Shown here: positions 1 to 64,000 of the stretch, one piece after another
How positions within the stretch are numbered: the first letter of the stretch is position 1
How the letters are laid out: each line of letters begins with the position of its first letter
The notes under the pieces: model-generated
Database searches by the model: none
Told to the model about the DNA's origin: nothing
Seen by the model: the letters and a program-made list of their open reading frames with translations, nothing else
Assembly: GCA_028709215.1 (NCBI GenBank)
Contig: JAQVXI010000004.1
Location: 70,874 to 134,873 of the forward strand
DNA: 64,000 bases
Source of the DNA: Bacteroidales bacterium
GTDB lineage: Bacteria; Bacteroidota; Bacteroidia; Bacteroidales; UBA1402
Reading direction: 5' to 3'
Translations under genes and position numbers: made by a program

Positions 1-1335
1 TGCAACGACACAGTCTAACCATCCTTCGCTTAAATTAGCCGCTCTGCACTTGGATGAAAGCACATCTTGACTTATTGCAACAGGTAAACTATTGAGCCTA
101 TTAACATAAACTTTCTCTGCTTCTGTTGCTTCACTTTCTAATTGACTTTTAATAAACGTTTCAAAAGAAGATAATCGTTCTTTAGCATCGTCATTTAATG
201 GTTGATGACACAAAACACACCTTGTGCCATCTCCGATATTGGGGTATCCCGTATTTCTATATGCTTCTTGAAGAGAGAAAGTACGTGCTGCTTCCCATAA
301 AGATTTCCAAACCTGGCTGCCAACGCCCTGCAATTTGGATTTGTTTGCAATAATTTGTGCACTATCTTGGGCTATTTTACGCTTACTAATTGCATCATCC
401 ATTAATCCTTTTGTTGCTTTTCTTGCATCAAGATTTATTTGTATATAAGCCTCTGTAATTTCTCTGATAATTTTGTCGATTTCTGATTTTTGTTTTCTTT
501 TTTCTACTGCACTTTTTGCAGGGTCTTTTTCTTTTAGTCGCTTTTCAAGTTCTAATTTTATTTGTTCATTCGTTTCGTCCCAAATCAATATGCTTGCAAG
601 TTGTGACTCTGTCTGATTCTTATTTAGGTTATTATATACTCTTGAAAAATTTGTTGTTGAATATTCGACAGGAATAGTTGGTAGCGTTTTTACCAATCTT
701 TCACTTTCGTGCTTCAATTCTTGTTCAATTACTGAATAATAACGAGAAAACGCCTCAAAAAGCGCCACGCATTTTGGCGTGTACGCTACGGTATTTGCTC
801 CTTCAATATAACCATTCCCTGTATTCGTATCAAAGACATCAATTCCTGCTAAATCAGATATAGAACTATTGTTTATACTCCATTCTCTTGCTTCCTCAAA
901 ATCATCAATTGTATATTTGATGGTACATTTACTCCCATTAGAACCTTCATTATAAACATTTGGTTTTAAATCCTTGGCACGAGGTTTTCCACTGATCTTT
1001 TTGATGATTTTTGTATAACCAGATTTCCCAGATCCATTAGAGCCATATATCACAATTAGATTTTTATCTTTCTCAAATATCAACGGATTTCGTGGGGCTA
1101 AGCTTTCGATATTCTGAATGGATTCAATGGACAATAATCTAATTTGCTTTTCGTCCGTGGGCTTTACAAAATTTGGAAATGCTTTATCGACGAAGGTTGC
1201 ATTCGATTTTACCATTGTGATAATATCTGAGATGTCGGATTCTTCAATATTTTTTGTAAGAATCCGATATGCCAGTTCGGTTTGCCACCCTTTTAGGGTT
1301 TTAAACCAATCAGTTACCTCTTTCTGTGTATCCAT
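1..1335 (-). CDS. AAA_13-family (PrrC/RloC-like) ABC-type ATPase, N-terminal 445 aa only; the C-terminus lies beyond the left window edge
   Basis: My own minus-strand translation from the ATG at 1335 (absent from the ORF track because it runs off the edge): MDTQKEVTDWFKTLKGWQ... Walker A YGSNGSGKSGYTK (about nt 1021-1044). Long Lys/Glu-rich, coiled-coil-like stretch. CVLC (CxxC, nt 208-219) sits where RloC/Rad50-type zinc hooks occur. Confidence 0.7.
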   Translation of the reverse strand, partial: MDTQKEVTDWFKTLKGWQTELAYRILTKNIEESDISDIITMVKSNATFVDKAFPNFVKPTDEKQIRLLSIESIQNIESLAPRNPLIFEKDKNLIVIYGSNGSGKSGYTKIIKKISGKPRAKDLKPNVYNEGSNGSKCTIKYTIDDFEEAREWSINNSSISDLAGIDVFDTNTGNGYIEGANTVAYTPKCVALFEAFSRYYSVIEQELKHESERLVKTLPTIPVEYSTTNFSRVYNNLNKNQTESQLASILIWDETNEQIKLELEKRLKEKDPAKSAVEKRKQKSEIDKIIREITEAYIQINLDARKATKGLMDDAISKRKIAQDSAQIIANKSKLQGVGSQVWKSLWEAARTFSLQEAYRNTGYPNIGDGTRCVLCHQPLNDDAKERLSSFETFIKSQLESEATEAEKVYVNRLNSLPVAISQDVLSSKCRAANLSEGWLDCVVA

Positions 1336-1637
1336 TTCAGTCCCTTTTTTAATACTAATCACTCGTTTTTCTAACCTCATTCATCTCCCCACAATCACAC
1401 AACCTGAAATTGATACCGTGGTGCCGTTCCAACTTGTGTTCGTGAAAATGTCCGTAATACCAATCGGTTATGTTTGTCTGCCGTTCCTGTAATTTTCAGA
1501 TTTACAGTGCATAAAATTGGTGCAACGCTGTCGCACTTTTCATAAATATTTCCTCATAAGAAAGAAATTCACGAGATAGTTGAGAACATCTATAAAATGT
1601 GAATATGGGCTTTTCTGTCCACACTTTTGGAATACTC

Positions 1638-2087
1638 TCATTTGATTGTTTCATTCTTTTCTGCATTATTTTTTTCTTCAATTGATGGATGCTTACCACC
1701 GCCATGCCACGTGCCAGTAACAAGCCACAGCTCGTAGTGAAATAACCATTCAGAAGTCCATGGAAAAATTGTATGAACCAAATACTTCGAATGATTCCAC
1801 TCATTACCATCTGGATAGTATAAACACAAACATTGTTCCTCGTGAGAATAAATATGGGGTAATTGAGTTTTCCCATTTGCCAATGCCAGTGGTTTAGGAT
1901 TGATAACATAAACAGAAACACCATCTTTAAATGAATAGTTAATTCTAATTCGATACGTCAGACTATTAGGTGTTGGCGTTATATCCCCTTCCCAAATGAT
2001 TTTACGTCCTCCTTTGTGGATAAACTGTCCATTAGGAAAGTATGATTGAATGGATCCAATCTGATGTCTCATTTCTATGCTACTCAT
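1638..2087 (-). CDS. stand-alone E2/UBC-like protein, 149 aa (E2-only CBASS accessory, type II-short style)
   Basis: Track ORF 1638..2141 trimmed to the ATG at 2087 (MSSIEMRHQ...), which overlaps the upstream stop by 8 nt (GATGAGTAG). The segment LPHIYSHEEQCLCLYYPDGNEW resembles the HPN...CL active-site segment of UBC/prokaryotic E2 folds. Trp-rich helix region FPWTSEWLFHYELWLVTGTW. Lies immediately downstream of a CD-NTase. Confidence 0.6.
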   Translation of the reverse strand: MSSIEMRHQIGSIQSYFPNGQFIHKGGRKIIWEGDITPTPNSLTYRIRINYSFKDGVSVYVINPKPLALANGKTQLPHIYSHEEQCLCLYYPDGNEWNHSKYLVHTIFPWTSEWLFHYELWLVTGTWHGGGKHPSIEEKNNAEKNETIK

Positions 2088-3300
2088 CCTCGATGTTCCC
2101 AAAAAAATTGTGACCTGCAACAGTAGTTCTTCCAATCGCACCTAACATACCCGTTGTTGCAGCCATTTTTAACGTACCATTAGAACTTGAATCTTTGGAC
2201 GCTCCTCCGAAGTTGCTAAAAACCGTACTTGTTAAAGTCTCTCCAAACATCTGCTTCATTGTAGTACTTAACTTTGGCAATCCTTGTCCTGAGTCTGCAA
2301 TAAGCACATTTAAATCACTACGCAACTGTTGAATCCATAGATAGAAGTTTTGCTCTTTTTTAGGTTCTTTTTGCCATTTATCAGCAAAATTTTCCTCTGG
2401 ATTTACGGGATTTGCAACCCATTTAACACCCATTCGATCTTCAATATACATAGGCATTTTACGAACAATATTATCCAACGTATCAAAAATAGTGGTCTCA
2501 CCTTGATAGGATCTTGCCGCTAACGTGGTAACAATGATAGAGATTGGCTTGTTTTCATTTCCATCAAACATTATATCCCTATGTCGTTTAAGTAATTGAA
2601 CCACTCTTTGAAGAGGTAGCTTTGTTTTGTTGAATTTTGGAATGGGTGCAATGGAAGCACTTAGTGAGAACGATCTTCTCAATTCTGAAGGCCTTGTTGC
2701 GATGTTAAAAAACCATTTTGCATAACCAAATGGATTGCTTTTGAACCAGTTTTCAATATTTTTTTCTGTATAATAGTCAGATCTTGTTTTATCTGTTATT
2801 CTAATAGCAAGGCTGTCAACATTTTGTTGTTCAATCTCAGAAAAGGATTGCTCAAGAATTCTTTGATAGTTCTCATTTACAAAACAAGGAAGAATATCCA
2901 TGTGATATTTTCCCTTAGCATATTTCAATGTCCAACAACGTTTGCCTTCATTATTCAACATCGATTTGTAGGTGTTATTTTCTTTTATACGATCTCCGAC
3001 TGCGTTTTTCAAGTTATACTGAGTCCAGGCAGAAGGTTTTCGTTTAAGTTGACAGACTAAGTCTATATCTAAATCATCGTCATCAGAAACAGGATGCACC
3101 ATTGTGCCAAGCATAAACGAACCTTGGGGTAAAATCGCTGGATCATATTGTTGTAACGAACTTGAATTATCCGCCAGCCATGTTCCCATAGCTCGATAAC
3201 TAGTAACAATTGCATCATATTCGGTTTCAGTAATGTCTAATGCCTTTCCAAATTCATTGAAAATACTGCTGAATTGATCTTTCTGTGATTCTGTTATCAT
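2080..3300 (-). CDS. cGAS/DncV-like nucleotidyltransferase (CD-NTase; SMODS-type core with AGS-C-like C-terminal half)
   Basis: 406 aa. Pol-beta NTase signature PQGSFMLGTMVHPVSDDDDLDIDLV (GS...DxD), with the third acidic residue in KYHMDILPCF. A Gly/Ser/Thr/Ala-rich tail of about 50 aa. ATGA overlap with the upstream SAVED gene. Confidence 0.8.
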   Translation of the reverse strand: MITESQKDQFSSIFNEFGKALDITETEYDAIVTSYRAMGTWLADNSSSLQQYDPAILPQGSFMLGTMVHPVSDDDDLDIDLVCQLKRKPSAWTQYNLKNAVGDRIKENNTYKSMLNNEGKRCWTLKYAKGKYHMDILPCFVNENYQRILEQSFSEIEQQNVDSLAIRITDKTRSDYYTEKNIENWFKSNPFGYAKWFFNIATRPSELRRSFSLSASIAPIPKFNKTKLPLQRVVQLLKRHRDIMFDGNENKPISIIVTTLAARSYQGETTIFDTLDNIVRKMPMYIEDRMGVKWVANPVNPEENFADKWQKEPKKEQNFYLWIQQLRSDLNVLIADSGQGLPKLSTTMKQMFGETLTSTVFSNFGGASKDSSSNGTLKMAATTGMLGAIGRTTVAGHNFFGNIEDE

Positions 3301-4451
3301 ATTATTTCATTTTTAATCGTGATTACTGGAACATCTTCATCTAAAGCTGTATTATAATCATATAGAACCATTTCCATATCGGCTTTTGGCATCCATACAC
3401 GTCCTAACTCAATCGCACAAGCTACAGGCATTGCCATAAATATGTGTAAAATAGTTTGTCCGGTTGATGTTCTTATTTCATCCAAAACTGACCTTACCAA
3501 GGTGCGAAATTCCGATAATTGTTTTTCACACTTTAGCATATCATTATTGGGGAATTTAGCAGTAAATACCCAGATACTTGCTTGATCACCCAATCGTTCA
3601 CGAATTCGCTTAGAAATAGCATTAGCACTTAACGCAAAGATCAGTACCGTTTTTTTCGTAGTATCAGATGGGCGATTGATAATAAATTCATTTGCCCCAT
3701 CTCTTTCTAACCAATCCCAAGTGTCTGGCTCTCTGTGTTTCTGATAAACCTTAACATTTTGCAAATCAGAGAAGAGCGTTCCTAATTTAACCAATAATGG
3801 CTGAGTAGCTAATCCAAACACAGAAAAAGAGGCTTCTCCAATTTCAGAGATTAGAGGTTTAACCCTCGTGTTAAAAGCTGACACAATTTGCTTTTCGTTG
3901 ACAGCCCAATAGTCATTGGAGTTATCTTTAAATTCAGAGTTTTCAATACCCAAACAAATCGGTTTATCACTAAAAGGAAAATCTCCTTGTTTGAGCATTG
4001 AATTTACAATACTCTCAAAGTTTATTGAGGGGATAACACCTCCAATATTTGCCCCCATCAGAATAATATGTGACTTGTTTTCAGGCTTATATCCGCACAT
4101 CCGTTCAATTCTATCCTCATGATTCTTCTTCATTTCACGAAGACTTTCAACAGAATGTTCCAAATGTTTAGATTCATCAATTCGGTTGTGGCATTCATCG
4201 CACAGGAGCAACAAATTTGATAGATCAAGTTCTAATTCCTTTGACCAAAACCAATGGCCACGGGGTCCATTTTCTTGTGCTGCAACAATATGTGAGATAT
4301 ATGCTTTGTTCATTTGACGTTGAGTCAAAGAATCTTTCCAGAGAGGTGTATTACAATACTCGCATCTACCACCCGCTTTAACCCATAATTTGCAGGAAAC
4401 ATTTGTTGGAATCGATTTCCTAACTCGTTTTATTTTATTATTCTCTGACAT
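3297..4451 (-). CDS. cap5: Cap5-type CBASS effector: N-terminal HNH endonuclease fused to a C-terminal SAVED sensor domain
   Basis: 384 aa. HNH with zinc ligands: GGRCEYCN ... YISHIVAAQENG ... LLLLCDECHNRID. C-terminal SAVED-like pattern: SFSVFGLATQPLLVKLG ... ILHIFMAMPVACAIELGRVW. The start ATG is 2 nt after the hsdM stop. Confidence 0.8.
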   Translation of the reverse strand: MSENNKIKRVRKSIPTNVSCKLWVKAGGRCEYCNTPLWKDSLTQRQMNKAYISHIVAAQENGPRGHWFWSKELELDLSNLLLLCDECHNRIDESKHLEHSVESLREMKKNHEDRIERMCGYKPENKSHIILMGANIGGVIPSINFESIVNSMLKQGDFPFSDKPICLGIENSEFKDNSNDYWAVNEKQIVSAFNTRVKPLISEIGEASFSVFGLATQPLLVKLGTLFSDLQNVKVYQKHREPDTWDWLERDGANEFIINRPSDTTKKTVLIFALSANAISKRIRERLGDQASIWVFTAKFPNNDMLKCEKQLSEFRTLVRSVLDEIRTSTGQTILHIFMAMPVACAIELGRVWMPKADMEMVLYDYNTALDEDVPVITIKNEII

Positions 4452-4453
4452 AT

Positions 4454-5983
4454 TTAAAATCCCAAATCCTTTAAATATTCCTTCATTTTGCCCTGTACTT
4501 CGGCAAGTTCCATTTCCAATGCCGTAATTTCCTGCTGCACCGCTGCAATGTCAATTTCTTCTTCCTCTTCGAACGTATCCACATAGCGGGGAATGTTCAG
4601 ATTAAAGTCGTTCTCTTCGATTTCTTTAAAAGTGGCAACATAAGCATATTTTTCTTCGATCACGCCGGCTTGGATTTCGCCAGCTGAAAATTTCCGATAA
4701 GTAGAAACGATGTGCTCAATATCCTGTGAACGAAGTTTGTTTTGATTCTTGCCGTTTTCAAATTCTTTGCTGGCATCAATAAACAGCACATTAGTCGTCT
4801 TTTTTCCTTTGTTGAACAGGACGATTGCCGCAGGAATACCGGTGCCGAAAAACAGATTGGAGGGTAATCCGATAACAGCCTCCAGTAGATTTTCTTCAAT
4901 GGTTTGACGTCGGATTCTTCCTTCACTCGCTCCACGAAACAGCACCCCATGAGGAACAACAACGCCCACTTTTCCCGTTCCTTCATAAGCCACTTCTATC
5001 ATGTGACTGATAAAAGCCCAGTCGCCTTTACTCTTTGGGGGAACGCCGCGCCAAAAACGATGATAGGGATCGTCGGCAGCTTCATCGGCACCCCATTTAT
5101 CCAAACTGAAGGGAGGGTTTGCCACCACCGTATCGAATTTCATCAAGGAGTCGCCCTCTTTCAGTTTGGGTGTTCGAAGCGTATCGCCCCAGCGAATAGT
5201 GGCACTATCAAAACCGTGAAGAAACATATTCATCATCGCCAGAGCCCAGGTACTGCCGTTTAATTCCTGCCCGTAGAGAGAGAAGTTGTTGCCATCCACC
5301 TCTTGCCCTGCCTTAATCAACAAAGAGCCGGAACCGCATGTGGGGTCGCAGATTCTTGCACCGGGTTTACTTTTAGTCAGTTTGGCCAACAACGAGGAGA
5401 CTTCCGCAGGAGTAAAGAAGTCTCCGGCTTTTTTCCCGGATTCACTGGCAAAGGTGGAAACTAAAAACATATAGGCATCTCCAATCACATCGTTCCCCTC
5501 CAAATGCGATTCGTCAAAGCTCATTTTATCACCCGAAAAATCAATCAATAAGTTCTTCAGGCGTGTATTCTTATCTTTTGTATCCCCAAGATTACTACTG
5601 TTAAAGTCTATGTTGCGGAAAATTCCACTGCCATCTTCACTGCTCATCTTCTCCCGATTAGCCTCTTCAAGATCGGCAAGTGCGATGTTTATTAGCTCTC
5701 CGATCTTGTTATCGTTTCGATGTTCGAACAGGTAGTCAAAGGAACTATTTGAAGGGACTACAAAGCGTTCGTGACGCATGGCCCTGTCTGCTCTTTCTGT
5801 ATCACCGTCATATTTATCTATATACTCACTGTATTTTGACTTATAAACATCACTTACATATTTGATAAACAGCATGGTAAGAATGTAATCCTTGTATTGA
5901 CTGGGGTCTATGACACCTCTGAAAGTGTCACAAGCTTTCCATACGATGCGGTTAATATCTGTTTGATTGATTTTGATTTCCAT
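4454..5983 (-). CDS. hsdM: type I restriction-modification system methyltransferase subunit HsdM
   Basis: 509 aa. HsdM_N-like N-terminus (RIVWKACDTFRGVID). SAM motif I DPTCGSGSLL. Catalytic motif IV VVANPPFS. Confidence 0.92.
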   Translation of the reverse strand: MEIKINQTDINRIVWKACDTFRGVIDPSQYKDYILTMLFIKYVSDVYKSKYSEYIDKYDGDTERADRAMRHERFVVPSNSSFDYLFEHRNDNKIGELINIALADLEEANREKMSSEDGSGIFRNIDFNSSNLGDTKDKNTRLKNLLIDFSGDKMSFDESHLEGNDVIGDAYMFLVSTFASESGKKAGDFFTPAEVSSLLAKLTKSKPGARICDPTCGSGSLLIKAGQEVDGNNFSLYGQELNGSTWALAMMNMFLHGFDSATIRWGDTLRTPKLKEGDSLMKFDTVVANPPFSLDKWGADEAADDPYHRFWRGVPPKSKGDWAFISHMIEVAYEGTGKVGVVVPHGVLFRGASEGRIRRQTIEENLLEAVIGLPSNLFFGTGIPAAIVLFNKGKKTTNVLFIDASKEFENGKNQNKLRSQDIEHIVSTYRKFSAGEIQAGVIEEKYAYVATFKEIEENDFNLNIPRYVDTFEEEEEIDIAAVQQEITALEMELAEVQGKMKEYLKDLGF

Positions 5984-5993
5984 ATAGTTGAAA

Positions 5994-6554
5994 TTATTTT
6001 GTTGCGTTTAATAGTAATTGATTGGATAACTGCCTGGCTTTTTCTGTAATTTGCATACGTAGTGCGTACTCTTTTTCTTGCAATTGGTTACACTGGATTA
6101 TTTTACGTTGTATGTCTATAATAGGTACGTTGATTTCCAATTCTGCCAACATTTCTTTTGTTATGGATGGAGTAGCACTGCCTACGGCATTGAATTGCAA
6201 TTTTTTAAGAACTTGTGGGGTGTTAATGTACCAACATAGATATTCCGGCAAAACAGCAGTACGGCTAACCCTAATCACAAAAAAAGCACTCGATGCAACC
6301 GCTTTGCCCATCGTTTCACGATACAGGACACAAAAATTTGAAGTTCCTTTCGCTGCAAACAATAAATCCTTGTCTATAAGTGTGTATTTCGCTATTTTGC
6401 CACTGTCTATAATGGATGGTTTTAGCTCTCCATCCGCTAAATACGAAGATTTTAAATCTTTCACTTGCAGATACAGCAGGTCTCCATCTGTAACTTCTTT
6501 TTGGTAAGTTCCGGAAGTTATTTCTGCAATATCTGTCAGTTTTATTGTATTCAT
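5994..6554 (-). CDS. hsdS: type I R-M specificity subunit HsdS, half-size (single target-recognition domain plus one conserved helical region), 186 aa
   Basis: Track ORF 5994..6611 trimmed to the ATG at 6554 (MNTIKLTDIAEITSGTY...). One TRD followed by a C-terminal coiled helix (PIIDIQRKIIQCNQLQEKEYALRMQITEKARQLSNQLL). About half the usual ~400 aa. Ends 10 nt upstream of hsdM. Confidence 0.8.
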   Translation of the reverse strand: MNTIKLTDIAEITSGTYQKEVTDGDLLYLQVKDLKSSYLADGELKPSIIDSGKIAKYTLIDKDLLFAAKGTSNFCVLYRETMGKAVASSAFFVIRVSRTAVLPEYLCWYINTPQVLKKLQFNAVGSATPSITKEMLAELEINVPIIDIQRKIIQCNQLQEKEYALRMQITEKARQLSNQLLLNATK

Positions 6555-6581
6555 ATTTTTATCAGTAATAAAATTACGATG

Positions 6582-6589
6582 CAAATATA
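6582..6589 (-). promoter_or_regulatory. Bacteroidetes-type -7 promoter box (TATATTTG) upstream of hsdS
   Basis: The minus strand reads TATATTTG, matching TAnnTTTG, 28 nt upstream of the hsdS ATG at 6554. It is the only consensus box I see ahead of the hsdS-hsdM-CBASS gene string. Confidence 0.45.
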
Positions 6590-7018
6590 TTAAAATTTTA
6601 CATAACAACAAAATAATCTAAGTATATTCATTACTCAAATTACAAGATGTAGCCATGGAATTTACTTCTCTTTAAATATACGGATTGATTTTTAAAGTTT
6701 TTGTCATTCGTAGCATTTACTTTTTAGCTTTAATACTCGATAGAATCGGCAATTCTCGTTACCCAATCTATTTTCTTAACAACTCTACTCTTTCCACCAC
6801 AAACCAGACAACCACCTTCTACAATGATGATTTCAGATCGTTGAATATCTGTGAGAGAAGCTTTCTGACAATGTGCAGATATCTGGAAATCCAATCTTTT
6901 GTTTCATGGTTGGAGATTTAAAGCTGGTAAAGTAAACAAACCAAAACGACATGGCTTGACGTTTATCGGATTAGTTTCACTGTTTTCTATACCCTTTTCC
7001 TTTTGGTCGCTGCGTTTT

Positions 7019-8023
7019 TTATAATCTTCTGCCCTTTTTCTTTCTTCGTTGCATAAGCCTGCGAAACTCAGCTTCTTCAATATTCTCAGCAAGGTTTGCA
7101 TCGAACGGAATGTCTAGCAAACCACCAATTGTTGAAACAACTTCGGCTGCCGCATCACTTACCGGTTGCAGAGAGTCGGAAACGACGTTTGAAGTATTTT
7201 TTCCGAAAGATTGCACCAGATTTTGAGCGTGGATTTGTGGATTATATTCTTTGTCTGATTTTCTTGCATCACTCCATTGATTCTGATGCGCCTTTACTAT
7301 TGCAAACATTCGCATCAAATTCTTGTGACTAAACTTGCGGTCAATCTGAGAGCCTTTGAATGTATAATCGTCTTTCTCAAACGAAACTCCTTCTATAATA
7401 TCCGTTCCTCGGCGGCACTTAAACTGAATGGTAATCCCGTGTGGTTTGAGGTTTTCCGCCAACATTTGGTAATCCGCACTCTTTGGCAAAACCTCTTTCA
7501 TTGCGTCGCAAACCGCATACTTCGCCTTGTCCGCTCCGTATCGTTTCGGACGGTTTACACGCACCTTTCCTTTTCCATAAGTGAGCTGGTAGCGATCTTT
7601 CAGCTTTTTGCAGACAGCTATATTCCTTTTGTAATCGTTATTGACCGAAATAAGCTTCCGGCAGTTGTCGTTGTGTTCTTTAAACACGCCGTAGAGCGTT
7701 TTCGCATGATCGTCTTTACCCTGATAGTGGTTGACGATAGCACGGGGTGAAATGATTTTACCCTCAAGATCCATCTCCTGAAAAATCCTGAAAAACTGCA
7801 CGCGCAGTGAGTCGATGTAGTAGTTCAGATCATTTGATTTGCGATCACGCCCTGTGGCTCGTTCTTTGGGTTGCGACCAAAGTTCAGAGGGAATACTGCA
7901 TTTTAACTGCATCTCAACATACTGTTTGTCGTAGGTAATGCGCACACGCAGCGGTGCTTCGCCGTTTCTGAGTAGTTTTGATTTCTTGGTGTAAAACAAA
8001 ACCGAGAATCTTTTTCTTTCCAT
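7019..8023 (-). pseudogene. chimeric mobile-element remnant: tyrosine-integrase N-terminal arm-DNA-binding domain fused in frame to the C-terminal part of a Bacteroidetes MobA/VirD2-type relaxase
   Basis: 334-aa intact ORF. Residues 1 to ~125 (RFSVLFYTKKSKLLRNGEAPLRVRITYDKQYVEMQL...WSQPKERATGRDRKSNDLNYYIDSL) look like the arm-binding N-terminus of CTn/NBU integrases. No integrase catalytic core follows. Instead the rest looks like a relaxase C-terminus (LKPHGITIQFKCRRGTDIIEGVSFEKDDYTFKGSQIDRKFSHKNL ... RRKKKGRRL), without the relaxase N-terminal catalytic Tyr/His motifs. Confidence 0.6.
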
Positions 8024-8210
8024 AAAGTCCGTTTTTTTAGTTAGACAAAGTATGGAACACTACCAGACATTAGAGAAAATAGAATAGTGCAAAATACTGA
8101 ATAACAATCATTTGTAGGGTTATTCGTGGGACTTTTTGAAAGTCTGAAAAGTCCCCTGTTTAAGGCCGTGAGAGGCACTCAAAAAGGGCTTATTTTGCCT
8201 ACTCTGAGGA

Positions 8211-8247
8211 ATAAAAAATCCCCGATTTTCTTTGAAAATCGGGGATT
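8211..8247 (-). terminator. rho-independent terminator downstream of tRNA-Phe
   Basis: Perfect 13-bp stem (8217-8229 AATCCCCGATTTT with 8235-8247) and a 5-nt loop. On the minus strand it is followed by TTTTTTAT. Confidence 0.75.
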
Positions 8248-8272
8248 TACGTCGTTTTGAATCTTTCTTTTG

Positions 8273-8345
8273 TGGTGCCACCAGGAATCGAACCGGGGAC
8301 ACAAGGATTTTCAGTCCTTTGCTCTACCAACTGAGCTATGGCACC
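8273..8345 (-). tRNA. tRNA-Phe (anticodon GAA), CCA encoded
   Basis: The minus strand reads GGTGCCATAGCTCAGTTGGTAGAGCAAAGGACTGAAAATCCTTGTGTCCCCGGTTCGATTCCTGGTGGCACCA. Hand-folded cloverleaf with anticodon loop CTGAAAA. There is one C:U mismatch in the T stem by eye. Confidence 0.9.
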
Positions 8346-8361
8346 ATTGCTTTAGCGGCCA

Positions 8362-8369
8362 CAAAAGTA
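8362..8369 (-). promoter_or_regulatory. -7 promoter box (TACTTTTG) for tRNA-Phe
   Basis: The minus strand reads TACTTTTG, matching TAnnTTTG, 17 nt upstream of the tRNA 5' end. Confidence 0.45.
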
Positions 8370-8453
8370 CGATGGCTTTTTGGATTATCCAAATACCTCA
8401 ACGTTTTTTTTTAAAAAAAATCGATTCGTGTTGCCAATCGAAAAACCTTTTCA

Positions 8454-8461
8454 TACATTTG
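8454..8461 (+). promoter_or_regulatory. -7 promoter box (TACATTTG) for tRNA-Pro
   Basis: TACATTTG matches TAnnTTTG, 15 nt upstream of the tRNA-Pro 5' end. Divergent from the tRNA-Phe promoter. Confidence 0.45.
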
Positions 8462-8475
8462 CATCCGAATTCAAT

Positions 8476-8548
8476 CGGGATGTAGCACAGTTGGTAGCGC
8501 GCTACGTTCGGGACGTAGAGGTCGGAAGTTCGAGTCTTCTCATCCCGA
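8476..8548 (+). tRNA. tRNA-Pro (anticodon CGG), CCA not encoded
   Basis: CGGGATGTAGCACAGTTGGTAGCGCGCTACGTTCGGGACGTAGAGGTCGGAAGTTCGAGTCTTCTCATCCCGA. Anticodon loop TTCGGGA. The acceptor stem CGGGATG/CATCCCG is typical of tRNA-Pro. Confidence 0.88.
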
Positions 8549-8555
8549 CAGAATG

Positions 8556-8596
8556 AAAAGGGCTGATGCATAAACAAAGATTGCATCAGCCCTTTT
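8556..8596. terminator. bidirectional intrinsic terminator between tRNA-Pro (+) and the thioredoxin-family gene (-)
   Basis: 15-bp stem AAAAGGGCTGATGCA (8556-8570) pairs with TGCATCAGCCCTTTT (8582-8596). The A-run and T-run flanks give a U-tract on both strands. Confidence 0.8.
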
Positions 8597-8620
8597 TAAT
8601 TACTGGATCCTCCGGGATGA

Positions 8621-9727
8621 TTATTTTCCGAAGATCTCTTCTAAACGCTGACTCAAAGCCTCACCGCGCAAGTCTTTGGCTACAATCTTGCCTTCGGGGT
8701 CCAGTAGCACGGTGTGGGGAATTGAAGAGAAAGCATACAAATTGACCGCAGTACTTTGCCAGCCTGCCAAATCAGACATATGTGGCCAAGAAAGTGTGTG
8801 CGTTTCAATGGCGTTTTTCCATGCATCCCCATCGGTATCCAAAGACACGCCGACAATCTCAAAGCCTTTGGAGTGATAAGCTTCATAGGTCGCTTTTAAA
8901 TGCGGTATTTCACGAATGCAGGGACCACACCAGGAAGCCCAGAAATCAATCAACACATACGAACCTTTACCCGCTATACTGGAAAGCAAAAACGGGCTCC
9001 CATCGGGAGCATTCATTTCCAACTCGACAAACGGTCGACCCGGAATAACCCGATGTGCCTTGCGCGATATCTCGGCGATCATTTGCATAAATGGCTGTTC
9101 AAGGGCGGTGGCACTCGCTGCAGCCAGCACTGCGTCCAAATCCTCTAACTCCATATACTGAACCGTAGACTTCAAAATATGCATCCCAGCTGGATTATTG
9201 ATATTATCGACGACTTTTTGCGTGGAGAAAGCACGCATATCCTGCTCAAAACGCTCGTAGGAGGCCGAATAAGCCTCAAAAGCCGCTTGATCCTCCCGAT
9301 TCTGTTGGTAGACACGCATGGTTTGCATCAAGTCCTCAGAAAGCGCTCGAAAATCCCGGTCAAAGTCCTGATAGATGGCATTGATCTCACCACCGGTAAA
9401 GGCCAATCGACCTTCAACTTCCGCAACCTCTACACGAGGTTCCATAAAAAAATCACCCATCAACGAGCGCTCACCTTGAGCATCCTGAATCACCAAAAAG
9501 AACCAGCCAACAGAATCTACGCGACCGGACAACTCAAAACTGTCCCCTTCAATCAACACAGAGTCCAACGCCAGAGCCTCTTGTCCTTGATCCTCCGTAA
9601 ATGGATAGAGGAGCACCTGATGACCATTTTTGGACGCATCGGCCAGTGATCCGTGAATCAAATACGTCGATTTTCCGGAACAGGAAATAAGCAATGCCGA
9701 TAGAACGGCAATCATGATAGTTTTCAT
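8621..9727 (-). CDS. TlpA/AhpC-TSA family thiol:disulfide oxidoreductase lipoprotein
   Basis: 368 aa. Lipobox LLISCSG. Thioredoxin active site DFWASWCGPC in the C-terminal domain. Confidence 0.85.
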   Translation of the reverse strand: MKTIMIAVLSALLISCSGKSTYLIHGSLADASKNGHQVLLYPFTEDQGQEALALDSVLIEGDSFELSGRVDSVGWFFLVIQDAQGERSLMGDFFMEPRVEVAEVEGRLAFTGGEINAIYQDFDRDFRALSEDLMQTMRVYQQNREDQAAFEAYSASYERFEQDMRAFSTQKVVDNINNPAGMHILKSTVQYMELEDLDAVLAAASATALEQPFMQMIAEISRKAHRVIPGRPFVELEMNAPDGSPFLLSSIAGKGSYVLIDFWASWCGPCIREIPHLKATYEAYHSKGFEIVGVSLDTDGDAWKNAIETHTLSWPHMSDLAGWQSTAVNLYAFSSIPHTVLLDPEGKIVAKDLRGEALSQRLEEIFGK

Positions 9728-9738
9728 AACATATACGA

Positions 9739-10635
9739 TTAAAAACGAGCATAAACACTCAGTGGCAATCGGACACCATGGGTATCTGCCACCATTAATT
9801 CTCCACTTTCGATTTCAGAAACGCCTTTCTTGAAATAATAGTGAAGTAGATTTTCAGCAATAATGGGTGAAAATCCCATTGAATACAGGTTGAGTACCAC
9901 AAAACCTCCCGGCAAAAGCAATTCTGCACAAACCTCCAACAAACGGGTAATATGGGACTCTAAAATCCACTTTTCTCCGTCCGCTCCCCTTCCGTATGCA
10001 GGCGGATCGAGCAGGATGCCGTGATAACGACTACCCCTACGCTGCGCTCGCAGTACAAATTTCATGGCATCTTCTACAATCCATCGAATCCGATCCGTTC
10101 CGGTGGCTGTCGCATTCTCTCGCGCCCAGTTCACAACAGGTTTTACCGAATCCACGTGCGTTACACGTGCTCCAGCCAGTGCCGCAGCCAATGAAGCGCC
10201 ACCCGTGTAGGCAAACAGATTGAGCACTTCTGCTTCTTCCGATTTAGGTAACGCTTGAATGCGCTGATGGATGAAGTCCCAGTTTGAAGATTGCTCAGGG
10301 AAGATTCCGATGTGTTTGAACGCAGTCATGCCCAAACGAAAATGCATCTTCTGTCCGAAGAGGGGGTACTCAATCACCCATTGATCCGGCATGCCTTTAC
10401 GAAGAACCCATTCACCCCGTTCACCGGAATCCTGTGACGCATTGGGCTTTTGCTTTTTAAACCACGCATGGCAACGTGCTTCCCACTCCGACTCAGTTAG
10501 TCGTTTGGGCCACACAGCTTGAGGCTCGGGTCTTCTTAAAACATAGGCCCCATAGCGTTCTAATTTTTCATAGCCACCGGAATCCAATAACTCATACGCA
10601 CTCCACTGTGGGTTTACTAGCTGCAACATAGACAC
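9739..10635 (-). CDS. class I SAM-dependent (RlmI-like) RNA methyltransferase
   Basis: 298 aa. SAM-binding LNLFAYTGGASLAAA and the LLDPPAYG motif. The ORF opens with GTG at 10635. The first ATG is at 10629. Confidence 0.7.
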   Translation of the reverse strand: MSMLQLVNPQWSAYELLDSGGYEKLERYGAYVLRRPEPQAVWPKRLTESEWEARCHAWFKKQKPNASQDSGERGEWVLRKGMPDQWVIEYPLFGQKMHFRLGMTAFKHIGIFPEQSSNWDFIHQRIQALPKSEEAEVLNLFAYTGGASLAAALAGARVTHVDSVKPVVNWARENATATGTDRIRWIVEDAMKFVLRAQRRGSRYHGILLDPPAYGRGADGEKWILESHITRLLEVCAELLLPGGFVVLNLYSMGFSPIIAENLLHYYFKKGVSEIESGELMVADTHGVRLPLSVYARF

Positions 10636-10704
10636 AAATTTTAGTCAAAGATAAGAAAGATAGCGTTTTTTTTCGCACTTTTGGGGTTTCAATTAAAATG
10701 GAAC

Positions 10705-11505
10705 ATGGAACGAATCACCAGCCTGCAGAATCCAAGAATTAAACGCCTACAACTTTTAAACAAACACCGGGAGCGCATCCAGCAACAACGGTTTTCGATG
10801 GAAGGTGCCCGTGAATTGGGTCTGGCACGCAAAGCCGGTTATGAAATCGAATCCATCTACTATTGTCCGGAAATCTTCGCAAAAACGGAATATCCACACG
10901 TTCTTGAAGGGATTCCCGAAAATAAACTGGTTGAAATTACCCCTGCTGTTTTTGAGAAACTTGCATACAGAGAGCAGTCCGACGGAATCATCGCCCTGCT
11001 AAGACCCAAAAACCACCGATTGCAGGATCTGACACTTTCAGACAATCCATTTATTATCATTTTAGAAAAAGTAGAAAAACCAGGCAATCTTGGAGCCGTA
11101 CTGCGCACGGCGGATGCAGCGAAAGCAGACGCCGTCATTGTCTGTGATCCTTCGACCGATGTATACAACCCAAACGTCATTCGATCCAGCGTAGGAGGAC
11201 TTTTTACCGTACCCGTTGGTGTAGCCGATGCTCAAACATTGCTGAAATGGCTTCAGGATCAAAACATTCACACCTTCGCAGCCGAACTGGAAGCCAGTAA
11301 ATGGTATCACGAATGCGACTTCAAGCAGGCCTCGGCCATCGTAATGGGCACAGAGGCGGATGGACTGACCGATTTTTGGTTGAAGCACAGTGAATACCGC
11401 ATCAAAATCCCGATGCAAGGGCAATTGGACTCGCTCAATTTGTCGGTATCGACTGCCATACTGACCTTCGAAGCCATGCGTCAACGCAACTTCAATCAAG
11501 TTTAA
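10705..11505 (+). CDS. TrmH/SpoU-family RNA 2'-O-methyltransferase
   Basis: Track ORF trimmed to the ATG at 10705 (MERITSLQNPRIKRL). SpoU motifs: EKVEKPGNLGAVLRTADAA, IVMGTEADGL, LNLSVSTAI. Confidence 0.85.
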   Translation: MERITSLQNPRIKRLQLLNKHRERIQQQRFSMEGARELGLARKAGYEIESIYYCPEIFAKTEYPHVLEGIPENKLVEITPAVFEKLAYREQSDGIIALLRPKNHRLQDLTLSDNPFIIILEKVEKPGNLGAVLRTADAAKADAVIVCDPSTDVYNPNVIRSSVGGLFTVPVGVADAQTLLKWLQDQNIHTFAAELEASKWYHECDFKQASAIVMGTEADGLTDFWLKHSEYRIKIPMQGQLDSLNLSVSTAILTFEAMRQRNFNQV

Positions 11506-12316
11506 CGTGCAATGCAGTAATGGAACGCTTCACAAAAATAGAAGCGGATTCCTCAAATTTATCCACCGATTCAGTGGTTAAAAAGGCACACGAAGCGTTC
11601 CGAGTACAACAAGACTCCATTTCCGGATGCCTCGAAAGATAGTCTTTAAGGCTCTTAGCGACATAAGCACCCTGCGTAACGACCTGCACCCCTTTTGGAA
11701 CATATTGCTCAATGAGCGGTCTCAACAAGGGATAATGCGTACAACCCAGCAGCAGTGTGTCGATCTGAGGATCTCGTTCAAACAACGTTCGAATATGTCG
11801 CTCCACAAAAAAGGCAGCACCCCCAGTCTCCTGTTCACCATTCTCTACCAAGGGAACCCACATGGGGCAAGCTTCAGACGTCATCACGATGTCCGGAAAC
11901 AGTTTTCGAACCTCTAAGGGATAGGATCCGGAAAGCACCGTCCCTGGTGTCGCCGTCAACCCAACATGCCTGGAAGTGGTCAAAGATCCCAAAACTTCTA
12001 CCGTCGGACGCAAAATACCCAACACCCTCCGATCCGGAGACATGTTGGGTAAATCAACTTGCTGAATCGTGCGCAAAGCCTTCGCAGACGCCGTATTACA
12101 CGCTAAAATCACCAGTGAACAACCTTGGTCAAATAAGAATCGTACCGCCTGACGTGTAAACGCATACACCGTCTCAAACGACCGATTCCCATAAGGTGCG
12201 CGGGCATTGTCTCCTAAATACAAATAATCGTACTCAGGCAATTCGGAACGGATGTCCTCCAATATCGTCAAACCTCCGTAACCCGAATCGAATATGCCTA
12301 TTGGACCCGGTTGCAA
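11492..12316 (-). CDS. murI: glutamate racemase
   Basis: 274 aa. Motifs IGIFDSGYGGLT, ILACNTASA, LGCTHYPLL. Apparent TTG start. Confidence 0.92.
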   Translation of the reverse strand: MQPGPIGIFDSGYGGLTILEDIRSELPEYDYLYLGDNARAPYGNRSFETVYAFTRQAVRFLFDQGCSLVILACNTASAKALRTIQQVDLPNMSPDRRVLGILRPTVEVLGSLTTSRHVGLTATPGTVLSGSYPLEVRKLFPDIVMTSEACPMWVPLVENGEQETGGAAFFVERHIRTLFERDPQIDTLLLGCTHYPLLRPLIEQYVPKGVQVVTQGAYVAKSLKDYLSRHPEMESCCTRNASCAFLTTESVDKFEESASIFVKRSITALHVKLD

Positions 12317-12325
12317 AACAAGAAA

Positions 12326-12838
12326 TTATTTAAGATTCAATTTGGATCGCACCAGATTGGTTACATCCGTACACTTATCCATGGACCAATAAACCATACC
12401 GGCATTGGCAGACGTATCAAAGATGTACACAAAACCATTTTCTTCCCCAACCGCTTTCACTGCACGCTGCAATTTTTCATTGATCGGTGTCAACAACTGT
12501 GTACGCTGGGTTTGCAAATCACGTTCCGAGAACTGATAAAACTCCTGCATACGCTCTTGAAGATCCTGAATCTCAGCCATTCTGCGTACACGAATCGATT
12601 CCAAAATGGTATCACGTTGAGCGACAAACTCGGTGCTTTTCTTCCGATATTCTTCTTGCATGGACAACAACTCCCCTTCGTAACGCTTGGTCAGCGTATC
12701 CAGTCTACTGGAGGCCACTTCGGTTTCCGGCATACTCGTAAAAAGTTGATTCATGTCAACATAACCAAATTTCAGATCTTGTGCAAAAAGCGCAACGGGC
12801 AGAAAGAACAGCACCGTAAAAATAAACTTTCTAATCAT
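12326..12838 (-). CDS. OmpH/Skp-family periplasmic chaperone
   Basis: 170 aa. Signal peptide, then a Gln/Glu-rich coiled coil. Position downstream of bamA is typical for Bacteroidetes. Confidence 0.8.
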   Translation of the reverse strand: MIRKFIFTVLFFLPVALFAQDLKFGYVDMNQLFTSMPETEVASSRLDTLTKRYEGELLSMQEEYRKKSTEFVAQRDTILESIRVRRMAEIQDLQERMQEFYQFSERDLQTQRTQLLTPINEKLQRAVKAVGEENGFVYIFDTSANAGMVYWSMDKCTDVTNLVRSKLNLK

Positions 12839-12881
12839 GTGTGTTTCGTGAATTTATGAATAATAGCACTCATTATCAGGG

Positions 12882-13391
12882 TTAATAACCCATTTTTTGC
12901 AACACTTGGTCGCTAATATCAATTTTTGGGGACGCAAAAAGTATGTGCGAAGAAGAAGCTCGATCCAAAACCAGCATATAGCCTTCTTCTTCCGAAAGAA
13001 GTTTTATGGCATTGTATATCTCGTCCTGAATGGGATTCAGCAAACTTTCACGCTTTTTAAACAATTCACCTTCCGAACCAAAATATTGCTTCTTCAGTTC
13101 TGCGGCCTGTTTTTCTTTTTCAAGGATGGCCGTCTCGCGTTTAGACTTCATTTCATCCGACAAATAAACCATCTCAGCCTGGTACTTCGTATACAAATCT
13201 TTTGCCGTCTGAACAAGGCCGTCGATCTCAGCCTGCCACTTTTTGGACGCTTGCGTCAATTGATCGTTGGCCATTTCATAGGCCGGAATCTTGGATAAAA
13301 TGTAATCCATATCGATCAACGCATATTTCTGAGCCTGTACAGACGTCCCCGCAAGGATCATGACCATCAACGAAAATAGTATCTTCTTCAT
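12882..13391 (-). CDS. OmpH/Skp-family periplasmic chaperone
   Basis: 169 aa. Signal peptide (MKKILFSLMVMILAGTSVQAQ), then coiled coil. Second copy in tandem. Confidence 0.8.
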   Translation of the reverse strand: MKKILFSLMVMILAGTSVQAQKYALIDMDYILSKIPAYEMANDQLTQASKKWQAEIDGLVQTAKDLYTKYQAEMVYLSDEMKSKRETAILEKEKQAAELKKQYFGSEGELFKKRESLLNPIQDEIYNAIKLLSEEEGYMLVLDRASSSHILFASPKIDISDQVLQKMGY

Positions 13392-13484
13392 AGCTCTGTG
13401 TATTTAGTTCTACCCTCAAAAATAAGCAATCCTTTTTAACATTGATACTTCTTAACGAATTTTGTGTCAAAAGTAAACAATCTT

Positions 13485-16067
13485 TTAGAATTCCTGACCG
13501 ATCACAAAATGGAATTGACCTCCACTCACTGCCGTCGAACTGGCGTTTGCACGATCAAAACCGTAGGCCCAGTCAATACCCATCAGACCAACCATCGGCA
13601 AGAAGATGCGGACACCTACACCGGCAGAACGTTTCAAACGGAACGGCTCCCAGGTTTTACCGGTATCCCATAGATTTCCTCCTTCCACAAAAGCAAGGGC
13701 GTAAATCGTCGTTGAGGTCTCCATCATCAACGGATATCTCAACTCCGCACCGATGCGTTCGTAAATATAGGATGCACCCAAATCTCCATTCTCATACCCG
13801 CGCAACGCTACGGTCTCGTAGGTATACGCACTGCTGTAGCCCGTAGTACCGTCACCACCCATATAGAATGATCCAAAAGGTGATCTTCTATACGGACTGT
13901 ACGTCCCAAGGTAACCCAAATCAAAACGTGTCATCAAGACCAGTTTGTTATTGGGAGAAAGCGGGGTGTAGGTTTTGCTTTTAAACTTAATCTTATAATA
14001 CTCAATCCAATTGTATAAGGTCTCGAAATCTCCGCTCTCTATGAGTGCCTGATCATCCGCCATCGAATTTCCGTCCAATGAGGAGAATGGAGGTGTCGCC
14101 TGAACGGACAAAGACATATCGGATCCGTATCGGGTATACAAGGGGTTATCGATGGAGCGTCTGGATAACGTCAGCGACAATGAAAGATCGTTGCTCCGAC
14201 CATTCTGAATCACAAAATACTTCCAATTCTGTAGATTATAGTTTTGGTACGACAACTCACCATAGAGTTGAAAATAATCATCCGGCCAAGACAAACGTCC
14301 ACCCAAACCGACCGAAAAACCAAACATTTTCAAATAAGTATCGGGATCCAATTCATACATATAGGAACTCGAATAATCGGAACCGCTGTACAACGAACTG
14401 TAGTAGTAATTGCTGTAATAATTATCGTAGTAACGGGAACTTACATCACTTTGATGGGAGTAGAATCCCGAAACCTGCAAGGAATTCGGACGTTTGCCAC
14501 CCAGCCAGGGTTCAATGAACGAAAAACTATACGAGCTGTAATAGTTCCCATTGGAACGCCCGGTGATGGAAAACGTTTGCCCTTCTCCCTGAGGTAAGAT
14601 GCGATACGTGCCCAAATTCAACAGATTCCGAAGCGAGAAATTGGTAAACTTCAAACTGATGGACCCCACAATCCCGGTCGATCCCCAACCGGCCGAAAAT
14701 TCGATCTGGTCGTTTGACTTGGGTGTCAAATTGAGATTGATGTCAACCGTACCTGCTTCCTGATTCGGAATGGGTTTGATGTCCATTGTTTCCGGGTCAA
14801 AATGGCCGGTCTGTGCAATCTCACGCGCGGAACGCATCAAATCCGATTTGCTGAACAACGCACCGGGAATCACCCGCAACTCACGACGTATGACATGCTC
14901 ATACAACCGATCGTTTCCGTTGATGTTGATGCGACCGATGGTTGCCGGTGGGCCTTCCTGCATTCGAACTTCCAAGTCGATCGAGTCGCCTTCAACACGC
15001 ACCTCTACGGGTTGTGCATCAAAAAACAAATACCCCTTATCCATGTATAAATTGGAAACGGCATCTTCGTTTTGTGAGGTATGCAGTCGCTCCTCCAATC
15101 GTTTCTGATTGTAAACATCCCCCCGTTGAATGCGCAGGGTATTGGTCAGAAAATCGGAGGTATACAAGGTATTGCCCAACCAACGAATATCTCGGTGAAA
15201 GTACTGCTGTCCTTCATCAATTTTTAGGTAGACATTGACCGTTTTCTCATCAAAACGATACACCGTATCCTCTACAATGACCGCATCGCGATAACCCAAC
15301 TCATTGTATTTCTCAATCAACGCCAGCTTATCGTTCTCAAACTCTTCGTCTACAAACTTCTTTGTTCTGAAGAAATTCTCCCATTTTCCCTTTGCGTTGG
15401 TTTTCTTCATCGTCCGATTGACCTTAGAATCGGTCAAGGCATAATTGCCGTCAATAATCAGTTGATTCACTTTAATCTTGTCCTTGCGATCGCCATGGAT
15501 ATCCAGAATCACCTGACCCGGATTGGACGGATCCTCTGTTTGCAACACCTCCACTTCGGCATTCTTGTAACCCTTTTCATCAAAATACCGCTTTATCAAG
15601 GTAACGGCACGATCCGACATATTGGGTGTAATCTGATTGCCGACAATCAAACCAATCCGTGTTTCAAGTTCTTCACGATCCGCTTTCTTAAAACCGACAT
15701 AATTGATCTGCGAAATGCGCGGACGGGGCGCCAACTGGATTTCCAACCAAATCTGAGAACCTTCAATTTTATTGGCAAGGATTTTTACATCCGAAAACAG
15801 GCCGTGTCTCCAAAGACGTTTGAGTGCTTCGGTAATTTCATCCCCCGGCACCTTAATGGTTTGCCCCACTTGCAACCCGGAAAGACCAATCAGAACGTAG
15901 TCTTCGTAGTTATCGACTCCGGTCACATCGATCTCAGCAATCCGATACGCTTTGGGAGAAGCATAGTAAATCTCAGGTTTGGCATCCTGAGCATAGACAG
16001 GGGTCGACTGCAATCCCGTAAACAACAGCAAAACCAGTAAGGCAAAAAAGGACGTAATATGTTTCAT
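13485..16067 (-). CDS. bamA: outer membrane protein assembly factor BamA
   Basis: Track ORF trimmed to the ATG at 16067 (MKHITSFFALLVLLLF...), since the longer form overlaps uppS. POTRA repeats followed by a C-terminal Omp85 barrel ending in ...GGQFHFVIGQEF. Confidence 0.9.
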   Translation of the reverse strand: MKHITSFFALLVLLLFTGLQSTPVYAQDAKPEIYYASPKAYRIAEIDVTGVDNYEDYVLIGLSGLQVGQTIKVPGDEITEALKRLWRHGLFSDVKILANKIEGSQIWLEIQLAPRPRISQINYVGFKKADREELETRIGLIVGNQITPNMSDRAVTLIKRYFDEKGYKNAEVEVLQTEDPSNPGQVILDIHGDRKDKIKVNQLIIDGNYALTDSKVNRTMKKTNAKGKWENFFRTKKFVDEEFENDKLALIEKYNELGYRDAVIVEDTVYRFDEKTVNVYLKIDEGQQYFHRDIRWLGNTLYTSDFLTNTLRIQRGDVYNQKRLEERLHTSQNEDAVSNLYMDKGYLFFDAQPVEVRVEGDSIDLEVRMQEGPPATIGRININGNDRLYEHVIRRELRVIPGALFSKSDLMRSAREIAQTGHFDPETMDIKPIPNQEAGTVDINLNLTPKSNDQIEFSAGWGSTGIVGSISLKFTNFSLRNLLNLGTYRILPQGEGQTFSITGRSNGNYYSSYSFSFIEPWLGGKRPNSLQVSGFYSHQSDVSSRYYDNYYSNYYYSSLYSGSDYSSSYMYELDPDTYLKMFGFSVGLGGRLSWPDDYFQLYGELSYQNYNLQNWKYFVIQNGRSNDLSLSLTLSRRSIDNPLYTRYGSDMSLSVQATPPFSSLDGNSMADDQALIESGDFETLYNWIEYYKIKFKSKTYTPLSPNNKLVLMTRFDLGYLGTYSPYRRSPFGSFYMGGDGTTGYSSAYTYETVALRGYENGDLGASYIYERIGAELRYPLMMETSTTIYALAFVEGGNLWDTGKTWEPFRLKRSAGVGVRIFLPMVGLMGIDWAYGFDRANASSTAVSGGQFHFVIGQEF

Positions 16068-16089
16068 GTAAATCATGCTTCTATGGAAT

Positions 16090-16833
16090 CTATTGTTGGA
16101 TTTGTTCACTGGTTTTTCCAAACCGTCTCTCTCGCATCTGATACTCGTAAATCGCGTCAAAAAATGCCTCTTTTCTAAATGCCGGCCAAGGAATATCGGT
16201 AAAATACAATTCTGCATAAGCCAATTGCCACATCAGAAAATTGCTGATTCGCAGCTCTCCTCCCGTACGGATCAACAAATCCGGATCCGGAAAATCACGG
16301 GTTGTCAAATACCGTTCAAACATCGACTCATCAAGATCCTCTGTACGAACCTTGCCCTGCAAAACCGATGCAGCCACAGCGCGCGCAGCCTCAACAATCT
16401 CCCAACGCGAGGAATAGCTCAAGGCGAGAATAAGCGTAAGTTCTGAACAGGATGAAGTTTCTGACATACACCAATTGGCCTTCTCAATCAAATCCTCCGG
16501 CAAACGGCTCATATCACCGATAATACGCAGACGAATTCCGTTATCGATCATATCGGGTGTTTCACGTTCAAGCGCATCGAGCATCAACGACATCAGACCA
16601 ATCACTTCTTCTTCAGGACGATTCCAGTTCTCGGTAGAAAACGTATAAAGGGTCATATACCGAATGCCCAATTCACGGGCAGCCTCCGTAATGACGCGTA
16701 CCGTAGACACACCCTCCATATGACCGTAAGAACGGTCTTTACCCAAACTTTTTGCCCATCGCCCATTTCCATCCATAATGATGGCCACGTGCTTTGGAAG
16801 TTTTGTTTTATCTATTTGATCAATCACCTTCAT
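16090..16833 (-). CDS. uppS: isoprenyl transferase (undecaprenyl-diphosphate synthase)
   Basis: 247 aa. Motifs HVAIIMDGNGRWA and RTGGELRISNFLLWQ-like (IRTGGELRISNFLMWQLAYAELYF). Confidence 0.93.
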   Translation of the reverse strand: MKVIDQIDKTKLPKHVAIIMDGNGRWAKSLGKDRSYGHMEGVSTVRVITEAARELGIRYMTLYTFSTENWNRPEEEVIGLMSLMLDALERETPDMIDNGIRLRIIGDMSRLPEDLIEKANWCMSETSSCSELTLILALSYSSRWEIVEAARAVAASVLQGKVRTEDLDESMFERYLTTRDFPDPDLLIRTGGELRISNFLMWQLAYAELYFTDIPWPAFRKEAFFDAIYEYQMRERRFGKTSEQIQQ

Positions 16834-17523
16834 TCAATTATAACAACATTTTGTCCCGGCAGCAAACAAATCGAACGTAAGCCTTAAAGACAATACAGAA
16901 TACCAATCCGAATTCTTTCCACCCACACCGTCAACGCCCATTGGATGACGCAATTGAAAGGCATCAAAAGGCTCCGCGGCATCCAAATCATCCGACGATA
17001 ATCTGCGCCAGGTCCAATCCAAATTGGCATTGAGCCTGGGTAAAACCTTCGCTTTTACCCCAACACCAAAAGGGATGGAAAAAGCCCATTGCCGCTGGTT
17101 CGTTTTATACGAACTTACGCCCACCCCAACGGATACATACGGACTGATCCAGGATGAGCCTTGCACATACGCCGGCATACCATATTCATAAAAATTCATT
17201 TCCAAGAGTACACCTACATCTTGTACCGATCGATCGAACGCCAACGTTCTTCCGTTCAGAAAAACAGACGGATCTGTCTCTACAGAACCCGAAACACGAG
17301 CGTTGTTTGCTTCTGCTCTCAGTGCAAAGCGCCCATTCAACGCATACCGACCAACCAGTCCGTACGACAATTCAGGGCTCGTAAACCATTCATGCATGTT
17401 GGCATCCCCCATGTAAGCCGATTGTCCCAAAGACAAGCCAACTTCCACCTTATACGCTTGCGCATACACTTGCGTGCACACACTCATCAACAAAACCAGC
17501 AGACCACATGCATTCTTTCTCAT
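16834..17523 (-). CDS. outer-membrane beta-barrel protein (DUF6089-like)
   Basis: 229 aa. Signal peptide and alternating beta-strand pattern. Its stop abuts the uppS start with zero gap. Confidence 0.6.
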   Translation of the reverse strand: MRKNACGLLVLLMSVCTQVYAQAYKVEVGLSLGQSAYMGDANMHEWFTSPELSYGLVGRYALNGRFALRAEANNARVSGSVETDPSVFLNGRTLAFDRSVQDVGVLLEMNFYEYGMPAYVQGSSWISPYVSVGVGVSSYKTNQRQWAFSIPFGVGVKAKVLPRLNANLDWTWRRLSSDDLDAAEPFDAFQLRHPMGVDGVGGKNSDWYSVLSLRLTFDLFAAGTKCCYN

Positions 17524-17610
17524 CTCATTCCGTTTGAACGTTCACGAATATCGGTTACTTCCTTAAACGTTCAAATGCGTCAAAACGTATTTCACTTCTG
17601 CCGTTTCGCA

Positions 17611-18999
17611 TCATCGACGCGCAAAAAGCATTTTATTCAAGTAAAACTTCCATACCGTTGTATGAAGTCCGAATTCATTTTGACCTCCAAAATACCAGAT
17701 AAACTCGTCGTAGACTCCTTCCTCGCTTGACTCCTTACGTTCTACATAGACCTGCCCTTCCGCCAGACCGGATAGCAACGGAGTAATGATCCACTGTTCC
17801 GGGGCTTCGCGCCAGGCACGTCCGTGATCTTTGGACACATACAGGATCGAATTGAAGGTACCGTCCTCCAAGCGACCACCCAAGCCAACCAATTGGTTGT
17901 CATAATAAAAGAAAGAGGCCCCATTCAAAGAAGGTAACTGCAACTTTTGGCCCAGACTCTTGTTGATCACGACCCAGTTCAGACCATCCTGTGTGGACCA
18001 TATACGCGTATTCTGACTGCCATCCGGGCATCGACCGCCACCGATGGTAAAAAACGGAACATTCGTTTCGGTCTTCCCAAAAACATCGGCATAATCCATT
18101 GCCGGAAAATCTTCCGTCAACGAGTCGCCAGCAAGCCACCGAGCAGCATCTGCAGTCTTTACAGGAACAAAATGCCCGTTAAGATCGGTCGCCATACCAA
18201 TCAGATAATCCGGCTCCGTTTCCACTTTGCTCTTCCGATCCAGTGATCCAAATAGGGCTGTCAGTTGTAGCGACGTACCTGGGATGGTATTACCGGCAAA
18301 CAAGGCCGTCCAAATCAATCCATCGCTGGAAACAAACGCTTGTCCATCAGCCGAAAGCACATACCAACGATCACGGTGTTGAACCAGAGATTCCAGTTTG
18401 ACCAAGGAAGGCAGACCGCTTACGCTTCGTACCGTATGCGTAGTCTCATCGACCAAATCGACCGCCTTCAGACCCGTAACCGGATCCATCCAATAGCTTC
18501 GGAATCCATTTACACCATGAGGGAAAGTCTTGTTCCTTGGAGCAATTTGAGGAAAAGACTCGGTCCAAACCTGATTCTGCATGGAGTCAGGATCCACTTG
18601 ATGCACACGTACATCAATGACGTACGTTCGAGTATGCTTGCCGTCCGCCGAAGTATTTCGAAGATAAACCGGCTTTGAAAAATCAATGGAATCTTTTTCT
18701 TCCCAAAGGGAGTCATTCAAATACAACGATCCATTGGAAGATTGCAACGTGATGCTGGGATAAAGCGTATCAATATCCGTCCCATAGGGAAGGGAATCCA
18801 AATTATAAATTCGGCTTCCCACTTGATCTATATTAAAGATATACGACTCAATCCCGGGAGCAGCCGTATGTGAGGCAAAGGAAAATGCCGTCACATTGGC
18901 AGCATAATAATTTTGTTCCTCGAAATCATCCCAGCACGATGAAAACAGACCTATGGTTACGACCAAGGCGACTAGATATCGGAGGCGTTGTTGTATCAT
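17611..18999 (-). CDS. hypothetical lipoprotein (repeat-rich, possibly beta-propeller)
   Basis: Track ORF trimmed to the ATG at 18999 (MIQQRLRYLVALVVTIGLFSSCWDD, with a lipobox). I recognise no catalytic motif. Confidence 0.5.
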   Translation of the reverse strand: MIQQRLRYLVALVVTIGLFSSCWDDFEEQNYYAANVTAFSFASHTAAPGIESYIFNIDQVGSRIYNLDSLPYGTDIDTLYPSITLQSSNGSLYLNDSLWEEKDSIDFSKPVYLRNTSADGKHTRTYVIDVRVHQVDPDSMQNQVWTESFPQIAPRNKTFPHGVNGFRSYWMDPVTGLKAVDLVDETTHTVRSVSGLPSLVKLESLVQHRDRWYVLSADGQAFVSSDGLIWTALFAGNTIPGTSLQLTALFGSLDRKSKVETEPDYLIGMATDLNGHFVPVKTADAARWLAGDSLTEDFPAMDYADVFGKTETNVPFFTIGGGRCPDGSQNTRIWSTQDGLNWVVINKSLGQKLQLPSLNGASFFYYDNQLVGLGGRLEDGTFNSILYVSKDHGRAWREAPEQWIITPLLSGLAEGQVYVERKESSEEGVYDEFIWYFGGQNEFGLHTTVWKFYLNKMLFARR

Positions 19000-19085
19000 G
19001 AAATTTCTATAATATCCGCATTTAATCAGCAAAATTAGTAAGATTTTTATCTTTTATTTGATGCAAGTGCAAGTTTTATGAAAAA

Positions 19086-20192
19086 TTAGGCATCCGTTAG
19101 TCGAATCACACTATGTGGAGCCCGATATATTTTCCGTTTTCTCAACCGATCCCCTGCTCCAAATTGCTCCTCTTTGACCAAATGCGCATTCAATCCGTGC
19201 AAATCCGGTGCGGCTACACCGCGTCCGATCTCTGATGGTCCCACTTCAACATGTATTTCGTCCCACAATCCGGACTGCAAAAATGATTCATGCATACGTG
19301 CCCCCCCTTCAACCAACACGGAAAGACATTTACGTTCATACAAGGTTTTTAACACTTGAGGTAAGGTCTCCTGATTGGGATCCAAAAGCACAAAAGAAAC
19401 GCCGGGAATGGGGTCACAGGCTTTTTCCGTAAACACCAAGGTAGGGCAACTGCCATCAAATAGATGAAGATCCGTAGACAGGATTCGTTTTCGATCCAAC
19501 ACCACTCGTATGGGATTCTTTCCACTCCAATCCCGCACGTTCAGTTTTGGATTGTCTAAAATAGCCGTTCTTGTCCCAACAAGAATGGCATCTTCCTCCG
19601 CACGGTCCCGATGCGTCAACACCCGCATAAACGGAGAGGAAATCATTAATGGAAGCTGAGCATCCCCATGCGCACGCACATGATCCAAAAAACCATCCGA
19701 AGTCTGCGCCCATTTCAGGATGACATACGGTCGTTTGTGCGCATGGTATGTAAAAAAACGACGATTCAACTCCAAGCAAGCATCCCATTCTACCCCTACG
19801 CGCACATCAACACCGGCTGCTATCAAGCGATTGACGCCTCTGCCTGCCACCAGGGGGAAAACATCCAGCGAGCCAACAACGACACGAGGAATTTTCTTCT
19901 CCAAAATCAAATCCACACAAGGTGGCGTCTTCCCATGATGCGAACACGGTTCTAAATTAACGTACAATGTAGAAGCAGACAAGCGTTCCTGTTGCTGCAC
20001 CGATCGGATCGCAATGGGTTCTGCATGGGGTCCCCCGGCTTTTTGATGCCAACCTTCGCCAATGATTTGTCCATTCCATACCACCACGGCACCGACCATC
20101 GGATTCGGTGTGCAACTGCCCCTGCCGTTTGCAGCCAATTGCAAACAACGACGCATATACATTTGATCCAGTTCGTGTTGTGTTTGCTGCAT
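19086..20192 (-). CDS. ribD: bifunctional riboflavin biosynthesis protein RibD (deaminase/reductase)
   Basis: 368 aa. Deaminase zinc motifs HAEPIAI and EPCSHHGKTPPC. C-terminal reductase domain. Confidence 0.92.
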   Translation of the reverse strand: MQQTQHELDQMYMRRCLQLAANGRGSCTPNPMVGAVVVWNGQIIGEGWHQKAGGPHAEPIAIRSVQQQERLSASTLYVNLEPCSHHGKTPPCVDLILEKKIPRVVVGSLDVFPLVAGRGVNRLIAAGVDVRVGVEWDACLELNRRFFTYHAHKRPYVILKWAQTSDGFLDHVRAHGDAQLPLMISSPFMRVLTHRDRAEEDAILVGTRTAILDNPKLNVRDWSGKNPIRVVLDRKRILSTDLHLFDGSCPTLVFTEKACDPIPGVSFVLLDPNQETLPQVLKTLYERKCLSVLVEGGARMHESFLQSGLWDEIHVEVGPSEIGRGVAAPDLHGLNAHLVKEEQFGAGDRLRKRKIYRAPHSVIRLTDA

Positions 20193-20228
20193 TTTCTGTC
20201 AAAATTTTTAATATTCTCAAAAAATCCG

Positions 20229-20236
20229 TAGATTTG
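20229..20236 (+). promoter_or_regulatory. -7 promoter box (TAGATTTG) for prmC
   Basis: Matches TAnnTTTG, 18 nt upstream of the ATG at 20254. Confidence 0.4.
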
Positions 20237-20253
20237 TAAACTAATTGTTAATT

Positions 20254-21105
20254 ATGCAACGAGCCAACGAATACATAAACCGACAGCTGAGCAGTCAATA
20301 TACTCAACGGGAGCAAACCGCTTTGATGCGGAGAATGCTTGAACACCTTGCGGGATGGACGCACAGCCAAATCTACGTCGACAAAGATACAAAATTAGAT
20401 GATGCAACATGGCATTTACTGAAGACGGCCATTGATCGACTCAAATCCGGTGAACCCATACAATACATTCTTGGATTCGCGCCTTTCTACGGGCTTTCGT
20501 TTCGTGTTGACCGACGCGTCCTGATCCCAAGGCCCGAAACCGAAGAATTGGTCGACGATGCCATTCGTCTGATGCAATCGGCCAAAGGCAACGACCTACG
20601 CTGCCTGGATCTGTGCACCGGGAGCGGCTGCATCGCCATCAGCCTCGCCAAGCACCTACCTGCAAAAATTGACGCATGGGACATTTCAACCGATGCGCTG
20701 GATGTCGCTGCAACCAATGCAACCTTACTCAATACCCGGGTACAATTCTCAAAACAGGATGTACTCATTCCCTTTGAACGCACGGAAGGCCAACCGATCT
20801 ACGATTTGATGATCAGCAACCCTCCCTACGTCCTGAATCAGGAAAAAATGGACATGTCCAAAGGGGTCTATGATTTTGAACCGAATATGGCCTTGTTTGT
20901 GCCCGATTCCGATCCCATTCTTTTCTATCGTGCACTGGGCAAATGGGCAGAAAGCTGGTTGCGACCCGGCGGATGGCTTCTGATGGAAATCAATCCTCTA
21001 AAACACGAAGCACTGATGCAACATTTCAACGATGGCCGATTCAGTGGAACTTGGTCAAAAAAAGACCTCTATGGAAAAAACCGTTTTATTCACGTTCAAA
21101 AATGA
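20254..21105 (+). CDS. prmC: peptide chain release factor N5-glutamine methyltransferase
   Basis: Trimmed to the ATG at 20254 (MQRANEYI...). Motifs LDLCTGSGCIAISLA and ISNPPY. Confidence 0.9.
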   Translation: MQRANEYINRQLSSQYTQREQTALMRRMLEHLAGWTHSQIYVDKDTKLDDATWHLLKTAIDRLKSGEPIQYILGFAPFYGLSFRVDRRVLIPRPETEELVDDAIRLMQSAKGNDLRCLDLCTGSGCIAISLAKHLPAKIDAWDISTDALDVAATNATLLNTRVQFSKQDVLIPFERTEGQPIYDLMISNPPYVLNQEKMDMSKGVYDFEPNMALFVPDSDPILFYRALGKWAESWLRPGGWLLMEINPLKHEALMQHFNDGRFSGTWSKKDLYGKNRFIHVQK

Positions 21106-21602
21106 GCACAACCCCCTTTGAAGAAGCTTATATTGCAGCCAGCAGACGTTGTTCCCGATCGGAACAATGCGCTTCTGACCTTAAAACCAAGCTAAAAGCG
21201 TATGAATTGAGCGAGTCGGAATGGGAAAAGTTGTTCGAGCGGCTTACCGCAGAAAACTATCTTGACGAAACACGCTATTGCTATGCATTTATAAACGACC
21301 ACATCCGATTGAGCAAATGGGGCAAGCGTAAAATCATACTGGCTTTACGCACAAAAGGACTTAACCCCGCTTCGTTCCAACATATGCTGGATGACATCGA
21401 TGAATCCGAATACAAAAAGGGCTTGATGGAACTATTAAAGAAACAACACAGCCTCAATCAAAAGAAACCCCACATGCATCAAAAACAAAAACTCTTCCAA
21501 TTTGCCTTGCAGCGTGGCTTTGAGCCCAACCTTATCCAGCAATGCGTAAATAGTATCATCGGTCCAACCAATGCCTTCGATGAAGAATTACAAGACTTCT
21601 AA
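21102..21602 (+). CDS. recX: regulatory protein RecX
   Basis: Trimmed to the ATG at 21102 (ATGA overlap with the prmC stop): MSTTPFEEAYIAASRRCSRSEQCASDLKTKL... Helical-repeat pattern typical of RecX. Confidence 0.75.
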   Translation: MSTTPFEEAYIAASRRCSRSEQCASDLKTKLKAYELSESEWEKLFERLTAENYLDETRYCYAFINDHIRLSKWGKRKIILALRTKGLNPASFQHMLDDIDESEYKKGLMELLKKQHSLNQKKPHMHQKQKLFQFALQRGFEPNLIQQCVNSIIGPTNAFDEELQDF

Positions 21603-22293
21603 TCTGGCCCGCATCGCTACTGCCGTACGCGATTTTCTTTATCCGGAAGTGTGTACGGCTTGCGGTCGATTGCTCGTTGAGGGCGAACATCATCTCTGCC
21701 ACCATTGCCTTTACTCGTTACCCGCCGCCTACAACGGGAACTTTTACGAGAATGAAATGGCAGAACGCTTCTATGGAAAAATCGATTTTAAAAAAGCAGC
21801 CTACGGATTTGTATACCAAAAAGAATCCCTATTCCAGCAACTGATGGAAGCACTCAAATACAAAGGTGAACGGGAAATTGGAGAACAACTGGGTCTGTAT
21901 GTTGGTGCAAAACTGCGGCGAGAAGGCTTCTTTGAAGACATCGACTGCATCATTCCCGTCCCCTTACATCCCAAACGATTGCATTCAAGAGGCTACAATC
22001 AAAGCTGGTGGATTGCCAAAGGCTTATCAGACCAATCCCATCGAATCATAGAGGATCAGCTGTTGAAACGCGTTGTCAACAACAGCAGTCAAACGACACG
22101 CTCCATTAAAGCCCGTTGGGACAACACAAAAAATATCTTTGCGTGTGACTATTCCGATACGCTTCAACACAAACACATCCTATTGGTTGACGATGTGGTC
22201 ACCAGCGGATCAACCCTTGAAACCTGCGCTACAAGCATTCAGAAGCATCACGACGTCCAAATTTCCTTCTTTGCCTTAGGCATGGCCAAATAG
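21571..22293 (+). CDS. comF: ComF-family phosphoribosyltransferase-domain protein
   Basis: 240 aa. N-terminal zinc ribbon (CTACGRLL...HLCHHCL). C-terminal PRTase motif ILLVDDVVTSGSTL. Confidence 0.8.
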   Translation: MPSMKNYKTSNLARIATAVRDFLYPEVCTACGRLLVEGEHHLCHHCLYSLPAAYNGNFYENEMAERFYGKIDFKKAAYGFVYQKESLFQQLMEALKYKGEREIGEQLGLYVGAKLRREGFFEDIDCIIPVPLHPKRLHSRGYNQSWWIAKGLSDQSHRIIEDQLLKRVVNNSSQTTRSIKARWDNTKNIFACDYSDTLQHKHILLVDDVVTSGSTLETCATSIQKHHDVQISFFALGMAK

Positions 22294-22341
22294 TTGCAAA
22301 TCAGCGATAAATATTGTATTTTCGTTGAACACTTTCATTCG

Positions 22342-23661
22342 ATGACCGACATGATGACACGTAACACAACACTCACGATTGCATTTAGTATCCTCGTGCT
22401 CACCTCCATCCATGCACAGAAGCAAAAAAAAAGCGGAAAAAACCTGGGCGCAATCCCAGCTGTATCCTACAACTCCGATGAAGGTTTCCAGTATGGCGCT
22501 GTTCTCAACCTCTTTGATTACGGCGATGGCAGTCGCTACCCGGCCTATGATTATTCCGCCTACCTTGAAGCTTCTGCATACACCAAAGGAAGCCAATTGC
22601 TCCGTTTTTTCTACGATACAGAACAATGGATCCCAGGCATTCGAAGTTTTTTTGATCTAAGCTACAAAAATGACTACATGATGGATTTTTACGGCTATAA
22701 CGGCTACCAAACCATCTACAATCAGACTACGGAAGCAAGCAACCGCGCATTTTACAAAATGAGACAACGGCAATTCAGTCTATTGGCCGATTTCAAAGGG
22801 AAACTACCCCTGGAGCACCTGAACTGGCTAGCCAGTTACAACCTATACAATTACAAAAACGGAGACGTTGATGTGAATCGTTTGAACGAAGGCGTGTCTC
22901 CTCTAGATCCGGACTATCTTGATGGGAGCTCACTCTATGATCACTATGTAGACTGGGGGCTGATCGGGCCAAACGAAGCGGAGGGCGGATGGGTACATGC
23001 TTTTAAAGCAGGCATCCTATACGACAGCCGACCGGAACGCAACAACCCGAGTCGGGGCCTGTACACAGAACTCATGCTGGAATTCGCCCCAAACATACTA
23101 AACAAAATGCCCTACTTGCGTTACGGATTTGTGCATAGACAGTACGTTGGGCTCATCCCCAAAAAGCTGAACGCAGCCATTCGCATCGGCACTCAAGGCA
23201 AACTGGGAGACAACGCCATCCCCTTTTTTAGAAAACCGGGGTTGATTTCCCCCTTTTCTACCCGCACCTCTATAACCGGATTGGGGGGCGCAAACAGCCT
23301 TCGTGGCATCCTTCGCAACCGCGTCGTAAGCGATGGTTTTGCTTACACAAACGTTGAATTGCGGTGGAGAATCCTCGATTTCTCACTGATTGGACAGGAT
23401 TTTTATCTCGGAATAAACGGATTTTACGATGCCGGCATGGTTACCGATGCGGTACAGCTTTCGTTGGATCAGCTCAACACTTCCGATCGGGCAACCTATT
23501 TTTCCGAAACAAACGTGCACAGCCTGCATCAAAGCGTCGGAGGAGGGCTTAAGGCTGCCATGAATGAAAATTTCATCCTTTCGGCAGAGGCCGGAAAAGC
23601 CTTGGACAAAAGAGACGGGGACCGTTTAAGCATTTACATCAACTTAAACTATTTGTTTTAA
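22342..23661 (+). CDS. BamA/Omp85-like outer membrane beta-barrel protein
   Basis: Trimmed to the ATG at 22342 (MTDMMTRNTTLTIAFSILVLTSIHAQ). Aromatic-rich beta-strand pattern. C-terminal ...IYINLNYLF. Confidence 0.6.
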   Translation: MTDMMTRNTTLTIAFSILVLTSIHAQKQKKSGKNLGAIPAVSYNSDEGFQYGAVLNLFDYGDGSRYPAYDYSAYLEASAYTKGSQLLRFFYDTEQWIPGIRSFFDLSYKNDYMMDFYGYNGYQTIYNQTTEASNRAFYKMRQRQFSLLADFKGKLPLEHLNWLASYNLYNYKNGDVDVNRLNEGVSPLDPDYLDGSSLYDHYVDWGLIGPNEAEGGWVHAFKAGILYDSRPERNNPSRGLYTELMLEFAPNILNKMPYLRYGFVHRQYVGLIPKKLNAAIRIGTQGKLGDNAIPFFRKPGLISPFSTRTSITGLGGANSLRGILRNRVVSDGFAYTNVELRWRILDFSLIGQDFYLGINGFYDAGMVTDAVQLSLDQLNTSDRATYFSETNVHSLHQSVGGGLKAAMNENFILSAEAGKALDKRDGDRLSIYINLNYLF

Positions 23662-23714
23662 AATATCTTACGTTTATTTAAATCGATTAAAAGGGTGAAT
23701 CAGAAATCAATGTG

Positions 23715-23722
23715 TACTTTTG
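23715..23722 (+). promoter_or_regulatory. -7 promoter box (TACTTTTG) for pyrE
   Basis: Matches TAnnTTTG, 61 nt upstream of the ATG at 23783. Confidence 0.4.
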
Positions 23723-23782
23723 CAAAGAAATTCGAGTGATTGCTCTTGAAACGGGTCAATGATTGACATAAAAACTAAGAAA

Positions 23783-24418
23783 ATGAAGAAGTTAGAACGT
23801 TTGGTTGCCTCAAAACTGGTAAAAATTAAGGCGATAAAATTACAACCATCCAATCCATTCACATGGGCATCGGGCTGGAAATCGCCCATCTACTGCGACA
23901 ATCGAAAAACCTTATCATACCCTGCCCTTCGTAACTTCATCAAATTGGAGCTTGCACGCATCATTCGTGAAAAATACGAAGAAGTAGATGCCATTGCAGG
24001 TGTTGCGACCGGTGCCATCGCCCAAGGCGCAATGGTTGCAGAAGAATTGGGACTGCCCTTTGTCTACGTGCGTTCTTCACCAAAAGATCACGGACTGGAA
24101 AACATGATCGAAGGCGATCTGAAACCGGGCATGAAAGTGGTCGTGATCGAAGATTTAATCTCAACAGGAGGCAGCAGCCTAAAAGCCGTTGAAGCCATTC
24201 GCGCAGACGGTAGTCAGGTCATTGGCATGCTGGCCATCTTCACCTACGGATTCCCGGTAGCAGAAGAAGCGTTCAAAAAAGCCAAAGTCGAACTAACCAC
24301 CTTAAGCAATTACGAAGCAGTGCTTGAAATGGCCGTATCATCCAATTTTATCCACGAGTCTGAATTGCTCACCTTACAAGAATGGAGAAAGTCACCTGCA
24401 ACCTGGTCTCCCAAATAA
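23783..24418 (+). CDS. pyrE: orotate phosphoribosyltransferase
   Basis: Trimmed to the ATG at 23783 (MKKLERLVASKL...). PRPP-binding motif VVVIEDLISTGGSS. Confidence 0.9.
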   Translation: MKKLERLVASKLVKIKAIKLQPSNPFTWASGWKSPIYCDNRKTLSYPALRNFIKLELARIIREKYEEVDAIAGVATGAIAQGAMVAEELGLPFVYVRSSPKDHGLENMIEGDLKPGMKVVVIEDLISTGGSSLKAVEAIRADGSQVIGMLAIFTYGFPVAEEAFKKAKVELTTLSNYEAVLEMAVSSNFIHESELLTLQEWRKSPATWSPK

Positions 24419-24431
24419 ATCCACAGCCAAA

Positions 24432-24842
24432 ATGACGGAATTTACCAGCGAAGTTCAAACCATTCACTACTCAGCAGAACGCGTGTTTGAACGCCTGTCC
24501 GATTTAAATCAATTGGACCAGTTGAAAGCATCCTTACCCGCCGATAAAGTTTCTAATTTTTCGTGCGACCGAGATTCGTGCCAATTCAACGTCAGCCCGG
24601 TGGGTCAGATCTCCGTACGGGTCATCGAACGCGAGCCATTCAAAACCATCAAACTCACCTCCGAAAAATCACCCATTTCGTTTACGGCATGGGTGCAATT
24701 GAAAGCACTTGCTCCCGATGATACCCGATTGAAGCTAACCATACAGGCAGACATTCCATTCATGCTCAAAGGAATGGTTCAAAAACCCCTTCAGGAGGGC
24801 ATACAAAAGGCTGCCGAATTTTTGGCAGGCATCAGCTACTAA
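24432..24842 (+). CDS. SRPBCC (START/polyketide-cyclase-like) family protein
   Basis: Trimmed to the ATG at 24432 (MTEFTSEVQTIHYSAERVFERLSDLN...). Size of ~136 aa and sequence pattern are consistent with the family. Confidence 0.55.
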   Translation: MTEFTSEVQTIHYSAERVFERLSDLNQLDQLKASLPADKVSNFSCDRDSCQFNVSPVGQISVRVIEREPFKTIKLTSEKSPISFTAWVQLKALAPDDTRLKLTIQADIPFMLKGMVQKPLQEGIQKAAEFLAGISY

Positions 24843-24859
24843 TTCGAAATTCAACAAAT

Positions 24860-26197
24860 ATGAGCAAACTTTGGGAAAAAGAAACAAAAGTAGACCTGAA
24901 CATCGAACGTTACACCATCGGAAAAGATGCAGAAATGGACATGTATCTTGCCAAATACGATGTACTTGGCTCAATGGCTCATATTCGCATGCTTGAGTCT
25001 GTCGGACTGTTGGAAAAGGACGAACTGACGGTTTTAATCCAAGCACTCAATTGCATTCTTGAAGACATCGAAAAGGGAGACTTTTCCATCGAAAAGGGCG
25101 TTGAAGACATCCATTCACAAGTGGAAATGCTGCTTACGCAGCGACTGGGAGACCTGGGTAAAAAAATCCACAGCGGACGTTCGAGAAACGACCAAGTGCT
25201 TCTAGACCTCAAATTATTTACGCGCTCCGCCATCAAACAACTTCACGATGCTGTTTCGGATTTGTTTGAGACCCTCATCGCACAAAGCGAAAAATACGCG
25301 ACCACACTTTTACCGGGCTATACCCACCTCCAAATTGCGATGCCATCCTCCTTTGGATTGTGGTTTGGCGCCTATGCCGAGTCCTTGATTGACGATCTTG
25401 AATTGTTGGAAGCCGCCTACCGAATATGCAATAAGAATCCGCTCGGATCGGCTGCCGGTTATGGTTCCTCCTTTCCGCTCAATCGTCAAATGACCACCGA
25501 CCTACTCGGCTTTGACCAACTCAATTACAACGTAGTATACGCTCAAATGGGACGGGGCAAAATGGAACGATCGGTCTCATTTGCGCTCGCATCCATCGCA
25601 TCCACGCTTTCAAAACTGGCCTACGATGCCTGTCTGTATTCCAGTCAAAACTTTGGATTCATTCAATTGGCAGATGCTTTTACAACGGGCTCGAGCATTA
25701 TGCCACACAAAAAAAACCCGGATGTCTTTGAGCTGACACGCGCCAAATGCAATAAGATTCAAAGCCTACCCTTTCAAATCAACGGCATTGTAAACAATTT
25801 GCCTTCGGGCTATTTTCGTGACCTTCAAATCATCAAAGAAATCTTCCTACCGTCTTTTGATGAATTGATTGACTGCATTCGCATGACGGATCGCATGATG
25901 CAGCAGATTCACATCAACGAGCACATTCTGGATGATCCCAAATATGCACTTATGTTTAGTGTGGAAGAAGTCAACCGACGCACACTCTCCGGAACTCCTT
26001 TTCGTGATGCGTACAAACAGGTTGGGCTGGAAATAGAATCCGGACAATTCAACTACGAAGGCACACTCAAGCACAGTCACGAAGGAAGCATTGGAAATCT
26101 GTGTACAGAGGCCATTGTACGCTCCAAACAAGAAGTCACCCACAAGTTTGGTTTTGAAAAAGCCATCGAAGCAGAAAAACGGGTTCGTGTTTTGTAA
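24860..26197 (+). CDS. argH: argininosuccinate lyase
   Basis: 445 aa. Fumarate-lyase signature GSSIMPHKKNPD, plus HSGRSRNDQV. Confidence 0.93.
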   Translation: MSKLWEKETKVDLNIERYTIGKDAEMDMYLAKYDVLGSMAHIRMLESVGLLEKDELTVLIQALNCILEDIEKGDFSIEKGVEDIHSQVEMLLTQRLGDLGKKIHSGRSRNDQVLLDLKLFTRSAIKQLHDAVSDLFETLIAQSEKYATTLLPGYTHLQIAMPSSFGLWFGAYAESLIDDLELLEAAYRICNKNPLGSAAGYGSSFPLNRQMTTDLLGFDQLNYNVVYAQMGRGKMERSVSFALASIASTLSKLAYDACLYSSQNFGFIQLADAFTTGSSIMPHKKNPDVFELTRAKCNKIQSLPFQINGIVNNLPSGYFRDLQIIKEIFLPSFDELIDCIRMTDRMMQQIHINEHILDDPKYALMFSVEEVNRRTLSGTPFRDAYKQVGLEIESGQFNYEGTLKHSHEGSIGNLCTEAIVRSKQEVTHKFGFEKAIEAEKRVRVL

Positions 26198-26225
26198 GCG
26201 AACCACACAAAGACACCACCCTCAT

Positions 26226-26274
26226 AAAAAAAGTGCCTCAAATCTCTACGGTTTCCCGCTTTGATTTGAGGCAC
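26226..26274 (-). terminator. intrinsic terminator oriented for the minus strand, with no annotated minus-strand gene feeding it
   Basis: 12-bp perfect stem GTGCCTCAAATC (26233-26244) pairs with GATTTGAGGCAC (26263-26274). The A7 run at 26226-26232 reads as T7 directly after the hairpin on the minus strand. There is no T-run after the hairpin on the plus strand. Confidence 0.6.
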
Positions 26275-26316
26275 ATCCACTCCATAAAAGACTCCACTAC
26301 TTCTCTTTCGTTATTA

Positions 26317-26324
26317 CAAAAGTA
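26317..26324 (-). promoter_or_regulatory. -7 promoter box (TACTTTTG) on the minus strand, upstream of the orphan terminator
   Basis: The minus strand reads TACTTTTG, matching TAnnTTTG, about 43 nt upstream of the hairpin. Confidence 0.4.
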
Positions 26325-26506
26325 CATCCATTTTTTTGAAACGGCAAGGGTGCAATTGCTACTAATTGCTATTTTTTCACTAATAAAGGATAATTTAATG
26401 TGTTTCTGTAATCCTTTTCATAAAATTGGATGCAAAACACTTGCATAGCCATTGAATTGTTATTATCCTTGCAATATGAAAACCTTAAACACGGCACAAT
26501 ATTCCT

Positions 26507-27193
26507 ATGAAACGAATTCTAATTGTCGAAGATGACATTGCCCTATGCACCTTGCTGGCACATTTTATGCGTGAGAACAGATTTGAAGTTGAAGAATGTC
26601 ATACCCTCAAAGACGCACACATAAAACTTCGCTTATTTGTTCCGGACCTGGTCATACTCGACATCTATCTTGCTGATGGACATGGCATGGACCTAGCCCA
26701 TAAGATTCGAAAGGAATCAATGCCCATCCCTGTGATTTACACAACAGCATGCAGCGATAAGGAAACCATCGAAGTAGGCAACTTCACTGCAGAAGACTTT
26801 ATATTAAAGCCGTACAATAAATATGATTTACTGGCCAAAGTCAAAAAGAATCTGGGAGATGTGCCCAGCAAGAATATTCGAAAAATCGGAAGATATGGAT
26901 ACATCCCTGAAAACGGACAACTGGTCTTCCAGGATGGAAGCTACGAGACATTGACCTACATAGAATCCGAAATATTAAATCGACTCAGCGTCGATCTGGG
27001 CAAACCCATAAGAAAAGCAGACCTGATTGATTCGGTATGGAATAAAGACGAGAAGTCGATGTCCAAGAGTCTGGACGGCGTCATCGTAAAACTGCGCAAA
27101 CACTTTGTCAAGGACCCCCAAGTCTGCTTTAAAAGTCTCAAAAACTACGGGTACAAACTGATGGTAAATCCCGAACGTACGGAGTCCATGTAA
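26507..27193 (+). CDS. OmpR/PhoB-type response regulator (REC plus winged-helix), no adjacent histidine kinase
   Basis: 228 aa. REC domain: ILIVEDD, LVILDIYLADGHG (phospho-acceptor Asp), FILKPY. C-terminal winged helix: LTYIESEILNRL...SLDGVIVKLRKH...GYKL. Confidence 0.85.
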   Translation: MKRILIVEDDIALCTLLAHFMRENRFEVEECHTLKDAHIKLRLFVPDLVILDIYLADGHGMDLAHKIRKESMPIPVIYTTACSDKETIEVGNFTAEDFILKPYNKYDLLAKVKKNLGDVPSKNIRKIGRYGYIPENGQLVFQDGSYETLTYIESEILNRLSVDLGKPIRKADLIDSVWNKDEKSMSKSLDGVIVKLRKHFVKDPQVCFKSLKNYGYKLMVNPERTESM

Positions 27194-27217
27194 GCAACAT
27201 CCTCCAATCACACGAAA

Positions 27218-27248
27218 AACAGGGGCCACTTAAAAAGCGACCCCTGTT
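27218..27248. terminator. hairpin between the convergent response-regulator and secDF genes
   Basis: AACAGGGG (27218-27225) pairs with CCCCTGTT (27241-27248), with a 15-nt loop. A-rich and T-rich flanks. Confidence 0.5.
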
Positions 27249-27272
27249 AATATATGTACACGATCCAAGCGA

Positions 27273-30266
27273 TTACTTTTCGTCTTCGTGATCTTCGTCG
27301 TGAATACCCAATTGCTTCTTCTGAATATCATAGGCTACCGGAGCCGCAATAAACAGCGTAGAGTACGTTCCGGTAATCACACCCACCAACATGGCAAAGG
27401 CAAATCCACGAATGGTATCCCCTCCAAACAGGAAGATGGCCAATAACACAACCAAGGTACTCAACGAGGTACTAAATGTACGAATCAAGGTCATATTCAT
27501 GGATTCATTCATCAACCGCTTTTTGTTGCGTTTCGGATAATAACCAACCATTTCACGTACACGGTCAAAAATTACGACCGTATCGTTGACCGAATAACCG
27601 ATGATGGTCAAAATTGCAGCAATAAAGGTTTGATCGATCTCAAGAGAGAAAGGCAGGATGTTGTAGAACAAAGAATAGATACCGATGATCAACAACACAT
27701 CGTGTGCAATCGACGCCAGTGCTCCCATACTGTATGAGATGTTGCGGAATCGAAGCAAAATGTACAAGCCGATAATAATCAAGGAAAAGAAAATCGCCCA
27801 CACGGCCGCACGCTTGACATCATCCGCAATGGATGGACCAACCTTCTGAGAATTGAGTACGTGGATTGTTTTAAATTCATCCAGTGTGACGGTTTCTGCC
27901 AAATACGGCTTCATTCCTTCATACAACAAGGCTTCCAATTCATCGTCAACGGTGCTGCTTTCATCATCGATACGGTAGTTGGTGGTTACACGCACCTGAT
28001 TTTCCGATCCAATGGTAATGACAGAAACCGATGCGTTCTCAAACTGAGCCTGAACGCTGTTTAACACGTCGCTGGTCTGAACCGGTTGATCGAAGCGCAC
28101 CACATAGTTGCGACCACCTGAGAAATCAACCCCTTGACTCAAACCCCGTACAAAGAAGGAAACAACGGCTATCGTCAAAATGGTACCGGATATGATGTAA
28201 CCAATCTTACGTTTTCCGATGAAATCAAAATTATTGTTGCTCAGCAAGTTTCGTGTTAATTTGGTATCAAACGTCAGATTGAGCAATTTATCCTTGGCGT
28301 GGAATGCTTCAAAAATCAAACGCGTAATAAAGACACCCGTAAAGACAGAGGTCAAAATACCAATAATCAACGTAGTTGCAAAACCTTTGATGGGGCCGGT
28401 TCCAAAATAGAACAAGACGATACCGGTCAACAAAGTTGTTATATTTCCGTCCAGAATGGCGGACAAAGCATTCTTGTATCCATCCGCAAGCGCCTTCTTC
28501 ATACCCTTACCGGACTTTAACTCTTCTTTGATGCGCTCATAGATCAACACATTCGCATCGACGGCCATCCCCAGCGTAAGAACGATCCCCGCAATACCGG
28601 GCAAGGTCAATACGGCTTGGAACGATGCCAGAATACCAAACAGGAAGAAAACATTGATCAACAAACTTGCATCGACGATCAACCCGGCAATCACACCGTA
28701 GTTCATCTGCATATACAGCAAGACAAGGACAAAGGCGATCAGGAACGAAATAAAACCGGCACGAATGGCCTCCGCTCCCAAGGATGGTCCAACGACATCT
28801 TCCTGTACAATGTGTGCAGGTGCAGGCATCTTACCCGACTTCAACACATTGGCCAAGTCCTTTGCATCATTGGCAGAAAAATTCCCGGTAATTTCTGAAG
28901 AACCTCCGGCAATTTCGCCCTGCACACGAGGATACGAATAAACATACCCGTCCAAAACAATGGCAATGCTACTTCCAATATTATCTTTGGTCAAACGAGC
29001 CCATACTTTGGCTCCTTCGGCATTCATACTCATATTTACCTTCGCATAGCCGGTTGTCTGATGGAAATCATCGCGCGCATCCGTAATGACATCACCTTCC
29101 AAAGGCGCTCTTCCATCACGACTAGTCACCTTCAAAGCAACCAGTTCGAATAAAGGCGTTTTTACATCCACCGGATTGACAGACCAGGCAAACTTCACGT
29201 CACGTGGCAATACTTCTTTGACCTTACGCTCATTCAGATAACGATTGACCGTTGCGGTATCACGTCCCAGGGCATACCCTACGACAGGACCGGAACCGAC
29301 ACCCTGTTCCGATTGGTTGAGTTGTAATACGGAAAACAAAGGATATTCCTTTTTCCATTCTTCAAAACTGGCAGCCTCATCCGTAGAATCGGTTTCACCC
29401 AATTTGGCCAACAAATCGTCTTCGACGGACGTTTCAGCCTCAATCGTTTCTTCCGTTTCTTCTAATGAATCGATCGCAGCATTTTCCTCCGTGACTCCTA
29501 CATTTTGCATGTCACGAACAATGTTGTTCGCCAATACAATGGACTCATACAATTGAGAGAACTCATACGTTTCCCAAAATTCCAGATTGGCAGAACCTTG
29601 CAGCAACTTACGAACACGTTCGGGTTCTTTGACACCGGGAAGTTCGATCAGAATGCGTCCGGTACCCTCCATTCGCTGAATATTGGGTTGAACCACACCG
29701 AAACGGTCGATACGGGTACGCAAGACATTGAACGAATTCTCAATGGCAGAATTTACTTCTCCACGCAAAACTTCCAAAACTTCTTCATCGGTCGATTGCG
29801 GTGTAATGCGACTCTTTAATTCAAACGTACTGAAAATAGCAGACAGACGTGCGCCCGGATCCAACTTCTTGTACGACTCATAAAATAAGTCTATATAATT
29901 CTTCTGACTGGATTTCATTTGCTCGGAAGCCTCGGCCAGTGCCTTGTTGAACGTCGGATCCGGATGCTCGTTGGAGAGGGCACGAATCACATCCGGAATG
30001 GATAATTCCAAAATGACATTCATTCCTCCCTTGAGGTCCAAACCCATGTTGATCACTTTTTCACGGCATTCAGCATAAGTCATCCCCAGATAAACCTTTT
30101 CGGTTTCCAGAGAATCCAAATAATACGCCAATCGATCCGAGTCGCCCATGGATAATGCCTCTGCTTTCTTTTCAACGCGATTGCTGACAACCGTAAAGGA
30201 AAGGTAGTAGAGACACACCAGAGTGAGCAATACGGCAAAGATTCTAACAAATCCCTTGTTTTGCAT
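27273..30266 (-). CDS. secDF: protein translocase subunit SecDF (fused)
   Basis: 997 aa. Typical Bacteroidetes SecD-SecF fusion with 12 predicted TM segments and a large periplasmic loop. N-terminus MQNKGFVRIFAVLLTLVCLYYLSFT. Confidence 0.92.
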   Translation of the reverse strand: MQNKGFVRIFAVLLTLVCLYYLSFTVVSNRVEKKAEALSMGDSDRLAYYLDSLETEKVYLGMTYAECREKVINMGLDLKGGMNVILELSIPDVIRALSNEHPDPTFNKALAEASEQMKSSQKNYIDLFYESYKKLDPGARLSAIFSTFELKSRITPQSTDEEVLEVLRGEVNSAIENSFNVLRTRIDRFGVVQPNIQRMEGTGRILIELPGVKEPERVRKLLQGSANLEFWETYEFSQLYESIVLANNIVRDMQNVGVTEENAAIDSLEETEETIEAETSVEDDLLAKLGETDSTDEAASFEEWKKEYPLFSVLQLNQSEQGVGSGPVVGYALGRDTATVNRYLNERKVKEVLPRDVKFAWSVNPVDVKTPLFELVALKVTSRDGRAPLEGDVITDARDDFHQTTGYAKVNMSMNAEGAKVWARLTKDNIGSSIAIVLDGYVYSYPRVQGEIAGGSSEITGNFSANDAKDLANVLKSGKMPAPAHIVQEDVVGPSLGAEAIRAGFISFLIAFVLVLLYMQMNYGVIAGLIVDASLLINVFFLFGILASFQAVLTLPGIAGIVLTLGMAVDANVLIYERIKEELKSGKGMKKALADGYKNALSAILDGNITTLLTGIVLFYFGTGPIKGFATTLIIGILTSVFTGVFITRLIFEAFHAKDKLLNLTFDTKLTRNLLSNNNFDFIGKRKIGYIISGTILTIAVVSFFVRGLSQGVDFSGGRNYVVRFDQPVQTSDVLNSVQAQFENASVSVITIGSENQVRVTTNYRIDDESSTVDDELEALLYEGMKPYLAETVTLDEFKTIHVLNSQKVGPSIADDVKRAAVWAIFFSLIIIGLYILLRFRNISYSMGALASIAHDVLLIIGIYSLFYNILPFSLEIDQTFIAAILTIIGYSVNDTVVIFDRVREMVGYYPKRNKKRLMNESMNMTLIRTFSTSLSTLVVLLAIFLFGGDTIRGFAFAMLVGVITGTYSTLFIAAPVAYDIQKKQLGIHDEDHEDEK

Positions 30267-30321
30267 GTTGTGTTTTGTTTTTCAGATATAATATGCTATT
30301 TATTCGTTTTTTTTCGAACCG

Positions 30322-30329
30322 CAAAGATA
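30322..30329 (-). promoter_or_regulatory. -7 promoter box (TATCTTTG) for secDF
   Basis: The minus strand reads TATCTTTG, 56 nt upstream of the ATG at 30266. Confidence 0.4.
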
Positions 30330-30370
30330 TAGTATTTTTTCATTGAAACGGAAACGGATACTTAAAAAAA

Positions 30371-32461
30371 TCAAAGTCCACGGCGTTCAATCAAGGCTGA
30401 AGGATCCGGTTCTGCACCACGAAAAGCCTTATACAGCGTCATCGGATCTTCGCTGTTGCCGCGTTCCAAAACGTTCTCACGAAACAATCGAGCCGTTTGA
30501 GGATCAAAAATCCCTTTTTCTTCAAACGCTTTGAACGCATCCGAATCCAACACCTCTGCCCATAAGTAGGCATAATAACCGGCAGAATATCCTCCGCTAA
30601 AAATATGATTAAAGAAGGTACTTCGATAGCGTGGCAAAATTTCATCAATCAATCCGATCTCCTTCATTGCATCGGATTCGAATCCTCGCACATCCCCGTC
30701 AACGGTCGCAGTCTGTGTATGCCATTTCATATCCAGAATGGCGGCTGCAACCAGCTCCGTGGTCATAAACCCTTGATTGAACGTTGAGGTTTGTGCAATT
30801 TTCTGAATCAACTCATCGGGAATGACCTCTCCGGTCTGGTAGTGATGTGCATACATTTTCAAGACTTCCGGATGAACGGCCCAATGTTCCATGATTTGAG
30901 AAGGCAACTCCACAAAGTCACGTGCGACATTGGTTCCACTCGTAGACAAATATTGACAGCGAGTCAACAAGCCATGCAAGCCATGACCAAACTCATGAAA
31001 GAGGGTCTCGACTTCATCCAACGTCAACAAAGAAGGAGCATCGGCTGTTGGACGTGTAAAATTGCCCACATTGTACACAATGGGACGGACATCCTTGCCC
31101 TCAAACTGATATTGCTCTCCGAAATTACCCATCCAGGCACCGGCACGCTTACCGGGTCTTGGGAAATAGTCGGTCAAGAAAATCCCAACCTGCGAACCAT
31201 CGGCGTTCAACACTTCAAAAACCTCCACTTCAGAATGGTATACCGGCATGCCTTCAAGCTTCTTAAACTGAATGCCGTACAACTTTTCGGCAACATCAAA
31301 GGCTCCCTGGCGTACCTTTTCCAAAGAAAAATAGGGACGCAGTACGGACTCGTCCAAATCAAATCGCTGCTGACGTAATTTCTCTGCATAATACCACCAA
31401 TCCCAGGCCTTCAACTGAAAATCACCGCCTTCAGCATCAACAATCTGTTGCATGTCGTAGACCTCTTGTTTTGCTTTGGCGACGCCTTTGACCCAGATCT
31501 GGTCCAAAAAAGACATCACTGCTTCCGGAGTCTTCGCCATATTTTCTTCCAAAACAAAAGCGGCATGCGTGGGGTAACCCAACAGATTGGCTTTTTCCAA
31601 TCTCAATGCTGCAATTCGACGCACCACTTCCTTATTGTCCTGATCGTTGTCCTGATCGGCACGTACGTTGTATGCACGAAACATTTGTTCACGCAAGGCA
31701 CGATTCTGCGCATATTGCATGAAGGGGATCCAACTGGGCTTGTGTAAGGTAAACATCCATTTGCCATCCAGCCCTTCTTCTTTTGCCGCAACGGCGGCCG
31801 CTTCAATGGAGGCTGCCGGCAATCCGGCCAAATCGTCTTGATTTTCAACAATCAGCTTAAAATCGTTGGTTTCTTTTAGAACGTTATCCGAAAACTTCAG
31901 GTTCAACAAACCCAATTCTTTATTGATTTCACGCATGCGTGCCTGATCTGCCTCATTCAACGAAGCCCCCGAGCGCACAAAATCCTTGTAATAGTCTTCA
32001 AGCAAACGTTCCTGTTCACGATTGAGGCCCAAAGTCGCCCGTTGTTCGTAAACGGATTGAATGCGCTCAAAGAGTTCGGCATTCAAATACATATTGTCGC
32101 TGTGTTCAGACAATTCCGGCGAAATGGTCTGAGCAATTTCGTTCATCTCATCGTTGGTCTCATTGGAGGTCAAGGTAAAAAAGACCAGACTCACCTTACG
32201 TAGCAGTTCCCCGGAATAATCCAATCGTTCAAGGGTATTCTCAAACGTCGGAGCCTCTGTATTGGACACAATCGCCTCAATTTCTGCCACATGCTGCTTT
32301 ATGCCTTCTCGAAAAGCGGGCAAATAATGCGCTGTTTTGATTTGATCAAACGGAGGAATGGAATGTGGAGTATCGTACGCTGTAAAAAAAGGATTGGACG
32401 GTTGCTGCGTACAAGCCAGTAAAGTCAATGCACTCATGAATAGTATTCGTATTTTTTTCAT
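30371..32461 (-). CDS. dcp: M3-family metallopeptidase (peptidyl-dipeptidase Dcp-like)
   Basis: 696 aa. Signal/lipoprotein N-terminus. Zinc motif FHEFGHGLH. Confidence 0.88.
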   Translation of the reverse strand: MKKIRILFMSALTLLACTQQPSNPFFTAYDTPHSIPPFDQIKTAHYLPAFREGIKQHVAEIEAIVSNTEAPTFENTLERLDYSGELLRKVSLVFFTLTSNETNDEMNEIAQTISPELSEHSDNMYLNAELFERIQSVYEQRATLGLNREQERLLEDYYKDFVRSGASLNEADQARMREINKELGLLNLKFSDNVLKETNDFKLIVENQDDLAGLPAASIEAAAVAAKEEGLDGKWMFTLHKPSWIPFMQYAQNRALREQMFRAYNVRADQDNDQDNKEVVRRIAALRLEKANLLGYPTHAAFVLEENMAKTPEAVMSFLDQIWVKGVAKAKQEVYDMQQIVDAEGGDFQLKAWDWWYYAEKLRQQRFDLDESVLRPYFSLEKVRQGAFDVAEKLYGIQFKKLEGMPVYHSEVEVFEVLNADGSQVGIFLTDYFPRPGKRAGAWMGNFGEQYQFEGKDVRPIVYNVGNFTRPTADAPSLLTLDEVETLFHEFGHGLHGLLTRCQYLSTSGTNVARDFVELPSQIMEHWAVHPEVLKMYAHHYQTGEVIPDELIQKIAQTSTFNQGFMTTELVAAAILDMKWHTQTATVDGDVRGFESDAMKEIGLIDEILPRYRSTFFNHIFSGGYSAGYYAYLWAEVLDSDAFKAFEEKGIFDPQTARLFRENVLERGNSEDPMTLYKAFRGAEPDPSALIERRGL

Positions 32462-32486
32462 CTTGTTAAAATTTTAGCAATTAGCA

Positions 32487-32494
32487 CAAAAATA
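32487..32494 (-). promoter_or_regulatory. -7 promoter box (TATTTTTG) for dcp
   Basis: The minus strand reads TATTTTTG, 26 nt upstream of the ATG at 32461. Confidence 0.35.
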
Positions 32495-32546
32495 GACATT
32501 TACCCACAAATACACGACTTTTTTTGCTAAAATATCACATTTGAGA

Positions 32547-32554
32547 TATCTTTG
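32547..32554 (+). promoter_or_regulatory. -7 promoter box (TATCTTTG) for the aldo/keto reductase gene
   Basis: Matches TAnnTTTG, 21 nt upstream of the ATG at 32575. Confidence 0.4.
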
Positions 32555-32574
32555 AAGCATATACATCCAAGAAC

Positions 32575-33573
32575 ATGACACACAAACCCGCATCAGACCG
32601 CTACGAACACATGCCATACATCGCCAGTGGCGACTCCGGCTTGAAGATCCCACGTATTTCCATGGGCCTATGGCACAATTTCGGCGAAGCCGACAACCCA
32701 ATAAAGGCTCGTGAAATCCTTTTACATGCTTTTGATCGTGGAGTCACCTATTTTGATCTGGCAAACAACTACGGCCCTCCTCCCGGTTCTGCCGAAACGT
32801 TTTTTGGTGCATTTCTAAAGCAAGATTTGTCCAAACACCGGGACGAATTACTCATCGCTACCAAAGCAGGACATGCAATGTGGGAAGGTCCTTATGGAGA
32901 CGGAAGTAGTCGGAAAAACCTGATGGCCAGCCTGAATCAAAGTTTGAAGCGACTGCAACTGGATTACGTAGATATTTTTTATTCCCATCGATACGACACC
33001 GAAACGCCTTTGGAAGAGACACTTCAAGCACTGGTTGACATCGTACGCTCCGGAAAAGCGCTGTACATCGGACTTTCGAAATACCCGCCCAAACAGGCGA
33101 CCGAAGCTTATGCTTTCCTCCGATCAAACGGTTGTCCCTGCGTCATTCAACAAGACCGTTACAGCCTACTTTCACGCAAGGTGGAACAGGGCGTACTGGA
33201 TACGGCGGCCGAAAACGGAGTGGGCTTTTGCGCGTTTAGCCCCTTGGCTCAAGGACTCCTTACCGATCGCTATTTGGACGGCATTCCTGCCGATGCACGC
33301 ATGAACAAAAGTCCGTTCTTGAAGCAAACCGATTTGTCAAAAGAAAAGCTCCACGCACTCCAACAACTCAGTCAGCACGCAGCGCAACGCGGACAAAAGC
33401 TATCACAAATGGCATTGGCCTGGTTGTTGCACGATGCACGTGTGAGTACCGTTTTGATTGGCAGCAGTTCGGTTCAGCAACTGTCTGAAAACCTTCATTG
33501 CTTGGAAAACACCCATTTCGAAGCCGAGGAACTCAATCGGATACACCAAATCATTGACCCGTTTGCTGTATGA
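32575..33573 (+). CDS. aldo/keto reductase (YghZ / L-glyceraldehyde-3-phosphate reductase-like)
   Basis: 332 aa. AKR motifs GVTYFDLANNYG, DYVDIFYSHRYD, LAWLL...VLIGSSS. Confidence 0.85.
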   Translation: MTHKPASDRYEHMPYIASGDSGLKIPRISMGLWHNFGEADNPIKAREILLHAFDRGVTYFDLANNYGPPPGSAETFFGAFLKQDLSKHRDELLIATKAGHAMWEGPYGDGSSRKNLMASLNQSLKRLQLDYVDIFYSHRYDTETPLEETLQALVDIVRSGKALYIGLSKYPPKQATEAYAFLRSNGCPCVIQQDRYSLLSRKVEQGVLDTAAENGVGFCAFSPLAQGLLTDRYLDGIPADARMNKSPFLKQTDLSKEKLHALQQLSQHAAQRGQKLSQMALAWLLHDARVSTVLIGSSSVQQLSENLHCLENTHFEAEELNRIHQIIDPFAV

Positions 33574-34004
33574 GACACGTTGTGTATCTCGCAATCGTAG
33601 GCTGCCTATTGGGATGCAGCAACGAAGATGCCTTCATTCCGGACCGACCCGTCTACCTGGAACGAAACATTCTGACATACAAACTAACCACTCCAGGCTC
33701 CTACCTTTACATTGACAGCCCGCAGCTTTCCAAAGATCGCATTGGCTTTGGCGGAGTTTTGATCTATTTGGACTTTTTTGGGAATTACAGAGCCGTCGAC
33801 TTGGCGTGTACCAACGAGCGGGATCCTAACATACGCATTGGACCGCCAAACGGGAATCTCATCTGTACCTGTGAAACTTGCGGAGAGCAATACGACCTGA
33901 GCAACAGCCACCCAAATCCGCTCAAAGGCATTGCAAAAGGAGTGCTTCGATCGTACCGGGTCAATTTGGACGAAGCTCGCAACCTTATTTACGTCCGTAA
34001 TTAA
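33570..34004 (+). CDS. hypothetical lipoprotein
   Basis: 144 aa. Lipobox LLGCSNE. Cys cluster CTNE...CTCETCG. ATGA overlap with the upstream AKR gene. Confidence 0.5.
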   Translation: MRHVVYLAIVGCLLGCSNEDAFIPDRPVYLERNILTYKLTTPGSYLYIDSPQLSKDRIGFGGVLIYLDFFGNYRAVDLACTNERDPNIRIGPPNGNLICTCETCGEQYDLSNSHPNPLKGIAKGVLRSYRVNLDEARNLIYVRN

Positions 34005-34036
34005 TGCTTTTTTGTTGCATTGAATAAAAAATATCG

Positions 34037-34044
34037 TATATTTG
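34037..34044 (+). promoter_or_regulatory. -7 promoter box (TATATTTG) for the tRNA-Gly/tRNA-Leu pair
   Basis: Matches TAnnTTTG, 29 nt upstream of tRNA-Gly. Confidence 0.45.
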
Positions 34045-34072
34045 CGCCCGCAATTACCAGTGCAATCATCTT

Positions 34073-34148
34073 GCGAAAATAGCTCAGTTGGTAGAGCACA
34101 ACCTTGCCAAGGTTGGGGTCGCGGGTTCGAGTCCCGTTTTTCGCTCCA
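34073..34148 (+). tRNA. tRNA-Gly (anticodon GCC), CCA encoded
   Basis: GCGAAAATAGCTCAGTTGGTAGAGCACAACCTTGCCAAGGTTGGGGTCGCGGGTTCGAGTCCCGTTTTTCGCTCCA. Anticodon loop TTGCCAA. Confidence 0.92.
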
Positions 34149-34152
34149 TGTT

Positions 34153-34236
34153 GCCCGAATGGTGGAATGGTAGACACGAAGGACTTAAAATCCTTTGGCC
34201 ATTGCGGCTGTGCCGGTTCGAGTCCGGCTTCGGGTA
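34153..34236 (+). tRNA. tRNA-Leu (anticodon TAA), long variable arm
   Basis: GCCCGAATGGTGGAATGGTAGACACGAAGGACTTAAAATCCTTTGGCCATTGCGGCTGTGCCGGTTCGAGTCCGGCTTCGGGTA. Anticodon loop CTTAAAA. Class II variable arm. Confidence 0.9.
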
Positions 34237-34242
34237 CACATT

Positions 34243-34276
34243 AAACGCAAACGCTTAACGGGGTTTGCGTTTTTTT
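34243..34276 (+). terminator. rho-independent terminator after tRNA-Leu
   Basis: 10-bp stem AAACGCAAAC (34243-34252) pairs with GTTTGCGTTT (34263-34272), followed by a T-run to 34276. Confidence 0.8.
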
Positions 34277-34313
34277 AATATCTTGCAAAGCAAAATCCAT
34301 TAACTTTGCACGT

Positions 34314-36353
34314 ATGAAAGCAACGACCTTACTCTTAGCCATCTTCGGACTGCAAAGCCTAAGTGCTCAAGTCCTCCTCAGCGATCGACTTCAGGCAACA
34401 TCAGACAGTCTCACAACGGTGCTCACAGAACCTGCCGCCCCCACTGAGCCCACTCGTTACGAACGTGACCGGGATTTTGTGTTGTCCGGACAGATTCTGG
34501 ACGAAGAAACCGGATTTCCGGTTGCCTACGCCACCATTGGCGTAAACGAACTGGGCATCGGAACGGTTAGCAATATGGATGGGAACTGGCAGCTTCAGCT
34601 TCCGGCGGCAGCCGCACACGCCACGCTAAACATCCGCTACTTGGGATACACCAGCAAAGCGGTCGAAATCAATCAACTTCCGGACTCCAGTAAGCTCAAA
34701 CTGCATCAGGCCGGTTTTGAAATCGGTCAAGTGGTGGTCATGCCCGACAGCAGTCTATTTGCTTTTTTGCGTCAGGCATACGAAGCCATCCCCAACAATT
34801 ATCCGATTGAACCAACCCGCGCTCAAGGATTTTATCGAGAAACCCAACGCGTCAACGACAGCCTGTTTCTATATTTCAACGAAGCGGTTCTCAATGTCTA
34901 TAAAAACACCTACCGAAACAACAAAAATTTCGGTCAGATCGAAATCGAAAAATCACGGAAAAACGTATTTCCCAACATCGACAGCATCAACGACGTCCGT
35001 TTTTACGGAGGTCCCCACTTTCCAAACGATTTAGACATTGTATTTAGTCGATGGGATTTCATCAAACCCTCCCAGTTTAGAGATTGGAAATTTGAAGTAG
35101 TTGGCCTGTATAGTGACAGCCTGTCTGAGGTGTACACCATTTCGTTCAAAAATAAAAAAGCGCCCAATTCAAACTTTCAAGGCCGCATGTACATCGATAA
35201 GAACTCGTTGGCCTATCTAGGTTTTGATATGCGAAGAGCCGGTCCTGCAACGATGGGACAAACAGCAACGCCCTCTGCTGCATCCTATATTTCCGGCAAT
35301 ACCAGCATCAAAATCGGATACAACAAACTCGACGGAAAATACCATCTGAACTACATCAACTACAAAACAAACGGAATCAATACCAGCAGCAAAAACTGGG
35401 TATTCAAGGATATCGAATACGTAACAACCAACATCGAGACCAAATCGGTTTTTCCCATCCCTTATAACAAGCAATTTGACTACACCGATATTCTATCCAT
35501 CGAAGCCGCCAATTACGATCAATCCTACTGGAAAGATTACAACATCCTACAGGAAAGTCAACTGCTAAGTGAGCAAACACAACTGTTGTATCAACAGGAA
35601 GAAGCCATTGCTCAATTGGCCCGTACCTACAACCAAGAACTGACGCAAGAAGAAAAGCTGCTACGCTTTATGAAACGTTTCACCTTTGACGGTGGCATTT
35701 CTTACCATCCCATGCGCATGGATGGCGGATTGCATCAGATCTCGTACAACAACAGTCCGGTCGCAGAAAAAGACCTTGCTTCGGGCAATTTCGCACTGGC
35801 AACCACCGACGGGCTCCATTTTGAATTAAACAAACACTGGCAGCTTTTTACACGCCTTTCTGCCGTGCTTTACGGAATGGATCAGGTTCAATGGGATCTG
35901 GGAATCAATTACCGGCATCCGGTTTTCCCCAGTGGAAGATGGGTTTTTCTGGACCTTGGCCTGGCCGGATATACGGCAAGCAGCAAAATTAAACTCGCCA
36001 CAATGAACAACAGTGCCGGACTTCGTATAGACGGCAAGGAAATGGACTCAAAAACCCTGCAAGTTTCTGCCGGTCAATCCGATTTGGGAGCCAAGGCCTT
36101 ACTGGGTTTATCCGTTCGAATGGGCAAACAATACGAAATCTTTGTCGAAGGCAACTACGCATTGCCCTTTATCAAAAACAAATCGTATGTGCAATTTAAG
36201 GAAAAAGAGGGCTTTTTTCTTACCCGCAAATCGGCAAAAGCAGACTGGGACGACCCCAATCTGAATGTACTCGTAGACGGTAATAGACGAATAGAACCCA
36301 GCTTTGTTGTTGAGCCTTGGTATTTACGACTGGGCATCCGTTCCGGATTCTGA
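34314..36353 (+). CDS. carboxypeptidase-regulatory-like domain outer membrane protein
   Basis: 679 aa. Signal peptide. CarboxypepD_reg-like N-terminal domain (VLSGQILDEETGFPVAYATIGV...GTVSNMDGNWQL). C-terminal beta-barrel-like region. Confidence 0.6.
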   Translation: MKATTLLLAIFGLQSLSAQVLLSDRLQATSDSLTTVLTEPAAPTEPTRYERDRDFVLSGQILDEETGFPVAYATIGVNELGIGTVSNMDGNWQLQLPAAAAHATLNIRYLGYTSKAVEINQLPDSSKLKLHQAGFEIGQVVVMPDSSLFAFLRQAYEAIPNNYPIEPTRAQGFYRETQRVNDSLFLYFNEAVLNVYKNTYRNNKNFGQIEIEKSRKNVFPNIDSINDVRFYGGPHFPNDLDIVFSRWDFIKPSQFRDWKFEVVGLYSDSLSEVYTISFKNKKAPNSNFQGRMYIDKNSLAYLGFDMRRAGPATMGQTATPSAASYISGNTSIKIGYNKLDGKYHLNYINYKTNGINTSSKNWVFKDIEYVTTNIETKSVFPIPYNKQFDYTDILSIEAANYDQSYWKDYNILQESQLLSEQTQLLYQQEEAIAQLARTYNQELTQEEKLLRFMKRFTFDGGISYHPMRMDGGLHQISYNNSPVAEKDLASGNFALATTDGLHFELNKHWQLFTRLSAVLYGMDQVQWDLGINYRHPVFPSGRWVFLDLGLAGYTASSKIKLATMNNSAGLRIDGKEMDSKTLQVSAGQSDLGAKALLGLSVRMGKQYEIFVEGNYALPFIKNKSYVQFKEKEGFFLTRKSAKADWDDPNLNVLVDGNRRIEPSFVVEPWYLRLGIRSGF

Positions 36354-38432
36354 AAGATCTTGATGCAGATATTCGGTTACCTGAGGAGGAACATCCTTGA
36401 GATCCGGATACTCAATACGACCGTGATAGAAGGAAAGGAGTTTTTGTTTAAACACATTTTTTAAACGTTCCAGATCACGAAACGTGATGGGTACATTTTT
36501 GTAGAATCCTTCCTTAATCTGAGCATCGATGATCCTTTCAACCAAATCAGAGATGCTCTGCTCAGAATAGTTCTTCAGTGTCCTGGAGGACGCTTCGACG
36601 GCATCTGCCATCATCAAGATGGCCGTTTCTTTTGTCGCCGGATTATCACCTTTGTAATAGAAGGCTTCGGGAATCTCTTCTCCCGGATGTTTTTGCATGT
36701 ATTGATTCAAAAAAAAGCGAACGACACCCACCCCATGATGCGAACGGATAAAATCCCGTATCGCAAGGGGCAGTTTATGCTTGTGTGCCAATTTCAAACC
36801 ATCGGTCACATGACTGGTGATGATGGCTGCACTTTCCTCCGGTGATAGGGCATCGTGTGGATTGTAACCGGATTGATTCTCTACAAAGTAAATGGGATTG
36901 CTTATTTTCCCAATGTCATGATACAAAGCACCCGTTCGTGCAAGTTGTACGTTGGCATTGATCTCCTGCGCGGCTGCCGTTGCCAAATTGGATACCTGAA
37001 GGGAATGCTGAAAACTACCCGGACAACTCTCCGAAAACTGTCTTAATAGCGGATTATTGATGTTTGAAAGTTCCACGAGCGTCACATTGGATGTGTAACC
37101 AAACATCCATTCAAACACATAAATCAAAAGGTAAGAAAACAGTAGCAGTGCCGCATTCAAAAAGAAATACAGAAATTTATACGGGTCCACCCGATGCATA
37201 TAGCCTTCCTGAATCAAGGTGATTCCAAAATACATTACGGCATAGGTGACAAAGACCAGCAAGGCACAAAAAACCAATTGGGAACGTTGAGTCAAGTCCT
37301 TCAAGGAATAGACCGAAGCCATACCTGCCGTAATCTGCAAAAGCAAAAACTCATACGGGTACGATACAATGGTTGAGCTGATCAGTACCGTAATGATGTG
37401 CGCAAAAAGTGCCGTTCGCGAATCGAAAAACGTACGCACCATGATCGGCAAGATTGCATACGGAATGATGTATACGTTGATGGATCCCTGTTTTACGACA
37501 AAGGATGTCAACAAAACCAGACCCGTTATATTGATTAAAATAAAAACCACATTGGCCTTGCGCTGATAGGTAAAAGGGCGGAAAAACCAAAGAAATAGAA
37601 ACTGCAATAAAAAAAGGCCAAAAACAAGGACGTATTGCCCAATCAACACTCCGTTGCTGCCGGACGCCTCCGACCGAGCCTCGGCCGTTCGCTTTAAGGA
37701 ACTCAGTATCTGATACGTATCGGCTGTAATGATTTCCCCCCGATCGATGATACGCTCTCCCCGCTGTAGCATACCGGAAGTCTGAGATAATTGACTTATA
37801 ACTTGTGCCTTACCACGATCCGTCGCCGCTTCGTCCAAGGCTAGATTTTCCATCAGGTAATCGGTGAGTTTGAGATTGCGCAGCACAGACTCTTCAATGG
37901 AAGGAGGCAGGTTCTGAAAAACCGCTTCGTAGGCTTTGCGAGACGTAAACAACGACTCGATTGGGCGCACAACGACTTCATTTTGATGGACCAATCGCAC
38001 TTCTTTGACCGAATCCTTCATCAGCTGCTGCAACAAATCCGGAGAAACGATGCCTGCGTGATAAATCCAACGCAATTGTTCACTCACATACCGCAGGTAT
38101 TCGACCGGAACGGACACCCTTAAATAGGAGGTATAATTCGTCCGCAATTTTTGTTGAGCGGTTTGAATGACGGCGGTATCCAGCAACAAAAAAGGTTGAA
38201 ACTCCGATAACGCCTGCTCCTTTTCGGCATCGATGATGCTGTCCGTCTTAAAAATCTGAAAATCATACGGAGCAGTCATCAAGCCGTAACGCCAGGGTTT
38301 ACCTTCCTGGAAGCTGTATCGGAAACGTCCCTCACGCGGAAACGACTGAGCAATCAGTAATACACTCAGCAGAAAAAAGGCAACCTTAATGAGGTTTTGT
38401 ATGAGGTTTTCTTTGAAGGTAAGCTTTTTCAT
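36324..38432 (-). CDS. 7TM-receptor HD-domain phosphohydrolase (HDIG; PgpH/YqfF-like)
   Basis: 702 aa. Extracellular N-terminal domain, seven TM helices, and a C-terminal HD domain with HSLQVSNL and GALYHDIGK. Confidence 0.85.
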   Translation of the reverse strand: MKKLTFKENLIQNLIKVAFFLLSVLLIAQSFPREGRFRYSFQEGKPWRYGLMTAPYDFQIFKTDSIIDAEKEQALSEFQPFLLLDTAVIQTAQQKLRTNYTSYLRVSVPVEYLRYVSEQLRWIYHAGIVSPDLLQQLMKDSVKEVRLVHQNEVVVRPIESLFTSRKAYEAVFQNLPPSIEESVLRNLKLTDYLMENLALDEAATDRGKAQVISQLSQTSGMLQRGERIIDRGEIITADTYQILSSLKRTAEARSEASGSNGVLIGQYVLVFGLFLLQFLFLWFFRPFTYQRKANVVFILINITGLVLLTSFVVKQGSINVYIIPYAILPIMVRTFFDSRTALFAHIITVLISSTIVSYPYEFLLLQITAGMASVYSLKDLTQRSQLVFCALLVFVTYAVMYFGITLIQEGYMHRVDPYKFLYFFLNAALLLFSYLLIYVFEWMFGYTSNVTLVELSNINNPLLRQFSESCPGSFQHSLQVSNLATAAAQEINANVQLARTGALYHDIGKISNPIYFVENQSGYNPHDALSPEESAAIITSHVTDGLKLAHKHKLPLAIRDFIRSHHGVGVVRFFLNQYMQKHPGEEIPEAFYYKGDNPATKETAILMMADAVEASSRTLKNYSEQSISDLVERIIDAQIKEGFYKNVPITFRDLERLKNVFKQKLLSFYHGRIEYPDLKDVPPQVTEYLHQDLSESGTDAQS

Positions 38433-38454
38433 TCTTGATAATCAATTTGATACA

Positions 38455-38462
38455 CAAAGGTA
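38455..38462 (-). promoter_or_regulatory. -7 promoter box (TACCTTTG) for the HD-domain gene
   Basis: The minus strand reads TACCTTTG, 23 nt upstream of the ATG at 38432. Confidence 0.35.
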
Positions 38463-38530
38463 CAGGGCTGTTAAAAGTACAAAAAAATTAAACACAGACG
38501 CGTCTACAAGTGAAATTCTTGAAAAAAGCG

Positions 38531-38538
38531 TACTTTTG
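38531..38538 (+). promoter_or_regulatory. -7 promoter box (TACTTTTG) for gltX
   Basis: Matches TAnnTTTG, 29 nt upstream of the ATG at 38567. Confidence 0.4.
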
Positions 38539-38566
38539 TCGCATTGTTTGTACAAAAATACACATC

Positions 38567-40132
38567 ATGCCCCTTCAAAAAAACATTCGCGTGCGTTTTG
38601 CACCCAGTCCAACCGGGCCCCTACACATCGGTGGCGTACGCACCGCTCTTTACAATTACCTATTTGCAAAAAAACACGGTGGTCAATGCATTCTACGCAT
38701 TGAAGATACCGATTCGGGGCGTTTTGTGCCCGGAGCCGAAGCATACATCATTGATGCATTGGCTTGGCTTGGCATTCGTTTTGACGAAGGTACCGTGCAA
38801 GGAGGTCCCTTTGCTCCGTATCGGCAATCCGAACGCAAAGCAATCTATAAGACCTATGTGGATCAACTGATTTCTGAAGGCAAGGCGTATATTGCCTTTG
38901 ACACACCGGCTCAATTGGATCAAAAGCGTGCCGAGATCAGCAATTTCCAATACGATGCCAGCACACGCATGCAAATGATCAACAGCTTGACCTGTTCGGC
39001 AGAAGCGGTACAAGCCCGCATGGATCAGGGAGAACCCTATGTGGTTCGCTTTAAGGTGGAACCGGATCAGGAAGTTCGAATTTCCGATCTCATTCGCGGT
39101 GACGTCTCCTTTCAGTCCAACGTTCTGGATGACAAAGTTCTTTTCAAATCGGCCGACCAGTTGCCTACCTATCATTTGGCAAACATTGTAGATGATCACC
39201 TGATGGAGATCAGCCACGTCATCCGGGGAGAAGAATGGTTGCCCTCCGCTCCCCTGCATGTCCTTTTATACAAAGCACTGGGTTGGGAAGACAGCATGCC
39301 CTCTTTTGCCCACCTGCCCCTTTTGCTCAAGCCCGAAGGCAATGGAAAACTAAGCAAACGCGACGGCGATCGCCTTGGCTTTCCGGTTTTCCCCTGTGAC
39401 TGGACCGACCCCAAAACGGGCGACAAGAGCTCAGGCTATCGTGAAGCCGGTTACTTCCCGGAAGCAGTAATCAACTTTTTGGCCTTACTGGGTTGGAATC
39501 CTGGAGACGATCAGGAAGTCCGTTCCATGGAAGAACTCATTCGGGATTTTTCTTTGGAGAAATGCAGCAAAAGCGGTGCCCGCTTTGATTACGAAAAAGG
39601 CAAATGGTTCAACCATCAATACCTGCTAAGCAAAACGCCGGAAACGTTGGCTGAGGCCTTTCGTGAAACCTTGATTTCAAAAGGTTTTCAACCGGATGCA
39701 AACGAACAAACCGAATTTAACGCAACAGACTCCCATATTTCCATGGGATACATTGTAAAAGCCATCGCGCTGGTCAAAGAACGGGCAACCTTTGTCTCTG
39801 ATTTTTGGGAACAGGCCGGATTCTTTTTTGAACGTCCCAATACCTATGCCGAGAAGAACGTCAAAAAATTCTGGAAAGCCGATACGGCAAACTTGATGCA
39901 AGCGCTGTACGAACAGCTCGATCAACTGGACTGTTCCGATCCGCACGCAACCGAAACGGCCGTGATGGATTGGATCAATCGCAACGAATACAAGACCGGA
40001 GCGGTGATGAATGCATTCCGACTGAGTCTGGTGGGTGAATCCAAAGGGCCGCATTTGTTTGACATCGTTGCCCTGCTCGGAAAAAAAGAAAGTTTGCTCC
40101 GTCTGAAGCAAGCCATCGAAACGCTTAAGTAA
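38567..40132 (+). CDS. gltX: glutamate--tRNA ligase
   Basis: Trimmed to the ATG at 38567 ([23 protein letters not shown], with the HIGH motif). KLSKR (KMSKS-type) motif at [10 protein letters not shown]. Confidence 0.93.
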
Positions 40133-40133
40133 T

Positions 40134-41381
40134 ATGATGTATCAAATCGGCTTTACGCTGTATATCTTTCTTTTTCGTCTGATTGCCCTACGGCACAAAA
40201 AGGCGAAAAAGATGGTTCAAGGACACAGAAACACTTGGAACGTCCTTCAGTCCGATCAACTGAAGGACAAACACCCCATTTGGTTTCACGCGGCTTCACT
40301 GGGAGAATTTGAACAGGGTCGGCCGTTGATCGAACGCATTCGAAAAGAACAGCCGGATAAAACATTGCTACTTACCTTCTACTCTCCTTCCGGTTATGAA
40401 GTGCGCAAAAACTACGAAGGGGTAGACCAGGTGTTGTACCTTCCCTTTGATACGAAACACAACGTACGTCGTTTTCTGGATGCCGTCCAACCGGAAATGG
40501 TTTTTTTCATCAAATACGAATTCTGGCCCAACTACCTGACCCAGCTCAAAAAAAGGGGCATTCCAACGTACCTGATTTCCGGTATTTTCCGGGACAATCA
40601 ACTGTTCTTCAGACCCTATGGCGGGTTTTACCGACGTTTGTTGACCAGCTTTCATACCCTCTTTGTACAAAACGACGCTTCCTTCAAACGATTATCTGAT
40701 ATTGGACAGGGTGACAAAACCGTTGTTGCCGGTGACACTCGATATGATCGAGTATTGGACGTAAAGCGGGAGGCGCAGTCCTACGAGATTATGGAAACGT
40801 TTCAACAGGAAGCGAATAGGCAATCCTCCGTCTTGCTGATTGCCGGCAGTACCTGGCCGGAAGACGAGCAAATCCTAGTTCCATTCATCAACCAACAAAA
40901 ACAGCTGCGCCTGGTCATTGCTCCCCATCAGATTGATGAAGGACATCTGAAACAGATTGAATCCCAACTGAACCGAAAAACACTTCGATACAGTCGGGCC
41001 AACGCCGATAACATCACACAGGCCGAAGTGCTGCTCATCGACAGCTTTGGCATGTTATCGAGTTTGTACCGTTACGGAAAAATTGCCTATATTGGGGGAG
41101 GTTTTGGTGCCGGTATCCACAACACTTTGGAAGCGGCGGTATACAGCATTCCGGTTTTGTTTGGTCCCAAACATCAAAAATTTAACGAAGCCCGTATGTT
41201 GCTGGAAGCCGAGGGTGGATTTTGCATCAAAAACGAAACCGATTTTCAAACAATAATGCTTCATTTCCTGCATTCCGAAGCCGATCGGCAACACGCCGGT
41301 GATTGTGCCGGACGCTTGGTGAAACAAAGCAGTGGGGGAACCGATCTTATTTATAACCGTTTGTTTGATACCAAGTCATGA
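40134..41381 (+). CDS. waaA: 3-deoxy-D-manno-octulosonic acid (Kdo) transferase
   Basis: 415 aa. N-terminal membrane helix. Motifs IWFHAASLGEFEQGRPLI and ...AYIGGGFGAGIHNTLEAA. Starts 1 nt after the gltX stop. Confidence 0.88.
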   Translation: MMYQIGFTLYIFLFRLIALRHKKAKKMVQGHRNTWNVLQSDQLKDKHPIWFHAASLGEFEQGRPLIERIRKEQPDKTLLLTFYSPSGYEVRKNYEGVDQVLYLPFDTKHNVRRFLDAVQPEMVFFIKYEFWPNYLTQLKKRGIPTYLISGIFRDNQLFFRPYGGFYRRLLTSFHTLFVQNDASFKRLSDIGQGDKTVVAGDTRYDRVLDVKREAQSYEIMETFQQEANRQSSVLLIAGSTWPEDEQILVPFINQQKQLRLVIAPHQIDEGHLKQIESQLNRKTLRYSRANADNITQAEVLLIDSFGMLSSLYRYGKIAYIGGGFGAGIHNTLEAAVYSIPVLFGPKHQKFNEARMLLEAEGGFCIKNETDFQTIMLHFLHSEADRQHAGDCAGRLVKQSSGGTDLIYNRLFDTKS

Positions 41382-42304
41382 AAGAATACGCGCCCATCGT
41401 TTTCATTGCATTCAACCGCCCCGACCATACGGAGCAGGTACTGAAAGCATTGGCGCAAGACCCGCTGGCTTCCTCCAGCAAACTTTATGCTTTTTCGGAT
41501 GCAGCACGCAATCGTGAGGAAGAGCCGGTCGTTGCAGAAGTCCGCAGACGCATACACAGGCAAAGGGGTTTCTTATCGGTAGAATGCATCGAACGAAGTG
41601 AAAACTTTGGTTGCAGCCGCTCTGTACTTACCGCTGTTGAAACCGTATTGGCCCTACACGGACGTTGCATCGTACTCGAAGACGACGTGCTACCTTACCC
41701 GTTGTTTTTGCGCTACATGAACCAATTTCTGGATGTCTATGCTGACGACCCCACCGTATTCAGCATCGGCGCATACAGCCATCCTTTTGATCTCCCTGTC
41801 GGTTATAAGCAACAAACGTTTTTACTCAACCGCTCCTGTTCGTGGGGTTGGGCAACCTGGCAGCGTGCGTGGAATTGCATTTCTACTGACCCTCAATCAT
41901 TGCATCAGGGTATGCAGGATCCCTGCATACGCAAGCAATTTGCCCGTGACTGCGGTGAAGATGTGTTGCGCACCTATCAAAACGCATCGGATATTTGGGA
42001 TTTGCGTTTGTGCTTTCAACAATGGAAGCACAAACTCAACACCGTTTTTCCCATTCAACCCATGGTGCGCAACATCGGACGGGACGGAAGCGGAACGCAC
42101 TATCATGCAACCGCCAGGCGTTCCAGGGACAAAAACAACGCACCCGTTCAGTTGCCGGAAGCCATTCGACTGAGCCAAATCGACCCCGCATTAATGCGCT
42201 CATATTACAAACCGTTTCACAAATCCTTCTTGCGCAAAGCCGCCGTTTTTGTGAGCCGCAAAATGGGCCTCTATAATTTTCTTTTAAAGCATCTGGAAGT
42301 ATGA
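41378..42304 (+). CDS. putative GT-A-fold glycosyltransferase (family not resolvable by eye)
   Basis: 308 aa. N-terminus APIVFIAFNRPDHTEQVLKAL and the acidic motif IVLEDDV are typical of GT-A enzymes. ATGA overlap with waaA. Confidence 0.5.
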   Translation: MKEYAPIVFIAFNRPDHTEQVLKALAQDPLASSSKLYAFSDAARNREEEPVVAEVRRRIHRQRGFLSVECIERSENFGCSRSVLTAVETVLALHGRCIVLEDDVLPYPLFLRYMNQFLDVYADDPTVFSIGAYSHPFDLPVGYKQQTFLLNRSCSWGWATWQRAWNCISTDPQSLHQGMQDPCIRKQFARDCGEDVLRTYQNASDIWDLRLCFQQWKHKLNTVFPIQPMVRNIGRDGSGTHYHATARRSRDKNNAPVQLPEAIRLSQIDPALMRSYYKPFHKSFLRKAAVFVSRKMGLYNFLLKHLEV

Positions 42305-43554
42305 AAGTCGCCTTTTACATGGATTTCGCAAACATGAAAACCGGTGGCGTCTACATCTACGCCAAAGGGGTGCTCAACGGACTGGTTCAGTCCGAACGTA
42401 TTGAGAAAATTTACCTCTTGCATCGGGAGGACATCCAGGATGTGATCGCAGACTTCACCCAGAATCCCAAAATCGAACACGTTGTCTTTTCGCAACGTTC
42501 GACGGGATTTAAGCTGCGCCAGGCTGCCAGTTATTTCTTGCTCAATACAGCGAGCCTGTATGCCCAGGATTTTCAAAAATATTTCCCAAAACGGAACGTG
42601 TCAAAACGTTTGAAGCAATTGGCCTACAGACTCAACCCCTTGCGTTCCCTTGTGAACCGGCTGGATGCGGACGTTGTCCACATTCCACTCAATATACCGC
42701 CCATTTTTGGCATTAACAAAGCGCTTGTCATCACCGTTCACGACGTGCAGGAGATTCATTTTCCAGCCTATTTTGATGCCAATGAACGCATGCGGCGTGC
42801 CGTCAATTACAAAGTCGGTATGGATGAAGCCGATGGTGTTGTCGTCTGGTTTGATCACGTAAAAGAAGATTTGCAGCGTTATTTCCAATTGGATGCCGCT
42901 CGCATCCGATCCTGTTTACCACCGGTGGCAAACGATTGGTTTGAACACGTCCAAGCCAGCACACCGGATACGCTGCAAGATCGATACCACCTGAACAAGC
43001 CCTACGTTTTTTATCCCGCAGCCACCTGGGAACACAAAAACCACCTGGTCTTACTGCAGGCACTGATGAAAGTTCGACAAAATCATCCCGACGTTCAATT
43101 GGTTTGCACCGGACATCAAAGCGAATACATGCAACACATCCGATCGTGGATGGAAACCAACCAAACCGACTGGGTGCATTTTTTGGGCATCGTAGAGGAA
43201 TCGGACTTGCTTGGTTTGTATCAGCATGCAGAAATGGTTGTTTTTCCAAGCCTGTACGAAGGAGGAGGCATACCCGCATTTGAAGCCATGCGCATGGGTA
43301 TTCCCATCCTTTGCTCCAACATCTATCCCTTCCGTCAATCCATCGGTTCGGAACGATTCCTGTTTGATCCAAATCAACCCGACGATGTGGCAGATAAAAT
43401 CAACCGCATGCTGGAAGAGGCAGACTATCGAAACGAAAATTTGAAGAACAGTCGCAGCCAAACGCAAAAATTCAACGAAATGGATGCTGCATCCTCCTTT
43501 ATTCAGGCATATACAGAAGCCATTGCGTACAAACAATCAAACGTGGAGGCATGA
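42301..43554 (+). CDS. GT-B-fold glycosyltransferase (GT4/glycosyl transferase group 1)
   Basis: 417 aa. C-terminal group-1 motif: FPSLYEGGGIPAFEAMRMGIPILCSN. ATGA overlap with the upstream gene. Confidence 0.8.
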   Translation: MKVAFYMDFANMKTGGVYIYAKGVLNGLVQSERIEKIYLLHREDIQDVIADFTQNPKIEHVVFSQRSTGFKLRQAASYFLLNTASLYAQDFQKYFPKRNVSKRLKQLAYRLNPLRSLVNRLDADVVHIPLNIPPIFGINKALVITVHDVQEIHFPAYFDANERMRRAVNYKVGMDEADGVVVWFDHVKEDLQRYFQLDAARIRSCLPPVANDWFEHVQASTPDTLQDRYHLNKPYVFYPAATWEHKNHLVLLQALMKVRQNHPDVQLVCTGHQSEYMQHIRSWMETNQTDWVHFLGIVEESDLLGLYQHAEMVVFPSLYEGGGIPAFEAMRMGIPILCSNIYPFRQSIGSERFLFDPNQPDDVADKINRMLEEADYRNENLKNSRSQTQKFNEMDAASSFIQAYTEAIAYKQSNVEA

Positions 43555-44324
43555 ACACACCAACGTTTAGCATCATCACCGTTTGCTATCAGGCGCTTGA
43601 CACGTTGCCCTCAACCATGGATAGCCTCCTGCACCAAACCTGCAACGACTTTGATTATTGGATCGTGGACGGAGGTTCAACCGACGGAAGTTTGGAACTC
43701 ATCCAACAATACATTCCTTCGTTTGAAAAAAAGGGAATACGTCTGCACCTGAGCAGTGAAGCGGACAAAGGAATCTACGATGCGATGAACAAAGGCTTAA
43801 AAAAAGCCGAAGGAATGTACCTCTGTTTTCTAAATGCCGGAGACAGTCTGTATGCAGACGATACGTTGGAAAAAATCAAGCAAACCCTCTCCGGCTCCAA
43901 TCAACCGGATTTCGTTTACGGGGAAACCATTATTGTCGATAAAAACGGGGATATTCTTGGAAACAGAAGACTCACTGCCCCAAAAGCGCTTCATTGGAAA
44001 CACTTCCGCATGGGCATGCGTGTGTGTCATCAAGCCATGTTCGTCAAACGTAGTCTTGCCCCCTCCTTTGATACCAAATACCGCTATTCTTCCGATTTTG
44101 ACTGGAGCATTCGCTGCCTGAAATCGGCTAAAAACATCCTCAACACCCACCTCATTCATGTACGGTTTTTGGATGGAGGCGTATCAAAAACCCGAATGAA
44201 AGCCTCACTGGCCGAACGCTTTGCCATCATGAGACAACATTACGGTTTGGTACCGACCGCCTTACGACACCTTTGGTTTGTCGTACGTGCCGCCTGGTTC
44301 AAGCTGCTTCACGGTTGGATTTGA
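43551..44324 (+). CDS. glycosyltransferase family 2
   Basis: 257 aa. Motifs FSIITVCYQALDTLPSTMDSL, WIVDGGSTDGS, LNAGD. ATGA overlap with the upstream gene. Confidence 0.85.
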   Translation: MNTPTFSIITVCYQALDTLPSTMDSLLHQTCNDFDYWIVDGGSTDGSLELIQQYIPSFEKKGIRLHLSSEADKGIYDAMNKGLKKAEGMYLCFLNAGDSLYADDTLEKIKQTLSGSNQPDFVYGETIIVDKNGDILGNRRLTAPKALHWKHFRMGMRVCHQAMFVKRSLAPSFDTKYRYSSDFDWSIRCLKSAKNILNTHLIHVRFLDGGVSKTRMKASLAERFAIMRQHYGLVPTALRHLWFVVRAAWFKLLHGWI

Positions 44325-45192
44325 CGGGACGTTTCCAAAGATCCCATAGCTCAGGCAACAAGGCACGAAACCACAAACTCATCCCTGTGGTAAACGCTTT
44401 ACGAGGAAAATGCGTACGTACAAAATGCATAAACTCCCGATACGCAAAGCCTTTGGAACTGTACAAATAATTCAAGCGCTTACGAAACGATTTCAAATGA
44501 CGCGTACCCGGAGCCCGGTGGTCGTCGGTACAAGTCCCTAAATAATTGGGCAAAACCAACACAGGCAACCCTGCCTTGTGTACACGATAAGAATAATCAA
44601 AATCAGCGATGGAATGGATGTAATATGGATCAAAGAAGCCCATGCGCTCCAATACAACAGCGGGCAACAAAAGAATATTTGCATTGCAAAAATGCGCTTC
44701 CTGATATCGCCCGTTGGGAGGCAAATCGCGCACAGCATAACTGTGTGGTTTCAAAAGTGCATGTCCTCCATAACTAAACGTTTCCGACTCCGGATCCAAC
44801 GTACTACCGACCAGCAAACCGGAAGAACCGTACGCACTCTGAGCATACGCATCGCCAGCCAACAAATCCCCCAACGCATGCTCAAACAACAACGTATCGT
44901 CGTTGAGCAAGATGTAATACGTTGCGTTGCCATATTCGCGCGCCTTTCGCATGGCTAAGCTCATCCCCCCTGCCCAAAACAACGAACCGGTGCCCCGTAC
45001 GACATGAACCGACGGATAATGCGTCTTCACAGCAGCCGATGTTCCATCGGTCGAGCCATCATCGACCAAAACTACCCGAGCATCCACATGCGGCAGGTAG
45101 TGTTGAGCAAAGATACGCTCCAGACAGGCCAGTGTCTTATCCCGGCGATTGTGACAGGTCAGCAGAAAAACAACGTTAACCGATGCGTTCAT
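44299..45192 (-). CDS. glycosyltransferase family 2
   Basis: Trimmed to the ATG at 45192 (MNASVNVVFLLTCHNRRDKT...). Motifs VLVDDGSTDGT and LLNDDT. Its 3' end overlaps the convergent GT2 gene by 26 nt. Confidence 0.8.
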   Translation of the reverse strand: MNASVNVVFLLTCHNRRDKTLACLERIFAQHYLPHVDARVVLVDDGSTDGTSAAVKTHYPSVHVVRGTGSLFWAGGMSLAMRKAREYGNATYYILLNDDTLLFEHALGDLLAGDAYAQSAYGSSGLLVGSTLDPESETFSYGGHALLKPHSYAVRDLPPNGRYQEAHFCNANILLLPAVVLERMGFFDPYYIHSIADFDYSYRVHKAGLPVLVLPNYLGTCTDDHRAPGTRHLKSFRKRLNYLYSSKGFAYREFMHFVRTHFPRKAFTTGMSLWFRALLPELWDLWKRPVKSNREAA

Positions 45193-47668
45193 CACGTTTT
45201 GTGGATTTCTTTCGATAAGACTTCCAAATCGAGTACAGCACATACACCAGAATCCAGGCATACAGCATGTATAAGGCCACCAACGAAAGGTTTTCCGTCA
45301 TCGCATACGCCTTGGGTTCAAAACGGAACTCAATGCTGTGCGCTCCGGCAGGCACCTGCATCCCCCTTAAAATATAATTGCAACGGAAATGAGGAACAGC
45401 CTGCCCATCCAAATACGCCTGCCAACCCTTTTCGTAGTAGATCTCGGAGAAAACGATGCATTGAGGGTTTTCGGATGTATAGGAATACAGCAGGCGATTG
45501 GGAGCATACTCGGTGAGGCGGACAAACGAATTGCTGTCACGGACGAAGGATTTGGACGCGATCTTATCTTCAAAACGTTGATCGATCAACGCTTCTTTCG
45601 CCGGATCGAACGAATTCAAACCGGCCATCTCTTCATCCGCATTGGCCACAATCCTACAGTTCTCTACAAACCAGGCTGCTCCCAGCGCCTCCGGGTTCAT
45701 TTGAGCGACCGGTTTACCCGAAGTCGGATCCTGTACAATAAAATACTTCGTATTGAGCATATTCAGTACGGGCATATGCAAATCTTTCGATAGATACTGC
45801 TCGATAATCTCCTGATAACGACGCAATTTAGCCGCATGGTATCCACCCACCGAACGATGATAATACGAGGTACTCGCATCCTGAAACGGACTTACGGTCA
45901 AATTCAACACCCGATACCCCAATGATTTATCCTGTAATATCTGCTGATCGGCCTCCGTCATTTGCCAGGCCACCTGTGTCTCACGTTTCGGTACAAAATG
46001 CTCGTCGTTCAGGTAGCGTCGGTTGATCGTCCACAAATCGCCCAAAACCAATAAGGTCACAAATGCAACCAATACCGTTTGATTGATTTTCTTGCGATCA
46101 AACAACCACAATGCGGATGCTCCCAACAGAACCACAATCAAAGACCGCAAGGCATCCGACTTCAGTATGGAGACGCGGGCAGCTTCCAGACCTTGCATGT
46201 AGGCATCGATTTGACTGCCTGCTTGCGGATTCTGTTGTAGCATCTGTGCAAATTGCTGCAATTCACGATCGCTGTGAAAACCAAAGAACAGCGTCGGCAA
46301 CAACCAAAACACAAAGGCAACACCGGCCGTACTGCCCAAGCTAATCCAAAAGGCCTTGGCATGGGTTCGCAACACGTCCTTTGTCTTCAACACCTCAACC
46401 AATGCAAGCACCGCTAAAATTGGAATGCACAATTCTGCTACAACCAAAATGGATGATACCGTACGGAACTTATTATAAAGCGGGAAATAATCCAAAAACA
46501 TATCGGTCAACGGCATAAAATTCTTGCCCCAGGCCAATAGAATGGAAAGAACCGTTCCTACCAACATCGCCCATTTCATCGACCCTTTTACAATAAACAG
46601 CCCCAAAATAAACAAAAACAGTACAAATGCACCCACGTATACCGGACCGGCTGTAAAGGGTTGATCCCCCCAATAGCGGTCACTTTGGGCAACGTTTTGT
46701 TTCCAGACAGACGGAACATCCTTCAAAACATCCGGATCGTTGCCAATGGCTGCATTACCACCACCTTTGATGTTGGGAATCAACAGTGAGAAGGTTTCAA
46801 CCTTTCCATAACTCCAATCCGTCGCATAGCTTTTGTCCAGTCCGCTGGTTTGATTTGTAACCCCGTTACCGGATTGGGTCAGCTCAGATGGTCCCCGGAT
46901 GGTATCTTTCGTATACTGAGCCGTAAAGAACAGACTGGTCGCATTGATGCTCAGCGCCAAAACCACGCCGACGAACAGAACCGAAGTAGCCTTGGCAAAC
47001 GGAACATAAGCCTTTGTTTTGATCATTCGAACAAGCTCCGCAATCCAAAAGGGCAACGCAGCAAAAATGAAGAAATAATACGTCATTTGAATGTGATTGG
47101 ACATGAGCTGCAGGGCAAAGAACAAGGCAAACACGACCGCGCCCAAACCATATTTACCCCGATAGGCCCAGACCATACCCGCAAAGGTGGGCGGAATCAG
47201 TCCCAAGACCCAAACCTTCCATATATGCCCGGCTGTAATAATGATGATAAAATACGTCGAAAACGCAAAGGCAATGGCACCAACGATGCCCACCCAGGGA
47301 TTGACCTTCAACGAACACATCAGAATAAAAAAGCCCAGAAGATACAAAAACACATGCGAAGCCGGAGCCGGCAAGCGCCCCTCCAAAAAATACTTCACCT
47401 TCATCAAGGAGAATGATTTGTACGAGGGCGAAATTTGATAGGCAGGCATGCCACCAAACATACTCCCCGTCCAAAGGCTTTTCTCACCCGTTTCCTTCAT
47501 GTGTTGCGCAATATCCTGCCCCATTCCATCCCCCTTTCGGGTATCCATTTGAAATAGGCTTTTACCCTCCAACACGGGAGCACAATAAACCAAAGACAAC
47601 GCAAAAAAGACAACGAGTGCTGTCAGATACGGTAAAAACTGTTTTTTTAGATTGAAATCCTTCAACAT
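45176..47668 (-). CDS. YfhO-family polytopic membrane protein (GT-C-like glycosyltransferase)
   Basis: 830 aa. N-terminal half has many TM helices, followed by a large C-terminal soluble domain and a final TM helix. Typical Bacteroidetes YfhO layout. Confidence 0.75.
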   Translation of the reverse strand: MLKDFNLKKQFLPYLTALVVFFALSLVYCAPVLEGKSLFQMDTRKGDGMGQDIAQHMKETGEKSLWTGSMFGGMPAYQISPSYKSFSLMKVKYFLEGRLPAPASHVFLYLLGFFILMCSLKVNPWVGIVGAIAFAFSTYFIIIITAGHIWKVWVLGLIPPTFAGMVWAYRGKYGLGAVVFALFFALQLMSNHIQMTYYFFIFAALPFWIAELVRMIKTKAYVPFAKATSVLFVGVVLALSINATSLFFTAQYTKDTIRGPSELTQSGNGVTNQTSGLDKSYATDWSYGKVETFSLLIPNIKGGGNAAIGNDPDVLKDVPSVWKQNVAQSDRYWGDQPFTAGPVYVGAFVLFLFILGLFIVKGSMKWAMLVGTVLSILLAWGKNFMPLTDMFLDYFPLYNKFRTVSSILVVAELCIPILAVLALVEVLKTKDVLRTHAKAFWISLGSTAGVAFVFWLLPTLFFGFHSDRELQQFAQMLQQNPQAGSQIDAYMQGLEAARVSILKSDALRSLIVVLLGASALWLFDRKKINQTVLVAFVTLLVLGDLWTINRRYLNDEHFVPKRETQVAWQMTEADQQILQDKSLGYRVLNLTVSPFQDASTSYYHRSVGGYHAAKLRRYQEIIEQYLSKDLHMPVLNMLNTKYFIVQDPTSGKPVAQMNPEALGAAWFVENCRIVANADEEMAGLNSFDPAKEALIDQRFEDKIASKSFVRDSNSFVRLTEYAPNRLLYSYTSENPQCIVFSEIYYEKGWQAYLDGQAVPHFRCNYILRGMQVPAGAHSIEFRFEPKAYAMTENLSLVALYMLYAWILVYVLYSIWKSYRKKSTKRDERIG

Positions 47669-47679
47669 ATCGTATTCGA

Positions 47680-48666
47680 TTAGGGATGATAGATCGTTTC
47701 TTGCTTACCGATGGCCTTGTATGCCTTTGCGGTAAACGCTTCGTTGAGAAAACCAATTGCATACGCCGTCAATTGGGTATAAGAAGTAAGCACCGACAAC
47801 AGGCCTACGTGCAAAGATCGATTTTGAAGCCAGGCATCCGTGCACAGCAGCAAAATATAAGCGAAGATGGGAAATAAAAAGACGGAATGCACAAAAATAC
47901 CGGCAAAAATCAAGGCAATGTGTCCCAGCACAAACAGCAGAGGAAACAAATGTACCGGTTTCAACGATCCCGGATTGGTTTTGGACAACACAATTCTGGA
48001 TTTTCCAAACGTTCGAATCTGTCGGTAAAATTTCTTCAGATCGACCCGGCGTTTGTGATAAACATAGGCTTCGCGATACAAAGCTGTTTTCAATCCGGCT
48101 TTGCGAACCCGCAGGCTAAAATCAATGTCTTCACCAATCATCGATCGAAAACCACCGGTCGCGTCAAACGCTTTTCGGGTAATGCCCATATTGAACGAAC
48201 GGGGCGTAAACGATTCCATCGGCTTTTTTCCTCCTCGAATGCCCCCTGTTGTGAAAAAAGAGGTCATCGAATAATTGACCGCCTTCTGCATCCGGTTAAA
48301 ATCGGGATGTGCATTGTCCGGACCACCAAAACAATCCGCAGGAGCCTTCGAATATGCCCGATGAACCGAGTCCATATACGTAGAAGGCAAGACACAATCC
48401 GAATCAAACAACAAAAAGATGTCTGATCGGGCTTGTTCCATACCCAAATTGCGGCGTTGGCTTCGATCCAATCCGGGCCTGTAAAAATAGCGCACATCCA
48501 ATCGATCCGCATAGCGTTGCACCACGGCATCACAGGGCCTTGGGGAAGCATCCTCCAACACCAGGACTTCGAAGTCCGTATACGTTTGCGTCAACAAACT
48601 ATCCAGAAATTCCTGCATTTCATCCGGTCGATCGTACACCGGAACAATGATACTATAGGTTGGCAT
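47680..48666 (-). CDS. membrane-anchored glycosyltransferase family 2
   Basis: Trimmed to the ATG at 48666 (MPTYSIIVPVYDRPDEMQEFLDSL), because the track start at 48693 is a TTG. Motifs LEDAS, FDSDC, GEDIDFSLR. C-terminal TM helices (LFPLLFVLGHIALIFAGIFV...). Confidence 0.8.
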   Translation of the reverse strand: MPTYSIIVPVYDRPDEMQEFLDSLLTQTYTDFEVLVLEDASPRPCDAVVQRYADRLDVRYFYRPGLDRSQRRNLGMEQARSDIFLLFDSDCVLPSTYMDSVHRAYSKAPADCFGGPDNAHPDFNRMQKAVNYSMTSFFTTGGIRGGKKPMESFTPRSFNMGITRKAFDATGGFRSMIGEDIDFSLRVRKAGLKTALYREAYVYHKRRVDLKKFYRQIRTFGKSRIVLSKTNPGSLKPVHLFPLLFVLGHIALIFAGIFVHSVFLFPIFAYILLLCTDAWLQNRSLHVGLLSVLTSYTQLTAYAIGFLNEAFTAKAYKAIGKQETIYHP

Positions 48667-49624
48667 GGATCGGGTGGGTTTCAAAGTAGTCAAACATTCG
48701 GTGAATTCCGGTTTTTAAATCCGTTTCGACGGTAAAACCGAGGGCTTGCATGCGGGAAACATCCCACTCTACCTGCTTCATCGCCGTCGTTCCGGCTGAG
48801 GTCGGTGCACACACAATGGGTATCTCTTCATGATAGCGTTCGTTCATCACCTCGCGAATCAAATACGCCAGATCCAACAAACGTACACTTTTTCCGGAAG
48901 CGATGTGAAAAGGCTGCCGCAAATCGATGGCATCCGAGGCATCCAGTAGGCAGGCCACTGCCCGACAAACATCCGAACCGTGAATAAAGTCCCTTCTGGG
49001 ACTGCCATCCGACAACAAACGAATTTGCCGGCTCTGGTAAGCGGTTCGACACAAATCGTTGACCGCCAACCACCAGCAATTATTCTCGGTAAAAACGGGA
49101 GGACCGTAACTATTGGACAAGCGCAATTGTATGCAGCGCACATCGGTCGTATCGTTGTAATACGAACAAATTGTTTCAGACAGGGCATGCGTCAAGGCAT
49201 ACACATTGCCTGGGCGTACAGCATGAGACTCCTGAATCAGACCCTCCGCTTGACCGCCATAGACATGTATGGTAGAAAAAAAGACAAACGTCTGGAGCCC
49301 CTTCTTCGCAAAGCGATCCAGCAGATCCCAGGTTGGATGTACATTCACGTCCAACGCCTGCGTGGTTGACGCGTTTTGAGAGGCATGATGATCCAAAGAG
49401 ACCAAATGAATCAGTGCATCGTACGATTGGCCGGCCAATTCGGCGCGAAAGGCATCCGAAGCCACACTTCCGCAAAGCACCTGTTTCATTTTTGCACACC
49501 AGACAGCATCGTCCGGAATCGCCGGATAACACACCGCAGTCACCGCATGACCGGCATCTGCCAGATGTGCGCTGATTTGTGCTCCCAAATACCCGTTCGC
49601 TCCGGTGATCAATATGTTTTTCAT
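48653..49624 (-). CDS. NAD-dependent epimerase/dehydratase-family (extended SDR) sugar-nucleotide enzyme with atypical YxxxH
   Basis: 323 aa. Rossmann motif ILITGANGYLG. Active-site segment VYALTHALSE carries His where the SDR YxxxK lysine is expected. Confidence 0.75.
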   Translation of the reverse strand: MKNILITGANGYLGAQISAHLADAGHAVTAVCYPAIPDDAVWCAKMKQVLCGSVASDAFRAELAGQSYDALIHLVSLDHHASQNASTTQALDVNVHPTWDLLDRFAKKGLQTFVFFSTIHVYGGQAEGLIQESHAVRPGNVYALTHALSETICSYYNDTTDVRCIQLRLSNSYGPPVFTENNCWWLAVNDLCRTAYQSRQIRLLSDGSPRRDFIHGSDVCRAVACLLDASDAIDLRQPFHIASGKSVRLLDLAYLIREVMNERYHEEIPIVCAPTSAGTTAMKQVEWDVSRMQALGFTVETDLKTGIHRMFDYFETHPIHANL

Positions 49625-49636
49625 TGCTTCGTTGGT

Positions 49637-50059
49637 TTAATTCAGTGGAAACGCATCGATCTCGGCCCGCTCCACCTCCATCGGATCGTGCTCCATATCG
49701 GCAACATTCAACAAAAGATTCACGGACGGACCCAAGCCTTCAAAAGCCAGCCATACACCGGGAGGCACCGTCAATCGGGCATAATGATCTTCCCCCAATT
49801 CGATGCGCAAGCCCTGACCCTTGCTCGGACTCTCCAATCGGTCGTCGTAGAGATAGAACCGAATGCAACCCAGTGGTACAACCAAATTGAGTGTCATTCG
49901 AAGGTGTTTTTTCCATGCCTTTATCTCTCCCGCATGCACCGTCGAAAAATACGCTTCTCCAAAACCCTTGTAACCGGCATCGCTGCGTTTCATCCCATGC
50001 AGCACATCGCCTTTGGGATGTAAAATTCGTTTTAAGGGTGTGATCAAGACTCCTTCCAT
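49637..50059 (-). CDS. cupin-fold sugar-nucleotide epimerase/isomerase (RmlC/WxcM-like)
   Basis: 140 aa. Small beta-rich protein: HPKGDVLHGMK...GEAYFSTVHAGEIKAWKKH...VPPGVWLAF. Lies between the CDP-glucose dehydratase and the SDR. Confidence 0.55.
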   Translation of the reverse strand: MEGVLITPLKRILHPKGDVLHGMKRSDAGYKGFGEAYFSTVHAGEIKAWKKHLRMTLNLVVPLGCIRFYLYDDRLESPSKGQGLRIELGEDHYARLTVPPGVWLAFEGLGPSVNLLLNVADMEHDPMEVERAEIDAFPLN

Positions 50060-50065
50060 GCGTGT

Positions 50066-51214
50066 TTACTTTTGTGTCCAAACGGCAGCACGTTCCCGTG
50101 CTTTCGATTGATATACTTCCAACTGCTGTTGCGTAAAGGCATACAAATCCGCTTGCTTTTGATGCCATACGGCATACCAACCGGCCGTCAACTCCGTCAA
50201 TTCGGTATAATTCAAGACCGGCTTCCATTTGAGTTCAAACAACGCCTTGTCGCAATTGAGTTTCAACAAACCGGCCTCGTGAAAAGGCACATTGCCGGTT
50301 ATGGTATAGGGTGCCATGCCATCAGGCATGCCAAAAACGGATCCGATGTCAGAAAGTAATTCCACGACGGTATGGGTGTTTTCTGCTGCCGGACCAAAAT
50401 TGAAGGATTGTCCGTTCAGTTCTTTACGTTCACTCAACTGCTGACCCAAAGCCAAATAGCCACTCAGTGGTTCAAGAACATGCTGCCAGGGCCGAGTCGC
50501 CTGCGGACTTCTGATTTCGACCGTTTGGCCTTTGCTCCAGGATCGAATGCAATCGGGCACAATGCGATCCAACGCCCAATCACCGCCGCCAATGACGTTA
50601 CCGGCTCGGGCTGTAGCCACACGCACCGGAACGTCCCCCGATTTAAAATAAGAATGAAAGTAGGATTTAAAGACCAACTCAGCGGCACCCTTTGAACCAC
50701 TGTACGGATCTTTTCCGCCCATTGGATCGGTTTCTTTATAGCCCCATACCCATTCAACGTTGTCGTAACACTTGTCACTGGTGATCAATATGGCTGTGCA
50801 GGTATGTTTTAGGGTTCTCAGTGCATCCAGCACATGAACCATTCCCATTACATTGATTTCAAACGTTTCGGAAGGATTGCGGTAGGAAACGGAAACCAAG
50901 GCCTGAGCCGCCAGATGAAAGACAAAATCCGGTCGAACCTCCTCCACCACCCGTTGAACGGCTGCCGAATCGCGTACATCCACCCAATATTGATGCAAGC
51001 GTTGCTCCAAGCCAAGCTGTCGATACAAACTACAGGCATCAGAAGCCTGTTCCTCTCCGGGTACCCCGTTGGACAAACCATAGACATCCGCTCCCAAATG
51101 GATCAGCCAAAGGCTCAACCAACTCCCCTTAAAACCGGTATTTCCGGTAATCAATACACGTTTGCCGGCATAACAGCCGGAAAAGGCATCGCCGTCGGTT
51201 ACCATTTTTTCCAT
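50066..51214 (-). CDS. rfbG: CDP-glucose 4,6-dehydratase
   Basis: 382 aa. Motifs VLITGNTGFKGSWLSLWL and YSGSKGAAE (YxxxK). Confidence 0.88.
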   Translation of the reverse strand: MEKMVTDGDAFSGCYAGKRVLITGNTGFKGSWLSLWLIHLGADVYGLSNGVPGEEQASDACSLYRQLGLEQRLHQYWVDVRDSAAVQRVVEEVRPDFVFHLAAQALVSVSYRNPSETFEINVMGMVHVLDALRTLKHTCTAILITSDKCYDNVEWVWGYKETDPMGGKDPYSGSKGAAELVFKSYFHSYFKSGDVPVRVATARAGNVIGGGDWALDRIVPDCIRSWSKGQTVEIRSPQATRPWQHVLEPLSGYLALGQQLSERKELNGQSFNFGPAAENTHTVVELLSDIGSVFGMPDGMAPYTITGNVPFHEAGLLKLNCDKALFELKWKPVLNYTELTELTAGWYAVWHQKQADLYAFTQQQLEVYQSKARERAAVWTQK

Positions 51215-51990
51215 GGCGCTTGATTTTTGTGATACATATCATTCAACAGACCATACTCACGCGACGTATCCATGGGCTGCCAAAAACCGTCGTGTTCAAA
51301 AACACGCAATTCTCCGGCCTCAACCAATGCACGAATGGGTTCCTGCTCCAACACCAGGTCTTCCTGGTCGTTGAGAAAATCAAAAAATGCTCGTTTAAAG
51401 ATAAAAAATCCACCGTTGATCCGGCCACCGCTGACCTGAGGCTTTTCATTAAATCCGGACACCTGCTTGCTCGTTGCGTCGTAATCCAACTCACCAAAAC
51501 GTCCGGGAGGATGTACTCCGGTGACGGTTGCGATTCTGCCGTGTTCCAAATGAAAGGCAAGCAGTGCATCCAGATCCACATCACCAACTCCGTCACCATA
51601 CGTTAACATAAAGTGTTCATCCGTTCCTATGTAGGATTGAATGCGTTTCACCCGTGCTCCGGTCATTGCATTCAGTCCCGTCTCTGCCAATGCGATGTCC
51701 CAACCGTCTTCATCCGTCTTTTGACGATGCAACGCGGGCGGATCCTGACCCAATGTCAATCGGACATCTGCCGGAACGGTACCGTATTGCAGGAAATAAT
51801 TCTTGATGACTTCGCTCTTGTAGCCTAGGCACAATACAAAATGCGTATGACCAAAATGGGCATAATACTTCATGATGTGCCAGAGAATGGGGCGATCCCC
51901 AACCGGAATCATGGGTTTGGGTAAATTTTCGGAAACTTCCCGAATGCGTGTTCCATACCCTCCACAAAGAATGACGGTTTTTAATTGCAT
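51199..51990 (-). CDS. rfbF: glucose-1-phosphate cytidylyltransferase
   Basis: 263 aa. Motifs VILCGGYGTRIREVSENLPKPMIPVGDRPILWHIM and LTYGDGVGDVD. Confidence 0.9.
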   Translation of the reverse strand: MQLKTVILCGGYGTRIREVSENLPKPMIPVGDRPILWHIMKYYAHFGHTHFVLCLGYKSEVIKNYFLQYGTVPADVRLTLGQDPPALHRQKTDEDGWDIALAETGLNAMTGARVKRIQSYIGTDEHFMLTYGDGVGDVDLDALLAFHLEHGRIATVTGVHPPGRFGELDYDATSKQVSGFNEKPQVSGGRINGGFFIFKRAFFDFLNDQEDLVLEQEPIRALVEAGELRVFEHDGFWQPMDTSREYGLLNDMYHKNQAPWKKW

Positions 51991-52008
51991 GGTCTTAGAC
52001 GGTTTATT

Positions 52009-53430
52009 TCAATAACGATAGTGTTCTGCTTTGTAAGGTCCATCCGGTGAAACACCAATGTAGGCAGCCTGTTCCGGAGTCAGTTTGGTCAGTTTTACAC
52101 CAATGCGTTCCAGATGCAAACGAGCCACTTCCTCATCCAAATGCTTGGGCAAACGATAGACGCCCACCTCCCATTTCTGAGCCCATAATTCCATTTGAGC
52201 CAGTGTCTGGTTGGTAAAGGAATTGCTCATGACAAACGAAGGATGTCCGGTTGCGCAACCCAAATTGACCAGTCGGCCGTCGGCCAATAATAGAATGGAA
52301 TGACCTTCGGGAAACTGATATTGATCCACCTGTGGTTTGATGTTGCGGTGTTGAATACCCGGATAATGCTTCAATTTCTCTACCTGTATTTCGTTGTCAA
52401 AATGACCGATGTTGCAGACGATGGCATGATCCCGCATGCCTGCCATGTGCTCAATGCGAATGACGTCCCGGTTGCCGGTCGTGGTTACATAAATATCTCC
52501 TTCAGACAATGCTTCCTCAACGGTCTTAACCTCAAAGCCCTCCATCGCCGCTTGCAGCGCACAAATGGGATCGATTTCCGTAACAATGACGCGCGAACCG
52601 TAGCTACGCATGGAGTGTGCACAGCCTTTACCCACGTCCCCATAACCACAAACCACCACCACTTTTCCGGCCAACATCACATCCGTCGCCCGCTTGATGC
52701 CATCTGCCAGCGACTCGCGACAGCCGTATAAATTGTCAAACTTTGACTTGGTCACGGAATCGTTGACGTTGAAGGCCGGGAAAAGCAATTCTCCTTTTTC
52801 CATCATTTGATACAAACGATGCACTCCGGTCGTCGTCTCTTCCGAAACACCCTGAATCGCCGGTACACGGCTTGTCCAAAAAGTATCTTCTGCCTGCAAA
52901 ACCTGCTTAAGAAGGCTTTGCAGCAGGCGTTCGTCCTCCGTATCGGCTATGCCGTTCAGAATATCCGGCTGTTTTTCTGCCTTGTATCCCAGGTGGCACA
53001 TAAGGGTCGCATCGCCTCCGTCGTCGACAATCAGGTGGGGACCTTTGCTTCCCGGGAAATTCAAAGCCTGTAAGGTACACCACCAATATTCTTCCAGCGT
53101 TTCACCTTTCCAGGCAAAAACCGGAACTCCGGCTGCCGCAATGGCTGCTGCAGCGTGATCTTGTGTAGAATAGATGTTGCAGCTTGCCCAACGCACATCG
53201 GCACCCAGAGCAACCAGTGTTTCAATTAAAACAGCGGTTTGTATCGTCATGTGCAAAGATCCCATGATTCGGGCTCCTTTCAACGGTTGCTGTCCTGCAT
53301 ATTTTTCCCGCAGTGCCATCAGACCCGGCATTTCCGGTTCGGCCAAATCGATTTCTTTGCGTCCAAATTCGGCTTGAGAAAGATCGGCGACGCAATGGGG
53401 AAGGTCAGCAAACAAAGGATATGTATTCAT
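52009..53430 (-). CDS. ahcY: adenosylhomocysteinase
   Basis: 473 aa. Motifs [24 protein letters not shown] (NAD binding), GHFDNEI. Confidence 0.94.
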
Positions 53431-53460
53431 CGAACAATTCGTTTAATAGGTTTTAATGCG

Positions 53461-53468
53461 CAAAGATA
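53461..53468 (-). promoter_or_regulatory. -7 promoter box (TATCTTTG) for ahcY
   Basis: The minus strand reads TATCTTTG, 31 nt upstream of the ATG at 53430. Confidence 0.45.
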
Positions 53469-53489
53469 CAAAAACTGCCAGACTATCTG

Positions 53490-53497
53490 TATCTTTG
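53490..53497 (+). promoter_or_regulatory. -7 promoter box (TATCTTTG) for the PAP2 gene
   Basis: Matches TAnnTTTG, 13 nt upstream of the ATG at 53510. Confidence 0.45.
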
Positions 53498-53509
53498 GTC
53501 GCGAAACCA

Positions 53510-54250
53510 ATGTGCTCTATCGTGCGAATCTGTTGTTTGTTCTTACTCCTTGCCATCCTGTATGGATCGAAAGCTTTTGGACAAAGCCCTCCTACAGTAG
53601 ACAGCCTCTCCTTTTTTAAACATCCGGCAAAAACGGAAAATTGCATCGCACTGGGTGTAGGCGCCTTGGGTTTGGGCATTCTGGCACTGCCACAATTCAA
53701 ACAAAACATCCAACAACAACTCAATTGGAATGCGGATGAAACCGTTCGGCTCTACGACGATCAATTGCGCTATGCGCCGCTGGCATTGGGCGTAGGCCTA
53801 AGCCTGCTGGGCATGGATCGCGAACGCCCTCTTCTGCACAGCCTTGCCTTAGGCGGCCTCTCCTATGTGCTCTCAGACTTTGTTGTATACCGCAGCAAAA
53901 AAGCAAGCGACCAACTCAGACCCAACGGTCTGGATCGGGAATCCTTTCCCTCACAACATACGGCAATGGCTTTTGTAGCCGCAACGTTGTTGCATCGAGA
54001 ACTCGGACAGCACCATCCCGCCATTTCCATCGGTGGGTATGCATGCGCTGCCTGGGTGGGCTATGCACGGATTGCACGAAATCGTCATTATACAAGTGAT
54101 GTCTTGGTCGGTGCCGCCGTTGGCACACTGGTCACCAATATCACGTATATGAGTTACGATTATCTACGCAGCAAGAAGATGCAACGAATGCACATCCAAC
54201 CCATTCTCTCCTCGGATATGACAGGCGTGCATCTTTCCTATCTTTTCTAA
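53510..54250 (+). CDS. PAP2-family phosphatase (membrane)
   Basis: Trimmed to the ATG at 53510, which lies downstream of the promoter box. PAP2 motifs KKASDQLRP, PSQHT, ARIARNRHYTSDVLVG. Confidence 0.8.
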   Translation: MCSIVRICCLFLLLAILYGSKAFGQSPPTVDSLSFFKHPAKTENCIALGVGALGLGILALPQFKQNIQQQLNWNADETVRLYDDQLRYAPLALGVGLSLLGMDRERPLLHSLALGGLSYVLSDFVVYRSKKASDQLRPNGLDRESFPSQHTAMAFVAATLLHRELGQHHPAISIGGYACAAWVGYARIARNRHYTSDVLVGAAVGTLVTNITYMSYDYLRSKKMQRMHIQPILSSDMTGVHLSYLF

Positions 54251-54334
54251 TTCAACAATTCATTGTAGCGTTTTACGGCTTACTGCATCTGTCTTAGTAT
54301 AGAAATTACTCTTTTTAATTTCCTCTATACAGTC

Positions 54335-54372
54335 AGGCCGTTCCAACGTGATGTTGCAACGGCCTTTTTTTT
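54335..54372 (+). terminator. rho-independent terminator after the PAP2 gene
   Basis: AGGCCGTTCCAAC (54335-54347) pairs with GTTGCAACGGCCT (54353-54365), with one C:C mismatch. Followed by T7. Confidence 0.8.
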
Positions 54373-54395
54373 GACAAACCTTCAATTTCATTCGC

Positions 54396-54893
54396 GTGAT
54401 CAAACCTTCCGACTACAACCTGTTGCCCACCCTGGCTGCCAAAGCAGCACCTTCGTGGAAAAGCCTTTTTAAAAAACACAAAAAAAGGCTGGAAAGCATG
54501 GACAACCTTGTGCATCAGTTTCATGATACATACAGTGCGCGCATCGACTGCCTTGCTTGTGCCCGATGCTGCAAAACCCTGGGTCCGCGCATCGAATCCA
54601 AAGATGTCGAACGCATCGCAAAAGCCCTGCGTAGGAAGCCGGTCGATGTGATCAATCAATACCTTCGGATCGACGAAGACGGTGATTTGGTTTTTGCCTC
54701 CATGCCCTGCCCCTTTTTGGGTGCGGATCATTATTGCAGCATCTACGAATCCAGACCCAAAGCCTGTCGGGAATATCCGCACACCGATCGCAAACGCTTT
54801 TACCAAATCACAACGCTGAGCATCAAAAATGCAGAAACCTGCCCCATTGTCTATGAGGTACTGCAAGACCTGAGCAAATTATTGCCGCGGTAA
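54396..54893 (+). CDS. YkgJ-family cysteine-cluster protein
   Basis: 165 aa, GTG start. Motifs CLACARCC and CPFLGADHYCSIYESRPKACREYP. Confidence 0.7.
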   Translation: MIKPSDYNLLPTLAAKAAPSWKSLFKKHKKRLESMDNLVHQFHDTYSARIDCLACARCCKTLGPRIESKDVERIAKALRRKPVDVINQYLRIDEDGDLVFASMPCPFLGADHYCSIYESRPKACREYPHTDRKRFYQITTLSIKNAETCPIVYEVLQDLSKLLPR

Positions 54894-57800
54894 GTCGGTT
54901 TTTAACTGCATCAACGCAGGTAAGAAGAACAACAAGCCGAAAAACGAAAAAATCAATCCGCCAATACTGCCGGCGGCCAAAGGGAACCAAAAGCCTTCTC
55001 TTTCTCCGATCAAAAATGGAACAAAGCCCATAATGGTGGTAAACAACGTAAGAAAAACCGGAACGATTCGCATATTCCATGCTTTCAAATACGCCCTTAA
55101 TGGCGACTGAGGCTGGCTTTTTTGTATTCTATTGTATTGATTCACCACATAAATACCTGCGTTTACAGTAATGCCGCTTAGCAGCACAAATGCGGCAAAA
55201 CCTCCCTGATCGAAGTTTAATTTGAAAACAAAAAAGGTCAAAAACAAGCCCACAAACGAAATCGGAACAATCAACAAGATGGCCAACGGTTGGCGGAGCG
55301 AATTGAACAGAATACCGGTTATGAAATAAATAATGCCGGCGATAATCAGCAACAGCAGGTACTGTTTGTTCTGTTTTTTTGCATTCCAGCCGTTGTGGTT
55401 TTCTTTCTGAATCTGATAACCCATCGGGAGCAAGGCGGAAAAGGTTTTGACCGTTTTATCCAGCACACGCGTCGTTTGCTGATACGAACCGATGTAATCG
55501 TATTGTAGACACAAAACGTATTGCTGATTCTCACGGGCAATGATTTGTGGGGCTTGCGTCTGCAAAACATCGGCAATGCCGGAAATCCGATAGTGGCGAT
55601 CGCCGGCCAAACCCTGCTCCTGCTTAAAATGCCAGACATCGTATTGTTTCGACTGCAATGAATTGAGCATGATGCGTTCCTCTCCATCGGGTCCGTTCCA
55701 ACTGCCCAGATACGACTGGTTCAAAAACAGGCTGTTTATATCCGAAAACAAGGGATTGGGAGATAAGTTGTTTTCCGCCAAACGGTCTTTTTTCAAATCA
55801 AACACAAACTCCTGATAATTGTCTTTGTAATAACTGAATTTGGAATCAATCGTCACCTCCTGTACCCTTCTGTATTGCAACAGACTGTCCTTGACCTGCT
55901 CCGCTATCGAATACAGTTCGTCGTAATTGTAACCCAGTAAGCGGATTTGGCTGGATCCGGCTTCTTCCCGAATCATATTGCTGAAGCCGTCACCCAAACC
56001 ATAGACACCCCAACTACCGCCACCCAGTTGAACAGACTTCCCAATCAACTCATTTTTGATCATATAAGGGAAAGAACCGAACTGATATTCTTTGGTAAAC
56101 CGAACATCGATGCTTGCCTGTTGCGTACGCACATTGGTTTGGAATTGTTTGATCTCGGGATAGGCATTCAACTCTTGTTCCATTTGTCGAATCAAATAAT
56201 CCGTTTGCTCCAACGTACTGCCATTGGGCATTGTCAGCGTAACCATGACGGAGGTTTCTTCGTTTTCTTTCCAATACGAACCGGTAGCAACCTCGTTTGC
56301 AAAAAGTCGCAACGTTCCACCAAGTGTCCACTCAACAATCGATCGTACATGCTCCTGGTAAAAATCAGAGCCGAGAGTTGCATTGTATAAAGCTGCGGGA
56401 GAAACCGTTTTTTCTGTTTCAATCCGCGTCGGAAGCAAATGCACCGGCAAGCCAAACAACAAGAGTCCTGCAAGCAAGACATAGGCTCGTTTTCGGTTGG
56501 CAAAACGAATGTATCGTTCGTACAGTCGATTAAAATGAGCACGGAATCGACGGAACCGACGTCGAGGCCTTTTAACGGTCGGATTTTCTTGCTCCGTAAA
56601 TAAATGAAACCGATCCATTAAAGCAGGTACCAGCCACAAAACAACCAGCATCGATGTGCCCAGATTGATGGCAATCACAAGAGCAAAATCCTGTAAATTC
56701 AAACGCACTTGTTCGTCCATAAAAAAAATCATCGCCAACGCAGCGATGCTGGTTAGAGACGAAGCCACGATCGCCAATACCGCTTGGCGATCCCTGTGTC
56801 GGTGCATTTGGTCCGCCATCACAATGATGTTGTCCAACAAGAGATTGAGCGAGATCGTCAGTCCCATCAGAGAATACAGGTGCATCTCCAAACCAACCAA
56901 ATAATAGACCACAACAGAAACACTCAAACAACCCAACATCGAACAAACAATCATCCACACATACCGCCGCTTCCGATAGATCAATAAAATCAGCGCCATC
57001 AAAAGAAACAAGGTGAGCAGCGAGCGTTCCATCAGAACCTTCAACTGATCGTGTATATATTCGGTGGTATCATACGCCAAATGCATCTCAAAACCTTCCG
57101 GAAACGAGGGCTCCATTTCAAGCAATCGGGCCTTGACCGCCTTTGCCAACTTCAACTGATTGACCTCACCCTTTGCCTTAAGTGTGAGGTACACGGAATT
57201 CAACCCATTGATGCGATAATAATGGTAGGATTGTGCCGCTTCCCGTTTGACCGTAACAAACGAATCCAAACGCAGCAGTTTTCCCTCCTTGTTTTTTATA
57301 TAAATGCGTGTCGGATCAAATGGTTTTCCGGAGTTTCCATGCGTCAGGACCAGACGAAGGCGTTGATGCGCATCTTCGTTGCCCATGCCCAAAAACATCG
57401 TATGGTTTTGCTGTTGAATTGCATGTCGAAGATCCTCCACCTCAAGCCCCAAGGACTGCATTTGCTTGTAGTCGTACTCCAGCACCCATACAAAATCGGA
57501 GGCTCCATAGATGCTAATGCCATCGATGCCTTTCAACTGTGACAGTTCTTTTTTAATACGACTCTCGGCATAGTCCTGAATCTCGTTGCTCGAAAAGGGA
57601 GCATGGAGTGTATAGGATAAGAATGGCCGGGCAGCATTTTCATCCGACTGTCTTGCATTCACATTGGGATAAGAAACACCTTCGGGCAGAGAAGGATATA
57701 CTTGGCGAATCAAATTGGCGACTTCAAATCGAACAAAATCAATGTCGGCATGTTTGTTGAGCCGCGCAGTGACCGAACCATTTCCATTACCGGATTCGGA

Positions 57801-58025
57801 TGTGACTTTTTCGATGCCCTTGATGCGACTCAGCATTCCTTCGAGCTTGGATGTCACCTCCATCTCCACCACGCGAGACGACATGTTGCTCATTCCAAAG
57901 GAAATGGTCAACTGAGGCATATCCCGCCTGGGGGCAAGCTTGACAGGTAGTTTGGGGATCAAAAAAAGACCAATCAACCCGACACAACTGAAAAACAAAA
58001 CGATCTTAAAGGAATTTTGCAACAT
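54879..58025 (-). CDS. RND-superfamily efflux permease (AcrB-like), second copy in the operon
   Basis: Trimmed to the ATG at 58025 (MLQNSFKIVLFFSCVGLIGL...). About 1048 aa with the 12-TM, two-large-loop AcrB layout. Overlaps the TolC-family gene stop by 20 nt. Confidence 0.8.
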   Translation of the reverse strand: MLQNSFKIVLFFSCVGLIGLFLIPKLPVKLAPRRDMPQLTISFGMSNMSSRVVEMEVTSKLEGMLSRIKGIEKVTSESGNGNGSVTARLNKHADIDFVRFEVANLIRQVYPSLPEGVSYPNVNARQSDENAARPFLSYTLHAPFSSNEIQDYAESRIKKELSQLKGIDGISIYGASDFVWVLEYDYKQMQSLGLEVEDLRHAIQQQNHTMFLGMGNEDAHQRLRLVLTHGNSGKPFDPTRIYIKNKEGKLLRLDSFVTVKREAAQSYHYYRINGLNSVYLTLKAKGEVNQLKLAKAVKARLLEMEPSFPEGFEMHLAYDTTEYIHDQLKVLMERSLLTLFLLMALILLIYRKRRYVWMIVCSMLGCLSVSVVVYYLVGLEMHLYSLMGLTISLNLLLDNIIVMADQMHRHRDRQAVLAIVASSLTSIAALAMIFFMDEQVRLNLQDFALVIAINLGTSMLVVLWLVPALMDRFHLFTEQENPTVKRPRRRFRRFRAHFNRLYERYIRFANRKRAYVLLAGLLLFGLPVHLLPTRIETEKTVSPAALYNATLGSDFYQEHVRSIVEWTLGGTLRLFANEVATGSYWKENEETSVMVTLTMPNGSTLEQTDYLIRQMEQELNAYPEIKQFQTNVRTQQASIDVRFTKEYQFGSFPYMIKNELIGKSVQLGGGSWGVYGLGDGFSNMIREEAGSSQIRLLGYNYDELYSIAEQVKDSLLQYRRVQEVTIDSKFSYYKDNYQEFVFDLKKDRLAENNLSPNPLFSDINSLFLNQSYLGSWNGPDGEERIMLNSLQSKQYDVWHFKQEQGLAGDRHYRISGIADVLQTQAPQIIARENQQYVLCLQYDYIGSYQQTTRVLDKTVKTFSALLPMGYQIQKENHNGWNAKKQNKQYLLLLIIAGIIYFITGILFNSLRQPLAILLIVPISFVGLFLTFFVFKLNFDQGGFAAFVLLSGITVNAGIYVVNQYNRIQKSQPQSPLRAYLKAWNMRIVPVFLTLFTTIMGFVPFLIGEREGFWFPLAAGSIGGLIFSFFGLLFFLPALMQLKTDLPRQ

Positions 58026-59505
58026 ATTTGTTTTCAAAATCGGTGTATAACGGAAGGTTGCGCTGGAAATCAAACAGTGTCAACTTGCGCAGCTTTAAAT
58101 AACTCAACCAATAGTTTTTTAGTGCTGATATGTAGTTGCGACGTGCCGTTTCCTTGCGACTTAAAGCCATGGATAAACTACTGATTTCCACTTTCCCAAT
58201 CAGGTAACGGTCTTTGGTGGCTTCGTAAGCAAGATCGGCCAGTACACGCGCCTCTTCGGCACTCTTTATCATGTTTTGTTGAATATTAAAGTCATTGACC
58301 GTCATGGCAACTTCCTCTTCCAAACTCAATTCGTCCTGTAGTACCGTCAGCTGAATCACTTCCAGTTGATTTCGTGCCATGTTGACTTTGCCCCTTCGTA
58401 CACCCCAGTCAACGAGAGGCACCTTCACACTGACCGAAACCACATCCTGTTCCAGCGGATTGCGGTAGCTGTCCCGAAAATCGGAGGCTACCTGATTGAA
58501 TCCCACGCTCATATTTAGGCTTGCCTCCAATTTGGACGAGCGTTCCGTTTGTTCCAGATTACGCCTTGCCTCAAGCAAGGATTGTTTGTTTGTCAGGTAG
58601 TCGGGATTGTACAAGCGAACCATGTCTAAAGCTGTTTGAGTCGAAATGGTTACCTGTCTTGGTTTTTCCGGCAACTGCAAGCGGAGCAGAAGTTGTTTGT
58701 CCATATTCAGGTAATTGGCCAGAGCAAACGAAGCTTTCTTCAAATCAATTTCTGCGTTGCTTAAGGTATTGCCAGCATTGATCCAATCCAGACGCAACGT
58801 CAATAAATCCGCCTGAGAAATCGACGCGATCTGCTGACGCTCCCTGCCCACGATTCGATACAAGGTATCGCTGGAAGCCAAACCGGATTCTGCCAGATTG
58901 TAGGCAACCTCAGCCATGGCTAAATTAAAAAAGTAGGAGGCTGCCGTCTCGCTAATGCTCTCCAACGTGTATAACAACGTCCGCTTAGCCTTTTCGTAGC
59001 GCAAGGGTTCGATTTGCTTTTCCCACTTAAATCGATTGTAGCCGACCAACTGCTGCGAATAACCAATGCGTATGGGGACCGTTGAATACTGCTGATAGGT
59101 GGTTGATCCGAAATTGCGAACAAAACCCATTTCGGAATCGAAGTATAAGGATCCTCCCGTCAGATCCACATTTTGACTCAGCGCCAGATTGCCATAAGAG
59201 TACAAGGACTGCTGTTGTCGGTACACATCGCGGTTGGTCTCGGAGTCGTATCGACTTTTGAACGTGCGATCGTAGCGAAGCGGAGTCATGGACAGCGTGA
59301 GCGAGGGCAATCGGGCTGCCCGATACGAACGATACGACCAGTATTCACTAAGAAAGGAGTTTCTTGCCCGGTGTGCACTCAACGACTGATCGCAGGCAAG
59401 CGCGATGGTTTCCTCCAGGGACAAAACCCGGTCCTGCGCAAAGACTACGGAACCCAATGCTTGAAGAGAAAAAAAGAGAAAAAGTGTTTGTTTTATTTTC
59501 AGCAT
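58006..59505 (-). CDS. TolC-family outer membrane efflux protein
   Basis: 499 aa. Signal peptide (LFFSLQALGSVVFAQ). Two OEP-type helical repeats. Confidence 0.85.
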   Translation of the reverse strand: MLKIKQTLFLFFSLQALGSVVFAQDRVLSLEETIALACDQSLSAHRARNSFLSEYWSYRSYRAARLPSLTLSMTPLRYDRTFKSRYDSETNRDVYRQQQSLYSYGNLALSQNVDLTGGSLYFDSEMGFVRNFGSTTYQQYSTVPIRIGYSQQLVGYNRFKWEKQIEPLRYEKAKRTLLYTLESISETAASYFFNLAMAEVAYNLAESGLASSDTLYRIVGRERQQIASISQADLLTLRLDWINAGNTLSNAEIDLKKASFALANYLNMDKQLLLRLQLPEKPRQVTISTQTALDMVRLYNPDYLTNKQSLLEARRNLEQTERSSKLEASLNMSVGFNQVASDFRDSYRNPLEQDVVSVSVKVPLVDWGVRRGKVNMARNQLEVIQLTVLQDELSLEEEVAMTVNDFNIQQNMIKSAEEARVLADLAYEATKDRYLIGKVEISSLSMALSRKETARRNYISALKNYWLSYLKLRKLTLFDFQRNLPLYTDFENKYVAKFL

Positions 59506-59508
59506 ACC

Positions 59509-62500
59509 TTAATCGTTTTTACGGTAAATCCACCAATAGAGCAACGGAACGACAAAAAGACTCACCGGCGTACCGATGATCATACCTCCAATGGTAGCCA
59601 ATGCAAGCGGTTTTTCGAGATTGGATCCCAGATCGTCTGTCAAGAGTAGCGGAGCCATGCAGACGATGGACGTGAAACTGGTCATCAAAATGGCATTGAG
59701 CCTTCGGCGTCCGGCTTCGTGAATGGCATCCATTAAAGCAAAGCCTTCCGACCTCAATTGATTCATCACATCCACCTTCAAAATGGAATCATTGATTACA
59801 ATTCCGCACGTAACCACCATTCCGATGGCCGACATCAAATTGAGCGTATGCCCGGCAAGCATAAGCAAACCCAACGACGCAGCGATATCGATGGGGATCT
59901 CCATCAAAATGATGAGCGGTTGTACAAAACTTTCAAACTGGGCCACCAGAATAAAATACATCAGCAGGATGGATATAAACAGAATGACCATCATCTCCAA
60001 GAGCATCTTCCGACTGGCAAAAATGCCTCCCGAAAAAGCGATGTCCCAATCCGTTTGATGGTTCAATGCACGTTGTGTTTCACGCATCAGCCCATCCGGA
60101 TCCTCCACTTGAGCAAACGTCATGGGAATGTATTCACCGGCCTTTCCGGCCACAATGGTTTTCAGATCTTCCGACTCCCAGACGCGAACAAATCGATTTA
60201 AAGAAAGCTTGTTGCTGCTTCCATCCTTGTTCATGGAAACACGAATCAGGGTCGTTGAAAGAATCTCCTCGATGCTGCGTTGTTTTCCGCCCAAAACGAC
60301 CGGCAAATACTGTTGATACGAACGCAGTGTCGCAATCCGATTGATGCGAAAAGCGGTGCGAAGTGCCTGGTTTACTTCGTTATAGGATACTCCGTAATAC
60401 AACAGTTTTTCTTGATCGATTTGTATGTTGAGTTGCCGCTCAAAGGCGACCGCTTCCGGTGCAACTCCGGTAGCCTGTGCAATGCGACGGGATACATCCT
60501 GTATCTGTATGGCTGTCAAGTCCAAATCCCGATGGCTCGGATAGCACTCTACAACCAAATCCGCTTCGCCGGTTGTAAAAAGCTTCTCAAAGATGGTTCC
60601 GGCGGGTTCAAATCCGACCAACGCCTGTGGGTACTGTCGGTTCAGGTATTCCCGAATGCGCTGCTCCAGATCCGGCAATTGATCTGCGTCAGAAACCTTT
60701 ACATACAGCTCCGACTCGGAAGAGGCCATCGGTCTTTTGCGGTCCAATAAAAACTGCTGCTGACCGACCATACCGGTTTGCTGTACTACATGAGGACGTA
60801 TGAATTCGAGTAAATCCTGTGTGCGTCGTGCGTTCTCAGCCACATGAATGTTTTCGTTCCAATCCAACGAAACAACGATTTCCTGCTGATGCAGATCCGG
60901 CATCTTCTCTTTCGGGATAAGCCAAAACAAACAGGCGCAGATGGGCAAAACAGCCAACATCACAACGGTGGTCAATGCCTTATGGGCAAACACCCATGTA
61001 ATTCCCTTATGATACAGTCTTTCGGGGAAATCCACACCCTTGGGTTTCGAACGTTTCGGCTCTTTCTTATTGAATTGATTGAATAGTACAGGCAACAGGA
61101 TAATTCCGGTAAGATAGGAGACAAACATTCCAATGGTAACCGAAAGTGCCTGATCAAAAAACAAGGCGCCTGCAATGCCGCTCAAAAAGACCAGGGGAGC
61201 GAAGACGGCAATGGAGGATAGGGCCGAACTGAGCATGGGCCCCATCACTTCGTTGGTCCCCTTGATGCATGCCTCGGGGGGAGACAACCCACGTTGCCGG
61301 TATTGGGTGATGTTGTCACTCACGACGATGGAATTATCAATCATATTGCCCGAGGCCAGAATGAGTCCGGTCAAAGAAACCACGTTGATGGACAAGTCCA
61401 GCAGATAAAACAAAAGCAAACTCACAATAACAGCCACAATCATGCTGATTCCGATGAGGATGGGTGATCGCATGTCATTCATAAACACCACAGAAATCAA
61501 CCAAACAAAGATGAAGGCAAGAATCAGGTTCTGTTTGAGATTGGAAATGGTGTAGTCCAATAGTTCAGCCTGGTTTTCCGTTGTTTGAATATCCATCCAT
61601 GTATGGGTCTCTTTCAGACTTTGTATCACCTGATTCAACGAACGTTGCAAATCATCCATATTGACATCGGCTTGCTTGATGATGGCCAGGCGCACGCAAC
61701 GCCTGTTTTCAAACAAGGCCATTCCCGTTTCTGAAGCAGGTGCAAACTGGATTTCCGCCAAATCAGCAAACGTATATAGTCGGTCATTCTTGCGAATAAA
61801 AATGTTGCGCACGTCGTCCAACGTGCGAACCACAGAAGAAAAGCGTATATTGTACTCGTAGTGGCCATCCCGTACAATCAACCCTCCGGGTTCTACGTTG
61901 TTTTGATTCAGCGCATTTTCCAGCTCGGATAAGGCAATGCCGGCGATTTCCATTTTATTTTTATCCGGTACAATCAGTACTTCTTTCTTCACCAGACCGG
62001 TTACATCAACCATGGACACCTCCGGCAATTGTTCTATGCGGCGCTTGACTACGGTTTCAGCAAACGCACACAGGTCAAGAAAATCCCGATCGTCGACCAA
62101 CATCAGATTGACGTATTGCACCGGGATGTCGGTAGCACTGGCCTTGATCACTCGCGGACGATCGACCGTGCGCGGAAGGTAATTCATGGACGCATCGACT
62201 TTTTCGTTTGCCTCCATAAAAGCCAGTTCCGCATTGGTTCCGTATTCAAAACGAAGGCGAATCAATCCGATGCCATCCCTGGTTTCTGTCCGAATGTCCG
62301 TCAAGTTACTCAGTTGATTGAGCTGCTGTCTGAGCGGACGTACAACGGTATTTTCCAATTCACGGGCAGATGTCGATTCGTTGGAAACCTGTATGGTTAT
62401 TTCCGGAATCGGTATATCCGGCAGTAAGGATATGGGCAAATTGGGCAAGGCGACCAATCCGACGATGCAACAGGCCAGAAAGGTCATCAGAACCGAAATG

Positions 62501-62526
62501 GGACGTTCGATTAAAAACTTGATCAT
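59509..62526 (-). CDS. RND-superfamily efflux permease (AcrB-like), first copy
   Basis: 1005 aa. N-terminus MIKFLIERPISVLMTFLACCIVGLVAL is typical of the ACR_tran family. Confidence 0.9.
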   Translation of the reverse strand: MIKFLIERPISVLMTFLACCIVGLVALPNLPISLLPDIPIPEITIQVSNESTSARELENTVVRPLRQQLNQLSNLTDIRTETRDGIGLIRLRFEYGTNAELAFMEANEKVDASMNYLPRTVDRPRVIKASATDIPVQYVNLMLVDDRDFLDLCAFAETVVKRRIEQLPEVSMVDVTGLVKKEVLIVPDKNKMEIAGIALSELENALNQNNVEPGGLIVRDGHYEYNIRFSSVVRTLDDVRNIFIRKNDRLYTFADLAEIQFAPASETGMALFENRRCVRLAIIKQADVNMDDLQRSLNQVIQSLKETHTWMDIQTTENQAELLDYTISNLKQNLILAFIFVWLISVVFMNDMRSPILIGISMIVAVIVSLLLFYLLDLSINVVSLTGLILASGNMIDNSIVVSDNITQYRQRGLSPPEACIKGTNEVMGPMLSSALSSIAVFAPLVFLSGIAGALFFDQALSVTIGMFVSYLTGIILLPVLFNQFNKKEPKRSKPKGVDFPERLYHKGITWVFAHKALTTVVMLAVLPICACLFWLIPKEKMPDLHQQEIVVSLDWNENIHVAENARRTQDLLEFIRPHVVQQTGMVGQQQFLLDRKRPMASSESELYVKVSDADQLPDLEQRIREYLNRQYPQALVGFEPAGTIFEKLFTTGEADLVVECYPSHRDLDLTAIQIQDVSRRIAQATGVAPEAVAFERQLNIQIDQEKLLYYGVSYNEVNQALRTAFRINRIATLRSYQQYLPVVLGGKQRSIEEILSTTLIRVSMNKDGSSNKLSLNRFVRVWESEDLKTIVAGKAGEYIPMTFAQVEDPDGLMRETQRALNHQTDWDIAFSGGIFASRKMLLEMMVILFISILLMYFILVAQFESFVQPLIILMEIPIDIAASLGLLMLAGHTLNLMSAIGMVVTCGIVINDSILKVDVMNQLRSEGFALMDAIHEAGRRRLNAILMTSFTSIVCMAPLLLTDDLGSNLEKPLALATIGGMIIGTPVSLFVVPLLYWWIYRKND

Positions 62527-62535
62527 AACGGCCGA

Positions 62536-63600
62536 TTATTCAACGACGAGGATGGGAGCCTCGTGCGCCAGATTAAAATTGCCCTCGTAGATGACTGAAT
62601 CACCCTCCTGAAGACCTTCCGTAACGGTAAAACTTTCTGAATTCTCAAGGCCTGTTTGAACATAGACCCATTGAGCACTGTTTTCTTTGGCCACAAACAC
62701 AACTTTTCGATTGTTGCGCAGCAACAGAGCACTTTTTGGGATGATCAAAGCCTGTTCTACGGCACGTTGCACCCGTACCCGTACGTTCATGCCCTCATAG
62801 AACGTTTGTTTGGGATTGTTCATTACAGCCTTCACCTCAATCATTCCATTCTTATCAACCATCGGATTCATTTCACTCACAACACCCGTACTCAGCTCCT
62901 CCGAATTGGAGAACGGGGCAATCAAAACCGTTTCACCCACCCGAACCATGGATCGTTCATTTTCCAAAATCATAAATCGCACTTCCGGATGATCCAAATC
63001 AAGAATGGTACAGAAAGGCTCGGAGGTTGCGGGATAGTTGCAGGCCTGCTGATTCATGTTTGCAACCACTCCGTCAAAAGGAGCAACCAGCGTTGCAGAA
63101 GCCAGATTGTACCGGGCATTGTCTGCATTGATTTGATTTTGTTGGAAGTTGCTTTTGACCTTGGCTATGCGAAGGATCGATTCGGGAATGGAATCTTGCT
63201 CTGAAAGCACAAACCCTTGTCCGATCAGTATGTCCTGCAAATCCAGTTTGGCACGTTCATAATTATCTTCAGCAATCAACAACGCATTCTCCAGACGAAT
63301 CGTTTCCAAAGAAGCCAATTTGCTGCCTTTGGTTACCTTCTGCCCATTTCTTACATAAATCTGCTCGATGATTTCCGTGCTTTGAAACTTCAAATCCACC
63401 TTCCGTCCTGCCTGAACACGACCATTGGATACCAGCTCAAAGTGGAACACTTCCTGCTTGACAGGCTTCACCCGTACCCGCGTCGGCGCGTCTGAAAAAG
63501 TGGCTTCACCGGCCAATTTGTTGCTTGATTCGTTCTTCTCCGAGCCCGAACAGGCACTCATAAGTAGGGCAAATACAATTGCCCACGCTGTGTTCTGCAT
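62536..63600 (-). CDS. RND efflux periplasmic adaptor (membrane fusion) lipoprotein
   Basis: 354 aa. Lipobox LLMSACSG. Barrel-sandwich/hairpin pattern: VRNGQKVTKGSKLASLE...LVAPFDGVVA. Confidence 0.85.
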   Translation of the reverse strand: MQNTAWAIVFALLMSACSGSEKNESSNKLAGEATFSDAPTRVRVKPVKQEVFHFELVSNGRVQAGRKVDLKFQSTEIIEQIYVRNGQKVTKGSKLASLETIRLENALLIAEDNYERAKLDLQDILIGQGFVLSEQDSIPESILRIAKVKSNFQQNQINADNARYNLASATLVAPFDGVVANMNQQACNYPATSEPFCTILDLDHPEVRFMILENERSMVRVGETVLIAPFSNSEELSTGVVSEMNPMVDKNGMIEVKAVMNNPKQTFYEGMNVRVRVQRAVEQALIIPKSALLLRNNRKVVFVAKENSAQWVYVQTGLENSESFTVTEGLQEGDSVIYEGNFNLAHEAPILVVE

Positions 63601-63622
63601 GTTTATAGTAGATTATCTTGTT

Positions 63623-64000
63623 TTAGTTTTCAATGTTCCCTTTAATGTTTAACAACACGGGCGATTTCTCCATATTGCCGTACACGGAGATTGATTTTAA
63701 AAAGCTTGTTTCCTGACCGGGCGTATATTGGACCTTAATTTTTGTTGTACCTCCCACCCGTATGGGGCGTTTATCCCAATCCACCCGAGTACAACCACAA
63801 CTCGCATGCACACGGTGTATTATAAACGCATGGTCCCCGGTGTTTTTTATTTCAAAAACAGCCTCCGAACTTTGAGATCGAGGAATCAACCCAAAATCAT
63901 GCATTCGCTTATCGACCTCTATCGTCGTCCTTGACTGGGCAGCAGATTCACCCCTACCTGACACAGTGGACAAATACAGTTTCCACATTTTTGGATTTAA
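63623..64000 (-). CDS. DUF1573-domain protein, probably N-terminally truncated by the right window edge
   Basis: DUF1573 core HDFGLIPRSQSSEAVFEIKNTGDHAFIIHRVHASCGCT. The reading frame stays open upstream of the ATG at 63988 all the way to position 64000. Confidence 0.7.
   Translation of the reverse strand, partial: LNPKMWKLYLSTVSGRGESAAQSRTTIEVDKRMHDFGLIPRSQSSEAVFEIKNTGDHAFIIHRVHASCGCTRVDWDKRPIRVGGTTKIKVQYTPGQETSFLKSISVYGNMEKSPVLLNIKGNIEN

Follow-up and report, generated by a model that had tools for sequence, protein, structure and literature searches.

The nesting of defence genes among type I restriction-modification (R-M) genes has been described as "guilt-by-embedding"; the parts of the preprint cited here report that 96.7% of embedded genes lie in the same orientation and put forward ideas of co-regulation and backup (Payne, Hughes, Fineran, and Jackson, 2024; bioRxiv 10.1101/2024.01.29.577857). 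The EPEC RRDM island comprises RptR, HsdM, HsdS, DarTG2, HsdR and an M48 metallopeptidase under one RptR-controlled promoter, and its hsdS-hsdR site has been proposed as a recombination hotspot for defence systems (PMC12255303). TgvAB, a type IV restriction system embedded in the type I R-M cluster of Vibrio cholerae VPI-2, was experimentally demonstrated to act independently and in a complementary manner, with HsdR activity not needed (PMC11411939). The E2-CBASS mechanism is known from SmCdnG-SmE2 (PDB 8hsb; PMC12948482) and the CdnG-Cap5 pair from AsCdnG-Cap5 (PDB 7rwk; PMC8568899), while ABC ATPase heads in or near R-M loci are found in RloC and PrrC (PMC2610378; PMC3874165).

We analysed a 64-kb stretch of DNA from a Bacteroidales bacterium, hereafter the window. 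Its left end is a clear, well-supported case of the described nesting of defence genes in restriction operons, and no new kind of system. Our main reading, to which we assign a probability of roughly 75%, is that positions 1-6612 cover the 5' portion of a single long minus-strand operon of a Bacteroidota-wide type I R-M family, in keeping with the composite defence operon proposed by the first-pass annotation.

Gene array, junctions and promoter

The six minus-strand genes previously called here, with their coordinates and junctions, were confirmed by the ORF list and by direct reading of the junctions, and every gene name agrees with domain searches (Pfam, PADLOC). The features of the locus and its right-hand flank are as follows:

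6582..6612, minus strand: Bacteroidota-type promoter (motif scan), -33 TTTG (6612-6609), 19-nt spacer, -7 TATATTTG (6589-6582)
5994..6554, minus strand: half-size HsdS, first operon gene, 186 aa from ATG (Methylase_S, E = 4.8e-10; PADLOC Specificity_I)
4454..5983, minus strand: HsdM, type I N6-adenine DNA methyltransferase, 509 aa (HsdM_N + N6_Mtase, E = 2e-101)
3297..4451, minus strand: Cap5 effector, N-terminal HNH endonuclease and C-terminal SAVED sensor, 384 aa (Pfam, PADLOC)
2080..3300, minus strand: clade-G-like CD-NTase (CdnG), 406 aa (SMODS/DncV-like; PADLOC cyclase, E = 2e-135)
1638..2087, minus strand: E2-only ubiquitin-conjugating-like CBASS regulator, 149 aa (PADLOC E2, E = 4e-49)
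1336..1637, minus strand: non-coding spacer of 302 nt between E2 and ATPase (direct reading, motif and hairpin scans)
1..1335, minus strand, open at the edge: PDC-S06/AAA_13 ABC ATPase, N-terminal 445 aa of ~860 (PADLOC)
7019..8023, minus strand: chimeric remnant ORF, integrase Arm-DNA-binding (aa 10-94) and MobB/TraI-like C-terminal third (aa 164-331) (Pfam/NCBIfam)
8213..8345, minus strand: right-hand limit of the strain-specific island (a conspecific contig shows identity from 8213 onwards)

The half-size hsdS, for which a longer TTG-started ORF up to 6611 is an alternative, encodes one target-recognition domain and one conserved helix, and is separated from hsdM by a 10-nt gap (TTTCAACTAT). 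HsdM retains its DPTCGSG (aa 213) and NPPF (aa 289) motifs. Its stop codon is followed after 2 nt by the start of cap5 (TAA-AT-ATG), cap5 and the CD-NTase gene overlap by 4 nt (ATGA), and the CD-NTase and E2 genes overlap by 8 nt.

The promoter TTTG-N19-TATATTTG lies 28 nt upstream of the half-size hsdS ATG. It had been held to contain the array's only -7 box; the box is real and is accompanied by TTTG at 19 nt, but a second minus-strand TAnnTTTG is found at 2491-2484 within the CD-NTase gene. Over the window as a whole the -7 motif shows no enrichment (54 sites against 47.8 expected), so a lone site is weak evidence by itself. The comparison set consists of 80 genome loci whose HsdM is 73-87% identical to that of the window and whose neighbouring proteins were clustered. 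In 48 of 77 relatives TAnnTTTG occurs 5-120 nt upstream of the half-size hsdS (background 5.3%), and 32 of the 77 have the full -33/-7 promoter (background 0.9%). The corresponding values for the downstream classes (hsdM, slot-A and slot-B cargo, full hsdS, hsdR and ygjP) are 2-8% and at most 2%, and those for 18 cargo genes without slot assignment are 11% and 0%. Among the gene classes of the 80 relatives, enrichment of the promoter motif is restricted to the region upstream of the half-size hsdS. This survey, the presence of only one well-formed promoter and junctions that are tight or overlap make it very probable that the five genes from half-size hsdS to E2 are transcribed as a unit, as had been suggested.

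Transcription of CBASS and/or the ATPase from internal promoters of their own, with only location shared with hsdSM, is unlikely. It would draw on the consensus box within cdnG, on the hairpin followed by TTTT in the 302-nt gap, and on the fact that autonomous relatives of this CBASS must have their own promoters. However, genes spaced by 2 nt or overlapping by 4 and 8 nt offer no intergenic promoter room before cap5, cdnG and E2, scans found a -7 box neither in the final 120 nt of hsdM nor in the spacer, and assigned slot-A and slot-B cargo of the 80 relatives carries the motif at about background frequency (5-8% against 5.3%).

The box at 2491-2484 could drive internal starts, and the spacer with its weak hairpin could permit partial termination before the ATPase. 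This terminator-like hairpin lies at 1536-1520 (GTGCGACAGCGTTGCAC then CAATTTTATG). The earlier statement that no hairpin with a T-run exists between 6554 and 1638 has to be amended, as another weak hairpin with a T-rich tail is found at 5440-5423 within hsdM; the total of such sites is nevertheless no higher than in shuffled sequence (9 against 6.4 +/- 2.8). No homology of the spacer to any relative was found. Three short independent contigs (L001-L003) carry identical cap5-cdn-E2 genes, and L001 continues across the 302-nt spacer into the beginning of the ATPase gene.

An exchangeable CBASS cargo in a type I scaffold

The common layout among the 80 relatives is half-size hsdS, hsdM, slot A, full hsdS, slot B, hsdR and a ygjP-like peptidase gene, with order constant and junctions mostly of 20 nt or less. 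A half-size HsdS is present in 77 loci, full HsdS in 69, HsdR in 58 and the YgjP-like protein in 49. The half-size gene (~186 aa) directly 5' of hsdM in these 77 loci is 36-56% identical, against 73-87% for the adjoining HsdM. Slot cargo is variable and defence-related and includes Fic, Schlafen-like AlbA_2, Bro-N, HAD, Pycsar cyclase with PycTM, AbiTii, PifA-like, PD-Lambda-4_A, AriA/OLD-like, PDC-S05, PDC-S08, PD-T4-6 and CBASS. The survey of hsdM neighbourhoods envisaged in the first-pass annotation thus finds the CBASS insert to be variable and one of many cargoes in two slots. Its description of CBASS as wired into the R-M operon does not hold in any special sense: CBASS is one interchangeable cargo, and such embedding is already published. 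Most likely, an R-M scaffold that moves horizontally has repeatedly gained and exchanged cassettes in its slots, with no CBASS-specific dependence on the R-M enzyme.

As in the material of Payne et al. cited here, defence genes are nested among type I R-M genes on the same strand (96.7% there, 199 of 200 cargo genes here), and cargo mixes known systems with PDC candidates, the window ATPase matching their PDC-S06 model. CBASS, in contrast, is not mentioned in those parts of the preprint, and the scaffold here is one Bacteroidota family with two slots, a leading half-size hsdS and a trailing YgjP-like peptidase, whose hsdR-side flank is not seen in this window. In the EPEC RRDM island, too, hsdR is preceded by a toxin or abortive-infection module, an M48/YgjP-like peptidase comes last, and a single promoter upstream controls the island. 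Its first gene, however, is the RptR repressor, whereas the locus here begins with a half-size hsdS and no regulator was seen; DarTG2 occupies the hsdS-hsdR slot there, CBASS and the ATPase the hsdM-hsdS slot here; and the promoter is proteobacterial there but of Bacteroidota type here.

Slot A of the window holds a complete E2-type (type II-short) CBASS of Cap5, CdnG and E2 that seems intact. Cap5 matches Pfam SAVED (E = 4.7e-44) and HNH, the PADLOC endonuclease effector (E = 1e-135) and PDB 7rwk (E = 7e-73). CdnG contains the catalytic motifs GS (aa 60-61), DxD (aa 78-80) and D (aa 135), ends in HNFFG and a 5-residue tail, and has 9woo (E = 2e-64) and SmCdnG 8hsb (E = 3e-40) as PDB relatives; E2 matches 8hsb chain B (E = 2e-20), and PF26395 (E2-CBASS) matches the identical E2 gene in L001/L003. 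A long CD-NTase of clade-G type whose C-terminal glycine is conserved, the stand-alone E2 and the HNH-SAVED Cap5 are shared with the published systems, and the window proteins match the solved structures significantly. Those systems are described as autonomous operons, whereas the first CBASS gene here starts 2 nt past the hsdM stop with no consensus promoter motif directly upstream. One relative (L137) has the order half-S, M, Cap5, CdnG, E2, S, R, YgjP, which is the window order completed, and L044, L104, L154 and L163 are further cases of this CBASS clade within the same R-M family. In L074, L076, L121 and L128, hsdS lies between cdnG-E2 and a capV effector gene, with overlapping stop and start codons.

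Proposed working of the operon and the ATPase

By sequence and comparison, transcription starts at the promoter upstream of the half-size hsdS, and read-through of the translationally coupled genes would most likely place methyltransferase and CBASS on one mRNA. The remaining R-M genes, predicted further downstream past the window edge, would depend on read-through of the cargo. Judging from homologues, the modules would work as independent layers. Unmethylated DNA would be restricted by the type I enzyme; CdnG, presumably restrained through covalent linkage of E2 to its C-terminal glycine, would make a cyclic dinucleotide late in infection and activate Cap5, leading to DNA degradation and abortive infection; and the ATPase is a candidate second suicide or backup module. 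TgvAB also sits within a type I operon, but the cargo there is a modification-dependent nuclease rather than cyclic-nucleotide abortive infection, and host phylum and operon position differ.

The ATPase matches PADLOC PDC-S06 (E = 4e-123, model positions 1-444 of 862), and its homologues carry PF13166 (AAA_13). It had been called PrrC/RloC-like. The RloC part of that label stands, since the protein looks RloC-like in architecture, with a Walker A motif (window 1018-1044) and an invariant, zinc-hook-like CxxC (window 208-219); as in RloC, the CxxC lies in a long helical insert, where it is invariant across the family. The full-length homologues P0004 and P0031 contain R-x3-E-x50-H in their C-terminal domain, which fits the RloC triad R-x3-E-x36-52-H. 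Only the N-terminal 445 aa lie in the window, and any nuclease domain would be encoded outside it. A PrrC identity is ruled out, as the PADLOC PrrC model did not match the window fragment and gave only marginal matches, in the ABC signature region, to full-length homologues. PDC candidates, PDC-S06 included, were curated to exclude known defence systems, according to the consulted parts of the preprint.

A latency of CBASS and/or the ATPase that is imposed by the type I complex and lifted by phage anti-restriction proteins, as with EcoprrI and PrrC, is quite improbable. PrrC and RloC provide the precedent (PMC2610378; PMC3874165), the ATPase family has the RloC hallmarks given above, the PDC models including PDC-S06 were, in the preprint parts cited, built from proteins nested within BREX, DISARM or type I systems, and the four loci with hsdS inside CBASS show long-term co-inheritance with R-M. 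On the other hand, RloC itself is seldom R-M linked (PMC2610378), one PDC-S06 homologue adjoins DISARM-like genes and SbcCD instead of type I genes, and CBASS has its own known triggers and E2 control. In a survey of the CdnG-E2-Cap5/CdnG-E2-CapV clade, most of the 80 metagenome loci, among them contigs with 10 kb on both sides, have no nearby HsdM-family gene; CBASS can therefore do without the R-M enzyme, and nothing indicates the mechanistic cross-talk that had been considered possible.

Genes expected beyond the left edge and the right end of the island

HsdR, full-length HsdS and YgjP-like proteins of the family, used as tblastn queries against the entire 64-kb window, returned no match, confirming that the window holds no hsdR. 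In relatives, hsdR follows hsdM at a distance of 1.2-8.4 kb (median 4.6 kb), and the window offers 4.45 kb. HsdR is present in 58 of 58 relatives with enough flank, and all loci without it end less than 7.9 kb past hsdM. hsdR and a full-length hsdS, the latter not foreseen in the first-pass annotation, are therefore expected past the left edge, although hsdR is probably at least 2.5-3 kb out and not just beyond the edge, as first predicted. The half-size hsdS is not the family's only specificity gene. Because full-length hsdS follows slot A in 69 relatives, the missing operon part would comprise hsdS, hsdR and the YgjP-like peptidase gene; that the R-M system is complete in this strain we infer from relatives alone.

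A decayed locus, in which half-size hsdS and hsdM are an orphan methyltransferase remnant that lost hsdR and full hsdS, with CBASS and ATPase mere neighbours in a degraded mobile island, could account for the absence of both genes from 64 kb, the adjoining integrase/MobB fusion as a deletion remnant, a spacer unusually long for a family with most junctions of 20 nt or less, and a PDC-S06 gene present in 0 of 160 relatives surveyed, but it is rather doubtful given that the six genes are all intact and keep their catalytic motifs, that the window stops within the range of distances at which hsdR starts in relatives, that none of the 58 is without hsdR, and that the L137 order runs on into hsdS, hsdR and ygjP.

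A point against the operon reading is that the neighbouring integrase/MobB remnant shows the island to be decaying at one end. The chimeric ORF at 7019..8023 matches Pfam Arm-DNA-bind_5 and TraI_middle and NCBIfam Bacteroid_MobB (model positions 268-419 of 420), its mobilisation part being Bacteroides MobB/TraI-like, and marks a decayed mobile element at the right end of the island. The island border falls just past a tRNA-Phe gene (8272-8345) and the terminator hairpin of that gene (8216-8248).

Gene content of the locus and its missing left flank

The locus at the left edge of the window is probably a further case of a known phenomenon, the embedding of defence genes in restriction-modification (R-M) operons. 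According to Payne et al. (2024; bioRxiv 10.1101/2024.01.29.577857), defence genes are embedded in type I R-M, BREX, DISARM and Hma loci, which underlies "guilt-by-embedding", and embedded genes lie on the same strand in 96.7% of cases, with backup and co-regulation discussed as roles. An experimental case is TgvAB, which sits inside the type I cluster of V. cholerae (PMC11411939). The minus-strand gene map of the first-pass annotation was reproduced from the ORF list, the translated edge ORF and the junction sequences themselves, and each gene name was matched by Pfam and PADLOC. The arrangement is confirmed, and the greater part of what was inferred from it stands, with qualifications.

Features of the locus (all on the minus strand; gaps and overlaps between genes read directly at the junctions)
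6554–5994, half-size hsdS, 186 aa, a single Methylase_S domain with one TRD (Pfam/PADLOC)
10-nt gap between half-size hsdS and hsdM
5983–4454, hsdM, with HsdM_N (E = 1e-26) and N6_Mtase (E = 2e-101) domains (Pfam)
2-nt gap between hsdM and cap5, reading TAA-AT-ATG
4451–3297, cap5, HNH + SAVED
ATGA overlap between cap5 and the CD-NTase gene
3300–2080, CD-NTase (cdnG), SMODS/DncV-like nucleotidyltransferase
8-nt overlap between the CD-NTase and E2 genes
2087–1638, CBASS E2
302-nt spacer between the E2 end and the ATPase start
1335 to beyond position 1, ATPase, PADLOC PDC-S06

HsdM carries both the DPTCGSG and NPPF motifs, and HsdM, the cyclase and Cap5 all retain intact catalytic motifs. Identical cap5-cdn-E2 genes occur in three independent short assemblies, one of which (L001) also includes the spacer and the ATPase start. 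The sequencing runs with identical CBASS contigs are SRR34068995, SRR22315502 and SRR22315505. Apart from these identical short contigs, blastx and blastn returned no homology for the region upstream of hsdS and revealed no pseudogene or hsdS remnant in the E2–ATPase spacer.

The cassette itself is a CdnG-E2-Cap5, that is, an E2-CBASS (type II-short), as follows from the structure matches of its three proteins. The CD-NTase (PADLOC cyclase, E = 2e-135) aligns with the SmCdnG structure (8hsb) and with a further cGAS-like enzyme (9woo), and has its catalytic residues in place (GS at aa 60–61, DxD at aa 78–80 and D at aa 135). The E2 protein (PADLOC E2, E = 4e-49) matches the SmE2 chain 8hsb_B (E = 2e-20), while Cap5 matches 7rwk (E = 7e-73) and is predicted to be a cyclic-nucleotide-sensing effector. 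No E1 or JAB domain was found by Pfam and PADLOC in the seven proteins scanned (window 1–8023). The cyclase ends in HNFFG-NIEDE; HNF[FHY]G is invariant across four aligned cyclases, and the glycine is kept in relatives. In SmCdnG, the residues after the C-terminal glycine are removed by E2 (PMC12948482). The locus thus combines a cyclase that has the catalytic motifs and the C-terminal glycine, a stand-alone E2, and a predicted effector, as a type II-short CBASS does.

The R-M part is less complete. The absence of hsdR from the window, noted in the first-pass annotation, was borne out by tblastn with family query proteins, which found no HsdR-like, full-length HsdS or YgjP-like sequence in the whole 64 kb; the absence of a full-length hsdS had gone unremarked. 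Within the window there is accordingly no HsdR and no two-TRD HsdS, only the half HsdS. Since every relative whose flank is long enough (58 in all) encodes HsdR (see below), hsdR is expected off the window edge, and since 69 relatives have a full hsdS downstream of the first cargo position, a full hsdS may sit there too; a complete R-M system in this strain is a prediction from its relatives. Searches for the left flank returned the exact CD-NTase on three contigs of 2.6–3.1 kb only and no exact HsdM on record. The best ATPase homologue is merely 69% identical, and its contigs (L170 and L171) lack CBASS upstream. The exact 46-mer of window 10–55 is absent from the metagenome collection, and the whole island is absent from a conspecific MAG contig (L172). 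The upstream flank of cap5-cdn-E2 (half-hsdS and hsdM) and its strand fit embedding in the sense of Payne et al. 2024, the downstream flank being beyond the window; embedding with both flanks is seen in homologous loci, including L137, L044 and L104.

A conserved scaffold with two cargo slots and a probable single promoter

Species-representative genomes were scanned with the window HsdM, which yielded 80 loci with HsdM 73–87% identical, nearly all from Bacteroidota MAGs or isolates. ORFs were called and clustered, and domain searches were run on cluster representatives. A single conserved layout emerged, with one cargo position (slot A) between hsdM and the full hsdS and another (slot B) between the full hsdS and hsdR. 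We also sought TAnnTTTG 5–120 nt upstream of every array gene in the related loci, against a background frequency of 5.3%.

Table. Layout of the scaffold in operon order, and genes preceded by TAnnTTTG
Element; occurrence; genes with upstream TAnnTTTG
Half-size hsdS; 77/80 loci, ~186 aa, directly before hsdM; 48/77
hsdM; query gene of the survey; 3/81
Slot A; 0–4 variable genes; 9/109
Full-length hsdS; 69 loci; 4/69
Slot B; 0–5 variable genes; 6/127
hsdR; 58 loci, 1040–1080 aa; 2/59
YgjP-like metallopeptidase (ygjP); 49 loci; 1/47

The start of hsdR lies 1.2–8.4 kb after hsdM (median 4.6 kb), and the window offers just 4.45 kb; loci without hsdR are all on contigs that end <7.9 kb after hsdM. 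The survey predicts that the enzyme could draw on two specificity subunits and so, possibly, on two methylation motifs, and the half-hsdS product may provide a second, palindromic specificity as a homodimer. Half-HsdS identity between loci is 36–56% vs 73–87% for HsdM, which resembles a diversifying specificity gene.

Cargo genes lie on the operon strand in 199 of 200 cases, with junctions mostly of ≤20 nt. The survey of hsdM neighbourhoods, a check proposed in the first-pass annotation, showed the CBASS insert to be variable and one of many slot cargoes across the 80 loci.

Cargo of the two slots
Fic, 29 loci
Schlafen AlbA_2/HATPase_c_4
Bro-N
HAD hydrolase
Pycsar cyclase + PycTM
AbiTii
PifA-like
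PD-Lambda-4_A
AriA/OLD-like ATPase
PDC-S05 and PDC-S08
PD-T4-6 kinase
CBASS, in L044, L074 and L076

Recurrent cargo clusters c7, c9, c11, c12, c16, c17, c19, c22 and c23 had no Pfam or PADLOC match. Both slots are a resource for finding new defence genes, and the unmatched recurrent families (c9+c7, c12, c16, c17, c22 and c23) are candidates. The c9+c7 gene pair (~94 aa + ~146 aa) recurs in 10–16 loci (for example L024:12970–13251 with an adjacent 145-aa gene, and L017:2866–3303) and looks toxin-antitoxin-like. Pycsar-like pairs, consisting of a Guanylate_cyc cyclase (~243 aa) and a PycTM effector (~183 aa), are found in slot B between hsdS and hsdR (L071:15138–15866 and neighbours, and L067:8054–8602; also L033, L050 and L081), so that a second cyclic-nucleotide abortive-infection system uses the same scaffold.

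In the window, a complete Bacteroidota-type promoter (TTTG-N19-TATATTTG; -7 box at 6589–6582) lies 28 nt before the half-hsdS ATG, a position that favours the 186-aa start over an upstream TTG. The -7 box upstream of hsdS in the first-pass annotation is thus real and part of a complete promoter, but it is not the sole one claimed there, as another minus-strand consensus lies inside the cyclase gene (2491–2484); over the window as a whole, the -7 motif shows no excess. A sigma-70-type promoter scan (18 sites vs 24.6 expected) was uninformative, and its model is also not the right one for Bacteroidota. In the related loci, TAnnTTTG is concentrated upstream of half-hsdS, and the full -33/-7 arrangement precedes 32 of the 77 half-hsdS genes vs ≤2% of other genes. 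This comparison supports a single promoter ahead of half-hsdS that would serve the whole array, cargo included, family-wide; the proposal of one transcription unit is thereby backed and extended, as far as promoter motifs can tell. The accompanying claim that 6554–1638 holds no hairpin needs amending, as a weak terminator-like one lies at 5440–5423, but the number of such sites does not exceed that in shuffled sequence. A second weak terminator-like hairpin (1536–1520) falls within the E2–ATPase spacer, and nowhere else in the window is partial termination plausible.

Among characterised systems, the RRDM island of EPEC comes closest to the Bacteroidota scaffold: a single promoter controlled by RptR serves the island, DarTG2 sits in the hsdS–hsdR interval, and an M48 peptidase gene follows (PMC12255303). 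In the window locus, restriction, cyclic-nucleotide abortive infection and a candidate tRNase-type ATPase share one operon, which makes it a clean and comparatively well-documented example of layered immunity. Such layered operons are found in gut and environmental Bacteroidota, whose defence regulation is little studied.

Association of CBASS with the R-M operon

A metagenome scan with the alignment of four cyclases yielded 80 further loci of this CBASS clade. Its members are mostly autonomous Cap5-CdnG-E2 or CdnG-E2-CapV cassettes that lack a neighbouring HsdM-family gene, also where the contig gives 10 kb of flank on both sides, and ~11 of the 80 metagenome loci are embedded in the same R-M family. 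CapV is a patatin effector (PADLOC phospholipase effector, E = 1e-96).

Arrangements of R-M-embedded CBASS loci
L137, half-S, M, Cap5, CdnG, E2, S, R, YgjP (the window order, completed)
L104, cassette in slot B
L154 and L163, cassette in slot A
L101 and L119, cyclase immediately after hsdM
L074:11580–16037, L076:11641–15580, L121:3840–7827, L128:1379–6172 and L105 (partial), full-length hsdS between cdnG-E2 and capV

The CBASS–R-M association is therefore recurrent. In a rough, shallow neighbour-joining tree of CdnG, the embedded copies are scattered on several long branches among autonomous ones; neither a single origin of the embedded copies nor their strict independence can be claimed from a tree this shallow. 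Our search of literature text found no report of CBASS specifically inside a type I operon (hsdM/hsdR embedding).

That the clade functions without an R-M enzyme argues for co-expression and co-transfer, and against mechanistic dependence. Cross-talk between the two systems, raised as a possibility in the initial reading of the locus, found no evidence in its favour. The strongest hint of deeper integration is the split arrangement. As cdnG-E2-capV is contiguous in autonomous clade members, the CBASS operon is interleaved with R-M genes in the split loci; L074 and L076, the two from the genome survey, also show overlap of stop codons with start codons. These relatives are the best material for deciding whether embedding is genomic hitch-hiking only or involves regulatory dependence as well.

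A more ambitious proposal is that the Bacteroidota scaffold is a dedicated single-promoter, integron-like platform for defence cassettes, with some cargo functionally integrated with the R-M enzyme. Such integration may be exemplified by the hsdS-split CBASS operons and by type I-complex gating of an RloC-like ATPase; if so, disabled restriction would directly arm abortive-infection modules. We regard this proposal as improbable and favour co-expression and co-transfer. Only functional gating by the restriction complex, of the split CBASS/hsdS loci or of the ATPase, would add to the significance of the locus.

The ATPase and the island at tRNA-Phe

The ATPase matches PDLC04893 (PDC-S06), one of the PDC models that originate from Payne et al. 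2024, with E = 4.2e-123. Residues 1–437 align with model positions 1–444 of 862, so that ~420 residues are missing from the window. Its ABC ATPase Walker A motif (GSNGSGKSG, aa 98–106) is separated from the ABC signature by a long insert (~480 aa) that bears CVLC at aa 373–376; all seven family members compared have the CxxC. The published definition of RloC (PMC2610378) calls for ABC motifs, a helical insert with a CX2C hook, and the triad Arg-X3-Glu-X36-52-His. On motifs, the window ATPase has the ABC head interrupted by a CX2C-bearing insert, the helical nature of which is putative. In the homologue P0004, which includes the C-terminus, the ABC signature, Walker B and H-loop lie at ~aa 520–580, downstream of the CxxC insert, as they also do in a second such homologue, P0031. 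Both have a further C-terminal domain of ~170 aa with R-[IT]-L-V-E and, 50 residues on, EHSQP, a pattern that fits the RloC triad spacing in these two independent sequences, as compared with the published pattern rather than an RloC profile.

PrrC, the other name given to this ATPase earlier, is almost exclusively type I-embedded as described by Payne et al. 2024. It was rejected: no PrrC profile matched the window fragment at E ≤ 0.01, and PDLC02360 matches full-length homologues only in the Walker B region, at E = 1e-5 to 3e-4. Moreover, the PrrC-type domain has no coiled-coil insert, and the window ATPase has an insert of ~480 aa. Given the fit to the RloC definition and the failed PrrC profile, we describe it as RloC-like by architecture, a PDC-S06 member and not PrrC. 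This label is defensible, with the predicted nuclease half of the window copy lying outside the window. On another contig (L164:1–14846), P0031, which is 32% identical to the window ATPase, lies directly before sbcD-sbcC, and the genes directly upstream of it are DISARM-like (DUF499, a DUF1156 methylase and an SNF2 helicase with a PLD domain).

The conspecific contig L172 is 98.25% identical over window 8213–19727 (11.5 kb). Identity stops at window 8213 (L172:11515), just past tRNA-Phe (8272–8345) and a terminator hairpin, which marks window 1–8212 as strain-specific DNA; its G+C content is ~36% vs ~47% for the host. At the right end of this island lies one further feature:

7019–8023, minus strand, fusion ORF of 334 aa, with an integrase Arm-DNA-binding domain (aa 10–94) and, at aa 164–331, the C-terminal third of a MobB/TraI-like mobilisation protein of Bacteroides type

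This ORF has apparently been left behind by deletion within an integrative mobilisable element. G+C content within the island is uneven, at 44–50% in the hsdM core (window 4500–5750) and 34–38% in the half-hsdS, CBASS and ATPase genes on either side of it, which points to a mosaic origin for scaffold and cargo.

Next to tRNA-Phe, L172 has three other genes (L172:12176–14672), which encode proteins of 315 aa, 256 aa and 261 aa, the second with a nucleotidyltransferase-like GG...DIDI motif and the third a Metallophos protein. Homologues of the first two (31–58% identical) are slot-A cargo in L049, L060, L061, L065 and L073, where they often adjoin a Metallophos gene. The trio resembles an uncharacterised defence candidate, and the tRNA-Phe site a hotspot. 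The window 8213 site is also where many contigs of the metagenomes break.

Follow-up and report, generated by a model that had tools for sequence, protein, structure and literature searches.

Three consecutive genes on the minus strand of the window (the whole 64-kb stretch of DNA that was analyzed) very probably encode, judging from profile, structural, and comparative matches, an intact type II-short CdnG-E2-Cap5 anti-phage signaling system carried as facultative cargo of a type I restriction-modification (R-M) operon. The cassette is an intact but ordinary representative of a well-studied anti-phage alarm system, and its sole unusual trait is its cargo position inside the type I R-M operon.

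Gene content of the cassette

The cassette comprises the following features.

3297..4451, minus strand: cap5, HNH-SAVED effector nuclease, 384 aa (Pfam, PADLOC, AsCap5 7RWK)
2080..3300, minus strand: cdnG, clade-G CD-NTase, 406 aa (Pfam SMODS, PADLOC, VcCdnG, SmCdnG, Foldseek)
2083..2100, minus strand: codons for G401 and the N-I-E-D-E tail of CdnG, predicted to be the glycine used for conjugation and the peptide released
1638..2087, minus strand: E2, stand-alone CBASS E2, 149 aa (PADLOC, PF26395, 8HSB_B, AlphaFold model)

The initial annotation had described a set of Cap5, CD-NTase, and stand-alone E2 genes, and very strong profile matches for all three proteins bear this out, as does the presence of every motif that it quoted in the three translations. 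Solved homologues are available for each protein (AsCap5 7RWK; VcCdnG 9WOO and SmCdnG 8HSB_A; SmE2 8HSB_B). The open reading frame (ORF) list gives the E2 region as 1638..2141, 167 aa from a GTG, with an internal ATG at 2087 that yields the 149-aa protein. Reading the sequence, cap5 and cdnG overlap by 4 nt (ATGA) and cdnG and E2 by 8 nt; the overlaps reported earlier are thus present, and the translational coupling that had been asserted along with them is what the overlaps suggest rather than something seen. The alignments show that CdnG, E2, and Cap5 retain all residues that the published mechanism requires.

Profile scans detected no E1 or JAB/Cap3 gene among all ORFs from 8023 to 1, nor an E1 or JAB gene in the full operon of a 97%-identical contig (L166). 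Because a stand-alone E2 is present and E1 and JAB genes are absent from both the island in the window and L166, the earlier type II-short (E2-CBASS) classification is supported. Two small ORFs of L166 had no significant matches. The Bacteroidota host also agrees with the window-encoded SecDF, for which Bacteroidales metagenome-assembled genomes are the closest named relatives.

CdnG matched the PADLOC cyclase model (1.7e-135), the DncV-like NTFase family (2.3e-10), and Pfam SMODS (2.5e-14), the last being the significant hit expected of a CD-NTase. The residues of its catalytic motifs (G60-S61, D78-I-D80, and H-M-D135), namely G60, S61, D78, D80, and D135, were invariant in 27 aligned homologues. 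In sequence searches CdnG matched VcCdnG (9WOO; 1.7e-64) and SmCdnG (2.6e-40); BdCdnG (7LJN), likewise of clade G, and BfCdnB (7LJO) each scored only about 1e-6, so that these two are not told apart by sequence alone. Foldseek searches with the predicted structure placed SmCdnG (8e-17) and BdCdnG (2e-10) above CdnB, CdnD, DncV, and CdnC. By its best matches in sequence and predicted structure, the cyclase groups with clade G. S188 and Y193, in the motif K-S-NPFG-Y, are the counterparts of the SmCdnG lid residues S167 and Y172. A segment at about residues 199 to 228, modeled with only moderately low confidence (pLDDT of about 71), may by position alone be the equivalent of the EcCdnG activation loop.

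The C terminus of CdnG reads HNFFG401, followed by the 5-residue tail NIEDE (N402-E406). Most of 120 CdnG homologues end in H-N-F-[FYH]-G plus a tail of 1 to 5 residues; a minority have S, K, or T in place of N, or P or N in place of F. The glycine at the position of G401 was found in all 120 when the listing was read by eye, and H397 and G401 were invariant in alignment A1.

Cap5 had a significant match to the SAVED profile, as anticipated (Pfam, 4.7e-44; NCBIfam, 2.1e-44), a strong match to the PADLOC CBASS endonuclease effector (1.1e-135), and a match to Pfam HNH that barely exceeded the gathering score (2.4e-4). The closest solved structure, AsCap5 (7RWK), aligned over the full length (7.2e-73). 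The motifs seen were C30-E-Y-C33, S-H54-IV, C84-DE-C87-H88-NRID, and HIFMAMPVACAIELGR, with the zinc cysteines (C30, C33, C84, and C87) and the HNH residues (H54, N79, and H88) all present. R240, S275, and R282 align with R234, S274, and R281 of LlCap5, which bind 3',2'-cGAMP (PMC8568899). A role in discriminating the 2'-5' linkage has been proposed for the residue at R240, which is conserved here according to the alignment.

The 149-aa product matched the PADLOC E2 model (4.2e-49), and an identical product carries a precomputed match to PF26395 (E2-CBASS); the local Pfam copy gave no match. Its sequence is similar to that of the Serratia marcescens CBASS E2 (8HSB_B; 2.1e-20). The UBC-like fold proposed earlier is also what the AlphaFold (AF2) model predicts (pLDDT, 85.6), with 8hsb_B as the best Foldseek hit (TM, 0.74; E, 6e-8), followed by eukaryotic UBC/E2 folds at nonsignificant E-values. 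Among 33 sequences H78 and C88, in the motifs P-H78-IY and C-L-C88-LY, were invariant and H133 was nearly so. These three residues correspond to H87, C101, and H152 of SmE2, and K139 corresponds to K159. Many Bacteroidales homologues of E2 stop directly past H133 and do not have the lysine tail, so that an isopeptide step may not be general.

Predicted signal and proposed mechanism

A characterized system similar to the cassette is the E2-CBASS of S. marcescens, for which structures of the SmCdnG-SmE2 pair are available (PDB 8HSB/8YJY; Yan et al., bioRxiv 10.1101/2022.05.25.493364; Xiao et al. 2026, PMC12948482). SmCdnG ends in Y405-G406-E407, and SmE2 itself carries out the tail trimming, removing E407 and forming a link to G406 (bioRxiv 10.1101/2022.05.25.493364; PMC12948482). 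The cassette resembles that system in its stand-alone E2 with a Cys/His pair (C88/H78 here, C101/H87 there), a second His (H133 and H152, respectively), and a C-terminal Lys (K139 and K159), and in a long clade-G cyclase that ends in an aromatic residue, Gly, and a removable tail, with no E1 or JAB. The S. marcescens pair was the best structural match for both CdnG and E2. The two systems differ in host (Bacteroidota here, Gammaproteobacteria there) and in the tail beyond the glycine, which has 5 residues (NIEDE) rather than 1, and sequence identity is low. At about 26 to 31% identity in the Foldseek alignments, SmE2 and SmCdnG are distant mechanistic models; judged by E-values (1.7e-64 and 7.2e-73), VcCdnG and AsCap5, the closest solved homologues, are closer.

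CdnG-Cap5 systems have been described in Asticcacaulis sp. and Lactococcus lactis (Fatma et al. 2021, PMC8568899) and in Vibrio cholerae 365-96 (PMC12804361). Like these, the cassette is a type II-short operon of three genes, in which Cap5 and CdnG are accompanied by a small third protein and the R/S/R ligand residues of SAVED are conserved. In V. cholerae, the IMG identifiers of cap5 and cdnG follow one another, cap5 first, which suggests the same gene order as here. Unlike those operons, which are described as stand-alone, the present cassette forms part of a type I R-M operon. The type II CBASS of Escherichia coli TW10828 (EcCdnG-Cap2-Cap3-Cap5; Hobbs and Kranzusch 2026, PMC12991175) also combines Cap5 as the effector with a cyclase of clade G and signals through 3',2'-cGAMP, as is predicted here, and CdnG likewise has a variable central segment where the protease-sensing activation loop of EcCdnG sits. 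In contrast to its E1-E2 fusion (Cap2) and JAB protease (Cap3), only a stand-alone E2 is found here.

By analogy with these systems, the C88/H78 pair of E2 would cut off the CdnG tail N402-E406, and G401 would be joined to C88 as a thioester and then, through an isopeptide bond, to the C-terminal lysine (K139) or to other CdnG molecules. Such conjugation would prime and regulate CdnG. Infection would then activate the cyclase, maybe via phage-protease cleavage of the variable central loop (about residues 199 to 228); loop cleavage by a phage protease is the activation route reported for other clade-G enzymes (PMC12991175). With D78, D80, and D135 as its catalytic residues, activated CdnG would synthesize a cyclic dinucleotide, for which 3',2'-cGAMP is the likeliest candidate. 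Binding of the signal to the SAVED domain (R240, S275, and R282) would cause Cap5 to oligomerize, and the HNH domain (H54/N79/H88, with its zinc finger) would degrade DNA so that the infected cell dies ahead of phage release.

The assignment of 3',2'-cGAMP as the likely second messenger is drawn from the literature on the best matches: the closest characterized enzymes, AsCdnG/AsCap5 and VcCdnG/VcCap5, make or sense this molecule. A different messenger (3',3'-cGAMP, another cyclic dinucleotide, or a trinucleotide) is conceivable but unlikely. The product has been deduced from homologues alone and CD-NTase products can vary inside a clade; moreover, CdnG scored 79 bits against the NCBIfam cGAMP-synthase equivalog model, the cutoff of which is 150, and the ligand-stacking F304 of LlCap5 is replaced by N303 in Cap5. 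However, AsCap5, which responds to 3',2'-cGAMP, likewise has N at the F304 position, the three closest characterized systems (AsCdnG-AsCap5, VcCdnG-VcCap5, and SmCdnG) use 3',2'-cGAMP or cGAMP, and R240, S275, and R282 of Cap5 and the lid residues S188 and Y193 of CdnG are conserved.

The surrounding restriction-modification operon

The initial annotation did not mention the type I R-M operon around the cassette or the adjoining defense candidate PDC-S06. The features surrounding the cassette are as follows.

8272..8345, minus strand: tRNA-Phe (GAA), bordering the island (ARAGORN, Rfam)
7019..8023, minus strand: chimeric 334-aa ORF, Arm-DNA-binding integrase N terminus and TraI-middle-like C terminus
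6582..6612, minus strand: match TTTG-N19-TAtaTTTG to the Bacteroidota promoter type, 28 nt ahead of the hsdS' ATG
5994..6554, minus strand: hsdS', half-size specificity subunit of 186 aa with one target-recognition domain (Methylase_S, 1.8e-10)
4454..5983, minus strand: hsdM, type I R-M methyltransferase (N6_Mtase, 2e-101; HsdM_N, 1e-26; TIGR00497, 8e-87)
1400..1643, no strand: spacer of 244 bp between E2 and PDC-S06 (ORF 1654..1502, hairpin 1536..1520)
1..1380, minus strand: N-terminal part of PDC-S06, SMC/ABC-type ATPase defense candidate, running off the window

The operon order is hsdS'-hsdM-cap5-cdnG-E2-PDC-S06, followed by hsdS-...-hsdR, this last part being taken from L166 because it lies beyond window coordinate 1. 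L166 is 97.35% identical to window positions 6644..1 and carries hsdS and hsdR downstream, as L084 partly does, as well as PDC-S05/RhuM as additional cargo. The first gene, hsdS', is also called in L166 with the identical length of 186 aa, and a half-hsdS homologue is located upstream of hsdM in related restriction-linked loci. G+C content is 44 to 50% in hsdM versus about 36% in the CBASS genes.

The consensus of the TTTG-N19-TAtaTTTG type is the Bacteroides promoter consensus. It matched 7 times in the 64 kb versus 2.6 expected, with two of the other matches upstream of tRNA genes, and no further match was found from 6582 to 1 on the operon strand. The hsdM stop codon lies 2 nt ahead of the cap5 ATG. 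Because of this spacing and the lack of an internal consensus promoter, the cassette would be transcribed together with the type I R-M genes from the promoter upstream of hsdS'.

The 445 aa of PDC-S06 translated from the ATG at 1335 matched PADLOC PDLC04893 (4.2e-123); the full-length protein in L166 and L084 has 858 aa (7.4e-285). The spacer between E2 and PDC-S06 is unique in the window, occurs elsewhere in near-identical contigs only, and is missing from L084, which is 98% identical. It contains a 50-codon ORF (1654..1502), for which a profile search gave no family match, and a weak hairpin (1536..1520), and is probably a relic. On the other side of the operon, the chimeric ORF at 7019..8023 matched Pfam Arm-DNA-bind_5 (6.4e-16) and, below threshold, TraI_middle (2.8e-3); it is a mobile-element remnant between tRNA-Phe and the operon. 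The region from about 8197 to 6644 is entirely absent from L166, in which the 3' end of tRNA-Phe is about 140 nt from hsdS'.

Known examples of defense genes carried inside type I R-M operons include PrrC, TgvAB (PMC11411939), and the DarTG2/RptR island (PMC12255303), and Payne et al. describe PDC families as having been defined by "guilt by embedding", the genes concerned lying within BREX, DISARM, or type I R-M systems (bioRxiv 10.1101/2024.01.29.577857). As in the embedded R-M examples, the cargo here would be flanked by hsd genes of the same orientation, with hsdS'-hsdM on the upstream side in the window and hsdS and hsdR on the downstream side as read from L166, and the neighboring PDC-S06, plus PDC-S05/RhuM in L166, belong to candidate families of the kind described by Payne et al. 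None of the worked examples in these papers has a three-gene CBASS as its cargo, and CBASS goes unmentioned in the body of the article by Payne et al. (bioRxiv 10.1101/2024.01.29.577857). The slot also differs, as it runs from hsdM to hsdS whereas the DarTG2 cargo lies between hsdS and hsdR.

Gene order and exchangeable cargo in relatives

CdnG has about 3,900 homologues at an E value of ≤1e-20, and 496 loci were found in species-representative genomes, nearly all from Bacteroidota. The effector-first order pointed out in the initial annotation is correct but is no peculiarity, as it is the commonest order in the subfamily (42 of 80 CdnG loci compared). In several relatives hsdS is placed between cdnG-E2 and cap5, and in some cdnG-E2 is accompanied by a second cyclase and by CapV as the effector.

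A same-lineage hsdM (62 to 79% identical) lies upstream in 23 of the 80 CdnG loci. In 15 of the 23, the gap to the CBASS is apparently ≤30 nt, judging by where the tblastn hits end; the other 57 loci have no such hsdM. From the side of the restriction system, CdnG was downstream of hsdM in none of 65 loci, these being the ones in which the sequence continues for ≥1.5 kb downstream, among the 80 closest metagenomic HsdM relatives (70 to 87% identical). The same slot in relatives holds Fic, Bro-N, metallophosphoesterase, and other genes. Since CdnG-E2 accompanies hsdM in 23 of 80 related loci and the closest relatives carry other cargo, the CBASS is facultative embedded cargo in the hsdM-to-hsdS slot, beside tRNA-Phe in the genome of an uncultured Bacteroidales bacterium.

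A broader reading, in which the CBASS would be one layer of a co-transcribed, co-transferred, multilayer immune operon, a recurring Bacteroidota design that ties abortive infection, in its expression or activation, to restriction, appears distinctly unlikely. Functional coupling of the CBASS to the type I restriction enzyme beyond its role as cargo, for example if both were regulated jointly or if a failure of restriction fed into activation of the cyclase, is quite improbable. The 2-nt spacing without an intervening consensus promoter, the recurrent close linkage to hsdM, the position of hsdS within the cassettes of several relatives, and the spread of restriction-linked CdnGs over several separate branches of a rough neighbor-joining tree would all fit such coupling. 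Against it stand the 0 of 65 HsdM relatives with CdnG in this position, the occupation of the slot by unrelated genes, the majority of CdnG loci without such an hsdM, and the known general pattern of unrelated defense genes being embedded in type I R-M operons.

That the cassette is instead a passenger of a degraded mobile element, either silent or in decay, and only happens to be intact is highly improbable: the integrase/relaxase chimera at 8023..7019, the relic spacer, a G+C content that is low relative to the host, and differences of only 2, 4, and 9 nt between the CBASS genes and those of L166, too few for a direct test of selection, are outweighed by three full-length ORFs that retain all family-invariant residues and their overlapping start and stop codons, near-identical intact copies on short contigs (L001-L003, L084, L085, and L166-L169) from several sequencing runs, and purifying selection on the neighboring hsdM and PDC-S06 (dN/dS of 0.06 and 0.28).

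As facultative cargo, the cassette adds another intact CdnG-E2-Cap5 system to a family of thousands. It offers a clean Bacteroidales case for testing the Serratia-derived scheme of E2-only conjugation and self-trimming in gut-type Bacteroidota, and the 5-residue leaving peptide and the many relatives without a lysine tail are points of interest for the E2 mechanism in this phylum. In this specific type I restriction lineage, the hsdM-to-hsdS and hsdS-to-hsdR slots act as exchangeable defense-cargo bays, a feature that can serve "guilt by embedding" searches and the question of co-regulation of restriction and abortive infection. The cargo found in these slots includes CBASS, PDC-S06, RhuM/PDC-S05, Pycsar, TIR, Fic, and Bro-N genes.

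Identity of the cassette

The three genes form a cassette of a well-characterized kind, an E2-CBASS with CdnG and Cap5, and the system recognized in the initial annotation is real; what is added here is solely its position as cargo in a Bacteroidota type I restriction operon and the variant arrangements present in relatives. The three consecutive minus-strand genes were recovered in the ORF list where they had been reported, every motif previously quoted for their products was found in the sequence, and the small protein of 149 aa corresponds to an internal start within a longer ORF.

Genes of the cassette
4451..3297, minus strand: cap5, encoding the HNH-SAVED effector (384 aa)
3300..2080, minus strand: cdnG, encoding the CD-NTase (406 aa)
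2141..1638, minus strand: E2 gene, 167 aa from a GTG start or 149 aa from the internal ATG at 2087

As read from the sequence, cap5 and cdnG overlap by 4 nt (ATGA), and cdnG and the E2 gene overlap by 8 nt.

Cap5 matched the Pfam SAVED (4.7e-44) and HNH (2.4e-4) models, NCBIfam SAVED (2.1e-44) and, over its full length, the PADLOC CBASS endonuclease-effector model (1.1e-135). The nearest solved homologue was AsCap5 from Asticcacaulis sp. (7RWK; 7.2e-73), with further Cap5 structures ranking next. The four zinc cysteines and the HNH residues H54, N79, and H88 are kept. R240, S275, and R282 align with R234, S274, and R281 of LlCap5 from Lactococcus lactis, in which R234 is the proposed discriminator of the 2'-5' linkage (PMC8568899). 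The position of LlCap5 F304 is occupied by N303; AsCap5 likewise has asparagine there and does respond to 3',2'-cGAMP (PMC8568899).

The cyclase matched Pfam SMODS (2.5e-14), a DncV-like nucleotidyltransferase domain (2.3e-10), and the PADLOC cyclase model (1.7e-135), and the significant SMODS and SAVED matches bear out the domains previously proposed by eye. The nearest solved homologues were CdnG proteins from Vibrio cholerae (VcCdnG, 9WOO; 1.7e-64) and Serratia marcescens (SmCdnG, 8HSB_A; 2.6e-40), with BdCdnG (7LJN) and BfCdnB (7LJO) reaching just ~1e-6 in the PDB sequence search. In a fold search with an AlphaFold model built with 27 homologues as input (pLDDT 79, pTM 0.81), CdnB, CdnD, DncV, and CdnC ranked below SmCdnG (E, 8e-17) and Bradyrhizobium CdnG (2e-10). 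From these sequence and model-fold rankings, the cyclase is putatively assigned to clade G. Catalytic G60-S61, D78, D80, and D135 do not vary in an alignment of 27 CdnG sequences, and the CdnG-specific lid residues of SmCdnG, S167 and Y172, have their equivalents in S188 and Y193. The best match among GTDB representatives was 56%. Clade G cyclases are reported to have a central activation loop that phage prohead proteases cut (Hobbs and Kranzusch, PMC12991175). Residues ~199 to 228, the most variable internal stretch of the family alignment and a region of lower model confidence (pLDDT ~71), may occupy the position of this loop in Escherichia coli EcCdnG, judging by distance from the catalytic aspartates.

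The 149-aa E2 was without a match in the local Pfam copy; its identity was settled by several other searches. The PADLOC E2 models matched the protein (4.2e-49), the S. marcescens CBASS E2 matched in a PDB sequence search (2.1e-20), and a precomputed PF26395 "E2-CBASS" domain is present on an identical product. The predicted structure (pLDDT 85.6) superimposed on the Serratia E2 (8HSB_B; TM 0.74; E, 6e-8), as the UBC-like fold proposed for the protein would lead one to expect; eukaryotic UBC/E2 and UFC1 folds ranked next with nonsignificant E values. E1 adenylation domains and JAB proteases were both absent from every ORF scanned between 8023 and 1 of the window and from the complete operon of L166, a contig nearly identical to this island. 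Thus, the type II-short classification holds, and the original interpretation of the three genes as CBASS is right.

The initial annotation noted that the effector gene comes first. In 80 loci recovered from 496 related loci of species-representative genomes, cap5 was directly upstream of cdnG in 42, downstream in 10, and undetected in 28, and in V. cholerae the IMG identifiers of the two genes are consecutive, cap5 preceding cdnG (PMC12804361). An effector-first order is therefore usual in this subfamily and does not set the cassette apart.

Predicted conjugation site and nucleotide signal

The nearest experimentally studied relatives are the SmCdnG-SmE2, AsCdnG-AsCap5, and VcCdnG-VcCap5 pairs. 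In the Serratia E2, C101 and H87 remove the residue that follows G406 of CdnG and form a thioester to G406, K159 is the isopeptide acceptor of G406, and H152 controls the interconversion of thioester and isopeptide (Yan et al., bioRxiv 10.1101/2022.05.25.493364). In a pairwise alignment, C101, H87, K159, and H152 correspond to C88, H78, K139, and H133 of the E2 studied here; H78 and C88 were invariant and H133 was nearly invariant among 33 E2 homologues. The C terminus of CdnG reads H397-N-F-F-G401-N-I-E-D-E. Most of 120 CdnG homologues end in H-N-F-[FYH]-G followed by one to five mostly charged residues, with a minority differing at the asparagine or the first phenylalanine. The glycine of this terminal motif was present in all 120 when the listing was read by eye, and H397 and G401 were invariant in the 27-sequence alignment. 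Given this conservation of the glycine, conjugation is predicted to occur at G401, with NIEDE as the leaving peptide.

Homology supports the standard E2-CBASS model for the cassette, with all biochemical steps being predictions. The E2 would trim and conjugate the C terminus of CdnG, CdnG would make a cyclic dinucleotide upon infection, and Cap5 would subsequently degrade DNA. The product of CdnG is most likely 3',2'-cGAMP by analogy, because this molecule is made by AsCdnG, VcCdnG, and EcCdnG and sensed by AsCap5, LlCap5, and VcCap5 (PMC8568899, PMC12804361, PMC12991175).

The surrounding restriction operon and island

The cassette lies between type I restriction-modification genes and the PADLOC defense candidate PDC-S06, close to a tRNA gene.

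Features around the cassette
8345..8272, minus strand: tRNA-Phe gene, bordering the island
7019-8023, minus strand: chimeric 334-aa ORF with an integrase Arm-DNA-binding N terminus (Pfam, 6.4e-16) and a TraI-middle-like relaxase C terminus
6612..6582, minus strand: Bacteroidota-type promoter pattern TTTG-N19-TAtaTTTG, 28 nt upstream of hsdS'
6554..5994, minus strand: hsdS', half-size specificity gene (186 aa, single target-recognition domain), first in the operon
5983..4454, minus strand: hsdM (N6_Mtase, 2e-101; TIGR00497, 8e-87)
1400-1643: 244-bp spacer between the E2 gene and PDC-S06, unique in the window
1654..1502: 50-codon ORF in the spacer, with homologues solely on near-identical contigs
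1536..1520: weak terminator-like hairpin in the spacer
1-1380, minus strand: PDC-S06, partial (PADLOC, 4.2e-123), running off the window

The start codon of cap5 lies 2 nt downstream of the hsdM stop codon. Bacteroidota promoters follow the consensus TTTG/TAnnTTTG. The pattern TTTG-N17-23-TAnnTTTG occurs seven times in the window versus 2.6 times expected, and three of these matches are directly upstream of hsdS' (6582-6612, minus strand), tRNA-Phe (8362-8393, minus strand), and tRNA-Gly (34011-34044, plus strand). There was no match on the operon strand between 6582 and 1. This consensus was used in place of a sigma-70 scan, which returned fewer sites than shuffled sequence and is inapplicable to Bacteroidota. 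Rfam models detected two tRNAs and nothing else in positions 1 to 9000.

The source genome is absent from the GTDB representatives and no record has the exact HsdM; the sequence left of coordinate 1 was therefore inferred from L166 (97.35% identical to 6644..1) and a second near-identical contig, L084 (98% identical). The order in L166 is hsdS' (186 aa), hsdM, cap5, cdnG, the E2 gene, the 50-codon ORF, PDC-S06 (858 aa), full-length hsdS (428 aa), two unknown ORFs, RhuM/PDC-S05, hsdR (1081 aa), and a YgjP-like gene; hsdS is likewise 3' of PDC-S06 in L084. Throughout this restriction lineage, hsdM is preceded by a conserved half-size hsdS', and a full-length hsdS is also present further downstream (L166 and L004, the closest GTDB relative). 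The half-size gene could provide an alternative specificity, form a homodimeric S subunit, or be a regulatory remnant. PDC-S06, complete at L166:5407-7983, is an SMC/ABC-type ATPase defense candidate in which no nuclease domain was identified. A CxxC (R-C-V-L-C-H) lies inside an insert that, by eye, could be a coiled coil, an arrangement resembling the Rad50-like zinc hook found in restriction-linked proteins of the RloC/PrrC type.

The spacer is missing from L084, in which the E2 gene abuts PDC-S06. Its origin as a repeat or MITE was rejected because the sequence is unique, and the resemblance of "NITDWYYGHFH" to a metallophosphoesterase, which might have marked a gene relic, was nonsignificant (E, 1.6).

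The lower G+C content of the CBASS genes (~36%) relative to hsdM (44 to 50%) and the host flank (~47%) is consistent with the cassette having been inserted into a preexisting operon. The island (1-6644) is 97.35% identical to L166 versus 78% for the tRNA-Phe flank (8197-8299), which suggests that the whole island was recently transferred horizontally between different host backgrounds, into the same position next to the tRNA gene. Among named relatives of the SecDF protein encoded in the window (27273..30266), Bacteroidales MAGs are the closest (65 to 71% identity). In L166 the 3' end of the tRNA is just ~140 nt from hsdS'; the window has an extra ~1.55 kb (8197..6644) that is absent from L166. 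This stretch, which carries the chimeric ORF, is probably a remnant of an integrative mobilizable element. No direct repeat of the tRNA-Phe 3' end of at least 12 nt, as expected of an att site, was found in the window or L166.

Comparison with L166 indicates purifying selection on hsdM (dN/dS, 0.06) and PDC-S06 (dN/dS, 0.28). The cap5, cdnG, and E2 genes differ from their L166 counterparts by 2, 4, and 9 nt, too few changes for an informative dN/dS. What supports functionality of the CBASS genes instead is that they keep every family-invariant residue. Several sequencing runs yielded short contigs with copies whose CBASS proteins are identical or up to 96 to 98% identical.

Cargo in restriction operons and layouts in relatives

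Defense genes embedded in type I systems have already been described, including PrrC, TgvAB (PMC11411939), DarTG2 (PMC12255303), and those of Payne et al. (bioRxiv 10.1101/2024.01.29.577857), and such genes were the source of the PADLOC PDC families, PDC-S06 and PDC-S05 among them (Payne et al.). CBASS goes unmentioned in the main text of Payne et al., and a limited literature search found no paper describing an E2-CBASS at this type I position.

The simplest reading is that the restriction lineage has insertion bays into which defense cargo, CBASS among it, is repeatedly taken up. In favor of a functional link between CBASS and type I restriction, an hsdM 62 to 79% identical to the one studied here was upstream on the same strand at 23 of the 80 CdnG loci, with an apparent gap of ≤30 nt in 15 of them (estimated from tblastn hit ends), and hsdR was downstream in 17 loci. 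Several loci also have hsdS between the cdnG-E2 pair and cap5, and others have hsdS followed by a patatin effector and a second CD-NTase. However, no such hsdM was present at the other 57 loci. A metagenome scan with an HsdM alignment, from which the 80 closest relatives (70 to 87% identical) were kept, found cdnG after hsdM in none of the 65 with sequence reaching ≥1.5 kb downstream; their hsdM-to-hsdS slot held Fic, Bro-N, metallophosphoesterase, or unknown genes. Furthermore, restriction-linked CdnGs were spread over several groups in a rough neighbor-joining tree, in which the window sequence pairs with L004; the tree has no support values and was used only to show that these loci are not one tight clade. 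Obligate coupling is thus unsupported, and capture of CBASS as cargo is preferred.

At six loci (L007, L008, L014, L020, L059, and L082) the order is hsdS'-hsdM-cdnG-E2-hsdS-cap5-...-hsdR (e.g., L008:7873-19554), so that hsdS splits the CBASS, separating the cyclase/E2 pair from the effector; stop and start codons overlap. At four others (L010:10001-15002, L042:10001-15338, L071:10001-14874, and L053:3741-7709), a patatin/CapV-type phospholipase effector comes after hsdM-cdnG-E2-hsdS, and three of the four also have a second CD-NTase, which is shorter. Cap5 was not detected within the retrieved flank of these four loci, in which one effector may serve both cyclases or the CdnG-E2 pair may be an orphan.

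In L004 (8496-15054), from a Muribaculaceae MAG, the hsdS-to-hsdR slot of the operon holds further cargo: a DUF1883-TIR protein (PDC-S66/ThsB-like), a phosphatase-like ORF, and a Pycsar module of two PycC cyclases and PycTM. At least three signaling defense systems are therefore found within this one restriction operon.
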